Source of the DNA: Candidatus Fluviicola riflensis
Lineage (GTDB): Bacteria > Bacteroidota > Bacteroidia > Flavobacteriales_D > Crocinitomicaceae
Direction: 5' to 3'
DNA: 64,000 nt
Assembly: GCA_002243285.1 (NCBI GenBank)
Contig: CP022585.1
Coordinates: 1,330,669-1,394,668 of the forward strand
In this document: one piece after another, positions 1 to 64,000 of the stretch
Layout of the letters: each line of letters starts with the position of its first letter
How positions within the stretch are numbered: the stretch's first letter is position 1
Made by a program: the position numbers and the translations under genes
Notes under the pieces: generated by a model
Told to the model about the DNA's origin: nothing
The model's database searches: none
Seen by the model: the letters and a program-made list of their open reading frames with translations, nothing else

Positions 1-3000
1 GTTTTTACACCAATGTGCGCATCGATTATTCAGCTGATGGCGGAATTACCTGGAACAACCTTACGGCCAGCTATTCCAATGGCGGCTCGTATGACTGGCT
101 GGTGCCGCACAATTACGGTTCTAATTACCTCATCAAAATTGCTAATATCACCGACTTGCTGACCTATGATTTGAGCAACGCGACATTCTCTGTTGTGAAT
201 CCGATCCAGGTGCTGACTCCTAACGGTGGCGAAACGCTTTACGGATGTTCTTCTTATAACATCACATGGACCAGCGGTTGTCAATCGCAATTCCGCTTGC
301 ATTATTCGATTGATAACGGGACTACCTGGAATTCGATTGCAAACCCGAATTATACAGGTGGCACACAAAGTTATACCTGGACAGTTCCAAATGGTATTAA
401 CAGCTCACAGGCATTGATCCGCGTTTCGGATTTTTCCAATGCAGCCGTATTAGATGTAAGTAATACCAATTTCACTATAGCACCAAGCAACGATATTGTG
501 GTAACATCGCCGAATGGCGGAGAAACCTTCCAGGGATTGAGTACACAAATGATTACGTGGACCAATCTTCCGTCTGCTTCGGGCTTGTACAATATTCAGT
601 ATTTCAACGGAAGTTCATGGGTAACAGCAGCGTCGAACGTTTCGGGGAATGCCTACAACTGGACTGTTCCGAATGTACCAGCAACAACGTACCTGGTTCG
701 TGTAATTGATGCGGTAAATACATGTAAACTCGATCAGTCGAATGCCACGTTTACTGTTACTCCAGCCACACCGATTGTACTCACACCGAATGGTGGAGAA
801 TCTATTTATGCGGCAACGAATTACAACATTACGTGGAATAGCGCCACTTATTATTCGACTGTTCGCATCGATTACTCAACCGATAACGGATTCTCCTGGA
901 ATACGGTAGTCGCCAGTACGTCCAATAGCGGATCGTATAGCTGGTCGGTTCCGAACGTAGCTTCTACGCAATGCCTGGTGAAAGTGAGCAATACGGCAAA
1001 CCTGATGGTCAATGATGTCAGCAATGCGGTGTTCCAGATTAAACCTGCCGTTCGGATCATCACACCAAACGGAAGCGACGGCATCACGGAATGGGGCGGA
1101 TGTACGGTTACTTCGATCACTTTCGATCATACACCGGCTTACAGCACCTGGAATATCAAGTATTCCCTGAATGGCGGTGCTACCTGGGTTACAGTGATCA
1201 ACAACTGGTCGCAAACAGCCAATCCGGCAACGTATAACTGGAACATTCCGAATACATCTTCGTCACAGGTACTTGTAAAAGTAGAACCTGCCTTGAATGT
1301 CAGTTATGCCGATGTAAGCGATGCGCCGATTACGATCAGTAAACCGGTAATTATCGTGCAGCCTAATTTCGGTGGAATTATGCAGGTGGGATCGACTTAC
1401 AACATCAGCTGGATCTCTGACGGTATTTCCAATCTGTACGATATTTTCTTCTCGGACAACGGTGGCTCAACCTGGTCTACGGTTGTGATGGGATACAATA
1501 CATCTACGAATACCTATCCGTGGACAGTTCCGAACGCAGCGTCAACCAACTGTCTGATCCGTGTGCGCGACAATATCAATTCCTGTAAGGAAGACACCAG
1601 CAACGTACCATTTACGATTAGCAATGTGGCACCTGCGCTCACGGTACTTTCACCGAATGGTGGCGAAAATCTCAGTGGTTGTAATGATCAGCTGATTACC
1701 TGGGCCGAATTGTCTCCGCACGGCACATACGATTTACATTATTCCACCAACAGTGGTAGTACATGGATTCCCATTGAGTTGAATTATGCCACGGGAAGTA
1801 TGTCTTATCAATGGGTGGTTCCTAACATCAACGCTCCGTCGGTATTGATACGAGTGAAGGCTACAGGAACAGCCATTGAAGACCTGAGCGATGCGCTTTT
1901 AAGTATTTCACCCGGTAATCTGGTGGTAACAACAAACGATGTTACGGTTTGTGGTGGAACACCTGTGCAATTGAACGCTACAGGAGCTTCTACCTATAGC
2001 TGGAGTCCGACTGTAGGGTTGAGTGATCCGCTGATCGCTAATCCGGTTGCAACACCTACTGTTACTACGACTTATATCGTGGAATCGGTCAACGGAACGT
2101 GTACGCTTACGGATTCGGTAACGATCACCACCAATTCTTCTGGAGTTGTTCCGGTGAGCGTTGCGATTGCCGCTTCTCCTGTTTCGACGATTTGTACAGG
2201 AACAAGCGTTACGTTTACGGCAACCCCGGTAAATGAAGGCAGTACGCCGTCTTATCAATGGATGCTTAACGGAGCACCAGCCGGCACCAATAGCAATACG
2301 TATGTAAATGCTTCGCTTTCGGATAATGACCAGGTTCAGGTCGTATTGACTTCCAACCAGGCATGTGTCACCGGCAATCCGGCATCATCAAATATTATTG
2401 TGATGGATGTGGAATCAAGTGCCACGCCTTCGGTTTCTGTCAATGCTTCCGCTACAAACATTTGTACCGGAACAAATGTGACATTTACTGCAATTCCGGT
2501 CAACGGAGGCAGTAATCCAGCCTATCAATGGCTTGTAAACGGCTCGAATGTTGGAGCGAATTCTGCGATTTATTCGTCAGCTTCATTAAATAATACGGAT
2601 GTGGTAACGGTTACCATGACTTCCAATTCTGTTTGTGCAATCGGCGGACCGGTTACAAGTACCGGAATTACCATGACTGTTGGAATGATCCCGGCACAGC
2701 CATTGGCTATTTCAGGTAGCGCTTCGGTTTGTGAAGGAACCGGTGTTTCGTATTTCGTTGCTCCGGTTGCCGGCGCTTTATCTTATGATTGGATCTTGCC
2801 TGCAGGTTGGAGTGGAACGAGCACCACCAATTCTATCAATTGCATTGCTACTTCTTCGGGAGGATTCGTTACCGTTTCAGCGTCGAATACCTGTGGCAGC
2901 AGTCCGCTTCAAACGTTGGGAATAACGACGCATTCACTACCAGTGGTCAGTGCAAATGCTTCTGTCGCTTCTTTATGTGCAGGACAACCATTGACACTTA

Positions 3001-5744
3001 CGGGAACCGGAGCAAGTTCGTATAACTGGGACAACAGCGTCAGCAATGGCGTGGTGTTTAATCCGCTGGTTACAACAACGTATACTGTTACGGGAACCGA
3101 CATCAATGGCTGTACAGACAACGATCAGATTACAGTTACTGTAAATGCGCTACCGAATGTAATGGCGAATACTACTGCATCCGCAGTTTGTTCAGGAAAC
3201 CCGATCACGCTTTCGGGTAGCGGTGCAACAAGTTATGTGTGGAACAATGGCGTAACGAACAATGTTTCATTTGTTCCTTCCGCAACCACCACTTATACCG
3301 TAACGGGAACAGATGCTGCGGGATGTTCTAATTCTACCGGAGTTACTGTAACAGTTAACAATTCACCGCTCGTTCAGGCAGGAAACGATCAAACGGTTTG
3401 TCAGGGAACAGCTGTCACGCTTGCTGGTTCGGGAGCCAGTTCCTATACATGGGATAACGGCATCACGAATAATACGCCGTTTACTACGATGGCTACTGCA
3501 ACATATATTGTTACGGGAACAGACGGAAATGGCTGTACGGATAAAGATACGGTTGGGGTAAATGTGAATACGTCGCCAACAGTAACAGCGAGTGCAACTG
3601 CAGCAGCTATTTGTATCGGAACACCTGTGACTTTAACCGGAAGCGGGGCAACTTCTTATAGCTGGAACAACGGAGTGATAAACAACAATGCGTTTTCTCC
3701 TTCTGCTACGCAAACCTATACCGTGACCGGAACAGATGGAAACGGTTGTACCGATACTGACCAAATTACAATTTCAGTGAATGGGTTGCCAACTGTTGTT
3801 GCGAATGCAACTTCAACCAACTTATGTCCGGGATCACCGGTAACGTTAACAGGTTCAGGTGCCAATTCCTATACCTGGAGTAACGGCGTTTTAAACGGTG
3901 TAGCAATTACTCCGGCAGCTACAACCAATTACACGGTTACGGGCACGGATGCCAATGGATGCTCCAATACGGCCCAGGTTACAGTGAATGTATTTAGTAC
4001 ACCTTCGGTTCAGGCAGGAAATGACCAAACGGTTTGTGAAGGAACAGCTGTTACACTTGCAGGATCAGGAGCAAATTCATATACCTGGGACAATGGAATT
4101 ACAAATAATACAGCGTTTACCGCAATGAATACAACAACGTATATTGTTACGGGAACCGATGGAAACGGTTGTACAGATAAAGACACGGTGATTGTGAATG
4201 TTAACGTGGCACCTGTCGTAACGGCATCTTCATCAGCTTCTGCGGTTTGTATCGGCACACCAGTTACTCTAAACGGAAACGGTGCGACTTCTTACACCTG
4301 GAATAACGGTGTTACGAACAATAGCGCGTTTTCTCCTTCTGCAACACAAACGTATACGGTTACCGGGACAGATGGAAACGGCTGTACGGATACCGATCAG
4401 ATTACTGTTTCAGTGAATGCCTTACCGAATGTAGCGGCCAATGCAACCGATACCGATTTGTGTGCCGGTGAAAATGTGATTCTTACCGGTTCAGGTGCCA
4501 ATAATTATAGCTGGAACAACGGCGCGTTGAACGGAGCAGCTTTTGTACCTTCTTCGACCACTACATATACTGTAACAGGAACGGACGCTAACGGCTGCAG
4601 CAATACCAGCCAGGTCACAGTGAATGTCAATGCGCTTCCGGTGATTGAAACCAGCGGAACAGCTACAATCTGTGAAGGAACTTCAGCTTCGATCACAGCG
4701 TCGGGTGGTTTAACGTACAGCTGGAACAACGGCGCCGGAAACGGAACTACTGTTAATGTTTCTCCTGCATCAACTACGGTTTATACAGTTACAGGAACCG
4801 ATATCAACGGCTGTACGGATACTGATTTGTTTGCAGTAACCGTAGTTCCTGCACCGGTTATTTCAATCGGGGGAGATGAAGCTATTTGCGAAGGCGGATC
4901 GGTTGCGATTACAGCTTCCGGAGCAACAACATTGAACTGGGACAACGGAGCGGGATCAGGAACTTCCGTGACTGTATCTCCGGTTGCAACCACAGTTTAT
5001 ACGGTAACGGGAACCGACGGAGCTTGTTCGGCAACGGCGCAGGTTACGGTTACGGTCAACGAACTTCCAACGATTACCACGAGCGGAACTTCACCGGTAT
5101 GTGAAGGAGAAAGTGTTTCGCTGACAGCTGCCGGTGGGGTAAGCTATGACTGGGATAACGGAGCAGGATCAGGTTCACCTGTTCTGGTAACACCGGCATC
5201 ATCGGTAACATACACCGTAACCGTAACAGATGCCAACGGATGTGTGAACACGGATCAGATTTTTGTAGAAGTAAATCCGGCGCCGACTCCTGTGATTACC
5301 AATAACGCTGGTGTTTTACAAACCGGAAATTACACGACTTATCAATGGTATGTCAACAACAGCCCGACTCCGGGTGCTACCAGTCAAACGTGGACGTATA
5401 CCGAGAACGGAGATTATTATGTGGTAGTAACTGACGGAAACGGTTGTACGGGAACTGCTGCCGAAATCACCATTTCTGATGCGTCGCTGGCAGAAGCCGA
5501 CGAGCATGGAATTGTGTGTTATCCGAATCCGGCAACGAATCATCTTTCCATTCAATTCGGTGATTTGGCCGGAGAGAAAACGGTCCGATTGTTCGACCTT
5601 TCCGGAAAACTGGTGTTGGAAACAACTACGCAGGAAATGCTAATGACAATCGATTTGGAAGTAGCAACCGGTTATTACACCGTGGTAATCAGCGCTGAAG
5701 GACAACAATTGGAGTTGAGCAAAAAGCTCATTGTGCAGAACTAG
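1..5744 (+). CDS. Giant repeat-rich cell-surface protein with a T9SS type A C-terminal sorting domain (5' end lies outside the window)
   Basis: The frame is open to the window start. The codons before nt 15 read F-Y-T-N and continue the repeat motif. It has at least 7 N-terminal ~95-aa repeats (PNGGE..ITW..I.YS.D.G..W..GSY.W.VPN..S..CL.KV), 3 PKD-like units (C.GT.VTFTA.PVN.GS.P.YQW..NG) and at least 11 Ig-like ~71-aa modules (LP.V.A....C.G..V.L.GSGA.SY.W.NG...TTYTVTGTD.NGC). The C-terminus (CYPNPATNHLSIQF...GYYTVVIS...KLIVQN) is typical of a Por/T9SS type A CTD. Confidence 0.9.
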   Translation, partial: FYTNVRIDYSADGGITWNNLTASYSNGGSYDWLVPHNYGSNYLIKIANITDLLTYDLSNATFSVVNPIQVLTPNGGETLYGCSSYNITWTSGCQSQFRLHYSIDNGTTWNSIANPNYTGGTQSYTWTVPNGINSSQALIRVSDFSNAAVLDVSNTNFTIAPSNDIVVTSPNGGETFQGLSTQMITWTNLPSASGLYNIQYFNGSSWVTAASNVSGNAYNWTVPNVPATTYLVRVIDAVNTCKLDQSNATFTVTPATPIVLTPNGGESIYAATNYNITWNSATYYSTVRIDYSTDNGFSWNTVVASTSNSGSYSWSVPNVASTQCLVKVSNTANLMVNDVSNAVFQIKPAVRIITPNGSDGITEWGGCTVTSITFDHTPAYSTWNIKYSLNGGATWVTVINNWSQTANPATYNWNIPNTSSSQVLVKVEPALNVSYADVSDAPITISKPVIIVQPNFGGIMQVGSTYNISWISDGISNLYDIFFSDNGGSTWSTVVMGYNTSTNTYPWTVPNAASTNCLIRVRDNINSCKEDTSNVPFTISNVAPALTVLSPNGGENLSGCNDQLITWAELSPHGTYDLHYSTNSGSTWIPIELNYATGSMSYQWVVPNINAPSVLIRVKATGTAIEDLSDALLSISPGNLVVTTNDVTVCGGTPVQLNATGASTYSWSPTVGLSDPLIANPVATPTVTTTYIVESVNGTCTLTDSVTITTNSSGVVPVSVAIAASPVSTICTGTSVTFTATPVNEGSTPSYQWMLNGAPAGTNSNTYVNASLSDNDQVQVVLTSNQACVTGNPASSNIIVMDVESSATPSVSVNASATNICTGTNVTFTAIPVNGGSNPAYQWLVNGSNVGANSAIYSSASLNNTDVVTVTMTSNSVCAIGGPVTSTGITMTVGMIPAQPLAISGSASVCEGTGVSYFVAPVAGALSYDWILPAGWSGTSTTNSINCIATSSGGFVTVSASNTCGSSPLQTLGITTHSLPVVSANASVASLCAGQPLTLTGTGASSYNWDNSVSNGVVFNPLVTTTYTVTGTDINGCTDNDQITVTVNALPNVMANTTASAVCSGNPITLSGSGATSYVWNNGVTNNVSFVPSATTTYTVTGTDAAGCSNSTGVTVTVNNSPLVQAGNDQTVCQGTAVTLAGSGASSYTWDNGITNNTPFTTMATATYIVTGTDGNGCTDKDTVGVNVNTSPTVTASATAAAICIGTPVTLTGSGATSYSWNNGVINNNAFSPSATQTYTVTGTDGNGCTDTDQITISVNGLPTVVANATSTNLCPGSPVTLTGSGANSYTWSNGVLNGVAITPAATTNYTVTGTDANGCSNTAQVTVNVFSTPSVQAGNDQTVCEGTAVTLAGSGANSYTWDNGITNNTAFTAMNTTTYIVTGTDGNGCTDKDTVIVNVNVAPVVTASSSASAVCIGTPVTLNGNGATSYTWNNGVTNNSAFSPSATQTYTVTGTDGNGCTDTDQITVSVNALPNVAANATDTDLCAGENVILTGSGANNYSWNNGALNGAAFVPSSTTTYTVTGTDANGCSNTSQVTVNVNALPVIETSGTATICEGTSASITASGGLTYSWNNGAGNGTTVNVSPASTTVYTVTGTDINGCTDTDLFAVTVVPAPVISIGGDEAICEGGSVAITASGATTLNWDNGAGSGTSVTVSPVATTVYTVTGTDGACSATAQVTVTVNELPTITTSGTSPVCEGESVSLTAAGGVSYDWDNGAGSGSPVLVTPASSVTYTVTVTDANGCVNTDQIFVEVNPAPTPVITNNAGVLQTGNYTTYQWYVNNSPTPGATSQTWTYTENGDYYVVVTDGNGCTGTAAEITISDASLAEADEHGIVCYPNPATNHLSIQFGDLAGEKTVRLFDLSGKLVLETTTQEMLMTIDLEVATGYYTVVISAEGQQLELSKKLIVQN

Positions 5745-5772
5745 AAATTAGTACGAAATAATAAGAACGAAA

Positions 5773-5803
5773 GGGTGTCGAAAGGCATCCTTTTTGTGTT
5801 TTT
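5773..5803 (+). terminator. Rho-independent terminator candidate
   Basis: Stem GGGTGTC / GGCATCC (7 bp including 2 G:U) with a GAAA loop, followed by TTTTTGTGTTTTT. It lies about 29 nt after the stop codon of the giant gene. Confidence 0.6.
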
Positions 5804-5839
5804 GATGATGGAATTGATTTACCGGTTGTGATTTTATAA

Positions 5840-5847
5840 TAGTTTTG
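5840..5847 (+). promoter_or_regulatory. Bacteroidota-type -7 promoter box (TAnnTTTG)
   Basis: TAGTTTTG lies about 15 nt upstream of the ATG at 5863. Confidence 0.4.
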
Positions 5848-5862
5848 ACAAAACATACTCAC

Positions 5863-6219
5863 ATGAAGCAAACGCCCAACATCCAACAATTCTTCGCTGG
5901 CAAATCAGCACACACGATCCAACTTTTTGATCATTTCGTGGAACGTTTTGCAACAATTGGTGAATTGAAAGTGGAACCCACAAAAACGATGATCGGCATT
6001 TCCAACGATCACAAGCGCATTGCATGGGTGACACAACTCGGGAAAAACTTCATTCATGTTGTCTTTCCGTTCGATCAGGTGTACGAGGATAATCTGTGCT
6101 TTCAGAAAATTGCACAGGTCCCGGGAAGTAATCAGTACAATCATCATTTCCGGATGTTGGAAACGGATGATGTGAACGAAGAAGTGATGGCATTTATGCG
6201 AAAAGCGTATTTGTTATAG
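5863..6219 (+). CDS. DUF5655-like small protein
   Basis: The first ATG is at 5863; the track ORF start at 5845 is a TTG inside the -7 box. The sequence pattern (FAGKS..LFDHFVERF..IGELKVEPTKTMIGIS...HVVFPF...HHFRML..DDVNEEVMAFMRKAY) resembles the DUF5655 family from memory. Confidence 0.6.
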   Translation: MKQTPNIQQFFAGKSAHTIQLFDHFVERFATIGELKVEPTKTMIGISNDHKRIAWVTQLGKNFIHVVFPFDQVYEDNLCFQKIAQVPGSNQYNHHFRMLETDDVNEEVMAFMRKAYLL

Positions 6220-6402
6220 AAGGAAAATGTTTGCTTAGAACGAAAATTCTGGTCGTGATTGCAAAACCGACACGAGGATCCATGAAGGAGTGAGCGTCAA
6301 TTTTTCGCCTGTTTGACGAGGAGGAACGACGAGGAGTTTAAGGAAAATTAGCGAATGATCTGCTAATGGATCGTGTGTTTTGCCACGACATGCATTTTTT
6401 GT

Positions 6403-6432
6403 TACTTTTTGTTGCTTTGGACAAAAAGTAAA
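6403..6432. terminator. AT-rich perfect hairpin between convergent genes (bidirectional terminator candidate)
   Basis: TTACTTTTTGT (6403-6413) pairs perfectly with ACAAAAAGTAA (6422-6432) around an 8-nt loop. It lies 7 nt beyond the stop of the minus-strand peptidase gene. Confidence 0.45.
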
Positions 6433-6439
6433 GAGATTT

Positions 6440-7951
6440 TTACCAGCCCAAATACGCACACATATCCAACTCAAACGTCTGCTCTGATCCATCATCAAAA
6501 TAAATGGTCACAATCACGTTTTGCAAACAACCCCATCCGGTGTATTCTGCTCTAAAGTCATTCGCTGCGTCGGTTGATGTAAGATACGGCTGTTTAAAGC
6601 TGTCGTGATTCCGGTCATAGACCACTTTTGTGATCCGGTCGCTGATTTGATCGATGCCCCGCAACTCAACGCGGAATTTATAATTATCGGCTTTATCGGT
6701 TGAATAGGCAGTCACAACCGGCTCAATTTCCACTTCCGAAAGGTCATACTCGTAATCGTCTTCTAATTCCAGCGTTTGTACAATAATATCGCAGCCGTCG
6801 AAGGCAAATGTAAGCGATGATCCGTCTTCGAAATAGACTTCGGCCTCCATGTCCTCAATACAACCGTAACCTTCATACGAAGTTTGGAAATAAGGACCTT
6901 CGGAAACAGTTACGTACTTGTTTTTAAACGAAGAATGATTGTAGAAATATACCACTTCGGTCACTAATGGCAACACTTCATCGCTGATGACAAAACCGAA
7001 TGAATAATAATTACGGCCTTCGCGGACTTCTTCGCTGTAACCATACATCCCGAAGTTGTCTTCCGAAACATCAGAAATGCTGTTATCGTCAACAGGATCC
7101 GGATCAATAACCGGATCTACAACAGGTTCATCTTCCATGGAATAGTTTTTTTCCACTACATAACCTTCGTTGACCATGGTGCGGAAAGACGCGTAATCGA
7201 TCCATACAAAACCACCGGTTCCCCAAGCCGATCCCCAGGAATTCATCACTTTTACAGCGCCTTTTAAATCATCGTAACCAACAGCCAGCATTGCATGGTA
7301 ACCGCCTTTATAGTTTCCACTGTTCCAGGTAAATACATCATTGTCTGTCTTGTTTTTGTAATTCTGGAAAGCTTTGTCGGTATAGGCAGCGATCACAATC
7401 GGAATTCCTTGCGAGAGGTAAGTTTTTACCTCTGTCATGTTGTTGATGTCTTCTACCCGGAACCAGTTTTTGATGGTGTAGGTGGAAGCGTATGATTTGA
7501 GATCGGCAGACGGTTTTACACAACTTTCGGGATCATATCCGAAATAACTCAACGGAACGTTCCCGGAGGTTTTCATAAAATCCAAAGCGCTGGTAATATA
7601 AGTACCATTTGTGCAATCTCCCTGGCGAATATTCTGATAAACATAGGAAGGGCTGAAGGTGGTATTCGCTTCCGTCAAACTCCATCCGTTTACCCGCGCC
7701 TGGTAAAAAGACATGAGCGCATAACCGGTAGCCCATGCGGTACACGACGGCTGACTTCCCTGGTTTCCCGGAGTGGGGAAGTAGAACTCGGGAATCACAG
7801 ACGTTACTGGCAAACTGCTGCGCTCGGATGCACCCGCAAGCATTGGTGGTGCTGGAAGTTTTTCGTATTGATCTTCCGGAAGCGGAATGAGTCCCTGTCC
7901 GAAAGCAGCACTACTTATAAGCAATACCAGGCCGAAGAATAACTGTTTCAT
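6440..7951 (-). CDS. Secreted papain-like (C1 family) cysteine peptidase with two C-terminal beta-rich repeat domains
   Basis: It has a signal peptide (MKQLFFGLVLLISSAAFGQ). The catalytic motifs are QGSQPSC(70)TAW, GGYH(219)AMLAVGYD and N(237)SWG. An acidic linker is followed by two ~85-aa repeats (aa 306-387 and 413-498). Confidence 0.85.
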   Translation of the reverse strand: MKQLFFGLVLLISSAAFGQGLIPLPEDQYEKLPAPPMLAGASERSSLPVTSVIPEFYFPTPGNQGSQPSCTAWATGYALMSFYQARVNGWSLTEANTTFSPSYVYQNIRQGDCTNGTYITSALDFMKTSGNVPLSYFGYDPESCVKPSADLKSYASTYTIKNWFRVEDINNMTEVKTYLSQGIPIVIAAYTDKAFQNYKNKTDNDVFTWNSGNYKGGYHAMLAVGYDDLKGAVKVMNSWGSAWGTGGFVWIDYASFRTMVNEGYVVEKNYSMEDEPVVDPVIDPDPVDDNSISDVSEDNFGMYGYSEEVREGRNYYSFGFVISDEVLPLVTEVVYFYNHSSFKNKYVTVSEGPYFQTSYEGYGCIEDMEAEVYFEDGSSLTFAFDGCDIIVQTLELEDDYEYDLSEVEIEPVVTAYSTDKADNYKFRVELRGIDQISDRITKVVYDRNHDSFKQPYLTSTDAANDFRAEYTGWGCLQNVIVTIYFDDGSEQTFELDMCAYLGW

Positions 7952-8239
7952 AATACGTGAATATAGAGTGGTGAAAGATGATTAACAGATTTATGCTGTC
8001 TGTTTATTGAAAAACCGTGATGGATGAACAGAAGCTGCAACATTGCAGATAACGTAGTAAGCGTAGATCGTTTCATTTCTGATTTTGTTAGACAATGTTA
8101 CTCCAAATTTCTTTCATAAATGGTGCCATAAATGAAATTTGTTTTGGGATATAGAATACTCTTTAGGATGAGGTGTAACAGCCGCTGGTCAATACGCTAT
8201 TTTTCCCACGAATGAACCAATAATGGTCTATTTTATTTG

Positions 8240-8334
8240 CCACAGATGTCTCAGATGTTCACAGATAAAATAAATGTATCAAATACTGTACGCATGCGTA
8301 CAGTAAAATCTGTGAACATCTGAGACATCTGTGG
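8240..8334. repeat. Nested perfect palindromic element (CCACAGATG hairpin family, copy 1)
   Basis: The 27-nt arms CCACAGATGTCTCAGATGTTCACAGAT (8240-8266) and ATCTGTGAACATCTGAGACATCTGTGG (8308-8334) are perfectly complementary. The loop contains a second perfect 22-nt palindrome, TACTGTACGCATGCGTACAGTA (8284-8305). Confidence 0.9.
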
Positions 8335-8389
8335 TAAGACTGAAGTGTGTTGGTCAGGTATGGCTTCCCGGTTTAATAAATCGCGGGAA

Positions 8390-9616
8390 TTATTGACTTA
8401 TCAGATCTTTACTTAGCCCATACACCGTATAACTAATCATCAAAACCAGCATCAAAATCGCCACAATACTGATCACCGGAATGTTTTTAATATTCCCCGG
8501 AATTCGGAACGGACGTTTCAGATTGGGTTGTTTTATGCGAAGGTAGATTACCGTCAGATTGATGATAATGAAGGTGATGAAAACAAAGAAATTGGTAATC
8601 AGCGCTACTTTTTCAACCTTTCCGATCAATGAGAAAGCCGCAGCAACCAATGCTGCTACGATCAGCGCATATACCGGCGTTCTTCTGTTGGGCAACACTG
8701 TTCCAAGGAACCGGAGTTTGTTTTTTTCTTTTCCGATACTGTAAAGAACTCTGGAAGCGCCAAGCATATTCGATAATAGGGAATTGGAAGTAGAAAATAG
8801 TGCTACGATGGCAATAATCATCGCGCCGTTGTGCCCGAACCGCTTTTCGACCACCGTTGATAACGGGCTGTCAGATTCTGCCAGTTCCTGGAACGGGATC
8901 ATACTGATCACAGTCAACGCTACACATGTATACAAAATCATCACCACAATGGCAGAAATAAAAAGCGCTTTCGGGATATTCTTTTCAGGTTTTTTGGTTT
9001 CTTCGGCCAGTTTTACAGCGTCTTCAAAACCGGTGAACGCGAAAAAACAAAGTGCAGCCCCGGCAATTAAACCGTGTATGCCATTCTCGGGCATTTCAAC
9101 GTAACTGACGTCTCCCACAGCCGGACTTGCAGCGTAAATGACAAAGATCAATCCAGCCGTTTCCAGAAGGGTAAAAACAATATTCACCACAGATGATTGC
9201 CTGATTCCAAGAAGGTTTATCCCCAGGATAAGCCCGATAATGATTAACGCCGCGATTTGTTGTGGAAAATCCAGCAGGTGGGATAAATATCCGGCAAAAC
9301 CGATTGAAATAGTCGCCGAAGAAATAATACTGCTCAAGGCTACCATTGTTCCGACTACATAGGCCCATTTTAAGTGGATACTTTCTCTGACGTACGAATA
9401 TTCTCCACCGGCTTTCGGAAAAACCGATACCAGTTCAGCGTAGGCAAATAACGAAAGCAAAGCGGTAAACGCAGCAATCATAAAAGAGATCCATAACGTA
9501 TTGCCACTTGCTCCGGCAGCTTTACCGATTACTGTATAAATTCCCGCACCAAGGATCACACCCGAGGCAAAGAAAACAACTTCTGCCAGGTTCAATGTTC
9601 GTTTCAGTTCTGCCAT
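8390..9616 (-). CDS. APC-superfamily amino acid permease
   Basis: A polytopic 408-aa protein with an N-terminus (LNLAEVVFFASGVILGAGIYTVIGKAAG...FAYAELVSVFPKAGGEYSY) typical of APC/amino-acid-polyamine permeases. The ATG is at 9616. Confidence 0.85.
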   Translation of the reverse strand: MAELKRTLNLAEVVFFASGVILGAGIYTVIGKAAGASGNTLWISFMIAAFTALLSLFAYAELVSVFPKAGGEYSYVRESIHLKWAYVVGTMVALSSIISSATISIGFAGYLSHLLDFPQQIAALIIIGLILGINLLGIRQSSVVNIVFTLLETAGLIFVIYAASPAVGDVSYVEMPENGIHGLIAGAALCFFAFTGFEDAVKLAEETKKPEKNIPKALFISAIVVMILYTCVALTVISMIPFQELAESDSPLSTVVEKRFGHNGAMIIAIVALFSTSNSLLSNMLGASRVLYSIGKEKNKLRFLGTVLPNRRTPVYALIVAALVAAAFSLIGKVEKVALITNFFVFITFIIINLTVIYLRIKQPNLKRPFRIPGNIKNIPVISIVAILMLVLMISYTVYGLSKDLISQ

Positions 9617-9840
9617 ATCGTTTCAATTAATTCTCACTTCTTCTAAGAAACTGAATTCCCAATGGCATTAAGTAACAATCGCCAGAGAACAAGGTGCGTT
9701 AAACGTAATGGAACCCCTGTTTGAGCACAGTCATCGGTTATCCGCGAAGAGGATCAACGCTAATGACGTTTGCGAGTTGGGGTGAGATAGTTTAACAAGC
9801 CGTAGTTCTCAAGATTGGTACTTACAGCCTTGACTTTTTG

Positions 9841-9866
9841 GTTCTTTTTTGTCAAGAAAAAAGAAC
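9841..9866 (-). terminator. Perfect 10-bp hairpin downstream of the SDR gene (terminator candidate)
   Basis: GTTCTTTTTT (9841-9850) pairs with AAAAAAGAAC (9857-9866) around a 6-nt loop, 12 nt after the minus-strand stop at 9878. The U-run lies within the stem rather than after it. Confidence 0.4.
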
Positions 9867-9877
9867 GGGTAAATTCA

Positions 9878-10801
9878 TTATGGTTGCCCATGCCCACCGC
9901 TAGCCCCATAAATCTGTCCGTTTGAAAAACTCGAGTTATCCGAAGCAAGCTGCACATAAATAAACGCAAGCTCTGCGGGTTGTCCCGGCCGGCCAAGCGG
10001 AGTGTGCCCGCCAAACTTTGTGAGTTTTTCCTGTGTTGCTCCGCCGCTTACCTGCAATGGAGTCCAGATTGGGCCGGGCGCAACACCATTTACTCGAATG
10101 CCTTTTGGCCCGAGCTGTTTTGCCAGCGATTTCACATAGTTTGTCGTTGCGGCTTTGGTCTGCGCATAATCGTATAAATTCTCTGAAGGATCCGTTGCTT
10201 CTACAGAAGATGTTCCGATGATCACAGCGCCTGGTTTCAAATGAGGAAGTGTGGCTTTTATCGTCCAGAACGGTGCGTAAATGTTCGTTTTCATGGTTGC
10301 ATCGAATTCTTCTGATGAAATATCCAAAATCGATTCATAGGTCTGTTGCCGGGCTGCGTTATTTACCAGGATATCCAACCCGCCAAGCGCCTCAACTGCC
10401 TTTGCAACCATTTTCTTACAGAATTCCTCGCTGCGGAGATCTCCTGGAATTGCCACTGCTTTTCGCCCTTCTGCTTCAATGAGCTGAATCACTTCACGTG
10501 CGTCTTCTTCCTCGTTCGGGAAATAATTGATCGCTACATCGGCACCTTCTCTTGCATAAGCGATTGCAGCTGCCCTGCCCATGCCCGAATCACCACCCGT
10601 GATGAGTGCTTTACGGCCGTTCAGCAACCCTGAACCTTTGTAACTTTTTTCGCCGTGATCAGGAACAGGATCCATTTTACAGGCAAGTCCCGGCCAGGGT
10701 TGTTTTTGTTTTTTAAACGGCGGTTTCGGATGCTTTTTCATCGGATTTTTCAACGCTTTTGAAGCTGATTGCTTACTGCCTTTTTTGTTTTCCTTACTCA
10801 T
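9878..10801 (-). CDS. SDR-family oxidoreductase, YdaD/YghA (general stress protein 39) type
   Basis: Motifs present are TGGDSGMGRAAA (cofactor binding), NNAA and Y-AQT-K (catalytic), plus VNGVAPGPIWTPL and GRPGQPAE. It has the Lys/Pro-rich N-terminal tail typical of YdaD/YhxC/YghA. I chose the ATG at 10801 because the longer TTG-initiated ORF would overlap ligD. Confidence 0.85.
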   Translation of the reverse strand: MSKENKKGSKQSASKALKNPMKKHPKPPFKKQKQPWPGLACKMDPVPDHGEKSYKGSGLLNGRKALITGGDSGMGRAAAIAYAREGADVAINYFPNEEEDAREVIQLIEAEGRKAVAIPGDLRSEEFCKKMVAKAVEALGGLDILVNNAARQQTYESILDISSEEFDATMKTNIYAPFWTIKATLPHLKPGAVIIGTSSVEATDPSENLYDYAQTKAATTNYVKSLAKQLGPKGIRVNGVAPGPIWTPLQVSGGATQEKLTKFGGHTPLGRPGQPAELAFIYVQLASDNSSFSNGQIYGASGGHGQP

Positions 10802-10838
10802 CTTAGTCGGTTTTAGTTCGTATAAAAATTGTGCGGAT

Positions 10839-13427
10839 TTATTCTTCTTCTCCCAATAAAGTTTCCAGTTTCGCAAGCGCTTTTCCAATATCGGCGCCTT
10901 TTCCGAGGACTCCTTTCCAGAGATCTCCCTTTTTTTTCAATCGTTCATGGATCGTGAAAATCGTGAAGTCTTTCGGATCGAGTTGGTCGTTGACTTCGTC
11001 CCATTCAAGCGGAGTAGAAACGGTTGCTCCTGGTTTAGGACGGGCACTGTAAGCTGCTGCTATGGTTTGTCCTTTCCGGTTTTGCAGAAAGTCAATATAG
11101 ATCTTGTCTACCCGTTTGGAGACTGTACGTTCGATGCTTGTGGTTTCCGGTAACTGATGCTGAACAGCGGTCGCAAGCAATTCGCCGAAGAGTTTGATTT
11201 CGTCGTACGTATAACGTTTTTTCAACGGGATATACACGTGCAGGCCAGTAGCGCCGCTGGTTTTACAAAATGTTTCGATCCCGATTTCCGTGCATACTTC
11301 CCTGATTTTTAACGCAGTTTGAACCACTTCTTTGAAGCCGATATTGCCCGGATCAAGGTCCATGATCATGTAATCAGGGTAGTCGGGACGGTCATACAAA
11401 CTGTGCCATGGATTGATCTCAATACAGCCGAGATTGACCATGTACACCAGTGTTGCTTCGTTGTCACAGATGAGGTAATCCAGGTATTCATCATTCGATT
11501 TGGAATACTGTTTTTCGGTGTGCACCCATTCCGGAATCTGTTCGGTATCCATATCTTTTTGATAGAATCCGGGTTTGGTAATGCCATTCGGGTGACGATT
11601 GAGCGATTGCGGCCTTTTCTTCAGATAGGGAAGAATAAACGGGCTGATCTTGCGGTAATAATCAATGAGATCGCCTTTGGTGATGTCGCTTTCGGGAAAG
11701 TAAACCTTATTCCTGTTGGTGACTTTGAGTTTTTTTCCACTGATGCGAATTTCCTGATCGCTGTCTTCGGTTTTTTTTGCCTCGGAAGCGGTTTTCCGGC
11801 CATCTTTCAGTGACTTACCGGTTTTTATATCCGGTTGTGTGTCGTTATTTTTCATGGTTTCGGATGCTTTTTTGTCTGTGCGCAATCCCATAAAAACCGG
11901 AACGCGTAAATGCTTGTCTTCTGTCCAGTTTGCGAATTCTATATTACAAACGAGTTGGGGTTTGATCCATGTCGGTTTTCCTTTTTGTCCGGTCATTTTT
12001 GGCACCGGATCGAACGGACTTTTTGCAGTTTTCAGTTTTTCGAATTGGACATGTAACTCCTTGAGTGAAGTATCCGTGAATCCCGATCCGCAATTGCCGA
12101 TGTACACCAATTTTTCGTTGTTGCAGATACCTAGAATCAGTGATCCGAAGAATTTGCGGCTGTTTTGAGGAGCGGTATAACCACAAATGATGGCTTCGAG
12201 CGATTGACGGTTTTTGAGTTTGAGCCATGCATCTGATCGCGCACCGGGGAAATACCTGCTGCTGCTTTCTTTTGCGATCACACCTTCATACCCCATTTTA
12301 GTGAGGCGTTTCATCAGTTCTTCGCCTTTTTCTTTTACGATAGGCGAGGGCTGAATGTGTTCCAGTTTCACTTTTGTGAAAACAGCTTCCAGTAATTCAC
12401 GGCGCTGAATGAAAGGTAGTTGCGTAATCGAATGGCCATTGAGGTACAAGAGATCGAATACGTAATAGCGCAAAATTCCTTTTCGGGTAGTTGTATAATT
12501 CTGTAAGAGTTGAAAATTGCTGATGCCTTTGCGGTTTTCGATCACAATTTCACCGTCGAGAATCAAGTCATCTTCAAACCGTTCGAGTTCGGGCAACAGG
12601 GTTTCATAGGCTTTGTTGAATGAATTTCCGTTGCGCGAAACCATTTCCACTTTTCCGTTTGAAATCTTCGTGATGGCGCGGTATCCATCATATTTTGGCT
12701 CATACAGCCAATCAGGATGGTCGTTGTGCGTTTTCGCAAGTGTTGCCAACATTGGTTTTTTCAAATGGCTCCAAGCATGATTGATGTCCGTTTTTGTATC
12801 TTCTTGTTCAACAGGTTCTTCCGGTTCCTGCGTAGGAATTACCGGCTGTATTTCATTTTCGGGATCCGGTTCTTTTTTTTTATGCGCTTTTACCGGATCG
12901 ATCTCCGATATGGTGTAGCTTTTTACAGCGTGTTCATCGGATTTCTTGATCAACAGCCAGTTTTTATCCGTTCCGTCGTTCATCCGTACCAGGGCAAATG
13001 CGCCGTTGAGGTGTTTCCCTTTCAGTACAAATTTCAGATCACCCTTGGCATATTGTCGCAGCAATTGTTTTTCGGCTGAAGTACCTTTTTCCGGTTGAAT
13101 CGGTGTGTACGTTCCGTTGTCCCAAATTTCAACAATGCCTGCGCCGTAATTTCCTTTGGGAATTTCACCGTAAAATTTGCCGTAAGCGAGTGGGTGATCT
13201 TCTACATGAACTGCTAATCGACGTTCGCCTGCTTTCATAGACGGGCCTTTCGGAACCGCCCAGCTTTTCAGTACGCCTTCCATTTCGAGCCGGAAATCGT
13301 AGTGCAAATGAGATGCATCGTGTCGTTGAACAACAAATGTGAGCGCTACCGACGGTTTTTCTTTTCCTGTCGACGGTTCGGGCGTTTGTTTGAAATTCCG
13401 CTTTTTCCGATACAGTTTCAATGCCAT
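10839..13427 (-). CDS. ligD: ATP-dependent DNA ligase D (phosphoesterase-ligase-polymerase, NHEJ)
   Basis: The N-terminal 3'-phosphoesterase motif is FVVQRHDASHLHYDFRLE. The ligase adenylation motif is EPKYDGYR. The C-terminal LigD primase-polymerase domain shows LNRHPNGI..FYQKD...TSGATGLHVYIPL. Length is 862 aa. Confidence 0.92.
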   Translation of the reverse strand: MALKLYRKKRNFKQTPEPSTGKEKPSVALTFVVQRHDASHLHYDFRLEMEGVLKSWAVPKGPSMKAGERRLAVHVEDHPLAYGKFYGEIPKGNYGAGIVEIWDNGTYTPIQPEKGTSAEKQLLRQYAKGDLKFVLKGKHLNGAFALVRMNDGTDKNWLLIKKSDEHAVKSYTISEIDPVKAHKKKEPDPENEIQPVIPTQEPEEPVEQEDTKTDINHAWSHLKKPMLATLAKTHNDHPDWLYEPKYDGYRAITKISNGKVEMVSRNGNSFNKAYETLLPELERFEDDLILDGEIVIENRKGISNFQLLQNYTTTRKGILRYYVFDLLYLNGHSITQLPFIQRRELLEAVFTKVKLEHIQPSPIVKEKGEELMKRLTKMGYEGVIAKESSSRYFPGARSDAWLKLKNRQSLEAIICGYTAPQNSRKFFGSLILGICNNEKLVYIGNCGSGFTDTSLKELHVQFEKLKTAKSPFDPVPKMTGQKGKPTWIKPQLVCNIEFANWTEDKHLRVPVFMGLRTDKKASETMKNNDTQPDIKTGKSLKDGRKTASEAKKTEDSDQEIRISGKKLKVTNRNKVYFPESDITKGDLIDYYRKISPFILPYLKKRPQSLNRHPNGITKPGFYQKDMDTEQIPEWVHTEKQYSKSNDEYLDYLICDNEATLVYMVNLGCIEINPWHSLYDRPDYPDYMIMDLDPGNIGFKEVVQTALKIREVCTEIGIETFCKTSGATGLHVYIPLKKRYTYDEIKLFGELLATAVQHQLPETTSIERTVSKRVDKIYIDFLQNRKGQTIAAAYSARPKPGATVSTPLEWDEVNDQLDPKDFTIFTIHERLKKKGDLWKGVLGKGADIGKALAKLETLLGEEE

Positions 13428-13429
13428 AA

Positions 13430-14206
13430 TCAGGAAGCTTTTTGTTTACTTTTCTCCAGGCTGGCTTTGAGTTGTTCCATGAGGTCTTTCGACTTACTGT
13501 GCACTATTCTCAGTTTCGGAACGCTCGTTTTTTTGCCTTTCGCTTTCGCTTTGATGATCTTCAGCAGTGATGCGGCGTACTCGTCTTTGAACTTTTCAAT
13601 GCTGAATGGCGTCGTGTATTGTTTGATCAGCGCCATAGCCATTTTCAGTTCGGTCGGTTTTACTTCTGAAGCAGCAGGAAGTTTCAGGTCACTTGTTTCC
13701 CTGATTTCCTGCGCGAATCGGATTTTACTCAGCACCAACACGTTTCCGCGGGGCTTTAAAACAGTCAGTGTTTCTGTGGTACGTAACACAAACTGTGCAA
13801 TACCCACTTTTTTGCTTTTCGCAAGGGCTTCCCGCATCAGTGCGTATGCCTTGACGCCTGATTTTTCAGGTTCTACGTAATAGGAATTCTCAAAATAGAT
13901 CGTATCAATATCGGTCTCGTCCACGAAATGGTCCACCTGGATAATCTTGCTTTTTTCGGGCGCGGCACTCTCAAAATCTTCCGGTTCAAGTAATACATAA
14001 CGCTCATTCAACCAGTAGGCCTTGGCAATATTTTCCCAGGAAACTTCTTTCCCGGTATCCTCGTTGATGCGTTTAAACCGGATATGACTCATATCGCGCG
14101 GATCAACCATGTCAAGGTCAAGCGAGCTCTGCTGAGTGGCACTGTATAATTTTACGGGAATATTGACCAGCCCGAAACTGATCGCTCCCTTCCAGATAGC
14201 TTTCAT
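13430..14206 (-). CDS. ku: Ku DNA end-binding protein (NHEJ)
   Basis: The N-terminus MKAIWKGAISFGLVNIPVKLYSAT is the canonical bacterial Ku signature, with a basic C-terminal tail. The stop lies 2 nt before the ligD ATG. Confidence 0.92.
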   Translation of the reverse strand: MKAIWKGAISFGLVNIPVKLYSATQQSSLDLDMVDPRDMSHIRFKRINEDTGKEVSWENIAKAYWLNERYVLLEPEDFESAAPEKSKIIQVDHFVDETDIDTIYFENSYYVEPEKSGVKAYALMREALAKSKKVGIAQFVLRTTETLTVLKPRGNVLVLSKIRFAQEIRETSDLKLPAASEVKPTELKMAMALIKQYTTPFSIEKFKDEYAASLLKIIKAKAKGKKTSVPKLRIVHSKSKDLMEQLKASLEKSKQKAS

Positions 14207-15099
14207 ACGCGATAGTATTGATCATAAATATTTACCATTAATGTTCCGGATTGGTCAATACTTGCCCGGTGCATGCGGTCGCAGTTAAAGGAAAAAACAA
14301 CTTCCCCGGCTTTATTGACACTCACAATTCCGACGTCTCCGGGTAGGGGATAATCGGCGTTATCAACCGTATGATCACACGCAGCCTGAAGCGTCATTCC
14401 TTTCAGTTCCATTAGCATTGCCACTTTGTGAGCGATCATGTTGGTCATGATTACTTCACCATCACCGGTGCACGACGAAGCGCAGTAGGAATTGGCATAA
14501 CAACCTGCTCCGATCATGCAACTGTCGCCAACGCGCCCGGGTAGTTTGTTACTGATCCCACCCGTGGAAGTTGCCGCAGCCATATTTCCGGATACATCCA
14601 ACGCAACGCAGCCCACTGTTCCATGGCTTTCGCTTTTTTCTTCGCGTAAATCGTTTAATTGCCGTTCTACAATGAAATAGTCATCCGGCATTAGTTCCAG
14701 GCCATTTTGTTCCGCCAGCTTCAACGCCCCGGCACCGCCAATGTGAACGTGTTTGGTTGTTGTCATCACTTTTCGGGCAAGCGTGATGGGATTTTTTACT
14801 TTTCGTACCATCGATACGGCCCCGGCAGAAAGCAGGTGTCCATCCATGATCGCTGCATCCATTTCAACCTCCACATCGGCGTTTAATGCAGATCCTTTAC
14901 CGGCATTGAACAACGGATTGTCTTCGAGAATTCTCACGGTAGCCTCCACCACGTCAATAGCCGAAGTACCGTCGACAAGTAATTTGTGCCCGTATTCGAC
15001 AGCGGTTCTCAAACCTTCGATATAAGCATCATAATTGGATTCAATAAACGTACTGTTTCCTCCGGCACCACCGTGTATAGCAATTGCAATTTTATTCAT
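14203..15099 (-). CDS. iaaA: Isoaspartyl peptidase / plant-type L-asparaginase (Ntn hydrolase), likely beta-Asp-Arg dipeptidase
   Basis: Motifs are IAIHGGAGG, and HGTVGCVALD with the autoprocessing and nucleophile Thr. The ATG at 15099 is preferred over the TTG at 15111. The stop TGA shares ATGA with the ku start. Confidence 0.85.
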   Translation of the reverse strand: MNKIAIAIHGGAGGNSTFIESNYDAYIEGLRTAVEYGHKLLVDGTSAIDVVEATVRILEDNPLFNAGKGSALNADVEVEMDAAIMDGHLLSAGAVSMVRKVKNPITLARKVMTTTKHVHIGGAGALKLAEQNGLELMPDDYFIVERQLNDLREEKSESHGTVGCVALDVSGNMAAATSTGGISNKLPGRVGDSCMIGAGCYANSYCASSCTGDGEVIMTNMIAHKVAMLMELKGMTLQAACDHTVDNADYPLPGDVGIVSVNKAGEVVFSFNCDRMHRASIDQSGTLMVNIYDQYYRV

Positions 15100-15961
15100 C
15101 GTCGCTCTCAATTTCTATGTTCGAATAACTTAATTCACAGGTGTCTATGTTAAACTCACAGTTTCTCACCAGCAGATGCACACGTAGATTGTCTACATAG
15201 ATCGGGGTTCCTTTTCCCACAAGGCTCATATTGGTTTGCTCGATGTAGCGGCCGTCAATGATTACCACCATGCCCGAACCCAAACATTGGGCCCTGTTAC
15301 CTTTCCGGATAAGCAAAGCAGTGTCTTCCCCTAATCCGATCCCTAAGTATCCTGAATTGGAAACCACTGCATTTACCAGCCTCCCGAAACGCCCTCGTCG
15401 GATAAAATGCGTGTCAATGATGCAATCTTTAATCAGGCCAAGGCCGGTACTGATCTTTAGGTCGGCATCGATAAGGGCTTCTTGTTTACCACCGCTTTGG
15501 ATCATGATTTTAGACATTACCATGGCGCCTGCACTCGTTCCTGCAACGGTAAATTCAGCGTTGTTTTTGTATTTTTTGATGATTGCCTCAGCAACAGGCG
15601 ACCCGCCAATGATAGTCGTGATCTTAAATTGGTCTCCACCGGAAAACAAAACAGTATCGGCTTTTTCCACACGTTCAATGTAGCTTTCGTTTTTCGAGTC
15701 AGGGATGCTATGAATATCCATAAAGCCAACGTTGGTGTAGCCAACCTTGCTGAAGGCCTTTTCATAAATTGCGCGGACTTCAACCGGATAACTGCTCGCA
15801 GTAGTGATCACTTCAATGCGGGCATCCATTGATTTTTCAGAGACGAGTTTCTTTAAAATTTCCAAATGCACAAACTGTGAATGATGTACTGTGATAGGAA
15901 CTTTGTTCTCACCTTTATCCTCTGCTCCTCCAATGAGTAAAAGCTTGCCTTTAGGTACCAT
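15092..15961 (-). CDS. cphB: Cyanophycinase (peptidase S51)
   Basis: Motifs are GKLLLIGGAEDKG and VAGTSAGAMVMS (catalytic Ser in GxSAG). I chose the ATG at 15961 because the longer ORF would overlap cphA. Confidence 0.88.
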   Translation of the reverse strand: MVPKGKLLLIGGAEDKGENKVPITVHHSQFVHLEILKKLVSEKSMDARIEVITTASSYPVEVRAIYEKAFSKVGYTNVGFMDIHSIPDSKNESYIERVEKADTVLFSGGDQFKITTIIGGSPVAEAIIKKYKNNAEFTVAGTSAGAMVMSKIMIQSGGKQEALIDADLKISTGLGLIKDCIIDTHFIRRGRFGRLVNAVVSNSGYLGIGLGEDTALLIRKGNRAQCLGSGMVVIIDGRYIEQTNMSLVGKGTPIYVDNLRVHLLVRNCEFNIDTCELSYSNIEIESDDE

Positions 15962-15975
15962 AACTCTTGTTTTTA

Positions 15976-18603
15976 TCAGGAAACCTTTGAAAACCGGTAA
16001 ACCAGTTTTTCCTGTAGTTTTTTCACCAGTTCCAGGGAATGCTTCACATGATCGGCGCAAACAAATACGAATGCTCCCTGTGGTGCGTGCGTGACTGCTG
16101 CTTCAATAGCGGAAGCTTCATCTGAAATCACGTCAACATCTGCATCGGGATTGACGGAAGAAATACCTTCCATCAGCAACTGTGTCATTTCTTCATTTGG
16201 TCGTCCACGGTTATTTTTATCGTGCCGAATAATGATTTGATCGAAGATCTCAGCGGCATATTTTCCCTGATTGCGAATGTCCTGATCACGTCGGTCACCC
16301 GTAGCACCGATCACCCCGATCTTGGGCGATTCTACCGTTGACATATATTGCTGAATCGCTTGAAAACCGGAAGCATTGTGGGCATAATCGAGTATCAGCT
16401 TACAATGGCCGAATTCAAACTGGTTCATTCTTCCGGGGGTTGTTTCCGGCGAAAGAACGAATGAAGCAAGTGCGATCCTGATTTGTTCAAGTGGAAATCT
16501 GGAAGCGATACCGGCAGCAATGACCGGGAGCACATTTGCGACCATAAATTCCAGTTTTCCTCTGTGAGTAACAGGAACCTGGTTTACAGGTAATATCCGG
16601 GTAATGAGTTCACCGTTTTTTACCACAAAAAAATCATCTTCGACTAAAACGGCCATTCCGCCCTGGCTGCAATGATCATCGATTCGTGGATTGCTCTTTG
16701 TTGTGCTGAATAAAATGACATTGCACGAGACGATGTTCCGCATTTCATAAACCAAATCATCATCCGCGTTTAAGATTGCGTAACCAGTATCGGAAGTGCT
16801 TCTTGGGACCACTTCTTTTACCTCTGCCAGGTCTTCGAGCGTATGAATATCATCCAGTCCGAGGTGGTCTTCACTTACGTTCGTCACGATACTAATATCA
16901 CATTCGTCAAAAGCTAACCCTGACCTGAGAATTCCTCCACGGGCACATTCCAGTACCGCGTAATCGACTGTTGGGTCAGAGAGAACTAACCGCGAACTTT
17001 GTGGGCCGCTGCAATCACCTTCTGCGATCATGTGTTTATTGATGTAAATACCTTCCGTAGTGGTGAAACCAACATTTTTGCCGGCTGTGGCTGCCATGTG
17101 CGCGATGAGTCGGGTAGTGGTGGTTTTTCCGTTGGTACCAGTTACTGCCACCACAGGAATTCGTCCATTGGACTGCCCGGGAAAGATCATATCGATGACC
17201 GGTTTGGCCACATCGCGTGGTGTTCCTTTTGATGGATGGGTGTGCATACGGAATCCCGGGCCTGCATTTACTTCTAATACAGCGCCATTTCCGATGTGCA
17301 GCGGTTGTGTAATATCCTTGGCTATAATGTCAATGCCGCAAACATCCAGCTGGAAGATCCGGGCAATCCGTTCGGCTAAGAAAACATTGTAGGGGTGCAC
17401 GATATCGGTAACGTCTGTTGAGGTTCCACCGGTTGAAAGATTGGCTGTCCGCTTGAGTATCGCTTCTTTTCCGGCCGGTAAAACGTCATCCAAAGTCAAT
17501 CCCTGTTCCTTTAACAGGTTTTTGGTGTGCGCATTGATTTTAATCGTTGTCAGGATTTTCTCATGTCCAGTTCCACGATCCGGATTGTTATTGGTGATCG
17601 TGATCAGTTCACGGATCGTACAAATCCCGTTTCCTGTTACGCAGGCCGGCGTACGTTTTGCAACTGCCACAAGCTTGTAGTTGATCACAAGAAAACGATA
17701 ATCATCGCCTTCAATGTATTGCTCCAGGATGATTTTATCGGATATTTTCCATGCCTGATTCGCTGCTTTTAGCACACCTTCTTTGGTCGTTATATTTGCT
17801 GTGATCCCGCGTCCGTGATTACCGTCCACCGGTTTTACGACCAGCGGGAACTGGATGTTGTCCATCTCTTCCCTCAAACCGGTTTTATCGTAAACGATCA
17901 CGCCTTTCGGAACAGAAATACCGGCCTTTTCAAGCAAGTTTTTCGTGAGCCATTTACAGGCAACTGTTTCAACAGCCAGGTTGCTGGTGGTACCCATTAT
18001 AGTGGCGCGGAATAATTGTTGATTTTTCCCGTAACCAAGCATATAAAGCGAATCGTTATCCAGTCGCATCGCCGGAATACCTCTTCGCATTGCTTCATCA
18101 AGAATGGCCTGGGTGCTTGGCCCGGCTGCTTCATCCAACCATATTTCGTGGAGCTCACTGATGACTTTTTTGAGATTAAACGATTTTTTTTCCGCCATCG
18201 CTTTTACGAAATTTACCGCAGCTTTTCCAGCGTAAATTCCTGCTTTTTCTGATAGATAAGAAAAGACAACTTTGTATACGCCATATTCTCCTGTTGATCG
18301 CGTTCTTCCATAGCCGCAATCCATTCCCGCCAACACCTGCATCTCGAGTGCAACATGTTCAATCACATGTCCAAGCCACGTTCCTTCGCGCATTCTTTCA
18401 CATAAACCGCCTTCTTTTTCTTCAGAGCATCTGTGCTCATACAAAGAAGGTATTGCCTGCATAATCCGTTCATAAAATTGGGGAATCCTGTTTGTAGGAA
18501 GTTCTTCATACTTACCGATATCCAATTTCATTACGATTAGCCTTTTCCTGTAATTCGACCAGTAGTTTGGCCCTCTCATTACCTGGATCCTCATGATTTC
18601 CAT
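15976..18603 (-). CDS. cphA: Cyanophycin synthetase
   Basis: An 875-aa protein with a CphA-type N-terminal domain, an ATP-grasp region and a Mur-ligase-like domain with P-loop VAVTGTNGKTTTTRL. Confidence 0.92.
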   Translation of the reverse strand: MEIMRIQVMRGPNYWSNYRKRLIVMKLDIGKYEELPTNRIPQFYERIMQAIPSLYEHRCSEEKEGGLCERMREGTWLGHVIEHVALEMQVLAGMDCGYGRTRSTGEYGVYKVVFSYLSEKAGIYAGKAAVNFVKAMAEKKSFNLKKVISELHEIWLDEAAGPSTQAILDEAMRRGIPAMRLDNDSLYMLGYGKNQQLFRATIMGTTSNLAVETVACKWLTKNLLEKAGISVPKGVIVYDKTGLREEMDNIQFPLVVKPVDGNHGRGITANITTKEGVLKAANQAWKISDKIILEQYIEGDDYRFLVINYKLVAVAKRTPACVTGNGICTIRELITITNNNPDRGTGHEKILTTIKINAHTKNLLKEQGLTLDDVLPAGKEAILKRTANLSTGGTSTDVTDIVHPYNVFLAERIARIFQLDVCGIDIIAKDITQPLHIGNGAVLEVNAGPGFRMHTHPSKGTPRDVAKPVIDMIFPGQSNGRIPVVAVTGTNGKTTTTRLIAHMAATAGKNVGFTTTEGIYINKHMIAEGDCSGPQSSRLVLSDPTVDYAVLECARGGILRSGLAFDECDISIVTNVSEDHLGLDDIHTLEDLAEVKEVVPRSTSDTGYAILNADDDLVYEMRNIVSCNVILFSTTKSNPRIDDHCSQGGMAVLVEDDFFVVKNGELITRILPVNQVPVTHRGKLEFMVANVLPVIAAGIASRFPLEQIRIALASFVLSPETTPGRMNQFEFGHCKLILDYAHNASGFQAIQQYMSTVESPKIGVIGATGDRRDQDIRNQGKYAAEIFDQIIIRHDKNNRGRPNEEMTQLLMEGISSVNPDADVDVISDEASAIEAAVTHAPQGAFVFVCADHVKHSLELVKKLQEKLVYRFSKVS

Positions 18604-18817
18604 GTCTTCAATTTTTAAATCAGTTTTTTGTAATAAACGATATCACTAAGTAGAGCTAGAGATGTTGGTCTAACCAAATACTGTGAATAGTAAAAATAGA
18701 CAGGTGAAAAGGGCAAAACCTTACACAATTTTTTCACCGATTTGCATAATTCCTATAATTATCAAAATTTATGATCTGGATAAATGGGCGATTGACTATT
18801 AAGCACACAACTCTTTT

Positions 18818-18935
18818 AGAATTTAACATGCCGCGTATTTTTACCACGAATCAGCCTTAGACAACACCGATTTTGAAGCATGTTTCAACGCTTTCAGAAT
18901 TTGACGTGCTGCGTTTCCACTACGAATCAGCCTAA
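18818..18935. repeat. Two ~40-bp imperfect direct repeats, 78 bp apart, upstream of cphA
   Basis: AGAATTTAACATGCCGCGTATTTTTACCACGAATCAGCCTTA (18818-18859) aligns with AGAATTTGACGTGCTGCGTTTCCACTACGAATCAGCCTAA (18896-18935). Confidence 0.6.
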
Positions 18936-19147
18936 GGCAGATACGTGAACGAATAACGAGCTGTGTACCAATTATTTATTATGAATACCCGCGCGCTTAT
19001 TGAGTATCAGAAGAGTTTTGAAAGTAGGAATAGTGCAAGTTTTCGAAAAAAAAGTGTAATACGATTTAGTTTAAATCGCTGCAATTTTACTTCATGTACA
19101 GTCATCAGGTATGATTGTACAAAGATTCATAACGAAAAATAACGAAC

Positions 19148-19747
19148 ATGAAAAGTGTGAAAACAACAGCAAAACGCTTCGCGAGTTTAGCGTTTTTAAG
19201 CTTAAGTATGAGCGGAATCCTTATGACAGGATGTGACAATGGCCAACCGGAAGATTCGGAAAAAATAGCCGAAGACCAAAATGAAGAGCGTTTTGATGAT
19301 CGGAAATCTGAGAAAGATGCCGAGTTTCTTGTTAAAGCCGCTGCTATTAACATGGAAGAGATCGAACTGGGCGAATTAGCACAACAAAAAGGAACACTCC
19401 AGGAAGTAAAAGACCTCGGTAAAATGATGGTAGACGAGCATACCGCAGCGTTGGATGAGCTAAAACAACTGGCAGAAGAAAAAGCAATTTCTTTACCGGG
19501 TTCTCTGACCGAGGACGGACAGGATGCCTACGATAGACTCAATGAAAAATCGGGCAAAGACTTTAACGAGAAGTATTGCGACATGATGATCAGAGGCCAC
19601 AAAGATGCAATTGACAAGTTTGAAAAAGCTGCTTCCGATGCCGACGATCCCGATATCCGTAACTGGGCTTCATCCATGCTTCCGTCATTGCGTACGCATC
19701 TTGAGCATTCGCGTATAGCCGAGGAGAAGTGCAAAGCAATGAAATAA
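19148..19747 (+). CDS. DUF4142-family lipoprotein
   Basis: It has a lipoprotein signal (LSMSGILMTGC). There are two helical repeats with FLVKAAAINMEEIELGELAQQKG...VKDLGKMMVDEHTAA and MIRGHKDAIDKF, as in DUF4142. Confidence 0.7.
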   Translation: MKSVKTTAKRFASLAFLSLSMSGILMTGCDNGQPEDSEKIAEDQNEERFDDRKSEKDAEFLVKAAAINMEEIELGELAQQKGTLQEVKDLGKMMVDEHTAALDELKQLAEEKAISLPGSLTEDGQDAYDRLNEKSGKDFNEKYCDMMIRGHKDAIDKFEKAASDADDPDIRNWASSMLPSLRTHLEHSRIAEEKCKAMK

Positions 19748-19800
19748 GATGAAATTCAATGGCAAGTGTTTGCTTCATCCGGAAGCGCTATTTCTTGCCC

Positions 19801-19855
19801 CCACAGATGCATCAACCGTGCCGTTAGAAAGATCAGCCGGCTGATGCATCTGTGG
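19801..19855. repeat. CCACAGATG hairpin family, copy 2 (probable terminator of the DUF4142 gene)
   Basis: CCACAGATGCATCAACCG (19801-19818) pairs with CGGCTGATGCATCTGTGG (19838-19855). The arms are 18 nt with one mismatch and share the CCACAGATG/CATCTGTGG termini of copies 1 and 3. Confidence 0.8.
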
Positions 19856-19871
19856 TGAAAACAATATGTCT

Positions 19872-20087
19872 GCCACAGGCCTACCGTGTACTCACAAGTC
19901 ACAAAATGTTAGACTTGGGGTGGAGCAAATCAATAAAAACAATATGTTCCATAATCAGTCTGAGCCTGACACGGTATTGCGGGATTACGGAACTACCGCT
20001 AAAGCTGGGAATAACTATTCCATCAATCCTCTACCAAATTGATGAAACACAACAAATAAAGATATAGGTACACGGTAGGCCAGGGGC
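19872..20087. repeat. Inverted repeat enclosing ~176 bp upstream of the PA2169-family gene
   Basis: GGCCTACCGTGTAC (19878-19891) and GTACACGGTAGGCC (20068-20081) are perfectly complementary, with partly complementary flanks. A third partial copy, GACACGGTA, lies inside at 19968-19976. Confidence 0.6.
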
Positions 20088-20127
20088 GGATACCAGGTAA
20101 TTGAACAAACCATTAAAATAAAATATC

Positions 20128-20595
20128 ATGGAAACGAAGAACAATAAAGACATTATTGACAGCTTGAACAATCTGATTCAGATCAATAACGACCGCATCC
20201 AGGGATATCTTACTGCTGCGAAAGAAACTGAAGAAGCCGATTTAAAGGAGCTTTTTTCCGAAATGATGCAAACCAGCCAGGAATGTCGCCGTGAATTGGT
20301 GCAGGAAGTTACCAAACTCGGCGGAACTCCGATCGAAGGCACAACTGTTTCAGGCAAGATTTACCGCGCCTGGATGGATGTAAAAGCCGCATTGACAAGT
20401 AAAGACCGCAAAGCGATCCTGAATTCCTGCGAATTCGGTGAAGACGTGGCAAAAAAGACTTACGAAACCGAATTGGATGCCTACGCGCTCAACGGTTCCC
20501 AGTATGAATCATTGGTCCGCAATCAGCATTCAAAGATCAAAGCCGGCCACGACAAAATCAAAGCGTTGCGCGATAGAGCGGCTGTGGAAAAGTAG
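20128..20595 (+). CDS. PA2169-family (DUF2383) four-helix-bundle, ferritin-like protein
   Basis: The matching pattern is LNNLIQINNDRIQGY..AA.......LK.LF......C..EL...V..LGG.P....T..GK.YR.WMD.K......D....L..CE.GED.A...Y. Confidence 0.7.
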   Translation: METKNNKDIIDSLNNLIQINNDRIQGYLTAAKETEEADLKELFSEMMQTSQECRRELVQEVTKLGGTPIEGTTVSGKIYRAWMDVKAALTSKDRKAILNSCEFGEDVAKKTYETELDAYALNGSQYESLVRNQHSKIKAGHDKIKALRDRAAVEK

Positions 20596-20622
20596 ATTGT
20601 TTAGTTTAGTATAGCGAAAAAG

Positions 20623-20656
20623 GCTCTGTCCGCTTTAAGGCGACAGAGCTTTTTTT
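20623..20656 (+). terminator. Rho-independent terminator
   Basis: GCTCTGTC (20623-20630) pairs with GACAGAGC (20642-20649), followed by seven T (20650-20656). It lies 27 nt after the stop codon. Confidence 0.8.
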
Positions 20657-20845
20657 GTGGGGGAATAGTGGAACCTAATGTAGTTGTCAGCCTCGACTTG
20701 GACATTCAATCGCCACCACCAGACTGGCTGCATTTTAAAGATGTAACGCTCCCAAAAGGAACCAAATTCTTCAATGAACTTGTCACCCAACAAATAAACG
20801 TCGTTAAAATCAAAAAAATCCTCGATGGACTACACGAGTGATTAA

Positions 20846-21508
20846 TCAATCCTTCACACAACGAACAGATAGCCCCTGTACCTTATAATATTGGTAATAA
20901 AAGACATCGCTCTTGTTACCTTCCAGTTGACAGAACCATGCGTTGCTTTTACTATGTTCCTTAGACATCCACATGCGGGTGGTCTCGCCGGATTCCGAGC
21001 AATTGCCATTATAAGGGCTGTAACCGGCAGGTTGTCCGTTAAAGCCGCTTTCATTGGTGCCGTTGCCATTTTCTTTCCAACCGCTGGTGCTTTTTAATTT
21101 GGTACATGAACCTTTTAATCCACCTAAAAAGTTACTCAATTGCGTCCATTCCAAACTATCAGGAATATGCCAGCCATCAGGTGCTAACCCACGCGGGTCG
21201 TTTACCGCATACCAGTTATACAATTTACCATATTTGGTGCCATTGGCAGAAGTGTAATCGTAATAACACCAGGCAGGTTTTTTTCGTTTTCCGACTTTCT
21301 CCCATTCTTCCGCCGATTTAACTTCGGGAATAGGGTCACCGTTCCGGAAACTCTCCACATTCAGATTTTCGGCCATCCAGGTTTGCCCGCCAATTTGTAC
21401 CTCAGTCAAATTACCGGGTACTTTGGATGTGTTATCATTTCCTACCCAAGCCGTGAGTGTCATTGTCGCAATTATTGTGACAATTAAGACGATACTTTCC
21501 TTTTTCAT
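20846..21508 (-). CDS. FISUMP (Fibrobacter succinogenes major paralogous) domain protein
   Basis: Motifs are IGGQTWMAENLNV, YGKLYNWYA, APDGWHIPDSLEWTQL and GFNGQPAGY. The ATG at 21508 is preferred over the TTG at 21523. Confidence 0.8.
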   Translation of the reverse strand: MKKESIVLIVTIIATMTLTAWVGNDNTSKVPGNLTEVQIGGQTWMAENLNVESFRNGDPIPEVKSAEEWEKVGKRKKPAWCYYDYTSANGTKYGKLYNWYAVNDPRGLAPDGWHIPDSLEWTQLSNFLGGLKGSCTKLKSTSGWKENGNGTNESGFNGQPAGYSPYNGNCSESGETTRMWMSKEHSKSNAWFCQLEGNKSDVFYYQYYKVQGLSVRCVKD

Positions 21509-21922
21509 TTTCTGTTGTTTCAAATTGTCCTGCTTCGTAAAAAGGCTAAGCTGGTTCGCCTGTAAAACTCAATGAACGCCGACAGCACAATTGCCGAAAC
21601 AACAATCACATCTATTCGATCATTGTCAAATAATCGCTTGTAAATTAGTTATTTATTTCCGGATTGGTGTCCCCAGTTCTTCAGTAGCAGATTGACACTC
21701 CACAGATGTCCAGTATATGACAGTTAGATAATCCATGGATACTCCACCTGTCAGTCTGCGAAGTTTTAAGAACGAAGTAGGATTTTGTGAAGCTCCGGAC
21801 CTGTTTTTCTTAAATAAATAGTTAAAACATGTGAGTTATGTAACCTTCCGTAGTTGTTGTATAACAGAAGTACTGCGCAATCAGGTCACCTTTGTTCCAA
21901 CGATTTATTTAAAAGAAAGAAC

Positions 21923-22537
21923 ATGAAAAAAATGCTAACGATTGCGACTGTACTATTGGCATTCTCTGCAGTATTTTCTCAGGAAACTCCGGAGAAACCG
22001 ACCAAAGTATTGTCAGTCGGGCCGTCCGTAGGATTTGGCCACACCGGTATCCGGAATACAGACGGAACGGATTTGTTCAAACCATCATGGAGTGCCGGAC
22101 TGATCATCAATTACAGTACGAGTGAACACGTTGGCTTTGCTGCAGATGTGCTGTATTCAATTGAAGGCGCACTTGTTGAAAACAATGATGGAGAAGAAAT
22201 CGACCTTACTTTGCAATATGTGCGTGTTCCCTTTAAATTCGCCTATTTCTTCGGTACATTCGAAGATAATTTACGTCCGAAAGTAACCGTAGGTCCGTCA
22301 TTGGGTTTCCTCATTGATGCAGAAAGCGATCATGAAACCGATGGCACAAGTGATGTTCAGGCTTTATACGAACCATTTGATCTTGGCGTGAATGTCTCTG
22401 TTGGTTTTAACTTAAAACTGGCTAAGACCATCTGGTTGAACACTGATTTTAATTATTACACTGGCCTTTTAGAGGTCAGTCCCAACCAACACAACTCAAA
22501 TTTCGGGTTGAAAGTTGGTTTGGCATTTGGATTATAA
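21923..22537 (+). CDS. Small outer-membrane beta-barrel protein (porin/OmpA-like barrel family)
   Basis: The ATG at 21923 gives signal peptide MKKMLTIATVLLAFSAVFSQ. The sequence has alternating hydrophobic beta-strand periodicity and ends in GLKVGLAFGL. Confidence 0.7.
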   Translation: MKKMLTIATVLLAFSAVFSQETPEKPTKVLSVGPSVGFGHTGIRNTDGTDLFKPSWSAGLIINYSTSEHVGFAADVLYSIEGALVENNDGEEIDLTLQYVRVPFKFAYFFGTFEDNLRPKVTVGPSLGFLIDAESDHETDGTSDVQALYEPFDLGVNVSVGFNLKLAKTIWLNTDFNYYTGLLEVSPNQHNSNFGLKVGLAFGL

Positions 22538-22550
22538 CTCTCATTCCCGG

Positions 22551-22579
22551 TCTCATTCTCGCTCTGGAAAAGAATGAGA
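22551..22579 (+). terminator. Hairpin after the beta-barrel gene (terminator candidate)
   Basis: TCTCATTCT (22551-22559) pairs with AGAATGAGA (22571-22579), starting 14 nt after the stop. There is no clean T-run. Confidence 0.35.
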
Positions 22580-22656
22580 AACAGACCGCGTTCGCTAAAG
22601 CTATAGCGGTAGCGAAACTAGAGTGGTGAAAATGAAAAGAGCTTTGGCGTTTACCG

Positions 22657-23094
22657 TCAAGACTCTTTTTGTTGTTTAAACCCGTCACGTAACGCAGCTT
22701 TTAATACTTCAATAGTGATGTCTTTCAGCGATTTAAACTTAATGCAATAACCAGTTACGCTCGCTTTGCCAAGGTCTTTGCCATAAGTTTCGGCTAAGTA
22801 CTTCTTATCTTCAATCCCAAGGATATAAACAGAAATTCCCGTTGTGTTGGCGCTCAAACCAACCTGATAAAACTCCCGGGTTTTTCCATCGGCGTATTGA
22901 ATGGTGTGAAGTCCGTACCCGATATTGGGATTGGAAACAACTTTATTATTGCTGTCTTTGCCATCCAGGAACCAGATTTTGCATCCGGGCTTTACCTCCT
23001 GAATGATGCGGTGCAATTCCAGCATGTCATTGCGCTTTGCTTCCGGTTGACTGTCAATATATGCGTTGATTTGTTCCAGTACGATTAGTTCCAT
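22657..23094 (-). CDS. DUF1801 (YdhG-like) domain protein
   Basis: The N-terminus reads INAYIDSQPEAKRNDMLELHRIIQEV.PG... The size and pattern are typical of DUF1801. Confidence 0.65.
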   Translation of the reverse strand: MELIVLEQINAYIDSQPEAKRNDMLELHRIIQEVKPGCKIWFLDGKDSNNKVVSNPNIGYGLHTIQYADGKTREFYQVGLSANTTGISVYILGIEDKKYLAETYGKDLGKASVTGYCIKFKSLKDITIEVLKAALRDGFKQQKES

Positions 23095-23255
23095 TGGAGA
23101 ACGGTTTTTTGTGGTGTTAACGTTCCAATACTAGCAAAAAAACAGGAAATACAAGGAAGTCGTATTTCTTTTTGTGTCAAGAATCTTTCTTTACTATCAC
23201 AAAACGAGAAAGTCATTCAGGAAGGTTGATTTTAACCACATCCCCTTCAATCTAT

Positions 23256-23292
23256 AACGGGAGTCGGGTTTTTACCAAACTCCCGTTTTTTT
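23256..23292 (+). terminator. Orphan plus-strand intrinsic-terminator-like hairpin
   Basis: AACGGGAG (23256-23263) pairs with CTCCCGTT (23280-23287), followed by TTTTT. No annotated plus-strand gene lies upstream. Confidence 0.45.
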
Positions 23293-23456
23293 AGATCATT
23301 CTCTCCGCCGCGGCTGACTGCTTCTCGCTCTAAAACCATTTGTTGGTAAAAAAGGCCATCAGAATCAAATCATGCTTTCGAAACAAAAATCAATCACAAA
23401 CCGGCAGCATCGCGAAAAACATGGAGCTGCCAGGTTTCATAGTGATCGTTTTATTT

Positions 23457-24833
23457 TCAATAACCACTGATTACAACCCGCTGATTAAATGTTTGAGTTC
23501 CGGTAATTATTTCCAAGAGATAAATACCTTCCGGAAGTTGTGTGAAATCAACCCATTTTTCTGCCGGATTCATCTCCTTTCCATCCAGCTTTTTACCCGC
23601 CGAATCAAAGACAGAAATGGCAAGAATTTCTTCATTTGTCAGAATCATCACCTTGTTTTTTGCAGGATTCGGATAAACAAGTACTTCATTTTCCGAAGAG
23701 ACTCCAACGCAACTTTCGAGGTAAATAATTTCGTCATAGTAAGTAGAATTACCATCCAGATCTGTTTGTTTTAACCGGTAATAGAGATTCTCACCGGGAG
23801 ATGAAAAACCAGCGTAACTATAATTGATCTGCGAGGTTGAATGTCCGACACCGTCAGTCGTACTAACTATTGTCCAGTTCATAGCATCCCTGCTGCTTTC
23901 AACGGTGAAAAAATCATTTTGCTGCTCACTAACGGTACTCCAGGTCAGCAAAACATTGCTTCCTTCACATTGTGCTGCAAAATTGATCGTTTCTACGGGT
24001 AAAGGATTATCAGGACTCACGGATGAAAGTGTAAACGGACCGAATCCCGTAACCGGAGCTGACGAAACAACGGTACCGGCAGCAAGGGTTCCGGTTGTTC
24101 CACCATTGCCTTTATTGGTCCATTGTGTACCGTCCCAGCGGGCTACACGTAGATCAGCCATATTGGTAACTCCGCAACTTCTTGTATCCCAGCTCAATTC
24201 CACGGTCACGTCTGAAGAACCGGTTGTTCGATCCAGCATCCAGTATTCGCACTGTGATACATGGTCGAGTCCTGCTTCCAGACTAATTACACTGTAAAGC
24301 GCGTCCGGGTCGGTTTGAAAGTATTCAGCCGTGAATACATCTGTGGTCAAAACCGGAGCAGAAATAGCGATCGGAGCATACACCACATTTTTACCTACCG
24401 GAAACACAAATGGTTGGTCCCCGGTCTTGAAAGCCGGTCCTGAAACAAAACTGTTGTTGCTGGCACCTGATACAGAAGCAGTACCGGTAAGTCCCAGGAT
24501 GTTTGTTGCAGTTGTCACCAAATAACCGTCGGTAAACACCAGAATACCGCGCACATTCATAGCCTGTCCCAATGTAATGCCCGTTACACTGGCATTGTTC
24601 AGTGTAAGATTATTGAAGGTTGTGACAGACGATCCGTCTATTGTCTGAGCCGACGGACTAAAGAATGTAACAACCGTACCCGAATCAGTTAGCGTACCGT
24701 TGTTGGTGACATTACCAAAAAAAGTAATGGAAGCACCCGGAGCAATTTTAAAACTTCCACTATTGGTAACCTGAGCATTTGTTGCTAATACAAAGACGAA
24801 CAACAGAAAAGCTGTGTTGAGGAGATATTTCAT
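23457..24833 (-). CDS. Secreted protein with T9SS type A C-terminal sorting domain
   Basis: It has a signal peptide (MKYLLNTAFLLFVFVLATNAQ). An internal module reads LLTW.T..EQ.ND.F.VE.S.D...W. The C-terminus is VLVYPNPAKNKV...GIYLLEIITGTQTFNQRVVISGY. Confidence 0.8.
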   Translation of the reverse strand: MKYLLNTAFLLFVFVLATNAQVTNSGSFKIAPGASITFFGNVTNNGTLTDSGTVVTFFSPSAQTIDGSSVTTFNNLTLNNASVTGITLGQAMNVRGILVFTDGYLVTTATNILGLTGTASVSGASNNSFVSGPAFKTGDQPFVFPVGKNVVYAPIAISAPVLTTDVFTAEYFQTDPDALYSVISLEAGLDHVSQCEYWMLDRTTGSSDVTVELSWDTRSCGVTNMADLRVARWDGTQWTNKGNGGTTGTLAAGTVVSSAPVTGFGPFTLSSVSPDNPLPVETINFAAQCEGSNVLLTWSTVSEQQNDFFTVESSRDAMNWTIVSTTDGVGHSTSQINYSYAGFSSPGENLYYRLKQTDLDGNSTYYDEIIYLESCVGVSSENEVLVYPNPAKNKVMILTNEEILAISVFDSAGKKLDGKEMNPAEKWVDFTQLPEGIYLLEIITGTQTFNQRVVISGY

Positions 24834-24844
24834 AGTGCGTCGTA

Positions 24845-26251
24845 TTATTGAATGGACAGATTCATGGTTTGAACTGTGAGGTCGGTATTGGCCGTTTCAT
24901 TTTCAACCCACACTTCTATGTAATCGCTTGGAGCCAGCGTTACCCGGCATGAAAGTGTTACCGGTCCCTGATCTGTACTGTTAATAAGTTTCACCTCTTG
25001 TCTTGACTCCGGAAGAATAACCCCGTTTTTAGCAATATAGAATGAAAAGAACTTATTGGAAGACGGTTGAGTAGCCGTAAGCGAGCACATCACCTGGAAA
25101 GAACGTGTTTGACTACCCGTATAAGTAAGCCGGTTATCGGCAGGAGATGTCATACGGAACAAACTAACGGCAGTTGTAGTACCTAAAATCTTTACCGGAA
25201 CACCCATAACACCAATTACCGTCTGAATGGCCGTTGTAACATACATATTGCCACCGGCTACCGCATCTTTTTCGGTATTGAGTCCGGTTGCTTCCACTTC
25301 CCATGGGTTAGTGAAAGAACCGTTCACATACGTTCCGTCACCAACAAACATCACCACTTTTACAGACCCGGCAACCAAACTGGTAATGCCGCTGATGTCT
25401 AATGCCGTTGCTGTATTGGCAGCGTATGCAAGTCGGTCACCACCCAGGATCTGAATCACATTAAAAGTACCGATGAATTTTTCATACACATTAAAATTCG
25501 AGGCATCCCAAAGCGAGTTATTGATAACCACATTGTTGTCATTCTGGAACGTTATTCCGTTCGTATTGGAAAAAAAAGCAACCGTTGCAATGAAAACCGT
25601 GCCGCCAACATTCGCAATAGTCCCGATGCTATTACATCCCAGGAAATAGCAATTTTGGATGATCATGTTTTGGGCTGTACTTCCAGCGTCGATGTTAAAA
25701 ATACTTCCGGAAGCCGCTATGAGACTCATGTATCGGATGTTCCCGGTTTTGTTTCCGGTAAACATTTCTGCAGCACCGGTATAAACCAGTTTGTCATTGG
25801 CTGCATCATCACCCCTGACCGTACAGCCATTTAGGTTGATCATATCGGCTAGAACAATCGTGCCATTAATTTCATATTCCACGCCGGCTACCAATGTAAT
25901 GACACCGGCCACAGCGGCTGGAAAATCAGTCACCGATTTTACAAGTACATGATTATTCCGGTTTGTAGCCACAGCAATCCATCTGGTACCATTCCAGTAA
26001 TAATAACCATCTACCAGCGTTCCACCATCACTGTATACAAGTGTTCCTTCTGCAACCGCTGCGGTGAGGGGGGCAGAACTGGTTAAACTGTTCAGTGCAA
26101 CTCTTGGTGGAAGAAACCCTTTGTCAGTGCTTTCCAATTCAAGGAGCGAATTTGCATTAATGGTATTGGGATTGTCTCCAATTTTTACCTGTGCAAAAAG
26201 TTGAGTTGCGCTAAGAACCAGCGCAACGAGCATAAGTGTGTTTGTTTTCAT
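24845..26251 (-). CDS. Secreted hypothetical protein, possible C1q/TNF-like jelly-roll C-terminus
   Basis: It has a signal peptide (MKTNTLMLVALVLSATQLFAQ) and a conserved-looking N-terminal segment, IGDNPNTINANSLLELESTDKGFLPPRV. The middle is Gly/Asn/Thr-rich. The C-terminal ~110 aa (FSFYIAKNG....VTLSCRVTLAPSDYIEVWV) resembles the C1q fold pattern. An 11-nt gap separates it from the downstream T9SS gene. Confidence 0.7.
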   Translation of the reverse strand: MKTNTLMLVALVLSATQLFAQVKIGDNPNTINANSLLELESTDKGFLPPRVALNSLTSSAPLTAAVAEGTLVYSDGGTLVDGYYYWNGTRWIAVATNRNNHVLVKSVTDFPAAVAGVITLVAGVEYEINGTIVLADMINLNGCTVRGDDAANDKLVYTGAAEMFTGNKTGNIRYMSLIAASGSIFNIDAGSTAQNMIIQNCYFLGCNSIGTIANVGGTVFIATVAFFSNTNGITFQNDNNVVINNSLWDASNFNVYEKFIGTFNVIQILGGDRLAYAANTATALDISGITSLVAGSVKVVMFVGDGTYVNGSFTNPWEVEATGLNTEKDAVAGGNMYVTTAIQTVIGVMGVPVKILGTTTAVSLFRMTSPADNRLTYTGSQTRSFQVMCSLTATQPSSNKFFSFYIAKNGVILPESRQEVKLINSTDQGPVTLSCRVTLAPSDYIEVWVENETANTDLTVQTMNLSIQ

Positions 26252-26360
26252 AATTGTAGAAGTTTTAGTATTCTATCTGGTTGAGTACTTGGTAGATACC
26301 TAATTCGTTTTTACAGATACCATGGCGGCTTGGTAGACCGCAATACTCTGTAATTAATAT

Positions 26361-26945
26361 ATCATGATAGTTGATCAGATACGATACAAAATGTACAAAT
26401 GGTTGATTTAAAAGAACAAAAAGAGGGTTTCGTCGATTTTAATTAACTCATTGACAGCTATTTTGACTTAACTGTTAATTGATTTCACCGTATTTCCCGC
26501 AAGCATAATTGTGGAAAACCGCAACTCCTATTGATGTTTTGTCTAAAAATCTAAAGGAATTCGGACTCATTAAAATGCTGTAATGTAACATTTATAGAGG
26601 TTTCAGGTGTTTTTCGATTAATTCAGATCTAAAATAAAGAAACCAGATGCCATGTGACTTGTATTTACTATGATTATTGATTGATTACACTATTGCATGT
26701 ATAAATGGTCGATTTAAAGGAGCAAAAGAGGGTTTTGTCGCATTTAATCAACTTGTTGATAGTTATTTTAACTTAACTGTTAATTGATTTTACCGTATTT
26801 CCCGCAAGTATAATTGCGGAGAACCACAATCTGTACTGACTTTTTGTCTAAAGGTCTAAGGAATTCGAACGCGTAAAACTCAAATAACATACAATTCACA
26901 AGGTTTTAAACGTTTTGCGATTAACTAAGATCTAAAATAACGTGA
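26361..26945. repeat. Tandem direct duplication of a ~306-bp noncoding unit (2 copies)
   Basis: ATGTACAAATGGTTGATTTAAAAG... at 26391 aligns with ATGTATAAATGGTCGATTTAAAGG... at 26697, a period of 306 bp. The most conserved core is ACTTAACTGTTAATTGATTT(C/T)ACCGTATTTCCCGCAAG(C/T)ATAATTG(T/C)GGA at 26466-26516 and 26771-26821. No ORF of 60 aa or more lies in 26252-27089. Confidence 0.85.
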
Positions 26946-27089
26946 GTTCGGGATAAGAATTCTGTCAGATCGCCGCAGCGGACTGAAAAAAAAGAGCGCG
27001 CAGAACGAGAATGAAGTAAAAGAGTGGTGCAACGAGAATCGAACACCAAAACGAATAAAGATTGCTCTATTTCAGTACTTTTATGAGCA

Positions 27090-27653
27090 ATGTTAGAACT
27101 CTTTCAATATTTCAATAATTTCCACAAGCTTTCAAAAGAAGCTGAAAACGCTATTATTGAAATATCCAATGAATTAAAAATAAAGAAGAACACAATAATC
27201 CAGGATATAGGACAAACTTGTAAGACAATTTATTTCATCAAAACAGGATTTGCCCGGATTTACTATTTCAAAGAGGATATTGAGATTACCGAATCCTTTG
27301 CATTCGAAAACAATATTCTAGCACGAGTAGAGAGTTTATTCCACAACAAACCTTCAAAAAAAGCAATTCAACTTTTAGAAGATTCTGAACTAATTGCTAT
27401 CAATGCTAATTTACTATTCAAATTGTATGACAAATTCCCGGAAATCGAACGTTTGTTTCGTTTGATTTTTGAATCTGCTTATGTTGATACCGTGAATCGA
27501 ATTGAAAACATTCAGTTTCATACAGCAGAGGAAAGATATAAGATGCTTCTGAATGAATCTTCAAATGTGATAAAACGAGTTCCATTAAAGCTTATAGCAT
27601 CTTATTTAGGAATCACACCAGTTAGTTTAAGCCGAATCAGAGCGATTAAGTGA
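27090..27653 (+). CDS. Crp/Fnr-family transcriptional regulator
   Basis: It has an N-terminal cyclic-nucleotide-binding-like beta-roll (IYFIKTGFARIYY) and a C-terminal HTH (LKLIASYLGITPVSLSRIR). Confidence 0.8.
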   Translation: MLELFQYFNNFHKLSKEAENAIIEISNELKIKKNTIIQDIGQTCKTIYFIKTGFARIYYFKEDIEITESFAFENNILARVESLFHNKPSKKAIQLLEDSELIAINANLLFKLYDKFPEIERLFRLIFESAYVDTVNRIENIQFHTAEERYKMLLNESSNVIKRVPLKLIASYLGITPVSLSRIRAIK

Positions 27654-27693
27654 TTTCTTATCAAATGTAAAGTGTTTTGATGATGGTTGACAA

Positions 27694-27701
27694 TAGATTT
27701 G
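27694..27701 (+). promoter_or_regulatory. Bacteroidota-type -7 promoter box (TAnnTTTG)
   Basis: TAGATTTG lies 27 nt upstream of the MFS transporter ATG at 27729. Confidence 0.4.
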
Positions 27702-27728
27702 CATTGTTAATTCAAGTATCAAAACAAA

Positions 27729-28928
27729 ATGGCAAGAGAAATAAAACTAGGACTGAAAGAGAATCTCAATCAATTTATCTTGTTGATTATCGTAAATGCT
27801 TTCGTCGGTGGAATGGTTGGTTTGGAGCGCACTATTCTTCCTCAAATCGCAGAAAAGGAATTTCATCTTGCCGTAAACACAACCATCTTATCTTTCATTA
27901 TTGTTTTCGGAATTGTCAAAGCCATCACAAATTATTTCACGGGTTCCTTAGCGAATAGATTCGGCAGAAAAAACCTGCTAATTCTAGGTTGGGTTGTTGG
28001 AATTCCCGTTCCTTTTATCTTAATGCTTGCAGACAACTGGAACTGGATCATTTTTGCCAATGTTTTACTGGGAATCAATCAAGGTCTTACATGGTCTAGT
28101 ACGGTAGTCATGAAAATTGATTTGGTCGGTGAAAAAAATCGGGGATTAGCCATGGGACTAAACGAGTTTGCGGGTTATTTGTCGGTTGCTGTCATTGCCT
28201 TTTTAACAGGATGGATTGCAAGCGAACACGGATTAAGACCTTATCCTTTTTATATAGGAATTTTACTTTCCATTTTAGGATTAACTCTTTCGGTGTTCTT
28301 TATTAAAGATACCCGTCATCATGTAGGAATAGAGTCAGGTGATAGCAAGATTTCAAGATTGAAAAACATTTTTTGGGACACGACTTTGTTTGATCGAAAC
28401 TTAGGCTCTGTAACGCAAGCAGGATTGGTTAATAATCTAAATGATGGCATGGCATGGGGACTGTTTCCAATCCTTCTGGCACAAAAGAATTACAGTATTG
28501 GAGATATCGGCATTATTACAGCGACTTATCCAGCAGTTTGGGGAATTGGACAACTATTCACAGGCAAAATGTCAGATCACTTTCGTAAAAAGAGTATGCT
28601 ATTTTGGGGTATGTTATTGCAAGGTGTTGCGTTACTGTTTTTCGTCTTTGCCAATTCTTTTTCTCACTACATCATTCTTTCCTGTGTTCTTGGATGGGGA
28701 ACAGCCATGGTTTATCCAACATTTTTAGCAACTATCGCAGAAAACACTCATCCTATTGACAGAGCCAAAAGTATTGGTGTATTTCGATTATGGAGAGACC
28801 TTGGATATGCCATTGGAGCCATTTTAACAGGAATAATAGCAGATACATTTGGAATCAATGCCTCGATAATAGTCATTGGTGTATTAACTGTTTTTTCATC
28901 AGTAGTAATTGCGCGAAGAATGAAATAA
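27729..28928 (+). CDS. MFS transporter
   Basis: A 399-aa protein with about 12 predicted TM helices. The motif GSLANRFGRKN between TM2 and TM3 is the MFS signature. Confidence 0.85.
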   Translation: MAREIKLGLKENLNQFILLIIVNAFVGGMVGLERTILPQIAEKEFHLAVNTTILSFIIVFGIVKAITNYFTGSLANRFGRKNLLILGWVVGIPVPFILMLADNWNWIIFANVLLGINQGLTWSSTVVMKIDLVGEKNRGLAMGLNEFAGYLSVAVIAFLTGWIASEHGLRPYPFYIGILLSILGLTLSVFFIKDTRHHVGIESGDSKISRLKNIFWDTTLFDRNLGSVTQAGLVNNLNDGMAWGLFPILLAQKNYSIGDIGIITATYPAVWGIGQLFTGKMSDHFRKKSMLFWGMLLQGVALLFFVFANSFSHYIILSCVLGWGTAMVYPTFLATIAENTHPIDRAKSIGVFRLWRDLGYAIGAILTGIIADTFGINASIIVIGVLTVFSSVVIARRMK

Positions 28929-28941
28929 AAAATGAAAATAA

Positions 28942-29292
28942 ATGGAAAACACAAAATGTATCTCTCAACCGAGATTGAAAGAAATGATTCTTAAAAATCA
29001 AAAAGTAATTATCGTTGATGTTCGAAGTCAGGAAGAATTCAAAGTACTGCATATACCGAATGCAATAAACATTACAATTGAGGAATTGGAAAGCAGAAAA
29101 TTGGATTTTGAAAAAGAAGTTACAATAGTTACGGTCTGCGGCAAAGGAGGCGGACGATCAGAAAGTGCAGCGAAATCCATTCAATCGAATTATAGCAATA
29201 CTGTCTATTTTTTGGAGGGCGGAACATTCGGTTGGTTTGATGAGAATGAGAGCGAGAATGAAGTACAAAAAGAAAAGCGTGAGAGCGTTTAG
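28942..29292 (+). CDS. Rhodanese-like domain protein
   Basis: The pattern is IIVDVRSQEEF...HIPNAINI, with active-site loop VTVCGKGGGRS. The gene starts 13 nt after the MFS gene. Confidence 0.8.
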   Translation: MENTKCISQPRLKEMILKNQKVIIVDVRSQEEFKVLHIPNAINITIEELESRKLDFEKEVTIVTVCGKGGGRSESAAKSIQSNYSNTVYFLEGGTFGWFDENESENEVQKEKRESV

Positions 29293-29312
29293 CGATCATG
29301 CTTTTCTTTTTG

Positions 29313-29384
29313 TGATCCCGAAGGGAATCGAACCCATATCTAAAGTTTAGGAAACTTCTATTCTATCCGTTGAACTACGGGACC
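29313..29384 (-). tRNA. tRNA-Arg (anticodon CCT)
   Basis: The reverse complement is GGTCCCGTAGTTCAACGGATAGAATAGAAGTTTCCTAAACTTTAGATATGGGTTCGATTCCCTTCGGGATCA. It folds as a cloverleaf with a 7-bp acceptor (one G:U), D arm GTTC/GAAT, anticodon stem GAAGT/ACTTT with loop TTCCTAA, and T arm with a GGG-TTCGATT-CCC loop (one T:T mismatch). CCA is not encoded. Confidence 0.85.
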
Positions 29385-29531
29385 TTAATTGTGTTGCAAG
29401 AATACGAAATAAACACCTTTCTTGAAAGCGCTTGTTCGCAGTCCGCTAAAATTTCATAAAATCAACTTTTACACACCTCTTTTTATTGAATTCCGAATGC
29501 AAAAAGTAGGCTAAACTCAGGTTTTAAATAC

Positions 29532-29539
29532 TAAATTTG
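29532..29539 (+). promoter_or_regulatory. Bacteroidota-type -7 promoter box (TAnnTTTG)
   Basis: TAAATTTG lies 25 nt upstream of the aminotransferase ATG at 29565. Confidence 0.45.
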
Positions 29540-29564
29540 TGCTGTCTCTAAAAGAAACCGACGT

Positions 29565-30758
29565 ATGATTCAATTGTCTGATCGCGTAGAAGCGATGGAA
29601 GAATCCGCAACCCTGGCAATGTCCAAAAAAAGCCGCGAACTCAAGGCACAAGGAAAAGATGTGATCTCTCTGAGTTTGGGCGAACCCGATTTTTTTACAC
29701 CGCAATTCATCAAAGACGCGGCGATAGAAGGGATGAACCAAAACTTTACCATGTACACGCCCGTGCCCGGATACGAAGATCTGCGCCAGGCAATTGCTAA
29801 TAAATTTCAGCGCGACAATGGTATTCACTACGACAAAAATCAGATTGTTGTGTCTACAGGCGCCAAACAAACCATTGCCAATGTGGTGATGAGTCTGATC
29901 AACGAAGGTGATGAGGTAATCATTCCCGCTCCGTATTGGGTGTCGTATGCAGAGATTGTGAAAGTAGTTGGTGGTGTTCCGGTTATTGTACCAACGACCA
30001 TCGAAAACGACTTTAAATTTACCCCGAAACAATTCGAAGAATCGATCACCGGAAAATCCAAACTGATGATCTTTTCATCACCGTGTAACCCAACGGGAAC
30101 GGTTTATTCAAAAGAAGAACTCCGCGGATTAGCCGATGTATTGGTAAAACACCCTGATTTGGTAGTGCTTTCCGACGAAATCTACGAACACATTAACTTC
30201 GTTGGAAGTCACGCTTCCATGGCGCAGTTTGATGATGTTTACAACCAGGTTGTTACCGTAAACGGCGTTTCCAAAGCGTGGGCCATGACCGGCTGGCGTG
30301 TTGGTTACATGGGCGCACCGAAAGTAATCGCTGATGCCTGCGAAAAAGTTCAGGGACAGTTTACGTCTGCTACTTGCTCCATCGCACAACGCGCTACAAT
30401 TGCTGCTGTGAATGCCGATCCTGCCGTTTTGAAAGACATGATTGCTGCTTTTGCGCAACGCCGTGAACTGGTCTTGAACGCACTGGCGCAAATGCCCGGA
30501 GTGAAATCGAACAAACCAGGAGGCGCGTTTTACGTGTTCCCGGATATTTCTTCGTTCTTCGGTAAAAAATACGACGACAAAACCATTGAAAATGCCAGCG
30601 ATTTGTGCATGTATTTGCTCAATGTCGGTCTGGTTGCGCTGGTTACCGGCGATGCATTCGGCGATCCGAATTGTTTGCGCATTTCCTATGCGGCTTCAGA
30701 AGAAACACTCACCGAAGCGATGCGTCGTATGGCGGAAGCATTGAAAAACCTGGCGTAA
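29565..30758 (+). CDS. PLP-dependent class I aminotransferase (aspartate aminotransferase-like)
   Basis: Motifs are LSLGEPDF.TP and the PLP-lysine motif NGVSKAWAMTGWRVGY. The C-terminus reads LRISYA.SEE.L.EA. Length is 397 aa. Confidence 0.88.
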   Translation: MIQLSDRVEAMEESATLAMSKKSRELKAQGKDVISLSLGEPDFFTPQFIKDAAIEGMNQNFTMYTPVPGYEDLRQAIANKFQRDNGIHYDKNQIVVSTGAKQTIANVVMSLINEGDEVIIPAPYWVSYAEIVKVVGGVPVIVPTTIENDFKFTPKQFEESITGKSKLMIFSSPCNPTGTVYSKEELRGLADVLVKHPDLVVLSDEIYEHINFVGSHASMAQFDDVYNQVVTVNGVSKAWAMTGWRVGYMGAPKVIADACEKVQGQFTSATCSIAQRATIAAVNADPAVLKDMIAAFAQRRELVLNALAQMPGVKSNKPGGAFYVFPDISSFFGKKYDDKTIENASDLCMYLLNVGLVALVTGDAFGDPNCLRISYAASEETLTEAMRRMAEALKNLA

Positions 30759-31766
30759 ATGAGTATTCACGAACTGTTAGCCAATTTTGCTTCAAAGCGT
30801 ATCCTTGTGGTAGGTGACGTCATGATCGACGCCTATACATTGGGAAAAGTAAACCGTGTAAGTCCTGAAGCGCCTGTTCCGATCGTAAGTTTGGAAAAAC
30901 AGGAGGAACGCCTGGGAGGAGCTGCAAATGTGGCGTTGAACCTGCAGGCATTAGGCGCGACAGCTTTATTGTGTTCTGTGATCGGAAACGACAGCTACGG
31001 AAAACGCCTGTGCGAACTGATGACAGAACAGCAGATGTCGGTAAACGGAATTGTGAAAAGCAATGATCGTGTTACAACTGTTAAAACCCGCGTGATCGGT
31101 AATAATCAGCACTTGTTGCGCATCGACGCGGAAGATACGCACACGCTGACGCCTCAGGAAGAATCGGCATTTATTGCAACAGTAAAGCAATTGGTGCAAA
31201 CCGAACAAATCGATGCCATTATTTTTGAAGATTACAACAAAGGCGTATTGTCGGCCAATGTGATTGAATCATTGATCGCTGAAGCAAAAGCACATGGAAT
31301 TCCAACGACGGTTGATCCGAAAAAGACCAACTTTTTGGCTTATAAAGGAGTCACATTATTCAAACCGAACTTAAAGGAATTGAAAGAAGGAGTGGGCATT
31401 TCCTGCACCTTTTTGAACCGCCCCGAATTTGACCGCGCCATCACCGTTTTGGAACAGGAATTGCAGAACGAAATTACGTTTGTGACACTTTCGGAAAACG
31501 GCGTTTATATTAAAAAAGCAACCCACGAAAAGCATGTTCCGGCACATATTCGCAGCATTCTGGACGTGAGCGGAGCAGGCGATACCGTGATCAGCGTGGC
31601 AACTCTCTGTTTGGCAGCCGGTTGTTCCATTGAAACAATTGCCGAATTGTCGAACCTCGCTGGCGGATTGGTGTGCGAGAAAAGTGGAGTGGTTTCCATT
31701 CAGCCAGGTGAATTGATCGAAGAATGTTCAGAGCAGGGTCTGGAAGTAAAATTCACCGGCCGATAG
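30759..31766 (+). CDS. PfkB-family sugar kinase, RfaE/HldE domain I-like (D-glycero-beta-D-manno-heptose-7-phosphate kinase)
   Basis: The N-terminus is ILVVGDVMIDAY..G.V.R.SPEAPVPIV......RLGGAANVA.NL..LGA. The C-terminal part has DVSGAGDTVI. The ATG directly abuts the preceding stop. Confidence 0.75.
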   Translation: MSIHELLANFASKRILVVGDVMIDAYTLGKVNRVSPEAPVPIVSLEKQEERLGGAANVALNLQALGATALLCSVIGNDSYGKRLCELMTEQQMSVNGIVKSNDRVTTVKTRVIGNNQHLLRIDAEDTHTLTPQEESAFIATVKQLVQTEQIDAIIFEDYNKGVLSANVIESLIAEAKAHGIPTTVDPKKTNFLAYKGVTLFKPNLKELKEGVGISCTFLNRPEFDRAITVLEQELQNEITFVTLSENGVYIKKATHEKHVPAHIRSILDVSGAGDTVISVATLCLAAGCSIETIAELSNLAGGLVCEKSGVVSIQPGELIEECSEQGLEVKFTGR

Positions 31767-31808
31767 AGTAGAAAAAAGTTCCCCAACGGGAAAACGAGCA
31801 TACGCAAG

Positions 31809-32537
31809 ATGAGAAAAGAAGTAAAACCTTACGGCAGGGAAGATCAGTCGAAGAAAGAAGAAGTAGCCGAAATGTTCAATAATATTTCCGGCAAATACGA
31901 CTTTCTCAATCATTTTTTATCGGTTGGAATAGATAAATTGTGGCGCAAGAAAGCGGTGAACATGCTGCGCGAAATCAATCCGAAACGCATTCTGGACCTC
32001 GCTACCGGTACCGGTGATTTTGCCATCGAAAGTCTGAAACTGGACCCGGATGAAATCATCGGGATCGATATTTCGGAAGGAATGCTCGAAGTGGGCCGCA
32101 AGAAAATGATCAAACGCAAAGTCGATCACATCATTTCCATGCACCTGGGCGATTCGGAAGCATTGCCGTTTGAAGATGGGCATTTTGATGCATTCACCGT
32201 AGGTTTTGGCGTTCGTAATTACCAGAACCTCGAAAAAGGATTGTCTGAAATGTTGCGCGTTTTACGTCCGGAAGGAATGGGAATTGTTTTGGAATTCTCA
32301 AAACCGAAGAAATTTCCGATCAAACAATATTATGCGTTCCATTCCAGGTACATCATTCCGTTTTTTGGAAAACGCATTTCCAACGACGAACGAGCCTATG
32401 CTTATTTACCCGAATCGGTAGCGGCATTTCCCGAAGGAAAAGATTTTGAAGACATTCTCACCAAAGTCGGCTACCGCAATGTGAAGTCGCGTTTGGTAGG
32501 CGGTGGCATTGCAACCATTTATTCCGGTATAAAATAA
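31809..32537 (+). CDS. ubiE: Demethylmenaquinone / ubiquinone methyltransferase UbiE/MenG
   Basis: Motifs are MFNNISGKYDFLNHFLS.G.D..WRK and the SAM motif ILDLATGTGD. The C-terminal part has YAYLPESV..FP.G.DF. Confidence 0.9.
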   Translation: MRKEVKPYGREDQSKKEEVAEMFNNISGKYDFLNHFLSVGIDKLWRKKAVNMLREINPKRILDLATGTGDFAIESLKLDPDEIIGIDISEGMLEVGRKKMIKRKVDHIISMHLGDSEALPFEDGHFDAFTVGFGVRNYQNLEKGLSEMLRVLRPEGMGIVLEFSKPKKFPIKQYYAFHSRYIIPFFGKRISNDERAYAYLPESVAAFPEGKDFEDILTKVGYRNVKSRLVGGGIATIYSGIK

Positions 32538-32567
32538 CTTCCGAGTAGTAACGTTAAGGTGTTGAAT

Positions 32568-33284
32568 ATGAAGTTCCCGGTTTCCATACTGTTTTGTCTC
32601 TTAGCTATCGGCGCGTTTGCACAACCCGAAAAAACGAAGAATTACCGTCGTTTTGATGAGAAGCTGCTGCATTTTGGTTTTATGCTCGGAGCCAACACGG
32701 CCAATTTCAACCTGATTCCCGTTCAGGATGCATATGAAACTTATGGAATCAAATCATTGGAAAACAAACAACAGCCAGGCGGACAGGTAGGAATTGTGAC
32801 TACCTTAAAACTCTGGCACCCGGTAGCGCGCTTGCGATTCATCCCTACATTGTCGTTCCAGGAACGTGTGATTCAGTATTATTACCAGGATCCTGATCCG
32901 CTCGCGAAAAAAGACATTTATGCTGAAGAGCGCGTCAATTCCACTAACCTCGATTTTCCGCTGATGCTGCAGTTCAGAACACTGCGACTCAATAATTTCG
33001 CAAGTTATGTGTTGGTTGGCGGGCAGTACTCATTCGATTTACAATCACAGGAAAAGGCGTCGCAATCGTTCATAGATCCGTTCATAAAGATCAAGGCCAA
33101 CGATTTTCAGGGACAAGTAGGAGCAGGGCTCGAGTTTTTCGCACCCTATTTTAAATTTGGCTTCGAAATCAAATACTCACAGGGATTTTCCAATTCGTTT
33201 ATCCAGGACGGAACACCTTCTTCCAAACCCATTGATCAGTTGTTCAATAAGGTGTGGTGGTTTTCACTCATTTTCGAAGGCTAA
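32568..33284 (+). CDS. porT: PorT-family outer-membrane beta-barrel protein (T9SS-associated)
   Basis: It has a signal peptide (MKFPVSILFCLLAIGAFAQ). LHFGFMLGANTANF and the size (~238 aa) resemble PorT/SprT. The position directly after ubiE matches the synteny I recall for Bacteroidota. The ATG at 32568 is preferred over the GTG at 32559. Confidence 0.6.
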   Translation: MKFPVSILFCLLAIGAFAQPEKTKNYRRFDEKLLHFGFMLGANTANFNLIPVQDAYETYGIKSLENKQQPGGQVGIVTTLKLWHPVARLRFIPTLSFQERVIQYYYQDPDPLAKKDIYAEERVNSTNLDFPLMLQFRTLRLNNFASYVLVGGQYSFDLQSQEKASQSFIDPFIKIKANDFQGQVGAGLEFFAPYFKFGFEIKYSQGFSNSFIQDGTPSSKPIDQLFNKVWWFSLIFEG

Positions 33285-33309
33285 ACTAATGTTGAATTAT
33301 GAATGCTTA

Positions 33310-33337
33310 ATGTTGAATTGGGTTCTTCATTCAACAT
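33310..33337 (+). terminator. Hairpin after porT-like gene (terminator candidate)
   Basis: ATGTTGAAT (33310-33318) pairs with ATTCAACAT (33329-33337). No T-run follows. Confidence 0.3.
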
Positions 33338-33370
33338 CAAAAATCAAGCATCAAGCATCCGAAAATCAAG

Positions 33371-33378
33371 TATCTTTG
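33371..33378 (+). promoter_or_regulatory. -7 promoter box TATCTTTG only 7 nt from the start codon (near-leaderless mRNA)
   Basis: TATCTTTG is at 33371-33378 and the ATG is at 33386. Confidence 0.4.
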
Positions 33379-33385
33379 TCCCTCA

Positions 33386-34954
33386 ATGATTGAACCCAAA
33401 CAACTCCAACTTCAAATTTCTCCCGAGCTGGCAGCAGATCCGGAAAAACTCCATTTGCACATTGCCCGAGAACTCAATCAATCTCCCGATTCATTCGAAT
33501 TTGTTTGGCACAAACGCTCCATTGACGCGCGTAAACGGGATATCAAGATCAACGCAACATTGCACGTTTACCCGAAAGGAGAGGTGCCGGTTAAACCAGC
33601 TACATTTCACCCGAAAAACGTCTCCAAGGCAACACCTGTTTATATTATTGGTGCCGGTCCTGCCGGTTTGTATGCGGCGCTGAGAGCGTTGGAACTGGGA
33701 TTAAAACCCATTGTGATCGAACGTGGAAAAGACGTGCGTGCCCGGCGAAGAGATTTGGCGATTCTCAACAAAGAACAACTCGTAAACCCGGAATCGAACT
33801 ATTGTTTCGGTGAAGGTGGTGCAGGAACCTATTCCGACGGAAAATTGTATACCCGTTCCAAAAAACGCGGAGATGTGTTGAAAACGCTCGAATGGCTCGT
33901 CCATTTTGGCGCCCCTCAGGATATTTTAGTAGATGCACATCCACATATCGGGACTAATAAACTGCCGCAATTGATCGTTGCCATGCGTGATTGCATCATT
34001 GAATATGGCGGCGAAGTACGCTTTGAAACTAAACTGACGGATTTATTCATTGAACAGCAACAAGTCGTTGGTATTGAAATTAATGGAAACCAGCGCATCG
34101 ATTGTTCCAATGTGATTTTAGCAACCGGTCACAGCGCCCGGGATATTTTTTACCTGCTGCACGACCGTGGAGTGAAACTACTTGCAAAACCGTTCGCTTT
34201 GGGTGTAAGAATTGAACACACACAGGAATTAATCGATACGATTCAATATCATGGACGTTTGAATGACGAATTTCTTCCACCAGCTTCGTACGCTTTGGTT
34301 ACGCAGGTTGAAGACAAAGGTGTTTATTCGTTTTGCATGTGTCCGGGTGGAATTATCGCGCCATGTTCAACTGCCGAAGGGGAAGTGGTTACCAATGGCT
34401 GGTCACCTTCCAAACGCAATAATATTACTTCCAATTCTGGAATTGTAGTGAGCGTGGAACCGGAAGAATTGCCGAATTACACACCGGATAATCCGTTCGT
34501 TTGCCTTGAATTTCAGCAAAAAGTAGAACAAACGTGCTGGGAAGCTGCCGGAAAAACGCAACGTGTTCCTGCACAGCGATTGATTGATTTTATAGACCGC
34601 AAAAAGTCAAAAGATTTCCCGCGAACTTCGTATCAACCTGGTATTGTAAGTGTTGATCTCAATACCGTTTTACCTGATTTTATTGCCCGCAGATTGCGAA
34701 AAGCCTTTGTCGATTTTGATCGTAAAATGCGCGGTTATCTCACCAACGATGCCGTTTTACACGCACCTGAATCACGCACATCGTCACCGGTTTCTATTCC
34801 CAGGAACAGTGAAACCTGCGAGCATATTGAAATTGCTGGTTTGTATCCGTGTGCAGAAGGCGCTGGTTATGCGGGTGGAATTGTTTCCGCTGCCATTGAT
34901 GGTATGAAATGCATGGATGCCATTGCTGAAAAGTTGAATCCAAAAGAAACGTAA
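33386..34954 (+). CDS. FAD-dependent oxidoreductase (COG2509-like uncharacterised dehydrogenase)
   Basis: It has the dinucleotide-binding motif VYIIGAGPAGLYAAL, then GEGGAGTYSDGKL and, at the C-terminus, YPCAEGAGYAGGI. Confidence 0.8.
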   Translation: MIEPKQLQLQISPELAADPEKLHLHIARELNQSPDSFEFVWHKRSIDARKRDIKINATLHVYPKGEVPVKPATFHPKNVSKATPVYIIGAGPAGLYAALRALELGLKPIVIERGKDVRARRRDLAILNKEQLVNPESNYCFGEGGAGTYSDGKLYTRSKKRGDVLKTLEWLVHFGAPQDILVDAHPHIGTNKLPQLIVAMRDCIIEYGGEVRFETKLTDLFIEQQQVVGIEINGNQRIDCSNVILATGHSARDIFYLLHDRGVKLLAKPFALGVRIEHTQELIDTIQYHGRLNDEFLPPASYALVTQVEDKGVYSFCMCPGGIIAPCSTAEGEVVTNGWSPSKRNNITSNSGIVVSVEPEELPNYTPDNPFVCLEFQQKVEQTCWEAAGKTQRVPAQRLIDFIDRKKSKDFPRTSYQPGIVSVDLNTVLPDFIARRLRKAFVDFDRKMRGYLTNDAVLHAPESRTSSPVSIPRNSETCEHIEIAGLYPCAEGAGYAGGIVSAAIDGMKCMDAIAEKLNPKET

Positions 34955-34957
34955 AAA

Positions 34958-35698
34958 TCAATCGTTCTTCCGTACTTCGGCCAGTAAAATAGCTGTGGCT
35001 GTTGCAACATTGAGTGATTCTGCCGCTCCAAACCGGGGAATCGTTACAGCTTGCGTAATCAACGGAATGAGTTTGTCGGAGATTCCATTTCCTTCATTTC
35101 CCATCAGCAGAATACCATCAGGTTTATACGAAACAGCGTGATGATTTTCGCCATTGAGCAAAGCACCGTAAACCGGTCTTTTCGTATCGGATAAATAGCT
35201 CAAAAGGTCGGTGTAAACCACCTGAATCCTGAAAATAGCTCCCATCGATGCTTGCACCACTTTTGGATTGTAGCAATCAACCGTTTCGCGTGAGCAAACA
35301 ATTCGTTCGATCCCGAACCAATCGGCCAAACGTAAAATCGTACCCATGTTTCCCGGATCTTGTACACTATCTAATGCCAATTCAAAACCTTTCTGCGTTG
35401 CTGTTAGTTCCGGACGTTTGAAAACCGCCAGGAGTTTATTCGGTGTTTTTAATCCGGAAAGCTGCTCCATTTCGGTGGTGTCGGCACTAAAAGCAGCTTC
35501 TCTGAAATCTTCAGGAACAATGGAGAGTTCATCTTTGTGTGCTACTAACGCAACAAGCGTATGGAGTTCACTTGCCAAACCTTCAAGCACCATTTTTTCA
35601 CCCTCAACTACGAAAACACCTTCCTGTTCACGTACTTTTTTTTGATGAAGACTCCGAATCCACTTAATCCTGGCCTTTGAGATTTTTTCCATGTTCAT
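34958..35698 (-). CDS. TrmH/SpoU-family RNA 2'-O-methyltransferase
   Basis: The SPOUT motifs are LDSVQDPGNMGTILR, LLMGNEGNGIS and IPRFGAAESLNVATATAILL. Confidence 0.88.
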   Translation of the reverse strand: MNMEKISKARIKWIRSLHQKKVREQEGVFVVEGEKMVLEGLASELHTLVALVAHKDELSIVPEDFREAAFSADTTEMEQLSGLKTPNKLLAVFKRPELTATQKGFELALDSVQDPGNMGTILRLADWFGIERIVCSRETVDCYNPKVVQASMGAIFRIQVVYTDLLSYLSDTKRPVYGALLNGENHHAVSYKPDGILLMGNEGNGISDKLIPLITQAVTIPRFGAAESLNVATATAILLAEVRKND

Positions 35699-35897
35699 AT
35701 CAAGAAGTTCAAACTTACTGTTTTTTGATTAGTCGTAGGTTAATAAGATGTGTTGGATTGAAACAAGATTCCGGGTTGATTTTATCTAAATCCCTGTATT
35801 CAGCAAAACGACTTCCTCAAAAATGTTCAGGGACCTTCATTCGCTGAACTTCATTACATTTACCGATACTTCTAAAATGCGCGCTTAAAAAGTACTT

Positions 35898-36821
35898 ATG
35901 ATCAACGAAATATTACTACTCTTTATTTCTATCATACCTGCATGTTTACTGGCTTTTGTCGCTCCATCCTTTTTTAAGGAATTATGGCTTGACCTGCGTT
36001 TGGGGCGAATTTTTCATTACTTCATGTTGTTCGCGTTTGGGTTTGTCGTGCAAAAAGGTACGATTGCTTTGCTGGAAGAAGTTTCGCCCGATACCTGGCT
36101 CAAATTCCCGCTGTACTTCATTGTTTTGGCTTATGCCGCCGTTTTTGCCATTGCCACCAACAACAAAGAAGACCTGGAAATCGATAAAATCACCAATGTC
36201 AATCGTCCGCTGGTGCGCAATGCCGTAAATCCGAGGAACTATCTCATAGTAGCTTCAATTAGTTTAATCGTTTCTCTGGTAGTGGCTTTTTTAGCCGATC
36301 CGGTATTTTTTGCTGCGGTTACCGGAATTTCATTGGTCTATTACATCTATTCCTGCAAGCCATTTAAAATCAAACGTTTTGTATTTCTGGCGAAGCTCTT
36401 GATTGGTGTAAATTCGTTGATTTCAGCACTTTGCGGGTTTCTTTTAGCAGGGGGTGAATTACTTGATTTTCCTCTATTCTGGTTGATTTTCATTCTTGTT
36501 CCCGTTTCATTGATGGCCAATTTCATTGACTTGAAAGATACGGCCGGTGACAGGCTTGCGGGAATAAAAACACTTCCCGTGATTTGGGGCGAACCGACCG
36601 CAAAACGGCTCATCGCCTTGTTCACCTTTTCGGCTTATGCGTATGTGTTTTTCTATTTTAATTCGCTGCTCATTGGTTTGACGTTGTTGCTCACGGTTTC
36701 AGTACATATCTATTTGATCTTTCGGGAACCGTATCAGGAAAAACCGTTATTTTTATTGCATAACAGCCTGTTTTTGGGGCTGATACTGTTATTGTTGATT
36801 CGGCCATACATCCATTACTAG
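35898..36821 (+). CDS. UbiA-family membrane prenyltransferase
   Basis: Both Asp-rich motifs are present: NNKEDLEID (NxxxDxxxD) and DLKDTAGD (DxxDxxxD), followed by GIKTLPV. It has about 8-9 TM helices. Confidence 0.85.
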   Translation: MINEILLLFISIIPACLLAFVAPSFFKELWLDLRLGRIFHYFMLFAFGFVVQKGTIALLEEVSPDTWLKFPLYFIVLAYAAVFAIATNNKEDLEIDKITNVNRPLVRNAVNPRNYLIVASISLIVSLVVAFLADPVFFAAVTGISLVYYIYSCKPFKIKRFVFLAKLLIGVNSLISALCGFLLAGGELLDFPLFWLIFILVPVSLMANFIDLKDTAGDRLAGIKTLPVIWGEPTAKRLIALFTFSAYAYVFFYFNSLLIGLTLLLTVSVHIYLIFREPYQEKPLFLLHNSLFLGLILLLLIRPYIHY

Positions 36822-36825
36822 CGCT

Positions 36826-37833
36826 TTGAAAAAACGAACCATCTTTCTTTTTCTGCTGCTCTTGAACCTTTCGCTAACGGTTCATGGGCAAGTATCGAAG
36901 AATCAGCTTGTAGTTTCATCTGATCGGGCAGCCGTTTTTCTGAAACATGCACAAACAGAATCGGGATCGATAGAAGATTCCACGAATGCGTTATTCAATG
37001 TATGGGAAACGATTTTGGTGGCAGATGCTTTACTGGAGCGATTTCCAACTTCTGACACAACAGTTCAGCGCTCCCTGAAATGGCTGAAATCAATGGAAAA
37101 TGAAGATCAGCTGATTTGTCATAATGCACAGTGCAATCAACGTTTTTGTATCGAAACATCGGCGCTTTATGTGCAATTACTGGCTAAACTATCTTCTCCG
37201 GCCGAACAGCAATCCCGGCTAAACGCAATCAGTCAATTACAGGAAAAAAATGGCTGCTGGAAAGTTGGGAATCCTGATGTGTTCTACAAAACCGATTTTC
37301 CTTCCGTAACAGGCTTTGTACTCAACCTGTTTGATGAACTACATTTCAAAAGTTACGGAATCGATTCGGCTTATCGTTTCCTGATCAATAGTCAGTTGGA
37401 AAACGGTTCCTGGGGACAAAGCTGGGAATATTATGGTTGCACGGGGTATGCGCTCTGGCAATGCCTTCCCGCGTTAAAAAGATGTGCGTACGGGGGAAAA
37501 ACGTTAAAAAAGGGGAAAGCATTTATCCTTTCAACACAATTGACCGACGGAAGCTGGGCTGTTTCTAACGATAGTCTTTCCAATCACATTTCTGTCGAAT
37601 TACAAACCGCTTTTATGCTCAGTTGCCTGCAACAGGAAACCGACGAGCTTTCAAAAAAAGCGTTTGAAAAAGGCCTTTCTTTTTTACTGAGCAAACAACT
37701 GTCAAATGGTGCCTGGGAAGGTGGTTTTTTCCCTATTCCGAGTGAACGCTACAAGAAACGGGAATACCTGATTGCAACAGCATTGATTTATAAGCTGCTG
37801 ATTGCGGCACAAAACAATTCCGGTAATGGGTAA
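36826..37833 (+). CDS. Exported prenyltransferase/squalene-cyclase-repeat (alpha/alpha-toroid) protein
   Basis: The start is TTG at 36826, 4 nt after the UbiA stop, and gives signal peptide MKKRTIFLFLLLLNLSLTVHGQ. It has QW-like repeats QLENGSWGQ, QLTDGSWA, QLSNGAWEGG and EKNGCWK. I found no DxDD motif. Confidence 0.7.
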   Translation: MKKRTIFLFLLLLNLSLTVHGQVSKNQLVVSSDRAAVFLKHAQTESGSIEDSTNALFNVWETILVADALLERFPTSDTTVQRSLKWLKSMENEDQLICHNAQCNQRFCIETSALYVQLLAKLSSPAEQQSRLNAISQLQEKNGCWKVGNPDVFYKTDFPSVTGFVLNLFDELHFKSYGIDSAYRFLINSQLENGSWGQSWEYYGCTGYALWQCLPALKRCAYGGKTLKKGKAFILSTQLTDGSWAVSNDSLSNHISVELQTAFMLSCLQQETDELSKKAFEKGLSFLLSKQLSNGAWEGGFFPIPSERYKKREYLIATALIYKLLIAAQNNSGNG

Positions 37834-38785
37834 ATTGGTTTGGTCTTGCCTTCTTGTGTTAGCGCTTTTCAGCTGCGGGACCGGCAAATTGAAATCCGGA
37901 GAATTGTTTCTTTCTCCCGATTCGGGGAACGATAAAATTTACATTCTTTCTGCTTTTCCGCAACAAGCAGATAGTTCCGGACTTTTTCTGAGTGCGCTTT
38001 TGGTAAAACACACAGATGAAGATAACAGGCAGCTTACCACTTTTGTTACCACTTACAATCGTTCCACACACGAGGTAGCAACCATTCCGTTTTTTACCGA
38101 TTCGCTTATGTCTCTGGACAGTAAACGGTTTCCGTTGATACTGAAATCGGGCACTACAGATTCATTGCAACCTTCATTTACTTTTTCCCTGGACCGTAAT
38201 TCACTTGAATTGACAGTTGATGATCTTAAAGGAAGGAAAACCGGACAGACGCTTAAGTTTCCCAAACAGCAACCATTCAAATCGGTAGCAACTGGCACTG
38301 AATTTAAATTAACGGCGATCAAACCACTTTCTGTTACACTTACTAAATGGAATAATGAACCACAGGATCAATCGAATGTGATGTTCTTGCACACGCTTGA
38401 TAACGGTGAATCGTTGTTTCAGTCACAATCGGCCAATAATTATTGCTGGCTCGATTTCAGTACCAGCGAGACCGCAAGTCATAGTCTTTTCTTTCAATAC
38501 GATTCATTGGGGAAGATCACTCCAATTTACTCTACATTACCAGACGATGTTCTTCCGTCCATTCGACTCGATTCGCTTTTCCTGTTGAAACAACATGACA
38601 GCCAGGTATCAACTGCATTCACACTAATTTATCCGACTGAAAAAAGCGGATTGGAAAACTTAGAAATCAAATTGGCTCCGTTGAAACAAAGACGAATTTT
38701 AACAAAAAGCACTTTTTCTGTAAGAGCGGTTGATGTTCTACTAAACGATCAGTTGTTTGGAACCGGAATTCTCTATATATTGTAA
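37826..38785 (+). CDS. Hypothetical lipoprotein
   Basis: The ATG at 37826 overlaps the upstream stop (ATGGGTAA, 8-nt overlap). It has a lipobox LALFSC. It is beta-rich and I recognise no motif with confidence. Confidence 0.7.
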   Translation: MGKLVWSCLLVLALFSCGTGKLKSGELFLSPDSGNDKIYILSAFPQQADSSGLFLSALLVKHTDEDNRQLTTFVTTYNRSTHEVATIPFFTDSLMSLDSKRFPLILKSGTTDSLQPSFTFSLDRNSLELTVDDLKGRKTGQTLKFPKQQPFKSVATGTEFKLTAIKPLSVTLTKWNNEPQDQSNVMFLHTLDNGESLFQSQSANNYCWLDFSTSETASHSLFFQYDSLGKITPIYSTLPDDVLPSIRLDSLFLLKQHDSQVSTAFTLIYPTEKSGLENLEIKLAPLKQRRILTKSTFSVRAVDVLLNDQLFGTGILYIL

Positions 38786-38792
38786 CTGATTC

Positions 38793-40013
38793 ATGCGGAA
38801 ATTCCAATTATTTTTTAAACAAGTTGTAGCTAAAATAGAAGACTATACGCTTCCGCTGAAACGTTATTTATTGCTGTTCATCGCTATTTTAAGTTTGCGT
38901 CTTTGCCTCGAATTCTTTGCCAATAACCGGTTGTTCCAGTCAGATGACGTGATGCATATCGGACTTTGGTTCTTGTTTATCGTCCAGGCCTTCATGTTGC
39001 AATTACACTTGTTTTCGAAGGTGAAAGTGGAACAGATCGTTAAATTGGTCATCTGCTGTTTCTCCATTGCGCTCACCGCTCCAATTATAGACCTCATTGT
39101 TTCACAAGGCAAATTTTCGAAGATGAATTATCTTTCCGTGAATTCGTTTTCAGACATTGCCTGGTCGTATATTACCATTGGTGGCGCTAGCTTGAGTCGT
39201 GGAGCAACGTTGGGAATCCGGACAGAAATTGTGTTACTCGTAATAGCCAGTTTCAACTACGTATATCTCAAAACAGGAAATATCTGGCGTTCTTTGGCTG
39301 GAACTTTTTCGATTTACACCGTTCTGTTCCTTTCGGGAGCTATTCCTTATTTTTTGGGAAAAATCAATACGGCTTTCAACCTTACTTATGGTCAAAACGA
39401 CCAATCTTCCAGTTACTTGCTTTTTACATTAGACATTGGTTTGTTCCTGTTTCTGGCGTATCGCTACAACCGGAAGATGATTTCGTTTAAGTTTGATTTT
39501 CCTATTGTTTTCAGAATATTTGGTTCAATTGGATTGGTTGTCTTAGGAGCATACTTAGCCCGAAAAGCCTATCCGGACAATTGGATGCTTGATCCCACCA
39601 CGCTTTATTATTTCCCTTTATTGGCAGTTGTGTTACTAATGCTCTATACATACGAAGGGTATGGAAAGCAGCAGCTAAAAAATGAAGGAACAAATTTTAC
39701 TGTTCAAAACGGTTTATTGCTGGTACTAGTGTGTACAAGTGCGTGTATTTCCTTTCACACGTTATTTGCCGTATTATTTACCTGGGGAATGCTTTTTTTC
39801 CTGTACGAAAAACCGCTTCGGTTCATCAACATTTCATACCTGTCTCCTTTATTACAAGCCGGTTTAATGCTTGGTTACCTGTTGATTGGCTTCATGGCTT
39901 TTGGTGCTCCAATGGTAGGAATGGAAATATCTGTTATATTTCTCACACTAATTGTTTCATTTTTAATCTATTTGGTAATGTTTTATATTAATAGATATAT
40001 TTACAAAAAGTAA
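38793..40013 (+). CDS. Hypothetical polytopic inner-membrane protein
   Basis: A 406-aa protein with about 10-12 hydrophobic helices, starting 7 nt after the lipoprotein gene. I found no catalytic Asp-rich UbiA motifs. Confidence 0.7.
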   Translation: MRKFQLFFKQVVAKIEDYTLPLKRYLLLFIAILSLRLCLEFFANNRLFQSDDVMHIGLWFLFIVQAFMLQLHLFSKVKVEQIVKLVICCFSIALTAPIIDLIVSQGKFSKMNYLSVNSFSDIAWSYITIGGASLSRGATLGIRTEIVLLVIASFNYVYLKTGNIWRSLAGTFSIYTVLFLSGAIPYFLGKINTAFNLTYGQNDQSSSYLLFTLDIGLFLFLAYRYNRKMISFKFDFPIVFRIFGSIGLVVLGAYLARKAYPDNWMLDPTTLYYFPLLAVVLLMLYTYEGYGKQQLKNEGTNFTVQNGLLLVLVCTSACISFHTLFAVLFTWGMLFFLYEKPLRFINISYLSPLLQAGLMLGYLLIGFMAFGAPMVGMEISVIFLTLIVSFLIYLVMFYINRYIYKK

Positions 40014-40020
40014 CTACTAC

Positions 40021-41304
40021 ATGCTTATGAAAAGATCTTTTAAACTAAAAGGTTCACTATTCACGTTATTTTTATTTTTTATCGCATCCAATTCGTTTGG
40101 ACAGGTCACTATTTGGTCAGAAAACTTCAACAATGGTTGTGCAAGTAATTGTATCGCTTCTACCTGGAACGGCTGGACCATTCTTGATAACGATGGTGGA
40201 GTAACAGGTGGAGCACCCAATGACTGGTTTGTGAGTTGTGCCGAAGAAGGAATCACTCCCCCGGGCTGCGGCTCCAGCTGTATAGGAGATGCCAGTTTGC
40301 ATATTGGTGCAAATCCTGGGGCAGGTGGTGATATGGGGGCCAGTTACAACGAAACCGGCGCAACCAATGCTACATTCAGAACAGCTGTATCACCAACAGT
40401 GAACACAACTACCTATTTAGGGGTGATTACGCTTTCATTCGATTTCATTGCTTTTGGTAGTGCTGGTTGTTCTGATGATCGCCTTCAGTTGCGTTTGAGT
40501 ACAGACAACGGTGCTACATGGCCTGCAGGCTATCAATATTGTTTAACCAGCGTCTGCTGTGGTGCTTGCAACGGTTACAGTCAGGGGCAATGGACAACCT
40601 ATACTTTAGTCCTTCCGGCCATATTCAGCAACAATTCTAATGTCAGACTAGGTTTTAACTGGCTTAACAATGGTAACGGATCTGGCACCGATCCTTCAGC
40701 AGCTATAGATGATATTCGATTTACGACCCCCCTTCCACTTTCGGTTGACCTTCTCAGTTTTTCTGCTGAAAAAAGTTCATCAGGTACTAATGTTTCCTGG
40801 AATGTTGAAAACGAACGAAGCTTTTCTCGTTATGAATTAGAGCGTTCCTATGAAGGTGGTGAGTTTTCGTTTACCAAGATTCATACTGTAAACGGAAATT
40901 GCTCCGGCGATGATCCGTGTACGTATTCCTACAAAGACATCAGTCATACAAAAACTGTTTATTACCGCTTGAAAATGATTGACGAAAATGGCGAATTTTC
41001 CTATTCTTCAATCATCAGCCTGGATGAATCAGTTGTTAACGCCAATACTTTTACGCTTATTTCCGATTATGTGGAGAATGACGTTTTACAGGTGAAACTA
41101 AGCGCGAAGAAAAAATCATCTGCTAAATTCGTTTTGTATAACATTGCCGGAAAAGCGGTTGTTACAGAAAGTGATGTGCCGATCAAGTCAGGATTCAATC
41201 AAAAAAACCTGGATATCAATAAACTTTCAAACGGTGTTTACATTCTGAAGATCTATTTTGAGAACGACGATAAGGTGTTGAGCGCGAAGGTGATTAAATC
41301 TTAA
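40021..41304 (+). CDS. Secreted protein with T9SS type A C-terminal sorting domain
   Basis: It starts 7 nt after the membrane-protein gene and has signal peptide LFLFFIASNSFGQ. The N-terminal domain is Cys-rich. An internal module reads VSWNVENE.SFSRYELERSY.GG.F. The C-terminus is FVLYNIAGK...NGVYILKIYFENDDKVLSAKVIKS. Confidence 0.8.
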   Translation: MLMKRSFKLKGSLFTLFLFFIASNSFGQVTIWSENFNNGCASNCIASTWNGWTILDNDGGVTGGAPNDWFVSCAEEGITPPGCGSSCIGDASLHIGANPGAGGDMGASYNETGATNATFRTAVSPTVNTTTYLGVITLSFDFIAFGSAGCSDDRLQLRLSTDNGATWPAGYQYCLTSVCCGACNGYSQGQWTTYTLVLPAIFSNNSNVRLGFNWLNNGNGSGTDPSAAIDDIRFTTPLPLSVDLLSFSAEKSSSGTNVSWNVENERSFSRYELERSYEGGEFSFTKIHTVNGNCSGDDPCTYSYKDISHTKTVYYRLKMIDENGEFSYSSIISLDESVVNANTFTLISDYVENDVLQVKLSAKKKSSAKFVLYNIAGKAVVTESDVPIKSGFNQKNLDINKLSNGVYILKIYFENDDKVLSAKVIKS

Positions 41305-41418
41305 TAGTGGTTAGTTAACTTTATTCTCAGCTAACTATAGATGTTTTTTGAACGCTCGATTTGTAAGGCCTCTTTCTCATTGAAATCATCAGGTAAGTAA
41401 CAAATGATATCTATTTTA

Positions 41419-41478
41419 GCCACAGATGTCTCAGATTTTCACAGATACAATCTATGTTTAATCTGAGACATCTGTGGC
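41419..41478. repeat. CCACAGATG hairpin family, copy 3
   Basis: GCCACAGATGTCTCAGAT (41419-41436) pairs with ATCTGAGACATCTGTGGC (41461-41478). The 18-nt arms are perfect, and the left arm is identical to the first 17 nt of copy 1. Confidence 0.85.
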
Positions 41479-41530
41479 AAATATGCGTATTTCGAAGATG
41501 GCATCAATGGCATTATTTCCAACTCTTTAA

Positions 41531-41566
41531 AACAAAAAAATCGGCCCGCATTTCTACGAGCCGATT
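41531..41566 (-). terminator. Rho-independent terminator of pnp
   Basis: The minus strand reads AATCGGCTCG-TAGAAATG-CGGGCCGATT followed by TTTTTTTG. It lies 24 nt after the pnp stop. Confidence 0.7.
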
Positions 41567-41590
41567 CTATCTATTTTTTATCGTTAGTCC

Positions 41591-43744
41591 TTATTCTGCG
41601 TTTGCCTCAGGCGCAGTTTCTTTACGCTCTGGTTTTGGCAACAAAATACGACGTGACAATTTCCATTTTTTGGTTTTCGGATCTTTTCCAACTACCTTGA
41701 ATTTCAATACGTCACCTTCTTTACAAACGTCTTCCATTTTGGCAACTTTCTCCCATGAGAATTCCGAAATATGGATCAAACCGTCAGTTCCCGGAAGGAT
41801 CTCAACGAAGCAACCGAAATCTTTCACTGCTTTCACTTTTCCTTCGTATTCTCCGCCTTCATCCACTTGTGGAGGGAAAGCAATCATACGAATGCGTTGT
41901 GTTGCAGCTTTCATATCGTCGCCATTGTTTGACATCACCTGTACGCGGCCTTCTCCGGTTTCCAATTCCTCGATTGTAATCGTTGTATTGGTATCCTTCT
42001 GAATTCCCTGGATGATTTTACCTCCAGGTCCGATGATCGCTCCGATCATATCATTCGGCACGTTGAATGCTTCGATACGTGGCGCCTGTGGTTTGAAATC
42101 AGGATTTGGTTTAGCAATCGTTTCAATGATTTTGTTCAAGATGTGTAAACGGCCTGCACGTGCCTGCTCCAATGCCTGGATCAATACTTCGTATGGTAAA
42201 CCGTCAACTTTGATATCCATCTGACAAGCAGTGATTCCTTTTGCTGTTCCGGTAACTTTAAAGTCCATGTCACCCAAGTGATCTTCATCACCAAGGATAT
42301 CCGACAATACAGCAAATTTGCCTTCATCTGCAACCAATCCCATGGCAATACCGGAAACCGGTGCTTTGATTTGAACACCACCGTCCATCAACGCCAATGT
42401 ACCTGCGCAAACAGTTGCCATTGAAGATGAACCATTCGATTCCAAAATCTCAGAAACCAAACGAATGGTGTAAGCATTGTCTTCAGGAAGTACCGGTTTC
42501 AACGCACGAAGCGCTAAGTTTCCGTGACCGATCTCACGACGGGAAGTTCCACGAATTGGTTTTGCTTCACCTGTAGAGAATGGTGGGAAGTTGTAGTGCA
42601 ACATGAATTTCTCCGTTCCGCGGAACGTAGCATTGTCAATCAATTGCTCATCGAGTTTACCACCCAATGTTAATGTCATCAACGCTTGTGTTTCACCACG
42701 TGTAAATACGGCTGAACCGTGAACCATCGGTAAGTAATCGATTTCAGCCCAAATCGGACGAATCTCATCAAACTTACGGCCATCCAGACGTTTCCCTTCG
42801 TGTAACATCACGTAACGAACCGCTTTTTTCTTTACTTCAGAGAAATAAACAGAGATAAATCCGCCGATTTCTTTTAATTCTTCGTCAGTATACTGTGCTT
42901 TGAATTCCGACTTAATCGCGTCAAACAACTCTGTACGTTTTGCTTTATTTGCCAATCCCTGACGTGCGACTTCTTTGCATTTATCCATTGCAAATTCGTA
43001 CACTTTCGCTTTGATATCTTCGTTGTGCGTTTCGTGCGAGTATTCACGTTTTGGTGAAGCAGTAGCAATTTCAGCAGCCAAATCCAATTGGAACTGACAC
43101 TGTAACTTGATGGATTCGTGCGCCAGTTTAATGACTTCAACCATTTCCAATTCAGAAATTTCCTGCATTTCACCTTCCAGCATCACAATGTCTTTTGCTG
43201 TACCAGCGATCATGATATCGATATCCGATTCTTTCATTTGAGAAATAGTCGGGTTAATCACGTACTCACCATTGATACGGCCTACACGTACTTCAGACAT
43301 TGGTCCGTTGAACGGGATATCCGAAACCGCGATCGCAGCCGAAGCAGCCAATCCGCACAATGCATCCGGGTTGTTTTCACCATCATAAGCAAGCAATTGA
43401 ATCATCAACTGTACTTCTGCGTGGTAATCATCCGGGAAAAGAGGACGCAAAGCGCGATCTACCAAACGCATGATTAAAATTTCGCTTTCGGAAGGACGAG
43501 CCTCACGACGGAAAAATCCGCCCGGGATACGACCTGCTGACGCAAATTTCTCTTTGTAGTCAACTGTTAACGGAAGAAAATCAACTCCTTCCTTTGCCTC
43601 TGGCGCTGCAACCACTGTTGCCAATAACACCGTGTTGCCCATTTGTAACACTACTGACCCGTCGGCTTGTTTCGCCAATTTTCCGGTCTCGATGGAAATT
43701 TCTTTCCCGCCAGTAACGATGGACTTTTTGATTCCTATGTTCAT
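41591..43744 (-). CDS. pnp: Polyribonucleotide nucleotidyltransferase (PNPase)
   Basis: A 717-aa protein with two RNase PH domains, a KH domain ([11 protein letters not shown]) and a C-terminal S1 domain (G.V....DFG.FVE). The N-terminus is typical: ...[11 protein letters not shown]. Confidence 0.95.
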
Positions 43745-43767
43745 ATTTATATTTTACTTTTTAATTG

Positions 43768-43862
43768 AGACTTAAGACTGACAGACTTGAGTCTCTTTAT
43801 TGTTGTCAGTTCTAGTTCCCGGCTGAAGTGTAGCGGATCGGTGGGAGTATCGAGAACTGACA
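43768..43862 (-). promoter_or_regulatory. pnp 5' leader with two extended imperfect stem-loops
   Basis: TGTCAGTTCTAGTTCCC (43804-43820) pairs imperfectly with GGGAGTATCGAGAACTGACA (43843-43862). GAGACTTAAGAC pairs with GACTTGAGTCTC in 43768-43796. Confidence 0.45.
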
Positions 43863-43865
43863 GCA

Positions 43866-43909
43866 AAAAAGGGGACAGACGGAATAATCCGAACAAGCCC
43901 CCTCTTTTT
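43866..43909 (-). terminator. Weak terminator candidate after rpsO
   Basis: On the minus strand, GGGG...CGGA-TTAT-TCCG...CCCC forms two short helices, followed by TTTTT. It lies about 20 nt after the rpsO stop. Confidence 0.35.
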
Positions 43910-43928
43910 AGTATGTGTATCGTTTTAA

Positions 43929-44198
43929 TTAACGACGTAAACCTAATTCTTTTACCAAAGCACGGTATTTTTCAATATCCTTACGCTTTAAGTAATCCAA
44001 TAAACTACGACGCTTACCAACCAACAATTGCAATGCGCGTTGCGTTCCGTAGTCTTTGCGGTTCTTTTTCAAATGCTCTGTTAAGTGAGCAATACGGTAA
44101 GTAAACAATGCTACCTGACCTTCTGTTGAACCTGTATTCGTTTCAGCACCTCCGTGCTTTGCGAAAATCTCTTTTTTCTTTTCTGTATTTAAGTACAT
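43929..44198 (-). CDS. rpsO: 30S ribosomal protein S15
   Basis: An 89-aa protein with TGSTEGQVALFT.RI..LTEHLK.N.KD..... and GKRR.LL.YL, the canonical S15 pattern. Confidence 0.95.
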   Translation of the reverse strand: MYLNTEKKKEIFAKHGGAETNTGSTEGQVALFTYRIAHLTEHLKKNRKDYGTQRALQLLVGKRRSLLDYLKRKDIEKYRALVKELGLRR

Positions 44199-44257
44199 GC
44201 CAATATTACTTGAATGATTTTTATGTAGTCATCCCGAACTTTTCGGATATAACGGTG

Positions 44258-44265
44258 CAAAGATA
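44258..44265 (-). promoter_or_regulatory. Bacteroidota-type -7 promoter box for rpsO
   Basis: The minus strand reads TATCTTTG, about 60 nt upstream of the rpsO ATG. Confidence 0.4.
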
Positions 44266-44367
44266 GTAAAATAACCTAAAACCAATATCAACCAGCGTTA
44301 AATTATGTTGAATTCTAAAAAGGGAGTAGAATATTTTGCAATTTAAAGTAAACAAACACACAGTAGT

Positions 44368-44709
44368 ATGAGACCCCGAATTCATTTTAAAAGCCTTGCT
44401 TTACTTTTAGTAATCTGTTTCAGTAGTCATTTCTCAGATGCTCAATGGCATTGTCGAAAAGCAAAAATCATCCGCAATTGCACCGGAACCTATGTGCAAT
44501 TCGGTAAAAACAATTACCTGGTGTGTAATGAGGAAAAGCTCAGCGAATGGAAAAACGATCAAAAAATAAAGGTAAAGACACGAAAAGTGGCTTCTTGCCC
44601 AGCACCGGAAGGTGAAATCTGTATGTTGTACTATGAATACAAAGGATCTGTGGAAATAACGGGTATTAAGCCTAAAGGGGCTCCCAAATTTACGTTCGAA
44701 AAGGCGTAA
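44368..44709 (+). CDS. Small secreted hypothetical protein
   Basis: It has signal peptide SLALLLVICFSSHFSDAQ and several Cys residues. I recognise no family. Confidence 0.55.
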   Translation: MRPRIHFKSLALLLVICFSSHFSDAQWHCRKAKIIRNCTGTYVQFGKNNYLVCNEEKLSEWKNDQKIKVKTRKVASCPAPEGEICMLYYEYKGSVEITGIKPKGAPKFTFEKA

Positions 44710-44745
44710 TAAGAATTTCAAGTCATCTTGAAAGAATCACTGGGA

Positions 44746-45654
44746 CTACAACACCCCGTCAGACTCGTAAATCCCGTTTTTATAGAGACGTACTTTAAGC
44801 AAAACGCCATCATGGTCGTAAACGAAGACTTTACCGGTATTCAATTGGCCGTTCATGAAATGGCCATCCATCCAGATTTCGGCGCTTTCGGTGTATACTT
44901 TGTTTAATCCGTTTGGCATGAATGTCATTCCTTTGGAAACCCGCGGATCTTTTAACATCGGAGGGTGGTAATAAGCCAAGCCTTTGGTATTGAGGTTTTG
45001 TTTTTTATCCTTCACCGGCGAAACAGAAGTTGCCAATGACGGTTCCAAACGCATTTTCTTTGGTGTGCGAATCGCAGTATAAGTCATCAAAACTTTGGTA
45101 TAATTGGCATTCAACCAGGAATAATCAACGAGTTTTGTTTCAGATTTTACCTGCTCCAGCGATTCGCCTACCCAGAATTGAAATGATAAGTCTTTTTTAA
45201 ACAAACGGTGTGTAAAGAACACCTGCCCGGCAATCATTTCGCGCTGGTTGAACATCATTTTGCACGAATAAACCGAGTTACTGCTTTGAACGGATTGTTT
45301 GATGGAAATGCGTTTCGGAACGGAACTTGCCTGAACGAGTTCACCTTTTCTGTCAAACCTAAAATAGGTTCCTGCAGGTCGGTTGTCAGCATATTCACCG
45401 ATCAAACGTGGCGTAACACCATCTTCATAATAAGTAATCCAAACTCCTTCTTTACGTCCGTTTTTGTATGAACCTTCTTTGTATTTTAACTCCTGGTCGT
45501 CAACAATCGGATCGTTGTCTCTTGAAACAACCCAAAAGCCTTCACGCTCACCTGATGCGTTCAAATGATTACGGGAAGCCTTAGCTTTCAGATCGTGGGC
45601 CTGAACGAATCCAACCGACAATAACAACAGGGTAAGAAGTAAGAGTTTAGTCAT
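44746..45654 (-). CDS. Secreted protein with MORN-variant (YwqK-like) repeats
   Basis: It has a signal peptide (LLLTLLLLSVGFVQA). The repeats are of the form G.YKNG.KEGVW..YYEDG and ...G.Y...RP.G.Y..FD..GEL. Confidence 0.5.
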   Translation of the reverse strand: MTKLLLLTLLLLSVGFVQAHDLKAKASRNHLNASGEREGFWVVSRDNDPIVDDQELKYKEGSYKNGRKEGVWITYYEDGVTPRLIGEYADNRPAGTYFRFDRKGELVQASSVPKRISIKQSVQSSNSVYSCKMMFNQREMIAGQVFFTHRLFKKDLSFQFWVGESLEQVKSETKLVDYSWLNANYTKVLMTYTAIRTPKKMRLEPSLATSVSPVKDKKQNLNTKGLAYYHPPMLKDPRVSKGMTFMPNGLNKVYTESAEIWMDGHFMNGQLNTGKVFVYDHDGVLLKVRLYKNGIYESDGVL

Positions 45655-45769
45655 GGGTAAAATTGTTAAAGTGAAAATACTACTTCTACCCAGAATGTAG
45701 TTGAATTAAAAATAAATAGTGCCGAAAAATGAATATTTAAGTGTTTTTGACGAACAAAGCCAAAATTCG

Positions 45770-46345
45770 TTAACTATTTCTTTCTGAAATATCACGGTGA
45801 AGCCTGATGAGAATGATCGTTGTATTAGCCATAGCGTGAATTGTTGTTGCTGAATTCTGTTCAACCACGTACAATTCCTCTGCTTTACAAGAGCCTGAAG
45901 GTGTAAGTAGATCACCTTCAACCATCCAAATAAAACAATGCTCTCCTTTTAGTATTAGTTCTTCCTTTTCTTTATAAGTAAAGATTTCTGCCGAAGCATG
46001 GTATTCTGGTTTGTAGATAATGTTGAAGTCTGTGATTTTACCGAAACTAGTCATTTTCAAAGCTCCCGGAAATGAAGCTTGCTCCAGCGGCGATAGTTCA
46101 AATGACGATTTGTTACCCGAATCTGTTGTGAATTCCATCGTAAGTTCACCCTCCAGCACACAGAGAATTCGAAGATAACCCGGTAAATCAGTAAATTCAG
46201 AACGATCTGTTTCAATGGTAGCAGTGCTGATTCTATAATCAAAATTGCGCGCTGCATAATTGGAATTCTTGGGATAAATAAACAGCTCGGTGGTTGTTCC
46301 GCCATTCCACTTATTAGCTGTCAATTCCTTTTTACGAATAATCAT
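45770..46345 (-). CDS. HutD/Ves-family protein
   Basis: The N-terminus W.NGGGTT.EL.I.P (KWNGGTTTELFIYP) and a cupin-like size of ~190 aa fit this family. Confidence 0.6.
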   Translation of the reverse strand: MIIRKKELTANKWNGGTTTELFIYPKNSNYAARNFDYRISTATIETDRSEFTDLPGYLRILCVLEGELTMEFTTDSGNKSSFELSPLEQASFPGALKMTSFGKITDFNIIYKPEYHASAEIFTYKEKEELILKGEHCFIWMVEGDLLTPSGSCKAEELYVVEQNSATTIHAMANTTIILIRLHRDISERNS

Positions 46346-46385
46346 GAACGAAGAAAGGATGCCTTGTAAGACATCCTTCCGGTAT

Positions 46386-47231
46386 TTAGTTTCTAAAGAA
46401 TTTCAGCGATAAGCCTACTTTTTGTTTCAGTTCCCGGCGATCCACAATGTAATCAAGGAATCCGTGCTCCAATACAAACTCGGAGGTTTGGAAACCATCT
46501 GGTAAATCGCGGCCAATGGTTTCTTTCACTACGCGTGGGCCCGCAAAACCGATCAATGCTTCCGGTTCAGCAATATTGAGGTCGCCCAGCATGGCGAAAG
46601 ACGCGGTAACACCTCCTGTTGTAGGATCTGTCAAAAAGGAAATATACGGCAATTGTTTTTCGGCAAGCAAACTCAACTTACCAGATACTTTTGCCATTTG
46701 CATCAGCGAGAATCCGGCTTCCATCATCCGCGCACCCCCAGATTTGGAAATGATCATAAACGGTGCGTTCAATTCCAATGCTTTGTCAATAGCCCTGGCG
46801 ATTTTTTCGCCCATTACAGAACCCATGGAACCACCAACGAACGAAAAGTCCATGGCAGCAACCACAAACGGGTGCTCGTCCAATAGGCCATGAGCAGTGC
46901 GGATAGCGTCTGTTAAACCTGTTGTTTTTTGGGTCGTTTTGATTCGATCGGTGTATTTCTTTGTATCGACAAACTCGAGCGGGTCACCGGAAGAAAGTTT
47001 GCTATCCAGTTCCGTGTATTTTCCTTCATCGAAAAGAATCTGGAAGTATTGCTCCGACCCGACCCGTTCGTGATTAGAACAGCGGTCGCAAACCCAAAAG
47101 TTCTTGGACAGATCCTCGGCTGTGAACAATGTTTTACAACGGGAACATTTATTCCAAAGTCCCTCAGGCGTTTCTTTTTTGTCTTTTGTGGAAGTGGTAA
47201 TTCCTTCCTTAGCGCGTTTAAACCAACTCAT
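46386..47231 (-). CDS. accD: Acetyl-CoA carboxylase carboxyltransferase beta subunit
   Basis: It has the N-terminal Zn ribbon CSRC....CDRC, plus FSFVGGSMGSVMGEK and GGARMMEA. Confidence 0.93.
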   Translation of the reverse strand: MSWFKRAKEGITTSTKDKKETPEGLWNKCSRCKTLFTAEDLSKNFWVCDRCSNHERVGSEQYFQILFDEGKYTELDSKLSSGDPLEFVDTKKYTDRIKTTQKTTGLTDAIRTAHGLLDEHPFVVAAMDFSFVGGSMGSVMGEKIARAIDKALELNAPFMIISKSGGARMMEAGFSLMQMAKVSGKLSLLAEKQLPYISFLTDPTTGGVTASFAMLGDLNIAEPEALIGFAGPRVVKETIGRDLPDGFQTSEFVLEHGFLDYIVDRRELKQKVGLSLKFFRN

Positions 47232-47253
47232 GCTTTAATTCGTTAATGCAGTT

Positions 47254-48321
47254 TTATAATGTGTTGATATTATTCAAATCGGCGAAAGCCTGCTCCAATC
47301 GTTTGATAAAAGTCAGCTCTCCCTCGCGAATCCACTTACGCGGATCATAGTGTTTTTTGTTGGGTGAATCGGCACCATCAGGACTACCGATCTGCGTGCG
47401 CAGGTATTCGATTTTCGTTTCTACGTAATCGCGGATTCCTTCAGTGAACGCAAATTGCAAATCGGTATCAATGTTCATTTTAATAACACCGTAACCAATT
47501 GCTTCGCGAATTTCTTCCAATGTTGAACCTGAACCACCATGGAATACAAAATCGACCGGATTGTGTCCTGTTCCGAATTTTTGCTGCACGAAGTCCTGCG
47601 AATTTTTCAAAATCTTAGGCGTCAGTTTCACATTTCCCGGTTTGTAGACACCGTGAACGTTTCCAAAGGCAGCTGCAATGGTAAAACGTGGACTGATCTT
47701 CATCAATTCCTCGTACGCATAAGCGACTTCTTCGGGTTGTGTGTATAATTTAGAGCTGTCTACATCAGAATTGTCAACGCCGTCTTCTTCGCCACCGGTA
47801 ATTCCCAATTCGATTTCGAGGGTCATTCCGATTTTACTCATCCGGGCTAAGTATTCTTTACAAATCTCAATATTCTCTTCGATCGGTTCTTCCGATAAAT
47901 CCAGCATGTGTGAGCTGTACAACGGTTTCCCGGTTTGAGCGAAATGTTCCTCACCGGCAGTAAGCAAACCATCAATCCAGGGCAATAAATTCTTAGCGCA
48001 GTGATCAGTATGCAAAATAACCGTTGCTCCGTAGGCTTCAGCCAATGTATGAATGTGTTTTGCTCCGGAAATACCACCTAAAATGGCTGCTTGTTGATTC
48101 TCATTCGACAAACCTTTTCCGGCAAAAAAATGAGCACCACCATTCGAAAACTGGATAATTACAGGAGCTTTTACCTTAGCAGCTGTTTCCATAACAGCGT
48201 TTACCGTGTTGGAACCTGTAACGTTTACGGCAGGAAGAGCGAAACCTTTTTCTTTTGCATAGTGAAAGATTGCCTGAACTTCGTCACCGGTTGCTACTCC
48301 TGCTTTGATATTGTGTGCCAT
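47254..48321 (-). CDS. fbaA: Class II fructose-bisphosphate aldolase
   Basis: The ATG at 48321 (MAHNIKAGVATGDEV) is chosen because the longer ORF would run into the upstream gene. Motifs are ILHTDHC, FGNVHGVYKPGNV.L and FVFHGGSGS. Confidence 0.93.
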   Translation of the reverse strand: MAHNIKAGVATGDEVQAIFHYAKEKGFALPAVNVTGSNTVNAVMETAAKVKAPVIIQFSNGGAHFFAGKGLSNENQQAAILGGISGAKHIHTLAEAYGATVILHTDHCAKNLLPWIDGLLTAGEEHFAQTGKPLYSSHMLDLSEEPIEENIEICKEYLARMSKIGMTLEIELGITGGEEDGVDNSDVDSSKLYTQPEEVAYAYEELMKISPRFTIAAAFGNVHGVYKPGNVKLTPKILKNSQDFVQQKFGTGHNPVDFVFHGGSGSTLEEIREAIGYGVIKMNIDTDLQFAFTEGIRDYVETKIEYLRTQIGSPDGADSPNKKHYDPRKWIREGELTFIKRLEQAFADLNNINTL

Positions 48322-48409
48322 GTTTCTTTTTTTCTGTTTCGGGCTGTAAATGTAGTGAAATCTGTTCAGAAAACGGGGACAAACAAAGTCATTTTCGCCT
48401 GTTGTTTTA

Positions 48410-51238
48410 CTAGAAAGGAAATCCAATTCCGATATTAAACCGCGGACCGAACGGAGCGCTGATTTTCTTGCGCTGTTCATCTGTAAGCGTGTTTATGCCG
48501 TCATAATATGGCTGCCGCGACTGGAAAATCCATCGGGCACCTTCCGGTAATGCCGGATTGGTGAACGGAACTCCGATATCACAGCGCAGGATGAAGAATT
48601 CAAAATCAAACCGCAAACCATAACCCAGTGCCATTCCCAATTCTTTGTACCATGAGCTGGAAAATTTACTTCCCGGACGGTTTACATCTTCATTATAAGT
48701 CCAGATATTTCCGACATCCATGAATAAGGCGCTCTTCAGGAAACCTGATCCGAGGCGTAATTCGAGTGAAGCGCCCAGGCGAATATCACCGATTTGGGTT
48801 GCGGTTCGATTGGTATCCATGTAATACTGATAAGAACCTGGCCCCAACGTACGTGCTACGAATCCACGGTTATCATTGGCTCCACCAGCGAAAAACGAAT
48901 AATCATACGGCAATGAGGTTGGTGTATTTCCATAAGGAACGCCGATACCGGCCATTGTTCTAAGGGCTAAAATTCGCTGACGTGAAAAGTTGTAGTATGC
49001 GATGAACTTGGTGTCGAACATGACAAATTGTGAATACGCCACCCCAAATGCCATGTGGCGTCCGGTTGTATCCGTTTGCTGTTTGCTTTTACCCAGAGCG
49101 AGTGTGTTTCCGGCGGCATTAAAGGTAGCGTTGAATGTCAATCGCAGTTTATCTGTCCTTTTTTCGTCTTTGTCGCGGTTATCGTAATCGTATACCAGTT
49201 TAAAGTCTTCCCAGATCAGCTGGTCGCTGTAGGCATTGCGCAAAAACAAATCATTGAGTTTATTAATGCGATCTTCAAAAGCGGCGGTTTTCGTTAATCC
49301 GACGAATTTGATTACGGATACAAGCGGAACACCTGCCGAAATGATTTGTGTTTTGCCCACGTACAATTTCCACAGGAAGTTCATCTGGAACACACCTCTT
49401 GTAAAATCGGGCCTTCTCTGGTAATTATAAGCTGTTGAAAGCACCGTTCTCGGACGGGCACGTTTGGGCAATTTCGTAATGTTGATCGGGAAGAAACCTG
49501 GTAAGTCAAACTTGAGTGTCGGCCCGATCTCAAAGGTGTTAAAACTTCGTCCGGATTTTTCCACTTTCTGTCCGTCGATCGTCTCATCGAACACAGGAGG
49601 TTGTGATTCAAAACCACCGCTCAAACTGACTGTTGTTAACCAACCTGCCCTGAAGAGGTTTTTATTGGTGTAATTGACTTCGGCCGAGACTCCTAAAAAT
49701 CCATTGGAGTTGGTTGCCCGTGGCTGGAAACTGTAGCTTTGCTTTTTGGCAGGAACCAGGTAATAATGCACTTCTATTTCGCCACTTCCGGGCACTTCTT
49801 CTATAATTTCGGGTTTGATCACAGAGAACAATCCGAGCTGCAATAATCGATTATAGGTGCGGTCGAAATAATAATCTTTGTACGGATTGGTATATTCGAG
49901 ATAATTCTGCGCCTCCAGCAAGCCTGGTTTTACGAATAGTTCACCATTGTAATGAAAGGTCGCCATACGCAGCGGATTCAGTTCAAGAGAATCTTTCGGC
50001 TTGCCAAACAGATTTTTCTCGACCGCACTTTTGTAAAAGGTCGCTTCCTTGTTACCATCGTCATGATTTTCAACAGCGCGGTAAAGCACGGCGTAATGCA
50101 GCGTATCTACTGTAGGAAGGAAACCGTTTTTCGTATCGAGAACTTCTCCGAATTTGTTTTCGTAAAATGCTTTGAAATTCCCGTCGAATAACGTGGTATC
50201 GCAGATGTGGAAAAAAACGTTCGACACGACGGTAGACTTATGTTTTACCTGGATGAGGCTGTCTTTGTAGAAGGGTGATTTCACTGTTCGATCTGTGAAA
50301 ATGATTTTGAGTGTAATGCTCATCGTGGCACGTGTGGTGTCGGCCCGGTACCGAATATGCTGAGCGCTGAAACCGTAAAACGCATCGTCTTTCATCGCTT
50401 TGGCCACAATGTTCCGGTAAGCATCCAGCTGATCTTCGTCGAACGGAATCCGAAATGGTTTTCCTTTTTCCAGGAAGTCATAGAAATGGTCGTTGAATCC
50501 GAGTTTATCATTGGTTTTCCGCAAAAAACGTTTGGAATAGGATGTTTTCACCAATGAATTATCCGAAACTACTACCAGTGAATCGATGAAATAACGTTCT
50601 CCGGTTGTTATGAAATAGCGCGCGTTGATCTTTTGTTTTTTGCCGCTACCCACTGTATCAAGCACAGCTGTAACAGTATCGTAGAAATAGCCTTTTTTGT
50701 TGAGGTAGATATTGAGCTGTTCCTGCGATTTCCCGAATAGAAACGAGTCTACAATTACCGGCGCTTCCCCGAATTTATATTTGATCCGCTCGCGAATGGT
50801 CAATCTCGGGGTTACGGTGTCTTTCAGCTGAATGGTGCGTTTGTAATAGGTACTATCGCCTTTTGCTGTGGCGCGTGCAATCTTTCGTGTGTTGATCCGG
50901 GTTTCTTTAGCTTTGCGTTTGGCGTTTTTCTCATGGATGTTCTTCAACCTTCTCAATCGTGCCTTTTCTGCTTTTTCAGGGCGGATCATGTTGTAAGCTA
51001 TCAATCGGAATTTAATGCTGGCAGTACTTATATTTGGTTGCTGCCTGAGGATCTCTTTCGCGGCTTCTTCATCTATTTTATCACCCGAAACTTTCAACTT
51101 ATTGTCTTTGAGCAGATATTTACCCTCGGGTACATACTTGGTCACTTTACACTGTACCAGCAGCAATGCTACAATCAATAGCATAATGTGTGGTAAAAGT
51201 CGTGCCAAAAGTTTATATGATCGGGTATGTGAACTCAT
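48410..51238 (-). CDS. BamA/TamA-family outer-membrane protein (Omp85 superfamily)
   Basis: A 942-aa protein with an N-terminal anchor or signal. The C-terminal barrel has FFAGGANDNRGF and a terminal aromatic residue (..GIGFPF). Confidence 0.8.
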   Translation of the reverse strand: MSSHTRSYKLLARLLPHIMLLIVALLLVQCKVTKYVPEGKYLLKDNKLKVSGDKIDEEAAKEILRQQPNISTASIKFRLIAYNMIRPEKAEKARLRRLKNIHEKNAKRKAKETRINTRKIARATAKGDSTYYKRTIQLKDTVTPRLTIRERIKYKFGEAPVIVDSFLFGKSQEQLNIYLNKKGYFYDTVTAVLDTVGSGKKQKINARYFITTGERYFIDSLVVVSDNSLVKTSYSKRFLRKTNDKLGFNDHFYDFLEKGKPFRIPFDEDQLDAYRNIVAKAMKDDAFYGFSAQHIRYRADTTRATMSITLKIIFTDRTVKSPFYKDSLIQVKHKSTVVSNVFFHICDTTLFDGNFKAFYENKFGEVLDTKNGFLPTVDTLHYAVLYRAVENHDDGNKEATFYKSAVEKNLFGKPKDSLELNPLRMATFHYNGELFVKPGLLEAQNYLEYTNPYKDYYFDRTYNRLLQLGLFSVIKPEIIEEVPGSGEIEVHYYLVPAKKQSYSFQPRATNSNGFLGVSAEVNYTNKNLFRAGWLTTVSLSGGFESQPPVFDETIDGQKVEKSGRSFNTFEIGPTLKFDLPGFFPINITKLPKRARPRTVLSTAYNYQRRPDFTRGVFQMNFLWKLYVGKTQIISAGVPLVSVIKFVGLTKTAAFEDRINKLNDLFLRNAYSDQLIWEDFKLVYDYDNRDKDEKRTDKLRLTFNATFNAAGNTLALGKSKQQTDTTGRHMAFGVAYSQFVMFDTKFIAYYNFSRQRILALRTMAGIGVPYGNTPTSLPYDYSFFAGGANDNRGFVARTLGPGSYQYYMDTNRTATQIGDIRLGASLELRLGSGFLKSALFMDVGNIWTYNEDVNRPGSKFSSSWYKELGMALGYGLRFDFEFFILRCDIGVPFTNPALPEGARWIFQSRQPYYDGINTLTDEQRKKISAPFGPRFNIGIGFPF

Positions 51239-51437
51239 CGCAACAAAAGTAACAAAAGCAGGTCAGTGTTTGAAAAGTAAGCGTTAAAAACAGTTATCGT
51301 GTAAGAAATTGTGATATAGTAGGAAATCTGAACGATTAGAGATTGTAAACAGGACTATTTTTCAGCTGCTGTTTTGAATATTCAGCTTACAGTTTTAACC
51401 GCGTACACGCCTCTGGCGCGACTGAAACACTTATTGT

Positions 51438-51449
51438 AGTGTTAACACT
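51438..51449. promoter_or_regulatory. Perfect 12-bp palindrome (possible operator)
   Basis: AGTGTTAACACT lies about 70 nt upstream of the -7 box of the NYN gene. Confidence 0.2.
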
Positions 51450-51518
51450 GGAATTCTTGCCAAATCAACACGAATAATCCGCAACCATTTGAACATTTAC
51501 CACCTAAATTTAAAACCG

Positions 51519-51526
51519 TATCTTTG
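51519..51526 (+). promoter_or_regulatory. -7 promoter box TATCTTTG only 6 nt from the start codon (near-leaderless mRNA)
   Basis: TATCTTTG is at 51519-51526 and the ATG is at 51533. Confidence 0.4.
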
Positions 51527-51532
51527 GGTAAC

Positions 51533-52294
51533 ATGGAATCAACAAAAGAATTAAAATTAGCCGTACTCATCGATGCAGACAATGTTCCTTATGCCAACGT
51601 AAAGGAAATGTTTGAAGAAATTGCGAAGTATGGAACCCCGACTTTTAAGCGCATTTATGCTGACTGGACCAAACCAACCGTTTCGGGCTGGAAGAAAGTC
51701 CTGCTCGAAAATGCCATTACTCCTATACAACAATACAGTTACAGTACCGGTAAAAATGCGTCAGACAGTGCGCTTATTATCGATGCGATGGATATTTTAT
51801 ACACCGGAAAGGTCGATGGATTCTGCATTGTCTCAAGTGATAGTGACTTTACCCGTTTGGCAACACGTTTGCGCGAAGCCGGAATGAAAGTCATCGGAAT
51901 AGGAGAGAAGAAGACCCTGAATCCGTTTATTACTGCGTGCGACAAGTTCATTTACATTGAAATTCTAAAACCGCAAGTTGTTGTTGCTGCTGAAAACGAT
52001 CCGAAGAAAGTAGCCGTTAACACACCGTTGCCTTCACGTGAACCGCTCAGCAAAATTGATCCGGAAATCATCAAATTATTCAATGACAGTATTGTCGATT
52101 TGGCAGATGAAGACGGTTGGGCATTTTTGGGCGAATTGGGCAACCTGGTGCTCAAAAAGAAATCTGATTTCGACCCGCGGAATTATGGTTTCTCCAAGAT
52201 GTTACCACTCATCAAAAGCATGAACACCTTTGAGATTGACGAACGGACAACCAGTAAAAGTCATGTAAAACATATTTATATACGGAAGAAGTAA
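51533..52294 (+). CDS. NYN-domain (LabA-like) nuclease with C-terminal OST-HTH/LOTUS domain
   Basis: LAVLIDADN, IDAMD and FCIVSSDSDFT..A..LRE.G carry the NYN acidic residues. The C-terminal ~70 aa (DEDGWAFLGELGN.....DFDPRNYGF.K...L) matches the OST-HTH pattern. Confidence 0.8.
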   Translation: MESTKELKLAVLIDADNVPYANVKEMFEEIAKYGTPTFKRIYADWTKPTVSGWKKVLLENAITPIQQYSYSTGKNASDSALIIDAMDILYTGKVDGFCIVSSDSDFTRLATRLREAGMKVIGIGEKKTLNPFITACDKFIYIEILKPQVVVAAENDPKKVAVNTPLPSREPLSKIDPEIIKLFNDSIVDLADEDGWAFLGELGNLVLKKKSDFDPRNYGFSKMLPLIKSMNTFEIDERTTSKSHVKHIYIRKK

Positions 52295-52302
52295 CCAATG
52301 AA

Positions 52303-52806
52303 ATGAAAACTAACCTCATTTACAGAACAGCAACATCCGCCGATAAATCGCAATTAATCGAATTGGGAATGTTGGCCTATGGCCAGTTCAAAGACCGGCT
52401 TTCATCCGAAAATTGGGAAGATATGCGACAAGGATTGACCAATGAAGCCAATTGGTACTGGATGTTGGCCAAATCAATTCCTTTGGTTGCTGTGGATGGT
52501 GATCGAATCGCCGGAATGGCATTTCTGTTTCTCAGCGGCAATCCGTGGCAGGTTTATCCGACTGACTGGAGTTATATCCGGTTTGTTGGTGTTCATCCTG
52601 ACTACGAAGGAAAGGGAATCGGAACAAAACTGACGAACTGGTGTGTTGAAAAAGCGCGTGAAGCAGGTGAAAAAACCATCGCACTGCATACTTCCGAATT
52701 AATGCTCGGAGCACAACATATCTACAAAAACATCGGATTTAAACAGATGGAAAAATTACCCGACCGTTTCGGAATCAGCTATTGGCTCTTTCGGATGGAT
52801 TTATAA
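52303..52806 (+). CDS. GNAT-family N-acetyltransferase
   Basis: It has the acetyl-CoA motif VHPDYEGKGIGTKL, a size of 167 aa, and lies 8 nt after the NYN gene. Confidence 0.8.
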   Translation: MKTNLIYRTATSADKSQLIELGMLAYGQFKDRLSSENWEDMRQGLTNEANWYWMLAKSIPLVAVDGDRIAGMAFLFLSGNPWQVYPTDWSYIRFVGVHPDYEGKGIGTKLTNWCVEKAREAGEKTIALHTSELMLGAQHIYKNIGFKQMEKLPDRFGISYWLFRMDL

Positions 52807-52846
52807 TCCAATTGACTTTTTCAAACCAAGTTGCTATTTTTAAGGA

Positions 52847-53380
52847 ATGAAATCGACCATCCTATTTCTGTTTCTAAGCTGTGTTTCGCTGTTTCATGCG
52901 CAAACAAGCGATAGTATTCCCCCGAGAAACAAGCAAATCATCGATACGGTTCTTCTATACGGAAAAGCCATTTCCCCGACTTACCAGGAAGCTGTTTGCA
53001 CCGAGTTTGTGATTGGCGTTTTGAAACATTTCATCACACTGAGTAAGGAAGATGTCGTAAATATCAACATCAATCAACCGCGAAAAAGTATTGAAGATGT
53101 CTACGCTCAAATGGAAAACGGATCTCCGTATCCGAAGGGAGTCGTTCATGCTTTAACCAGCAATGGAAAAGGCGAAGCAATCACAAATCTGGCAGATGTA
53201 AAACCCGGCGATTTTGTCCAGTTTTGGTACTATCGCTCCTGGGGACATTGCGGAATTGTTGAACACATTGACCTGGAGCACAAAGTACTTTATTTATATT
53301 CATCGTTTCCAAGCACCGATGGTTATGGCATTCAGCCCTTTGATATGCCGGAATATTGTTATTTTGTACGATTGAAATGA
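52847..53380 (+). CDS. Secreted hypothetical protein, possible papain-fold (NlpC/P60- or CHAP-like) Cys/His enzyme
   Basis: It has a signal peptide (ILFLFLSCVSLFHAQ). The candidate catalytic residues are Cys in QEAVCTEFV and His in PGDFVQFW...WGHCGIV. The family assignment is a guess. Confidence 0.55.
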   Translation: MKSTILFLFLSCVSLFHAQTSDSIPPRNKQIIDTVLLYGKAISPTYQEAVCTEFVIGVLKHFITLSKEDVVNININQPRKSIEDVYAQMENGSPYPKGVVHALTSNGKGEAITNLADVKPGDFVQFWYYRSWGHCGIVEHIDLEHKVLYLYSSFPSTDGYGIQPFDMPEYCYFVRLK

Positions 53381-53838
53381 TCAGAATCAGAACACATATA
53401 ATTGTATTCTCATGTAGTTTCTTAATGTTGCTCAATTCGTGTGATGATGGTAAAACTACTTTTCAGGTACGTTTTGAAGATGGTTTTCAAGTGGAATCAT
53501 GCAAATGGGTAATGTTGAATGGAGAAATGATTGGCACTGTTGGTGATCTTACATTGGATAAAAACTACAAAGCACTACTCGCTGTCACTATTGATGCTCC
53601 TTATCAAATTCCAATCGATTCTCGTTTTGAACTATCTAGTAGGGATTTTTTAACCAAGATTATTATAATCACACCAGGAAAATCTCGTCGTTTTATTCAG
53701 GAAGGTGCCATTGTTAATGGTCATGGGGAATCACCTTCCGATCCAACCAATCGTTTGAAGGAGAAGGGGGAAACGTTTCTGAAAGATGTTATTCATCTTT
53801 TGGAAGTCATCGATAGTCTTGATACGGATAGTTTATAA
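53377..53838 (+). CDS. Hypothetical lipoprotein
   Basis: The ATG at 53377 shares ATGA with the upstream stop. It has a lipobox LLNSC. Confidence 0.6.
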   Translation: MIRIRTHIIVFSCSFLMLLNSCDDGKTTFQVRFEDGFQVESCKWVMLNGEMIGTVGDLTLDKNYKALLAVTIDAPYQIPIDSRFELSSRDFLTKIIIITPGKSRRFIQEGAIVNGHGESPSDPTNRLKEKGETFLKDVIHLLEVIDSLDTDSL

Positions 53839-53929
53839 TTACTTCAAACACAATTTTATAACCCGCTCATAACCAAATCTCGGGAATTGATGTAATTTTG
53901 CCCGATTAAGTACCTAAAACAACAGTTCA

Positions 53930-55060
53930 GTGAAACGTTTTTTCCGCAGTAAATGGTTTAAGATCCCGATGTACACTTTTACTATTTTATTTGCATTGAT
54001 TGGTTTTTTCCTAACCGGATCATTCATTGCAATCAAATTGGGATGGACCAATGAATCCGGCGCGATTGACACTAATAGCCGGTACTTTCAGGAAATTCAC
54101 GACAAATACAACCAGGGTTTTGAAGTCGATAGCGTAAAAATGGTCGCCTACCGTTATGAAGCGCTCAACCGCATCATTGTATTGAATGATTTCCACCCGA
54201 AAAATGCGCAGTATATTTTAGGTGTATTGGAACAAAACGGCGATGAACGTGAAGTTTTACGAATGCTCGACGCGGTTGACCTGCAACTGAAAGAAAATAT
54301 CCCTTATCAAAAAGCTATTGCCGAACTCAAGTCAAAGCAGAAGTCGCACAAACAAAAAGTGAGTGGACTCAGCGTTTTTGACTGGATGAATATTTCCGAA
54401 TGGCAGGATTTTAAAATTGCCGTTGCCAAAGACAAAGCGCTGATCGATTCTGCGGCACGTGAAACAGGAGTGGAGGCACGTTTGATCGTTGCCTGTTTGG
54501 TAGGAGAGCAAATCCGTTTGTTCAATTCCAATCGCGAAGCTTACAAAAAATGGATCGGGCCACTGAAAGTGCTTTCCGTTGAATCGCAGTTTTCGTTTGG
54601 CGTTACCGGAATCAAGGAACATACAGCCAAAAACATCGAAGGCCATTTGAAAAACCCGAACAGTATTTACTACATGGGCTCCGAATACGAACATTTACTC
54701 GATTTTGTAGCTACTGACACGGCAACAATTGCCGTTGAGCGTATCGAACGGTTGACGAGTTACCGCAATCATTATTACTCATACCTCTACGCAGCGATTT
54801 TCCTGAAACAAGTGAAAGTGCAATGGGAAAAAGCAGGTTATCCGATTGATAGACGGCCTGAAATATTGGCCACGCTGTTTAATGTTGGTTATCCGCAATC
54901 GGTTCCCAAGAAAAATCCGAAAGTTGGCGGTTCAACGATCAAAATCTACGAAAAACCGTATTCCTTTGGCGCCATTGCGTTCCAGTTTTATTATTCCGGC
55001 GAATTGTATGACCTTTTCCCGTTTGAAAAGCGTAAATTCGATTGGGATGAAGAAGCGTAA
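53930..55060 (+). CDS. Hypothetical N-terminally membrane-anchored protein
   Basis: The start is GTG at 53930 or ATG at 53969. It has a single TM helix (FTILFALIGFFLTGSFIAI). I recognise no family. Confidence 0.6.
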   Translation: MKRFFRSKWFKIPMYTFTILFALIGFFLTGSFIAIKLGWTNESGAIDTNSRYFQEIHDKYNQGFEVDSVKMVAYRYEALNRIIVLNDFHPKNAQYILGVLEQNGDEREVLRMLDAVDLQLKENIPYQKAIAELKSKQKSHKQKVSGLSVFDWMNISEWQDFKIAVAKDKALIDSAARETGVEARLIVACLVGEQIRLFNSNREAYKKWIGPLKVLSVESQFSFGVTGIKEHTAKNIEGHLKNPNSIYYMGSEYEHLLDFVATDTATIAVERIERLTSYRNHYYSYLYAAIFLKQVKVQWEKAGYPIDRRPEILATLFNVGYPQSVPKKNPKVGGSTIKIYEKPYSFGAIAFQFYYSGELYDLFPFEKRKFDWDEEA

Positions 55061-55928
55061 TAAATGGATCATTGGTGGAATGTTGGCGTTCGTAAGTATG
55101 ACTTCGTGCGCGCAACCAACTTCGGTAATCGCTGATACAATTCCAACGAGAGACAGCACAACGGTGGTTATCAGCTGGAAGTCATTAGGAGAAGGAATCG
55201 ATTTCTGTGAAACCGACGCTCCGTTCAAATCCATTATCAATGATTCCAAATTGACCATTTTGCGCATCAATCCAACCAAAGTGAATTTTGAATTGTACTG
55301 CGCTACCGGCCTCGACAAAAAAGCACGTACCGTAAAAGAATGGGCTGACACCTTTAATCTGGATATCGTCTTTAATGCCGGAATGTACGATTTGGCCAAC
55401 AAACTGGTGAGTCGCGGTTATTTGAAAAGTGGTAAACATATTAACCAAAGTGCTATTCATCCGACTTTTAATTCCATGCTGGCTTTTCATCCGGTTGATA
55501 GCATGAAAGGAAAATCCTACGATATAATCGACCTGGAATGCACACCGTGGCAAACGGTAAAATCAACGTATCAGGCTTATGCGCAAGGGTTACGTATGCT
55601 GGATTGTGACGGAAACCCAATGAACTGGAAAAAACGCAAGCAATCGTGCAGTATGCTGGTAGCCGCCAAAGACAATGAAGGAAACCTGTTCCTCGTTTTT
55701 ACCCGTTCACCGTATTTGCACAACGATATGATCCGGATTCTGCAGTTGTTTCCGATGAAACTGACTAATGCGATTTACATGGAAGGCGGTCCGGAAACCA
55801 GTTTGTACGTAAATGTAGGCGACACGATGATCGAAAAAGTGGGCAGCTACGTTTCGCAAACCTATGAAAACGATGCCAACGATCATTTTTGGAAATTACC
55901 CAATGTAATCGGCATTCGATTGAAATAA
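55047..55928 (+). CDS. Lipoprotein, phosphodiester glycosidase (DUF2233)-like
   Basis: The ATG at 55047 overlaps the upstream gene by 14 nt. It has a lipobox VSMTSC. FNAGMYD and MEGGPE resemble the DUF2233 family from memory. Confidence 0.55.
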   Translation: MKKRNKWIIGGMLAFVSMTSCAQPTSVIADTIPTRDSTTVVISWKSLGEGIDFCETDAPFKSIINDSKLTILRINPTKVNFELYCATGLDKKARTVKEWADTFNLDIVFNAGMYDLANKLVSRGYLKSGKHINQSAIHPTFNSMLAFHPVDSMKGKSYDIIDLECTPWQTVKSTYQAYAQGLRMLDCDGNPMNWKKRKQSCSMLVAAKDNEGNLFLVFTRSPYLHNDMIRILQLFPMKLTNAIYMEGGPETSLYVNVGDTMIEKVGSYVSQTYENDANDHFWKLPNVIGIRLK

Positions 55929-55974
55929 CCATACAACCTCCGTTACTCGACGACTTATCACTACTTTTGTGATC

Positions 55975-57141
55975 ATGTTTAAAAACAGCTTCCGGGAACT
56001 CTTTAAAATGGATCACAACGCGTCGAACCGGATTTTTGGTTTGGATTTTCTGCGATTTGTGGCCATTTCGATGGTTATTCTAGGGCACAGCACCGTGGTA
56101 ATGCCGCCGGAATTCAAACCGGCTATTCAGCGTTACATGCTCGACGGTGTTTCTATTTTCTTTGTATTAAGTGGTTTTTTGATCGGCGGGATTCTTATTC
56201 GCCAGTTGGAAAAAGGAAAAGACAGCTGGTCGGATTTGGTACATTTCTGGAAACGCAGATGGCTCAGGACCATTCCCGCATATTTTTTCGTGTTGACAGG
56301 CATTTTAGTGTACACACTCATTGTAATGCCTGACCGTTTTCCGGGACAATGGTATGAGTTTTATATATTTTGCCAGAACCTATGGCATCCACGGCCTGAA
56401 TTTTATGGTGAAGCCTGGAGTTTGAGCGTAGAAGAATGGTTTTATTTAATAGTACCGTCTCTTATTTTCGGAGGAATAGCACTCTTTAGATCAAGCCCTA
56501 AACGCATGGTACTAACAGTGATTATTGTCGTTACAGCCGCTGCGATTACTTATCGTTATTTGTTGTTCCAACAACTTATTCATGATGAAAGTATTTCTTC
56601 GTTCAAGGAATTAAAAAAATTGGGTGATGGTTTAATCACGTACCGTATTTTACCACGTCTTGATGCGTTGATGTTTGGCGTAATGGGTGCTTACCTGATG
56701 CATTATTTCCCCGCTATCTGGCGTTTATGGAAATTACCGGTTCGTTTCCTTTTATTTGCTGCCGGATGGTTTATTCTTTATGCCGTAAAACGTGATAACG
56801 CGGTCGATTTTGTGTTGTACGATGCCGTTTGGTCACACGTGTTGAAAGCCGCAGCAGTATTGATTATGTTACCGTTTTTGTCTAAGCTCGTTTTCCGCCC
56901 CAATTGGATCACGCGTTTTATCACCTTCATTAGCCTCATTTCGTATTCCATGTACTTGGTAAACTGGAAAGTAGTGCTCATTATGATCATGAAAAACGGG
57001 ATTTATCAGCAGCTTCATGGACCGTGGACGGTAACCGCTCATTGGGAGTTGGATTATTGCGTTTTTTTGGGAATAACCATTGCATTATCCTACCTCATTT
57101 ACAGGCTGATCGAGGTGCCGTTTATGAATTTGCGTAAATAA
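55975..57141 (+). CDS. Acyltransferase family 3 (OafA/YrhL-like) membrane O-acyltransferase
   Basis: FGLDFLRFVAISMVILGH carries the conserved His. It has about 10 TM helices and SYSMYLVN near the C-terminus. The start is ATG 55975 or 56008. Confidence 0.8.
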   Translation: MFKNSFRELFKMDHNASNRIFGLDFLRFVAISMVILGHSTVVMPPEFKPAIQRYMLDGVSIFFVLSGFLIGGILIRQLEKGKDSWSDLVHFWKRRWLRTIPAYFFVLTGILVYTLIVMPDRFPGQWYEFYIFCQNLWHPRPEFYGEAWSLSVEEWFYLIVPSLIFGGIALFRSSPKRMVLTVIIVVTAAAITYRYLLFQQLIHDESISSFKELKKLGDGLITYRILPRLDALMFGVMGAYLMHYFPAIWRLWKLPVRFLLFAAGWFILYAVKRDNAVDFVLYDAVWSHVLKAAAVLIMLPFLSKLVFRPNWITRFITFISLISYSMYLVNWKVVLIMIMKNGIYQQLHGPWTVTAHWELDYCVFLGITIALSYLIYRLIEVPFMNLRK

Positions 57142-57189
57142 GCTACTGATTTTCCATTCCCATAGGGTTGGGACATGCGTACAATGATC

Positions 57190-57254
57190 TTACCCCTACG
57201 GGGTAAAAATAAATGCATAAAACTGTTTTCTAAGATATTACGTCCCTACGGGAC
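57190..57254. repeat. Two mini-hairpins sharing CCC-TAC-GGG
   Basis: The hairpins are TTACCCC-TAC-GGGGTAA (57190-57206) and GTCCC-TAC-GGGAC (57242-57254), between convergent genes. Confidence 0.5.
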
Positions 57255-57325
57255 TGAAAACAAAAGCTACAGATCACATCGGTGTACCTTCAGGCAATTG
57301 AATAAATTGTCTGTGGATAAGAATG

Positions 57326-57727
57326 TTAGTTGTCTGCTTCCACCCATTCCACCAAAAGATTCATCACTGTTGAAAGTGCTTCTTCGTTCGCAATTACCTG
57401 TTCAAGGCTCGTGAATGAAATCGATTTCCGGGTATCCGTAAACTTTCCGCCAAGCAAACCAGTTGGGTCATTGATTTGTGCTCCGTTAGGGAAAATGAGT
57501 AAGACTTCATCTTTCCTCCGGAGATGAAATACCACTAAATCACCTTTGTAAGCTTTCGGATCGGCATTTTTCACTTCACCGGTAAAATAAAATGCGGGAG
57601 AATTCCATTTAATCTGTTCGCTGATCAACGGATTGGCTGAAAGAATAAAATCGCGCAATTGTTCAGCCGCGTCTTTCAACGGGTGATCCAATTGCGCGAA
57701 ATAAGCTGTTACAGCGGCTTCTGACAA
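57326..57727 (-). CDS. DUF1801 domain protein
   Basis: The pattern is YFAQLDHPLKDAAEQLRDFILSANP.ISEQIKWNSPAFYF. The start codon is TTG, and there is no in-frame ATG nearby. Confidence 0.6.
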   Translation of the reverse strand: MSEAAVTAYFAQLDHPLKDAAEQLRDFILSANPLISEQIKWNSPAFYFTGEVKNADPKAYKGDLVVFHLRRKDEVLLIFPNGAQINDPTGLLGGKFTDTRKSISFTSLEQVIANEEALSTVMNLLVEWVEADN

Positions 57728-57737
57728 AACAACAGTA

Positions 57738-59498
57738 TTACTTAGTGTACAGATGGAAAAAACCGTGTGCTGTATACAAGTTGTCTTTTACATCATCGTA
57801 TTCGTATTTCTCGCTTGTTGGAGTAACCAAGTAGAAATAAACTCCTTCTGTCAATTGTTTTCCGCCATCGTCAAAACCTGTCCAATCATTTTTGTAATCG
57901 TCATTTTCATAAATGATATGTCCCCAACGGTTAAAAATAGTAAGCGAAACCTTATCATAATCTTCCCAATTGGTAATGATCAGCGCATCGTTGGTACCGT
58001 CACCATTGGCGGTCATTACGTTCGGCACGATCAGCGGGCATTGATTGTAGACATTAATTGGTGTAATATCAATCGATTTATTACAGGCGTCAGCAATAAT
58101 AATATTGAACTGATTCAGGTTCGGTCCCACCATGCTCGGATAAATCGTGACAGTATCATTATTCGGGAACAAACCAGGTCCCCAGATATAGGTATAAGGA
58201 GGATAACCGTTCTGTACATTACACCATAGTTGAACGGTTTCGCCCTGATCGGCGCAGAAATTGGTCGAATCGAGGTAAGTTACTTCCATGTTGATGTAAT
58301 CAATGATTTCCAATGAAATAGAAGTTGTATCGAATGTTCCGTCGCATGGATGCTCAATAATAATGTTGAATTCAACTGTTTCAGTTCCTTCGGTAATGCT
58401 GTCAAGGAAAGCTGATATTCCGATAGTATCTGAGAATACTCCGGTAGGAATAGTCAGTGTATCAGGAATATACGTGTAATCTGTTCCGTTAATCGCAGTA
58501 CCGCTCAATACAACCTGAACAACAAGTGCTGTAGTTGTATCGGTTCTTGAAACGATAAAACCGGCAAAACCGCAATCTTCTATCAGATTCGTTGTTCCGG
58601 TAACGTCAACTTCTATCGGAATTTCGAGCTCACAAGCGACTACTCGATAACCGAATGTCCTGGTTTTCGTATTGATCAGCACGCCGTTTTTATATTCTTT
58701 CACGGCGACTCCGGCCACATACGTTCCGATAAGATTGGGTGAGAAAGTCATCATTCCTGTCATCGGATCGATGGTGATATTAGATCCCGGGCCAAAAGGC
58801 ACGAGTGCTGAATAACCCGGTTCCCAAACCACATCCGAATAAGGCGGAGGTGTTTCTACTGGATTGGCATCCAGTGAACTACCACCCGAATACGGCGCGA
58901 TGACTTCGTAAACAAGTGAATCGCCGTCAGGGTCGAAAGCCGCGTGATCGAACGTAAGCGTGTTGTTGTTACATAATACCAGTGGCGGATAATTGATGAA
59001 ACGCGCACCTTGATTGTGCACATCCGTTAAAGCACTTCCGGGTACAAAAGTGGTCAATGTAATCCCGTTATCACCCGGATTGGTAATGTTATCAATGTTA
59101 TTCGCCCAGCAACAACGCTGATAGGTAATAAAATAACCTCCCACATCAAACGGTAATGTTACGGTATCAATGTAAATGGCGCGCTCGATACAAATATCAT
59201 CCGGTGGTGTTACACAGGGATCATCATAAATAACCGGTAGAATATTCCTGCTTGAAATGTCTACTGAAAAATCTGACCACAATGCACCATTTCCATAAAA
59301 AATACGGTACTGAAGCGGGTTATCGAAATCGGAATTTCCCGGACCGCAATCACGGTAGATCTCAAATGTAATTTTGTATTGATTGTTTCCTAATGAATCG
59401 TAGTAGATCTCCCCACCAACAATGTGTGTAGCCTTGGCACTCATTGAGAACATAAATGTTGTTAAGGCAAAAAGGAAGATTTTAAAGCAGTTTTTCAT
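57738..59498 (-). CDS. Cell-surface protein with gliding-motility-associated (T9SS type B) C-terminal domain
   Basis: The ATG at 59498 gives signal peptide MKNCFKIFLFALTTFMFSMSAKA. The C-terminus is PNVMTANGDGTNDALII....LTIFNRWGHIIYE...W.G.....L.EGVYFYLV. Confidence 0.85.
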   Translation of the reverse strand: MKNCFKIFLFALTTFMFSMSAKATHIVGGEIYYDSLGNNQYKITFEIYRDCGPGNSDFDNPLQYRIFYGNGALWSDFSVDISSRNILPVIYDDPCVTPPDDICIERAIYIDTVTLPFDVGGYFITYQRCCWANNIDNITNPGDNGITLTTFVPGSALTDVHNQGARFINYPPLVLCNNNTLTFDHAAFDPDGDSLVYEVIAPYSGGSSLDANPVETPPPYSDVVWEPGYSALVPFGPGSNITIDPMTGMMTFSPNLIGTYVAGVAVKEYKNGVLINTKTRTFGYRVVACELEIPIEVDVTGTTNLIEDCGFAGFIVSRTDTTTALVVQVVLSGTAINGTDYTYIPDTLTIPTGVFSDTIGISAFLDSITEGTETVEFNIIIEHPCDGTFDTTSISLEIIDYINMEVTYLDSTNFCADQGETVQLWCNVQNGYPPYTYIWGPGLFPNNDTVTIYPSMVGPNLNQFNIIIADACNKSIDITPINVYNQCPLIVPNVMTANGDGTNDALIITNWEDYDKVSLTIFNRWGHIIYENDDYKNDWTGFDDGGKQLTEGVYFYLVTPTSEKYEYDDVKDNLYTAHGFFHLYTK

Positions 59499-59568
59499 GA
59501 TACTATTTTGGCATTGGTGCAACTAAAATACGTTTTTTAACAGGTAATGGTTGCGTGGGGTGTTCTTT

Positions 59569-60201
59569 TTATTTCGGGATGGTTGTTTTTCGTATCAGTT
59601 TTAAAATCAGGATAGAAGGAATCCAACTCAGTACTGCAGCCGTATTGTAAGCTGTGTTCCCTACAAAATCGAACTCATAAAACAGTACGAGCAACAAGCG
59701 CAACAGGATAGCTGAAGCCAACAATACCAGTACTTCTCGCATCCAGTGTTTGTGTGTTGTTATATCTTGTTTTCGAATTGCGAAATAGCCCTGTAAAGCT
59801 GCAAATGCGGTGTAACCGGCCAGCAAAAAGAAGATGAGTTTTCCCAAAACACCACCCATGGCATAATAACTCAAAATCCAGCCTGACGGAACCACAAATA
59901 AAAGCAACACGATCAACGTGATTTTTCCCAATAACCGGTGAATCTTCGGATTGCGCTCTACTCTGAAAATCACTAGTAAACTTACCAGCAACAAAGCAAG
60001 CGGAGCTGAAGCAGCGTGAATGGCTAGTCCGGCGGGAAACCAATATGAATCGAACAAAGCTTCTTTTCCCTGTAAATAACCTGAAGAAAAGTCGGGATAC
60101 AGGTATGAAACGCCCACCAATAAAATAAATGCATTGAAGGAATTGAGGAATAGGAAAAACAGCAGCTTAGCCGGCAATAACCAAATAACGCTGTTCTTCA
60201 T
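59569..60201 (-). CDS. Membrane protein, DUF2306-like
   Basis: It has six hydrophobic helices and conserved-looking His residues. The family call is tentative. It overlaps the upstream gene by 35 nt. Confidence 0.5.
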   Translation of the reverse strand: MKNSVIWLLPAKLLFFLFLNSFNAFILLVGVSYLYPDFSSGYLQGKEALFDSYWFPAGLAIHAASAPLALLLVSLLVIFRVERNPKIHRLLGKITLIVLLLFVVPSGWILSYYAMGGVLGKLIFFLLAGYTAFAALQGYFAIRKQDITTHKHWMREVLVLLASAILLRLLLVLFYEFDFVGNTAYNTAAVLSWIPSILILKLIRKTTIPK

Positions 60202-61759
60202 GAATGTATGCTTCGGGGTTCGACTTCAATTCTTTTTCCAATTGCTGGATCAATTGCAGGTTTTTCTTTTCAATCGGTGTGAGTAAACCGTTGACATTCG
60301 TACGTTTCGGTTTGTACCATTTGAAGGATTTGAAAACAGCTGTTAACGACTCATCGGTGAATTTCATGCCATGCCGCGCATAAATCTCGTTCCGCATATA
60401 AGCCAAATCTGTTAACGAAACATGATCGGTGTAGATATTGATCGGAATACCGCCCATGTCTTCGTCGTAAATTTCGGAGGTGATGGCTTCTTCATCATCC
60501 ATTCCGCGTGAAAAACAGCCTTTAAAATGTTCTTTCGTAAGAATTATTGCTGCTGTCATCGGAAATAAACCGTTTCCAAGCGAAGTAACCTTTCCATCGG
60601 CCGCAATGCTGTAATATTCGAATTTGGTATACCAATGATAAGGAACACCGCCGATTTCGTTTTCAACGTAGTTGCGCACTTCCACCACGCTGTCGTTGAG
60701 GAATTTCACTCTCGGAGTCGACAGATCATTGTCACAGGTGTTCATCAGCATGTAGTTGTCGTAACTGAAAAGCTCTTTGGAAGCTTTAATCGTGTTTTTG
60801 GTATCAAGCGTGGTCAGGAAACGACTATGTGTTTCCGAACCACGAGCTTCTGAAACATACTTGTAGAAAGAAGTAATCATCGAATAGGTGTTTTCACTTC
60901 TTTTCCGACTGTCTATCACCGCCACATTTAACGAATCCTTACCAAACTCAGACCATTTTAATCCGCCGGTAAAAGAAATATCGGGAATAAATTTGAGGCG
61001 TTGCAGGTAGGAAGGAGCAACAACCATCGCATAGGCATACGAAAGGAAATACTCTTCGTTGAAATAATCAAACGGTTCGGTTGAAACCCACATGCCGAAT
61101 TGTTCGCTTTCGAGGTTGAAACGGTATGTCTTTAATAAACGTGCGTAGTTCGGTGCCGGTTGATCATCGGCAAATGCTTTGGAAGTTCCGTCGGCATAAA
61201 TTTTATGGAAAGAATTGCCTTTTTGCCCGATGGCAATGTATTCCATGATTTTACTCGGGTAAATGGCGTCGTATTCGGGTTTGATGATCTTGTTTTTGTC
61301 GTAGTTATACAAACCGTATTTACCGTTTTGCTTCAATTCCATGTGATCATCTACAATAAACCCCGGATTCCCAATACGTTCGTAATCCTGCGCGAGTAAT
61401 TGATTTCCTTTCGAGTCCATCAATCCGAAGCGCAATTTGGTGGAAATCTTGTTTTCGCCGGCATAAATTTCCTGTTTGTTTTGTGTGAGGAAAAAAGTAC
61501 CTCTGTAGGTGTTTGCAAAATACGAAACGCGTTTGTTTTTCTTCTTTGCCAGTTTGTAGCCGTTCAAGACCTGGTTGCTGAACGGATGTTTATCACTCAG
61601 TTCGAAAAATCCCAACTCACGCGAAGTCGTATCTTCACCCGGTTCGGCGACCACATCTGCGGTTTCCGGTTTGGCAGCAGTTTCTTCGCCTGAACAGGCA
61701 ACAATGATTCCGGCAATTAGTAGAACGGCAAAGTAAAGCAGGCTCAAACGCTTATTCAT
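60167..61759 (-). CDS. Lipoprotein with C-terminal YARHG domain
   Basis: It has a lipobox GIIVACSG. The C-terminal part has RNEIYARHGMKF, the YARHG motif. Confidence 0.75.
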   Translation of the reverse strand: MNKRLSLLYFAVLLIAGIIVACSGEETAAKPETADVVAEPGEDTTSRELGFFELSDKHPFSNQVLNGYKLAKKKNKRVSYFANTYRGTFFLTQNKQEIYAGENKISTKLRFGLMDSKGNQLLAQDYERIGNPGFIVDDHMELKQNGKYGLYNYDKNKIIKPEYDAIYPSKIMEYIAIGQKGNSFHKIYADGTSKAFADDQPAPNYARLLKTYRFNLESEQFGMWVSTEPFDYFNEEYFLSYAYAMVVAPSYLQRLKFIPDISFTGGLKWSEFGKDSLNVAVIDSRKRSENTYSMITSFYKYVSEARGSETHSRFLTTLDTKNTIKASKELFSYDNYMLMNTCDNDLSTPRVKFLNDSVVEVRNYVENEIGGVPYHWYTKFEYYSIAADGKVTSLGNGLFPMTAAIILTKEHFKGCFSRGMDDEEAITSEIYDEDMGGIPINIYTDHVSLTDLAYMRNEIYARHGMKFTDESLTAVFKSFKWYKPKRTNVNGLLTPIEKKNLQLIQQLEKELKSNPEAYIHEEQRYLVIAG

Positions 61760-61881
61760 GGTCTGTCGATTTTTGAGACCAAAATAAGCACAATTTCGAC
61801 GCGGAAGAGGGGGTGTTGATTACTGGTGATAACAATTCAGGGAAAGGAAAAATGTGTCAATATTTAAGATGAAAAACCCCT

Positions 61882-61936
61882 CGTAATATTGCGAATTCAC
61901 GTGCTGATATTTGACATGCCAATTTGCAATATTACG
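61882..61936 (-). terminator. Terminator-like hairpin after the SprB-repeat gene
   Basis: CGTAATATTGCGAATT (61882-61897) pairs with AATTTGCAATATTACG (61921-61936) at 15 of 16 positions. On the minus strand it is followed by AGGGGTTTTTC. Confidence 0.5.
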
Positions 61937-61980
61937 TGTCTTTATTTTTGTCGAAATTCGACATGGATAAAGGTGAAATC

Positions 61981-64000
61981 CTAACGTATCACCGTCACAA
62001 ACCCATGAACCGTCTCTTGAATTTTATCCGTCGGAGTATAAAACAACACATAGGTATAAACGCCTTCCTGAACTGGCTCGCCATTGGCGGTTTTACCATC
62101 CCATTCGCGATTTTCGTTGTCGAATCGTTTGATTTCGTTGCCCCAACGATTGTAGATGTAACCTTCGTTTAGCGTCGCGCCAAGCAATTCGATCTTAAAT
62201 GTGTCGTTGACAAAGTCTCCGTCAGGAGTAAACGCATTGGGAACGAACAATGAAAATTCTTCATTCTCACAAAACGTTGGTAGTTCATCAACTACAATGT
62301 GATGGAACGTATAGTGACAACCTTGCGGTGTTTGTTGTTCCTGCGTGTAATCTCCGGCTTCTGTTACCCATTGCCCGAACACCAGCACGGAATCACCATA
62401 ACATAAAGCACTAAGGGTTTGATTGTTAAAAATAGGGATCACCAAAAGAATGATAGAGTGTGTGCTGTCGCAACCGTTGATGTCTGTAAATGTCTGGGAA
62501 TAGGTATCCGGCGTATTTTCCCAGTTTCCGAAAATCAAGACCGAATCTTCCGCACAGAATGTAATCACTTCTTCTGTTGTTTGTGGTGTACAACCTTCGG
62601 TTACTACAATATTCGCACAGTCGTTGGCTACGCAATTACCGCTTCCAACTGTATAACAGATTTGGAAACTTCCTGCCCCCGAGACAGCCGGATTAAACAA
62701 TCCATTTGCGCTAAGACAACCCGCACAATCAGCCGTTAACCATGTGCCACCTGCTGTTGCAGCTTGTAATTGAAATGCAGGATCGTTTGTGGTAAAAGGT
62801 CCCGCCGGTTGAATAGTAGCATCACCAACTGCAGCTCCGGCAGAAATAACTGCCGATCCGGTGGCTGTACATCCGTTTTGGTCGATGACGCCAACCGTAT
62901 ACGTTCCCGGACATAAATTAGGGTTCGAGGCTGTAAACGGTCCGTTCGACCATGCATATTGATACGGAGCAGATCCACCGCTGGCACTGGCTGTTGATGA
63001 ACCGTCACACAATCCGGCGCAACTTTCATTCACGTTTGTAAAGTTGACTTGAAGATTATTGGCTCCGGTTTGAACCGTTCCCTGAGTCGTAAAAGTACAT
63101 CCACCGGCATCTGTAACCGTAACGGTATATGTACCTGCACAAAGTGCTGAAATGGTTGCAGTGGTTTGTCCATTCGACCAAAGATAGGTATAGGGAGCAG
63201 TTCCTCCTGTAGCTGATACGGTGGCTGTTCCGTTGCAATTTCCACCACAACTTACATTGGTAACTGTAACAGTTGCCTGCAAACCTGCCGCAATACCACA
63301 TTGGGGATTCATAGAAGCGATCCATGCATCATTAGCGGCATTATTCGGGTCACCGGGAGTTTCATTGGAACCGACGTTTCCGCTGTTCCAGTTGGCTTGA
63401 AGATTCCAGTCGTTGGAGGTATTGTTGGTAAAGGAAAACACTTTACCGGAAGCGGCTCCCGCGAAATAAATAATGGTTCCGTTGGTATTGTTCCCCCAAC
63501 TCACGGAGTGTAAAGGCGTTCCGTTTACACCAAGGTTTGGAATCTGGAACGAATCATTGGTATTGCTCATCGCGACCTGGTTCCATGAACCTCCGCCTAA
63601 TGTCCAGCCGCCGGCAGGGTAGGTGGAAACGCTTGTATTCGGGCTGGTGGTTGTGCCTTCCAGTAAGTTGGAGTTAGCAGGAATGATCAGTCTGCAATTT
63701 CCGTCGTTGAGATTACTGTCGTCAGGTGGAAGAGTCGGATTTACATCATTTTCGTTGTAAACAACAATATACGTTCCTTGCGGAACACAACTCCAGAAAC
63801 TGATATTCGCAAAACGAATGGCACCGCTGGCAATTCCGGTTCCACCGCCCGGAGCAAAAAAACCGTTGTTATCGTCGATGATTACGCCACGTAAATCGAT
63901 GCACGGCACAGGTGTTTGACAGGTAGGATTTCCGATCACCACAAACTCGACATATTCCTTGGCATTAGCGCCTTGCGATACTTCGTTAATGATGAGTTGT
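61981..64000 (-). CDS. Large surface protein with lamin-tail-like N-terminal region, SprB repeats and T9SS type B C-terminal domain (5' end outside the window)
   Basis: The frame stays open from 63942 to the window end, reading ..LIINEVSQGANAKEYVEFVVIGNP, an LTD-like motif. The SprB repeats are CGGNCNGTATVSATGGTAPYTYLWSNG and CAGLCDGSSTASASGGSAPYQYAWSNG. The C-terminus is VPNAFTPDGDFVNDTF....IYNRWGNEI....W.G....G.PV.EGVYTYVL. Confidence 0.85.
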   Translation of the reverse strand, partial: QLIINEVSQGANAKEYVEFVVIGNPTCQTPVPCIDLRGVIIDDNNGFFAPGGGTGIASGAIRFANISFWSCVPQGTYIVVYNENDVNPTLPPDDSNLNDGNCRLIIPANSNLLEGTTTSPNTSVSTYPAGGWTLGGGSWNQVAMSNTNDSFQIPNLGVNGTPLHSVSWGNNTNGTIIYFAGAASGKVFSFTNNTSNDWNLQANWNSGNVGSNETPGDPNNAANDAWIASMNPQCGIAAGLQATVTVTNVSCGGNCNGTATVSATGGTAPYTYLWSNGQTTATISALCAGTYTVTVTDAGGCTFTTQGTVQTGANNLQVNFTNVNESCAGLCDGSSTASASGGSAPYQYAWSNGPFTASNPNLCPGTYTVGVIDQNGCTATGSAVISAGAAVGDATIQPAGPFTTNDPAFQLQAATAGGTWLTADCAGCLSANGLFNPAVSGAGSFQICYTVGSGNCVANDCANIVVTEGCTPQTTEEVITFCAEDSVLIFGNWENTPDTYSQTFTDINGCDSTHSIILLVIPIFNNQTLSALCYGDSVLVFGQWVTEAGDYTQEQQTPQGCHYTFHHIVVDELPTFCENEEFSLFVPNAFTPDGDFVNDTFKIELLGATLNEGYIYNRWGNEIKRFDNENREWDGKTANGEPVQEGVYTYVLFYTPTDKIQETVHGFVTVIR

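What the first reader, a model, noticed from the sequence alone, without database searches (positions are those of the whole stretch)
35898..41304. Uncharacterised 5-gene envelope operon: UbiA prenyltransferase, exported terpene-cyclase-like toroid, lipoprotein, polytopic membrane protein, T9SS cargo
Five plus-strand genes are packed with gaps of 4, -8 (ATGGGTAA overlap at 37826-37833), 7 and 7 nt, so they are almost certainly one transcript. Gene 1 is a UbiA-superfamily prenyltransferase with both catalytic Asp-rich motifs intact (NNKEDLEID and DLKDTAGD). Gene 2 has QW-like repeats (QLENGSWGQ, QLTDGSWA, QLSNGAWEGG) of the prenyltransferase/squalene-cyclase alpha/alpha-toroid fold, but unusually carries a cleavable signal peptide, uses a TTG start and lacks a DxDD motif. 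Gene 3 is a beta-rich lipoprotein, possibly a lipid-binding lipocalin/AttH-like fold, though that is only a guess. Gene 4 is a 406-aa protein of 10-12 TM helices with no recognisable motif. Its segment LYEKPLRFINISYLSPLLQAG loosely echoes the YS.KP.K.KRF..L..L segment of gene 1. Gene 5 is a Cys-rich secreted protein with a T9SS type A CTD. The operon contains no polyprenyl-diphosphate synthase, aromatic-acceptor biosynthesis gene or known quinone, carotenoid, flexirubin or ebo-cluster partner. The combination suggests an envelope-located prenyl-lipid modification or cyclisation system, or prenyl-lipid handling coupled to a surface protein. I do not recognise it as a described pathway.
Basis: partly seen in the sequence, partly recalled or inferred. 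Interest (0 to 1): 0.7.

Follow-up and report, generated by a model that had tools for sequence, protein, structure and literature searches.

The report
Conserved envelope isoprenoid-lipid gene module
Five tightly packed genes that travel together through at least three bacterial phyla encode a membrane prenyltransferase, a degenerate copy of it carrying an undescribed membrane domain, and three exported proteins. They most likely build and process an isoprenoid lipid at the cell surface, and I found no published pathway that matches.

Summary
The five + strand genes exist as described (gaps 4, -8, 7 and 7 nt). They form a real unit. In 32 of 32 related loci with enough flank, genes 1, 2, 4 and 5 co-occur. 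These loci come from Bacteroidota and from high-GC contigs binned as Holophagales and Myxococcaceae, and no other neighbour is conserved.

- **Gene 1:** an intact UbiA prenyltransferase outside every curated subfamily.
- **Gene 2:** an exported, single-domain squalene-hopene-cyclase-like toroid without a DxD(D) motif.
- **Gene 3:** an AttH/CrtC-family lipocalin lipoprotein (the family hydrates prenyl double bonds). The window's copy is degenerate and the gene is dispensable.
- **Gene 4 (new result):** not motif-less. It is a 6-TM domain absent from Pfam, fused to a decayed UbiA remnant. It descends from a ~500-aa "N-domain + active UbiA" fusion family whose named members are CPR bacteria, DPANN archaea and Omnitrophica.
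- **Gene 5:** its N-terminal jelly roll, which resembles a choice-of-anchor-J domain, is the most conserved piece (median 76% identity against 40-45% for the enzymes).

Best reading: a split prenyltransferase complex makes a prenylated lipid that is processed or carried in the periplasm and ends up with the surface protein. The function is inferred, not shown. I found no publication describing the module.

The parts
35898..36821 (+). Gene 1: catalytically intact UbiA-superfamily prenyltransferase (307 aa). It is orthologous to the UbiA half of the N-domain+UbiA fusion family.
   Evidence: Pfam PF01040 E 8.9e-31. It falls below every NCBIfam equivalog cut-off; the best is PRK12884 at 66 bits against 269. 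N88, N89, D92, D96, Y151, S152, K159, D211, K213, D214, G217 and D218 are invariant in 17 orthologues. It is 42% identical (E 2e-63) to residues 233-486 of fusion protein P0262, and hhalign gives E 3.5e-79.
36826..37833 (+). Gene 2: exported single-domain alpha/alpha-toroid of the squalene-hopene-cyclase type (335 aa, TTG start, Sec signal peptide ending VHG|Q). It has no DxD(D) motif.
   Evidence: SQHop_cyclase_C scores 52.5 bits. The family profile matches SHC at E 2.6e-26, 8pak at 2.7e-11 and MstE at 2.4e-5. N-terminal hydrophobic leaders are present in all 16 orthologues. Invariant residues are C98-H99-N100, C103, C108-x-E110-T111, N149-P150-D151, W200-E-Y-Y203 and G299-G-x-F-P303. No conserved DxD was found.
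37826..38785 (+). Gene 3: lipoprotein of the AttH/CrtC (Lipocalin_9) family (319 aa from the ATG). It evolves fast, is degenerate in the Fluviicola lineage and is absent from some loci.
   Evidence: The lipobox Cys17 is invariant. 14 of 20 orthologues hit PF17186, best E 5e-14, but the window's copy gives no hit. The Fluviicola-type copies have lost H54, Y265, QE288-289 and the SFWMGA and GNMY motifs. The gene is absent in L022, L028, L031, L032, L033 and L066.
38793..39443 (+). Gene 4, residues 1-217: a six-TM 'N-domain' with no Pfam, NCBIfam or PDB counterpart. It is the second most conserved piece of the module, and its conserved polar residues are predicted to lie near the periplasmic face.
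   Evidence: No family was found at E up to 10, and Foldseek against PDB gave nothing significant. hhalign to the N-terminal domain of the fusion family gives probability 100%, E 2.3e-48. E16, R36, E40, H55, P97, D100, Y113, G131, G141, E145, Y156, Y175 and P185 are shared by both families. Topology comes from the positive-inside rule applied to the AF2 helices. Median identity is 58%.
39444..40013 (+). Gene 4, residues 218-406: a decayed and truncated UbiA remnant (TM1-6 equivalent). The first Asp-rich motif is lost and the second half is missing; only the E-K-P-L-R-F loop is kept.
   Evidence: hhalign against gene 1 gives probability 96.7-97.4%, E 3.8e-10 to 1.4e-11. Against the fusion-family UbiA domain it gives probability 98.6%, E 9.9e-16. 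The only well-superposed Foldseek matches are the A. fulgidus UbiA homologue 4tq3-6 (probability 0.82-0.94, rmsd about 5 A). There is no Pfam UbiA hit, even in the 475-500 aa orthologues.
40021..40728 (+). Gene 5, residues 1-236: signal peptide plus a Cys-rich jelly-roll domain (choice-of-anchor-J / reelin-subrepeat-B / MAM-like). It is the most conserved element of the module.
   Evidence: Median identity is 76% outside the Fluviicola/Crocinitomicaceae loci, and 74-76% in the GC 70% loci L032 and L033. Ten Cys residues and the N-E-T, N-A-T and N-G-S triplets are invariant. NF038128 scores 36.5 bits against a cut-off of 30 in the L032 orthologue. Reelin_subrepeat-B gives sub-threshold hits in 6 orthologues. 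The AF2 model is a beta-sandwich, and Foldseek finds RPTPmu MAM, reelin and Eph ectodomains.
40729..41304 (+). Gene 5, residues 237-427: an FN3/Ig-like spacer and a T9SS type A C-terminal sorting domain (residues 353-427). This part is lineage-specific and is replaced or absent outside Bacteroidota.
   Evidence: Por_Secre_tail scores 32.3 bits and TIGR04183 31.3 bits. Strand-rich domains at 243-334 and 344-426 have pLDDT 78-93. The L032 orthologue is 257 aa with no tail, L033 carries teneurin-type EGF repeats, and L022 has Ig_7.

Best explanation
This is a self-contained envelope module for making and handling an isoprenoid (prenylated) lipid.

Gene 1 is the catalytic UbiA prenyltransferase. 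I infer that it works as a complex with gene 4. Gene 4 is what remains of a duplicated 'N-domain + UbiA' fusion enzyme: its UbiA half has decayed to a scaffold, while its N-domain stays strongly conserved. The UbiA active site and the E-K-P-L-R-F loop are predicted to be cytoplasmic. The conserved polar cluster of the N-domain (R36, E40, H55, D100, E145 and loop 105-139) is predicted to face the periplasm. The N-domain would therefore pass the prenylated product to the outer face of the inner membrane, or act on it there.

On that side, the prenyl chain would be bound, and possibly protonated, cyclised or hydrated, by the exported cyclase-like toroid (gene 2). In most lineages the AttH/CrtC-like lipocalin lipoprotein (gene 3) would take part as well. 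The end point is the extremely conserved jelly-roll domain of gene 5. This protein is exported and carries whichever surface-sorting tail the host lineage uses. It would bind, display or otherwise depend on the product.

Shown: gene identities, homologies, co-occurrence, export signals and the conservation gradient. Inferred: the complex, the topology, the chemistry and the nature of the acceptor.
For: - **Unit.** All four core genes are present in 32 of 32 loci with enough flank. The order is sometimes permuted (L024, L025, L032, L057) but the genes stay linked. Flanks differ, and no other gene is conserved. The module also occurs in loci with GC 0.65-0.72.
- **Gene 1.** The UbiA catalytic motifs are invariant.
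- **Gene 4.** It is an N-domain plus a UbiA remnant, and gene 1 corresponds to the UbiA half of ~500-aa fusion proteins. The N-domain and UbiA therefore work together in one chain elsewhere.
- **Lipocalin link.** A fusion-family member (P0274) carries CrtC_N and Lipocalin_9 domains C-terminal to the UbiA domain. Gene 3 orthologues hit Lipocalin_9.
- **AttH precedent.** All characterised AttH-like enzymes (CrtC, kievitone hydratase, hydroxy-GDGT synthase) hydrate an isoprene double bond (bioRxiv 10.1101/2025.10.20.683597; PMC4717167).
- **Gene 2.** It is of the SHC / monodomain class II cyclase type. MstE sets the precedent of a monodomain cyclase acting on a prenylated aromatic compound (PMC12414744).
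- **Export.** Genes 2, 3 and 5 all carry export signals.
- **Topology.** By the positive-inside rule, the conserved N-domain residues lie at the periplasmic side.
- **Constraint.** Median identities run gene 5 N-domain 76% > gene 4 N-domain 58% > gene 1 45% > gene 2 40% > gene 3 21%.
Against: - The module contains no prenyl-diphosphate synthase, acceptor-biosynthesis gene, flippase or transporter.
- Gene 2 has no conserved DxD or DxDD.
- Gene 3 shows no conserved HxW/YxD pair like CrtC. It is degenerate in the window and absent from several loci.
- The predicted UbiA active site and the three exported partners sit on opposite sides of the membrane, so a translocation step must be assumed.
- The near-invariance of the gene 5 domain is higher than expected for a simple small-molecule binder.
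- The CPR/DPANN fusion genes have no gene 2, 3 or 5 partners.
- Topology rests on the positive-inside rule and an AF2 model built from 20 sequences.
- There are no experimental data.
Confidence: 0.45

Rival explanations
1. Extracytoplasmic protein lipidation. The gene 5 jelly-roll domain is the substrate, not the receiver. While crossing the periplasm it is covalently modified, for example by thioether prenylation of one of its invariant cysteines, with the isoprenoid supplied by genes 1 and 4. The gene 4 N-domain and/or the Cys/His-bearing toroid of gene 2 would act as the transferase.
For: The two most constrained elements are the gene 5 N-domain (76%) and the periplasm-facing gene 4 N-domain (58%). 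This is the pattern expected for a substrate recognised by several enzymes. The domain has ten invariant Cys residues and invariant Gly/Asn-rich loops. Gene 2 carries an invariant C-H-N-x-x-C-x-x-x-x-C cluster; from my own knowledge, this resembles the Zn sites of protein prenyltransferase beta subunits and LanC, which are also alpha/alpha toroids. The C-terminal sorting tail of gene 5 changes with lineage while the N-domain does not. Some fusion-family genes sit among large surface or T9SS proteins (L095, L096).
Against: No bacterial periplasmic protein prenylation is known. The gene 2 profile matches cyclases, and no protein prenyltransferase beta subunit appears at E up to 1. No prenyl-diphosphate is expected in the periplasm. 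The invariant cysteines may simply be disulfides of a secreted domain. Most CPR/DPANN fusion genes have no conserved protein partner.
Confidence: 0.15
2. Lipid-linked donor system of the mycobacterial DPPR/arabinan type. Gene 1 would load a head group such as phosphoribosyl onto a polyprenyl phosphate at the cytoplasmic face. The gene 4 N-domain would be a new periplasm-facing transferase, analogous to GT-C enzymes, that moves the head group onto a surface acceptor. That acceptor could be gene 5, which has three invariant N-x-S/T triplets.
For: The N-domain has a conserved Asp/Glu/His/Arg cluster and a long conserved loop predicted on the periplasmic side. A UbiA-family enzyme plus polytopic periplasm-facing transferases is the established logic for Rv3806c and the Emb/Aft enzymes (PMC10994848 for Rv3806c; the rest from my own knowledge). 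N110-E-T, N116-A-T and N219-G-S are invariant in gene 5. The fusion family occurs in CPR/DPANN organisms, which are generally reported to lack lipid and quinone synthesis (PMC7242380 for CPR).
Against: The best subfamily similarities of gene 1 are to ChlG, DGGGPS and HPT-type prenyl-diphosphate users. No decaprenyl-phosphate phosphoribosyltransferase model appears in the hit list. Foldseek gives ArnT only at probability 0.07. This model gives no role to a cyclase-like toroid or an AttH-like lipocalin. The module contains no sugar-modifying enzymes.
Confidence: 0.1
3. Carotenoid tailoring, analogous to C45/C50 carotenoid pathways. Gene 1 would be a lycopene-elongase-like UbiA enzyme, gene 3 a CrtC-like 1,2-hydratase, and gene 2 an end-group cyclase or binder.
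For: UbiA-family lycopene elongases and carotenoid 1,2-hydratases work together in bacterioruberin synthesis (my own knowledge; PMC9122864 and PMC11364659 were listed but not read). CrtC is the founding AttH-family enzyme (PMC4717167). One fusion-family gene (L043) lies next to a 772-aa amino-oxidase/NAD_binding_8 protein, the family of phytoene desaturases. Many Bacteroidota are pigmented (my own knowledge).
Against: The module contains no crtB, crtI, crtY or other carotenoid gene, and none recurs in 36 loci. The hydratase-like and cyclase-like proteins are exported, unlike known carotenoid enzymes. Gene 3 lacks the HxW/YxD residues and is dispensable. This model explains neither gene 5 nor the CPR/DPANN distribution.
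Confidence: 0.06
4. Genes 2 and 3 are purely non-catalytic lipid chaperones and the module is an export route. An inner-membrane synthase (genes 1 and 4) hands an unmodified prenyl lipid to periplasmic carriers, which deliver it to the outer membrane or to gene 5.
For: Gene 2 lacks DxD(D). Gene 3 has few invariant residues, with median identity 21%. Both folds have hydrophobic cavities suited to isoprenoid chains (my own knowledge). Gene 3 is a lipoprotein, like many envelope lipid carriers.
Against: Gene 2 keeps six invariant acidic residues and many invariant aromatic residues, which is more than a passive carrier usually needs. The module works without gene 3 in several lineages. This is a variant of the best explanation rather than a distinct system.
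Confidence: 0.15

Closest known systems
[quoted passage not shown]
   Same: A membrane UbiA-type prenyltransferase (recalled, not checked here) is paired with a ~350-aa single-domain (beta-only) SHC-like toroid that lacks the canonical DxDD. The gene 2 profile matches MstE (6sbb, E 2.4e-5) and the other monodomain cyclases 8pak and 8paj. PMC12414744 describes MstE and its DxD motif.
   Different: Gene 2 has a signal peptide and no conserved DxD. There are no acceptor-biosynthesis genes. The module adds a pseudo-UbiA/N-domain protein, an AttH-like lipoprotein and a conserved surface protein, so the processing would occur in the envelope and not the cytoplasm.
Uncharacterised 'N-domain + UbiA' fusion proteins (~500 aa) whose named members are CPR bacteria, DPANN archaea and Omnitrophica
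   Same: The gene 4 N-domain matches the fusion N-domain (hhalign E 2.3e-48). Gene 1 matches the fusion UbiA domain (E 3.5e-79; 42% identity). The gene 4 C-terminal half matches the same UbiA domain with its motifs lost.
   Different: In the window the two functions lie on separate genes, one of which keeps a dead UbiA half. The fusion genes stand alone, with no gene 2, 3 or 5 partners. Nothing is known about their function either.
AttH-like hydratases (CrtC carotenoid 1,2-hydratase, kievitone hydratase, hydroxy-GDGT synthase Hgs)
   Same: The gene 3 family hits Lipocalin_9, the C-terminal domain of AttH/CrtC proteins. All characterised members add water to an isoprene double bond (bioRxiv 10.1101/2025.10.20.683597; PMC4717167). 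This fits a prenylated substrate.
   Different: No CrtC_N (PF07143) hit was found, and no conserved HxW/YxD catalytic residues. Gene 3 is a lipoprotein, is degenerate in the window and is absent in some lineages.
ebo cluster (EboA-F, with the UbiA-like EboC / Ubi-297)
   Same: It is also a conserved multi-gene cluster of unresolved product, common in Bacteroidota, and built around a UbiA-family prenyltransferase (PMC9235831).
   Different: Gene 1 does not match the EboC model NF035940. None of eboA, B, D, E or F is present, and the partners are entirely different.
Mycobacterial DPPR synthase (Rv3806c) with periplasm-facing GT-C arabinosyltransferases
   Same: The logic is the same: a UbiA-family enzyme at the cytoplasmic face feeds a polytopic protein whose active site faces the periplasm (PMC10994848; my own knowledge).
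   Different: Gene 1 resembles the ChlG/DGGGPS/HPT type rather than phosphoribosyltransferases. The N-domain shows no GT-C fold match. The module has no epimerase or phosphatase genes.

Membership tests
UbiA prenyltransferase superfamily (gene 1) | Pfam PF01040 above the gathering score | tested here: met
   107.5 bits against a cut-off of 34.2, residues 57-276.
UbiA prenyltransferase superfamily (gene 1) | Two Asp-rich Mg/diphosphate motifs (NDxxDxxxD-type and DxxxD-type) | tested here: met
   N88-N89-x-x-D92-x-x-x-D96 and D211-x-K213-D214-x-x-G217-D218 are invariant in 17 orthologues.
Named UbiA subfamilies (MenA, UbiA/COQ2, CyoE/CtaB, ChlG/BchG, DGGGPS, HPT, MqnP, EboC) | Score above the NCBIfam equivalog cut-off | tested here: not met
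   The best is PRK12884 at 66.3 bits against 269. ChlG scores 63.7 against 313, DGGGPS 51.7 against 353 and MenA 33.3 against 555. EboC is not listed.
UbiA prenyltransferase superfamily (gene 4 C-terminal half) | Homology to UbiA plus retention of the Asp-rich motifs | tested here: not met
   Homology is supported (hhalign probability 96.7-98.6%; Foldseek to 4tq3-6). However, motif 1 aligns to a variable region, motif 2 and the last helices are missing, and there is no Pfam hit. It is a pseudo-enzyme remnant, not a member in the functional sense.
Class II terpene cyclase (SHC/OSC type) (gene 2) | Alpha/alpha-toroid with QW-type repeats (Pfam SQHop_cyclase_C) | tested here: met
   52.5 bits against a cut-off of 26.1. 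The family profile matches SHC at E 2.6e-26.
Class II terpene cyclase (SHC/OSC type) (gene 2) | Catalytic DxDD motif (DxD in MstE) | tested here: not met
   No DxD is conserved in 16 orthologues. The invariant acids are D51, E61, E110, D151, E201 and E313.
Class II terpene cyclase (SHC/OSC type) (gene 2) | Beta-gamma didomain architecture and cytoplasmic or membrane-face location | tested here: not met
   It is a single domain of 335 aa. Signal-peptide-like N-termini are present throughout the family. Scores lie far below the TIGR01787/TIGR01507 cut-offs.
AttH/CrtC lipocalin family (gene 3) | Pfam Lipocalin_9 (PF17186) and CrtC_N (PF07143) domains | tested here: inconclusive
   14 of 20 orthologues hit PF17186 (best E 5e-14), but the window's copy does not, and PF07143 is not detected in any orthologue.
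AttH/CrtC lipocalin family (gene 3) | Catalytic His-x-Trp and Tyr-x-Asp residues of CrtC | tested here: not met
   No such pairs appear among columns conserved at 70% or more. Only C17, P103, D112 and Y317 are invariant. Residue definitions come from PMC4717167.
T9SS type A cargo (gene 5) | C-terminal Por_Secre_tail / TIGR04183 domain plus an N-terminal signal peptide | tested here: met
   PF18962 scores 32.3 bits against 27, and TIGR04183 scores 31.3 against 23, residues 353-427. The hydrophobic leader ends FGQ.
Choice-of-anchor J domain (gene 5 N-domain) | NCBIfam NF038128 above cut-off | tested here: inconclusive
   The L032 orthologue scores 36.5 bits against 30. The window's copy gives no listed hit. 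Reelin_subrepeat-B is sub-threshold in all copies.
ebo cluster | EboC-type UbiA together with eboA, B, D, E and F | tested here: not met
   Gene 1 gives no NF035940 hit, and no such neighbours occur in 36 loci.

The most novel reading that the evidence does not exclude
The module is an extracytoplasmic protein-lipidation machine. The undescribed six-TM N-domain of gene 4 would use the isoprenoid made by the UbiA enzyme to modify the near-invariant surface domain of gene 5 covalently on the periplasmic side, possibly with the Cys/His-bearing toroid of gene 2. The stand-alone N-domain+UbiA fusion proteins of CPR bacteria and DPANN archaea would carry out the same chemistry on their own surface proteins or scavenged lipids.
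Probability: 0.12. Interest if true: 0.9.

Novelty: new variant of a known kind. Interest (0 to 1): 0.62.

Why it matters
If the reading is right, this would be an isoprenoid pathway whose tailoring steps happen outside the cytoplasm. I know of no precedent for a cyclase-like and a hydratase-like enzyme acting on a prenyl lipid there.

The module also ties a prenyl lipid to one of the many 'choice-of-anchor' surface domains whose roles are unknown.

It gives a genetically approachable handle, in cultivable Bacteroidota, on a large unstudied enzyme family. That family (N-domain + UbiA) has 892 clusters at 50% identity, and its named members are CPR, DPANN and Omnitrophica. Lineages of that kind are reported to lack lipid synthesis (PMC7242380 for CPR), so why they keep a prenyltransferase is unexplained.

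Finally, it is a clean example of an enzyme fusion that duplicated and then split into a catalytic subunit and a pseudo-enzyme subunit.

Tried and rejected
1. **Foldseek of the gene 4 model against PDB.** No significant global match. Transporter hits have TM-scores of 0.17 or less. Only the local UbiA match was kept.
2. **N-domain against UbiA, and N-domain against the gene 4 C-half, by hhalign.** No signal (probability below 1%). The N-domain is therefore not a further UbiA repeat. This also serves as a negative control for TM-composition artefacts.
3. **Pfam and NCBIfam on eight N-domains at E up to 10.** Only scattered chance hits.
4. **P0288 (825 aa) as a natural UbiA-toroid fusion.** hhalign probability 5.7%, so the idea was dropped.
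5. **Direct hhalign of the gene 3 family to the AttH part of P0274.** No signal. The link rests on shared Pfam families only.
6. **N-terminal half of gene 2 against PDB.** Only chance hits to a methyltransferase. The idea that C108-x-E110-T111 replaces DxDDTA remains an unsupported positional guess.
7. **Neighbourhoods of ten fusion-family genes.** No conserved functional partner. A UvrD-KsgA block recurs in three CPR loci and is probably lineage synteny.
8. **Sigma-70 promoter and terminator scan.** 12 promoter-like sites against 12.9 expected, which is uninformative, and Bacteroidota promoters are not covered.
9. **Literature.** The Lipocone paper links UbiA to a different neighbourhood. Ubi-297 is EboC. 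The DPANN paper mentions a generic UbiA. The Moosmann 2020 paper was not held. None of eight full-text searches found this operon.
10. **Flanking genes.** The neighbours were assigned by eye from the translations, not scanned: a UbiE/MenG-like methyltransferase at 31809-32537, a PorT-like protein, a TrmH-like methyltransferase and PNPase. The two tested by tblastn (TrmH-like, PNPase) are not conserved beyond the closest Fluviicola loci, no flank family recurs across the 36 loci, and so they were not counted as part of the module.

Full report
**Observation.** The window carries five + strand ORFs at 35898-36821, 36826-37833 (TTG start), 37826-38785 (ATG; an upstream TTG at 37802 is also open), 38793-40013 and 40021-41304. 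The gaps are 4, 7 and 7 nt. Genes 2 and 3 overlap by 8 nt; the sequence ATGGGTAA at 37826-37833 and the TAG-cgct-TTG junction at 36819-36828 were read directly. A 199-nt gap separates gene 1 from a divergent TrmH-like gene (assigned by eye). Gene 5 is followed by 286 nt and the convergent PNPase gene. The GC content of the block (0.409) is close to that of the window (0.431).

**Domain identities.**
- Gene 1 is a UbiA-family protein (PF01040, 107.5 bits). It falls far below every NCBIfam equivalog cut-off. The nearest models are PRK12884, ChlG, BchG, DGGGPS and HPT, and MenA scores 33 bits against 555. The nearest solved structures are chlorophyll synthase (E 1.6e-9), the A. fulgidus UbiA homologue and DGGGPS. 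Both Asp-rich motifs and the YSCxPxxxK loop are invariant in 17 orthologues.
- Gene 2 hits SQHop_cyclase_C (52.5 bits). A profile of 16 orthologues matches squalene-hopene cyclase at E 2.6e-26 and the single-domain cyclases 8pak, 8paj, 6ij1 and MstE. Complement, alpha-2-macroglobulin and pectate lyase reach only E 0.1-1. It is therefore a terpenoid-cyclase-type toroid.
- Gene 2 departs from that type in three ways. It is a single domain, every orthologue starts with a signal-peptide-like leader, and no DxD or DxDD is conserved. The invariant acids are D51, E61, E110, D151, E201 and E313, next to an invariant C-H-N-x-x-C-x-x-x-x-C-x-E-T segment.
- Gene 5 has a T9SS type A C-terminal domain above cut-off.

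**The module is a unit.** A profile of gene 4 retrieved 36 loci from species-representative genomes, and a profile of gene 5 retrieved 48 metagenome loci.
- tblastn and HMM searches show the same genes side by side throughout. In 32 of 32 loci with at least 4.5 kb on both sides, genes 1, 2, 4 and 5 are all present.
- Clustering all ORFs of the 36 loci gives exactly five recurrent families and nothing else, and the flanks differ between lineages.
- Gene order is occasionally permuted: gene 5 comes first in L024, L025 and L057, and gene 1 comes last in L032. Linkage is nevertheless kept.
- Record titles name Fluviicola, Crocinitomicaceae, Chitinophagaceae (Ferruginibacter, Sediminibacterium), Saprospiraceae, Spirosomataceae, Cytophagales, a Holophagales MAG and a Myxococcaceae MAG. 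The last two loci, and the unbinned metagenome locus L066, have GC 0.65-0.72, so they are not mis-binned Bacteroidota DNA.

**Gene 4 is the main new result.** It has no Pfam or NCBIfam hit. An AF2 model (pLDDT 81.5) shows an N-terminal amphipathic helix and twelve TM helices.
- Foldseek finds no significant PDB match. The only well-superposed hits are the A. fulgidus UbiA homologue (probability 0.82-0.94, rmsd about 5 A over about 170 columns).
Residues 218-389 of gene 4 align to residues 14-202 of gene 1 at probability 96.7%, E 3.8e-10.
- An exhaustive HMM search found 892 cluster representatives. Beyond the ~400-aa orthologues, these are ~500-aa proteins in which the first ~230 residues match the N-terminal half of gene 4 and the remainder is a complete, Pfam-positive UbiA domain.
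- With the alignments cut into halves:

| Comparison | Probability | E-value |
|---|---|---|
| Gene 4 N-half vs fusion N-domain | 100% | 2.3e-48 |
| Gene 4 C-half vs fusion UbiA domain | 98.6% | 9.9e-16 |
| Gene 1 vs fusion UbiA domain | 100% | 3.5e-79 |
| N-domain vs UbiA (negative control) | below 1% | no signal |

  (All.)
- Gene 1 is 42% identical to the UbiA part of P0262.
- In gene 4 the first Asp-rich motif aligns to a variable region and the second half of the fold is missing. Longer orthologues (475-500 aa) keep extra helices but still have no UbiA hit.

The simplest history is that an N-domain+UbiA enzyme duplicated. One copy lost the N-domain and became gene 1. The other let its UbiA half decay and became gene 4.

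**Distribution of the fusion family.** Source names place the fusion proteins in Nanoarchaeota, Patescibacteria/Parcubacteria and Omnitrophica. Archaeal and CPR-type neighbours in L037-L041 agree with this.

**Gene 3.** The window's copy has no family hit. It belongs to a fast-evolving family with an invariant lipobox cysteine. 14 of 20 members hit Pfam Lipocalin_9, the C-terminal domain of AttH/CrtC proteins, with best E 5e-14.
- The Fluviicola-lineage copies have lost most residues conserved elsewhere.
- The gene is absent from L022, L028, L031, L032, L033 and L066.
- One fusion-family protein (P0274) carries CrtC_N and Lipocalin_9 domains C-terminal to its UbiA domain. This is an independent link between this UbiA clade and AttH-like domains. 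By TM counting the fused domain should be extracytoplasmic, as gene 3 is.
- Characterised AttH-like enzymes (CrtC, kievitone hydratase and the recently reported hydroxy-GDGT synthase) all hydrate an isoprene double bond (bioRxiv 10.1101/2025.10.20.683597; PMC4717167). The CrtC catalytic HxW/YxD residues are not recognisable in gene 3, so it may bind its ligand rather than convert it.

**Gene 5.** The AF2 model (pLDDT 75.6) has three beta-rich domains: an N-terminal jelly roll, an FN3/Ig-like spacer and the T9SS tail. Foldseek returns MAM-, reelin- and Eph-type ectodomains.
- Orthologues give sub-threshold Reelin_subrepeat-B hits. The Holophagales orthologue passes the NCBIfam choice-of-anchor J cut-off.
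- The tail varies with lineage. It is absent in L032 (257 aa), replaced by teneurin-type EGF repeats in L033, and Ig_7 is present in L022.
- The N-domain is the most conserved element of the whole module. Median identities to the window outside the Fluviicola/Crocinitomicaceae loci are:

| Element | Median identity |
|---|---|
| Gene 5 N-domain | 76% |
| Gene 4 N-domain | 58% |
| Gene 1 | 45% |
| Gene 2 | 40% |
| Gene 4 UbiA remnant | 37% |
| Gene 5 spacer | 37% |
| Gene 3 | 21% |

- Ten cysteines and three N-x-S/T triplets are invariant.
- Every orthologue at 48% identity or more with enough flank sits in the module. Paralogues at 33-41% identity occur elsewhere without genes 1-4.

**Topology (inferred).** I applied the positive-inside rule to the AF2 helices of gene 4. 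Loops predicted inside carry 12 or more Lys/Arg, and loops predicted outside carry 4.
- This gives an N-in, C-in protein. The E-K-P-L-R-F loop is cytoplasmic, as is the homologous loop of UbiA enzymes.
- The long conserved loop 105-139 is periplasmic. The residues shared with the fusion family (R36, E40, H55, D100, E145) lie near the periplasmic ends of TM1-4.
- The module thus combines a cytoplasm-facing prenyltransferase, a membrane domain with a periplasm-facing conserved site, and three exported proteins.

**Mechanism.** I commit to the following model at about 45% confidence. Genes 1 and 4 form a split enzyme that prenylates an unidentified acceptor and presents the product at the outer face of the inner membrane. 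Gene 2, and gene 3 where present, bind the prenyl chain and possibly protonate, cyclise or hydrate it. The conserved domain of gene 5 receives, binds or depends on the product at the cell surface.
- For: the co-occurrence, the fusions, the family precedents and the export signals.
- Against: the missing canonical catalytic motifs in genes 2 and 3, the absence of donor, acceptor and flippase genes, and the unexplained near-invariance of gene 5.
- That near-invariance, together with the strong constraint on the periplasm-facing N-domain, keeps a more radical rival alive: covalent lipidation of gene 5 in the periplasm (about 15%).
- A lipid-linked donor/transferase model (about 10%) and carotenoid tailoring (about 6%) are weaker.
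- A carrier-only reading of genes 2 and 3 (about 15%) is a variant of the main model.

**Comparison with known systems.** The closest characterised paradigm is the MstE system, in which a monodomain class II cyclase acts on a prenylated aromatic compound (PMC12414744). That the substrate is made by a UbiA-type prenyltransferase is recalled and was not checked here. The window differs in the exported location, the absent DxD and the three extra components. The module is not the ebo cluster (PMC9235831), not MenA/UbiA/CyoE housekeeping, and not a canonical SHC. Eight full-text searches and the papers read turned up no description of this operon or of the N-domain+UbiA fusion family. The search covers open-access text only, so a subscription-journal report cannot be excluded.

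**Verdict.** I class the finding as a new variant of a known kind: prenyltransferase plus protonation-type tailoring enzymes, moved to the envelope and coupled to a pseudo-enzyme, an undescribed membrane domain and a conserved surface protein. Interest is 0.62. The biology is probably new and it opens a large unstudied enzyme family, but the function is still inferred.

Noticed in passing
L037-L046, L095-L097 (e.g. L040:7001-8524, L037:7001-8533); proteins P0262-P0492: A large uncharacterised family of ~500-aa proteins combines a six-TM N-domain unknown to Pfam with a complete UbiA domain. It has 892 representatives at 50% identity. Sources name its members as Nanoarchaeota, Patescibacteria/Parcubacteria and Omnitrophica, lineages of a kind reported to lack lipid synthesis. 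Occasional C-terminal additions include CrtC/AttH lipocalin (P0274) and TPR (P0306).
   Followed up: partly
L069-L083, L091 (e.g. L070:7956-9266): Paralogues of the gene 5 jelly-roll domain at 33-41% identity occur in metagenome contigs with no gene 1-4 homologue within 8 kb. The near-invariant operon-linked form is therefore a specialised branch of a wider surface-protein domain family.
   Followed up: partly
window 40348-40374 and 40675-40683 (gene 5 residues 110-118 and 219-221): Three N-x-S/T triplets (N-E-T, N-A-T, N-G-S) are invariant in 26 orthologues, within loops that AF2 models with low or middling confidence (block pLDDT 42-76). Their significance (glycosylation, metal or ligand site) is unknown.
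   Followed up: no
L043:4417-6735 (- strand): One fusion-family gene overlaps convergently with a 772-aa protein that has NAD_binding_8 and Amino_oxidase domains, the family that includes phytoene desaturases. This hints at a possible carotenoid link. It was seen in one pair of near-identical contigs only.
   Followed up: no
L096:73-12854: In a 288-kb metagenome contig, the intact fusion gene lies in a co-directional run of very large proteins without Pfam hits (838, 1124 and 710 aa). Two T9SS-tailed proteins follow, one of them with a transglutaminase core.
   Followed up: no
window 44196-44265 (-): An S15-Flavobacteria ribosomal protein leader (RF03161, 59.4 bits) lies upstream of the 89-aa ORF at 43929-44198, read by eye as rpsO. 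This fits a Flavobacteriia-type host.
   Followed up: yes
window 29312-29384 (-): tRNA-Arg(CCT), the only tRNA in the window.
   Followed up: yes
window 10839-13427 (-) and 15976-18603 (-): A three-domain LigD (phosphoesterase, ligase and primase-polymerase) and a cyanophycin synthetase-like gene. The 10-14 kb stretch has a strong AT skew (-0.23 to -0.26).
   Followed up: partly
window 15-5744 (+), 23457-24833 (-), 57738-59522 (-), 61981-63942 (-): The window holds several further T9SS cargo genes. One is a 1909-aa protein with Reelin_subrepeat-B, PKD and Ig_7 domains and a type A tail. Two carry CHU_C (type B) tails, one of them with SprB repeats. The 1909-aa protein shares only a short 'S-x-D-N-G-x-T-W' strand motif with gene 5.
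   Followed up: partly
window 26001-28000: This is the lowest-GC stretch of the window (0.346 against about 0.43). It lies between the 468-aa ORF without Pfam hits that ends at 26251 and an MFS transporter gene that starts at 27729.
   Followed up: no
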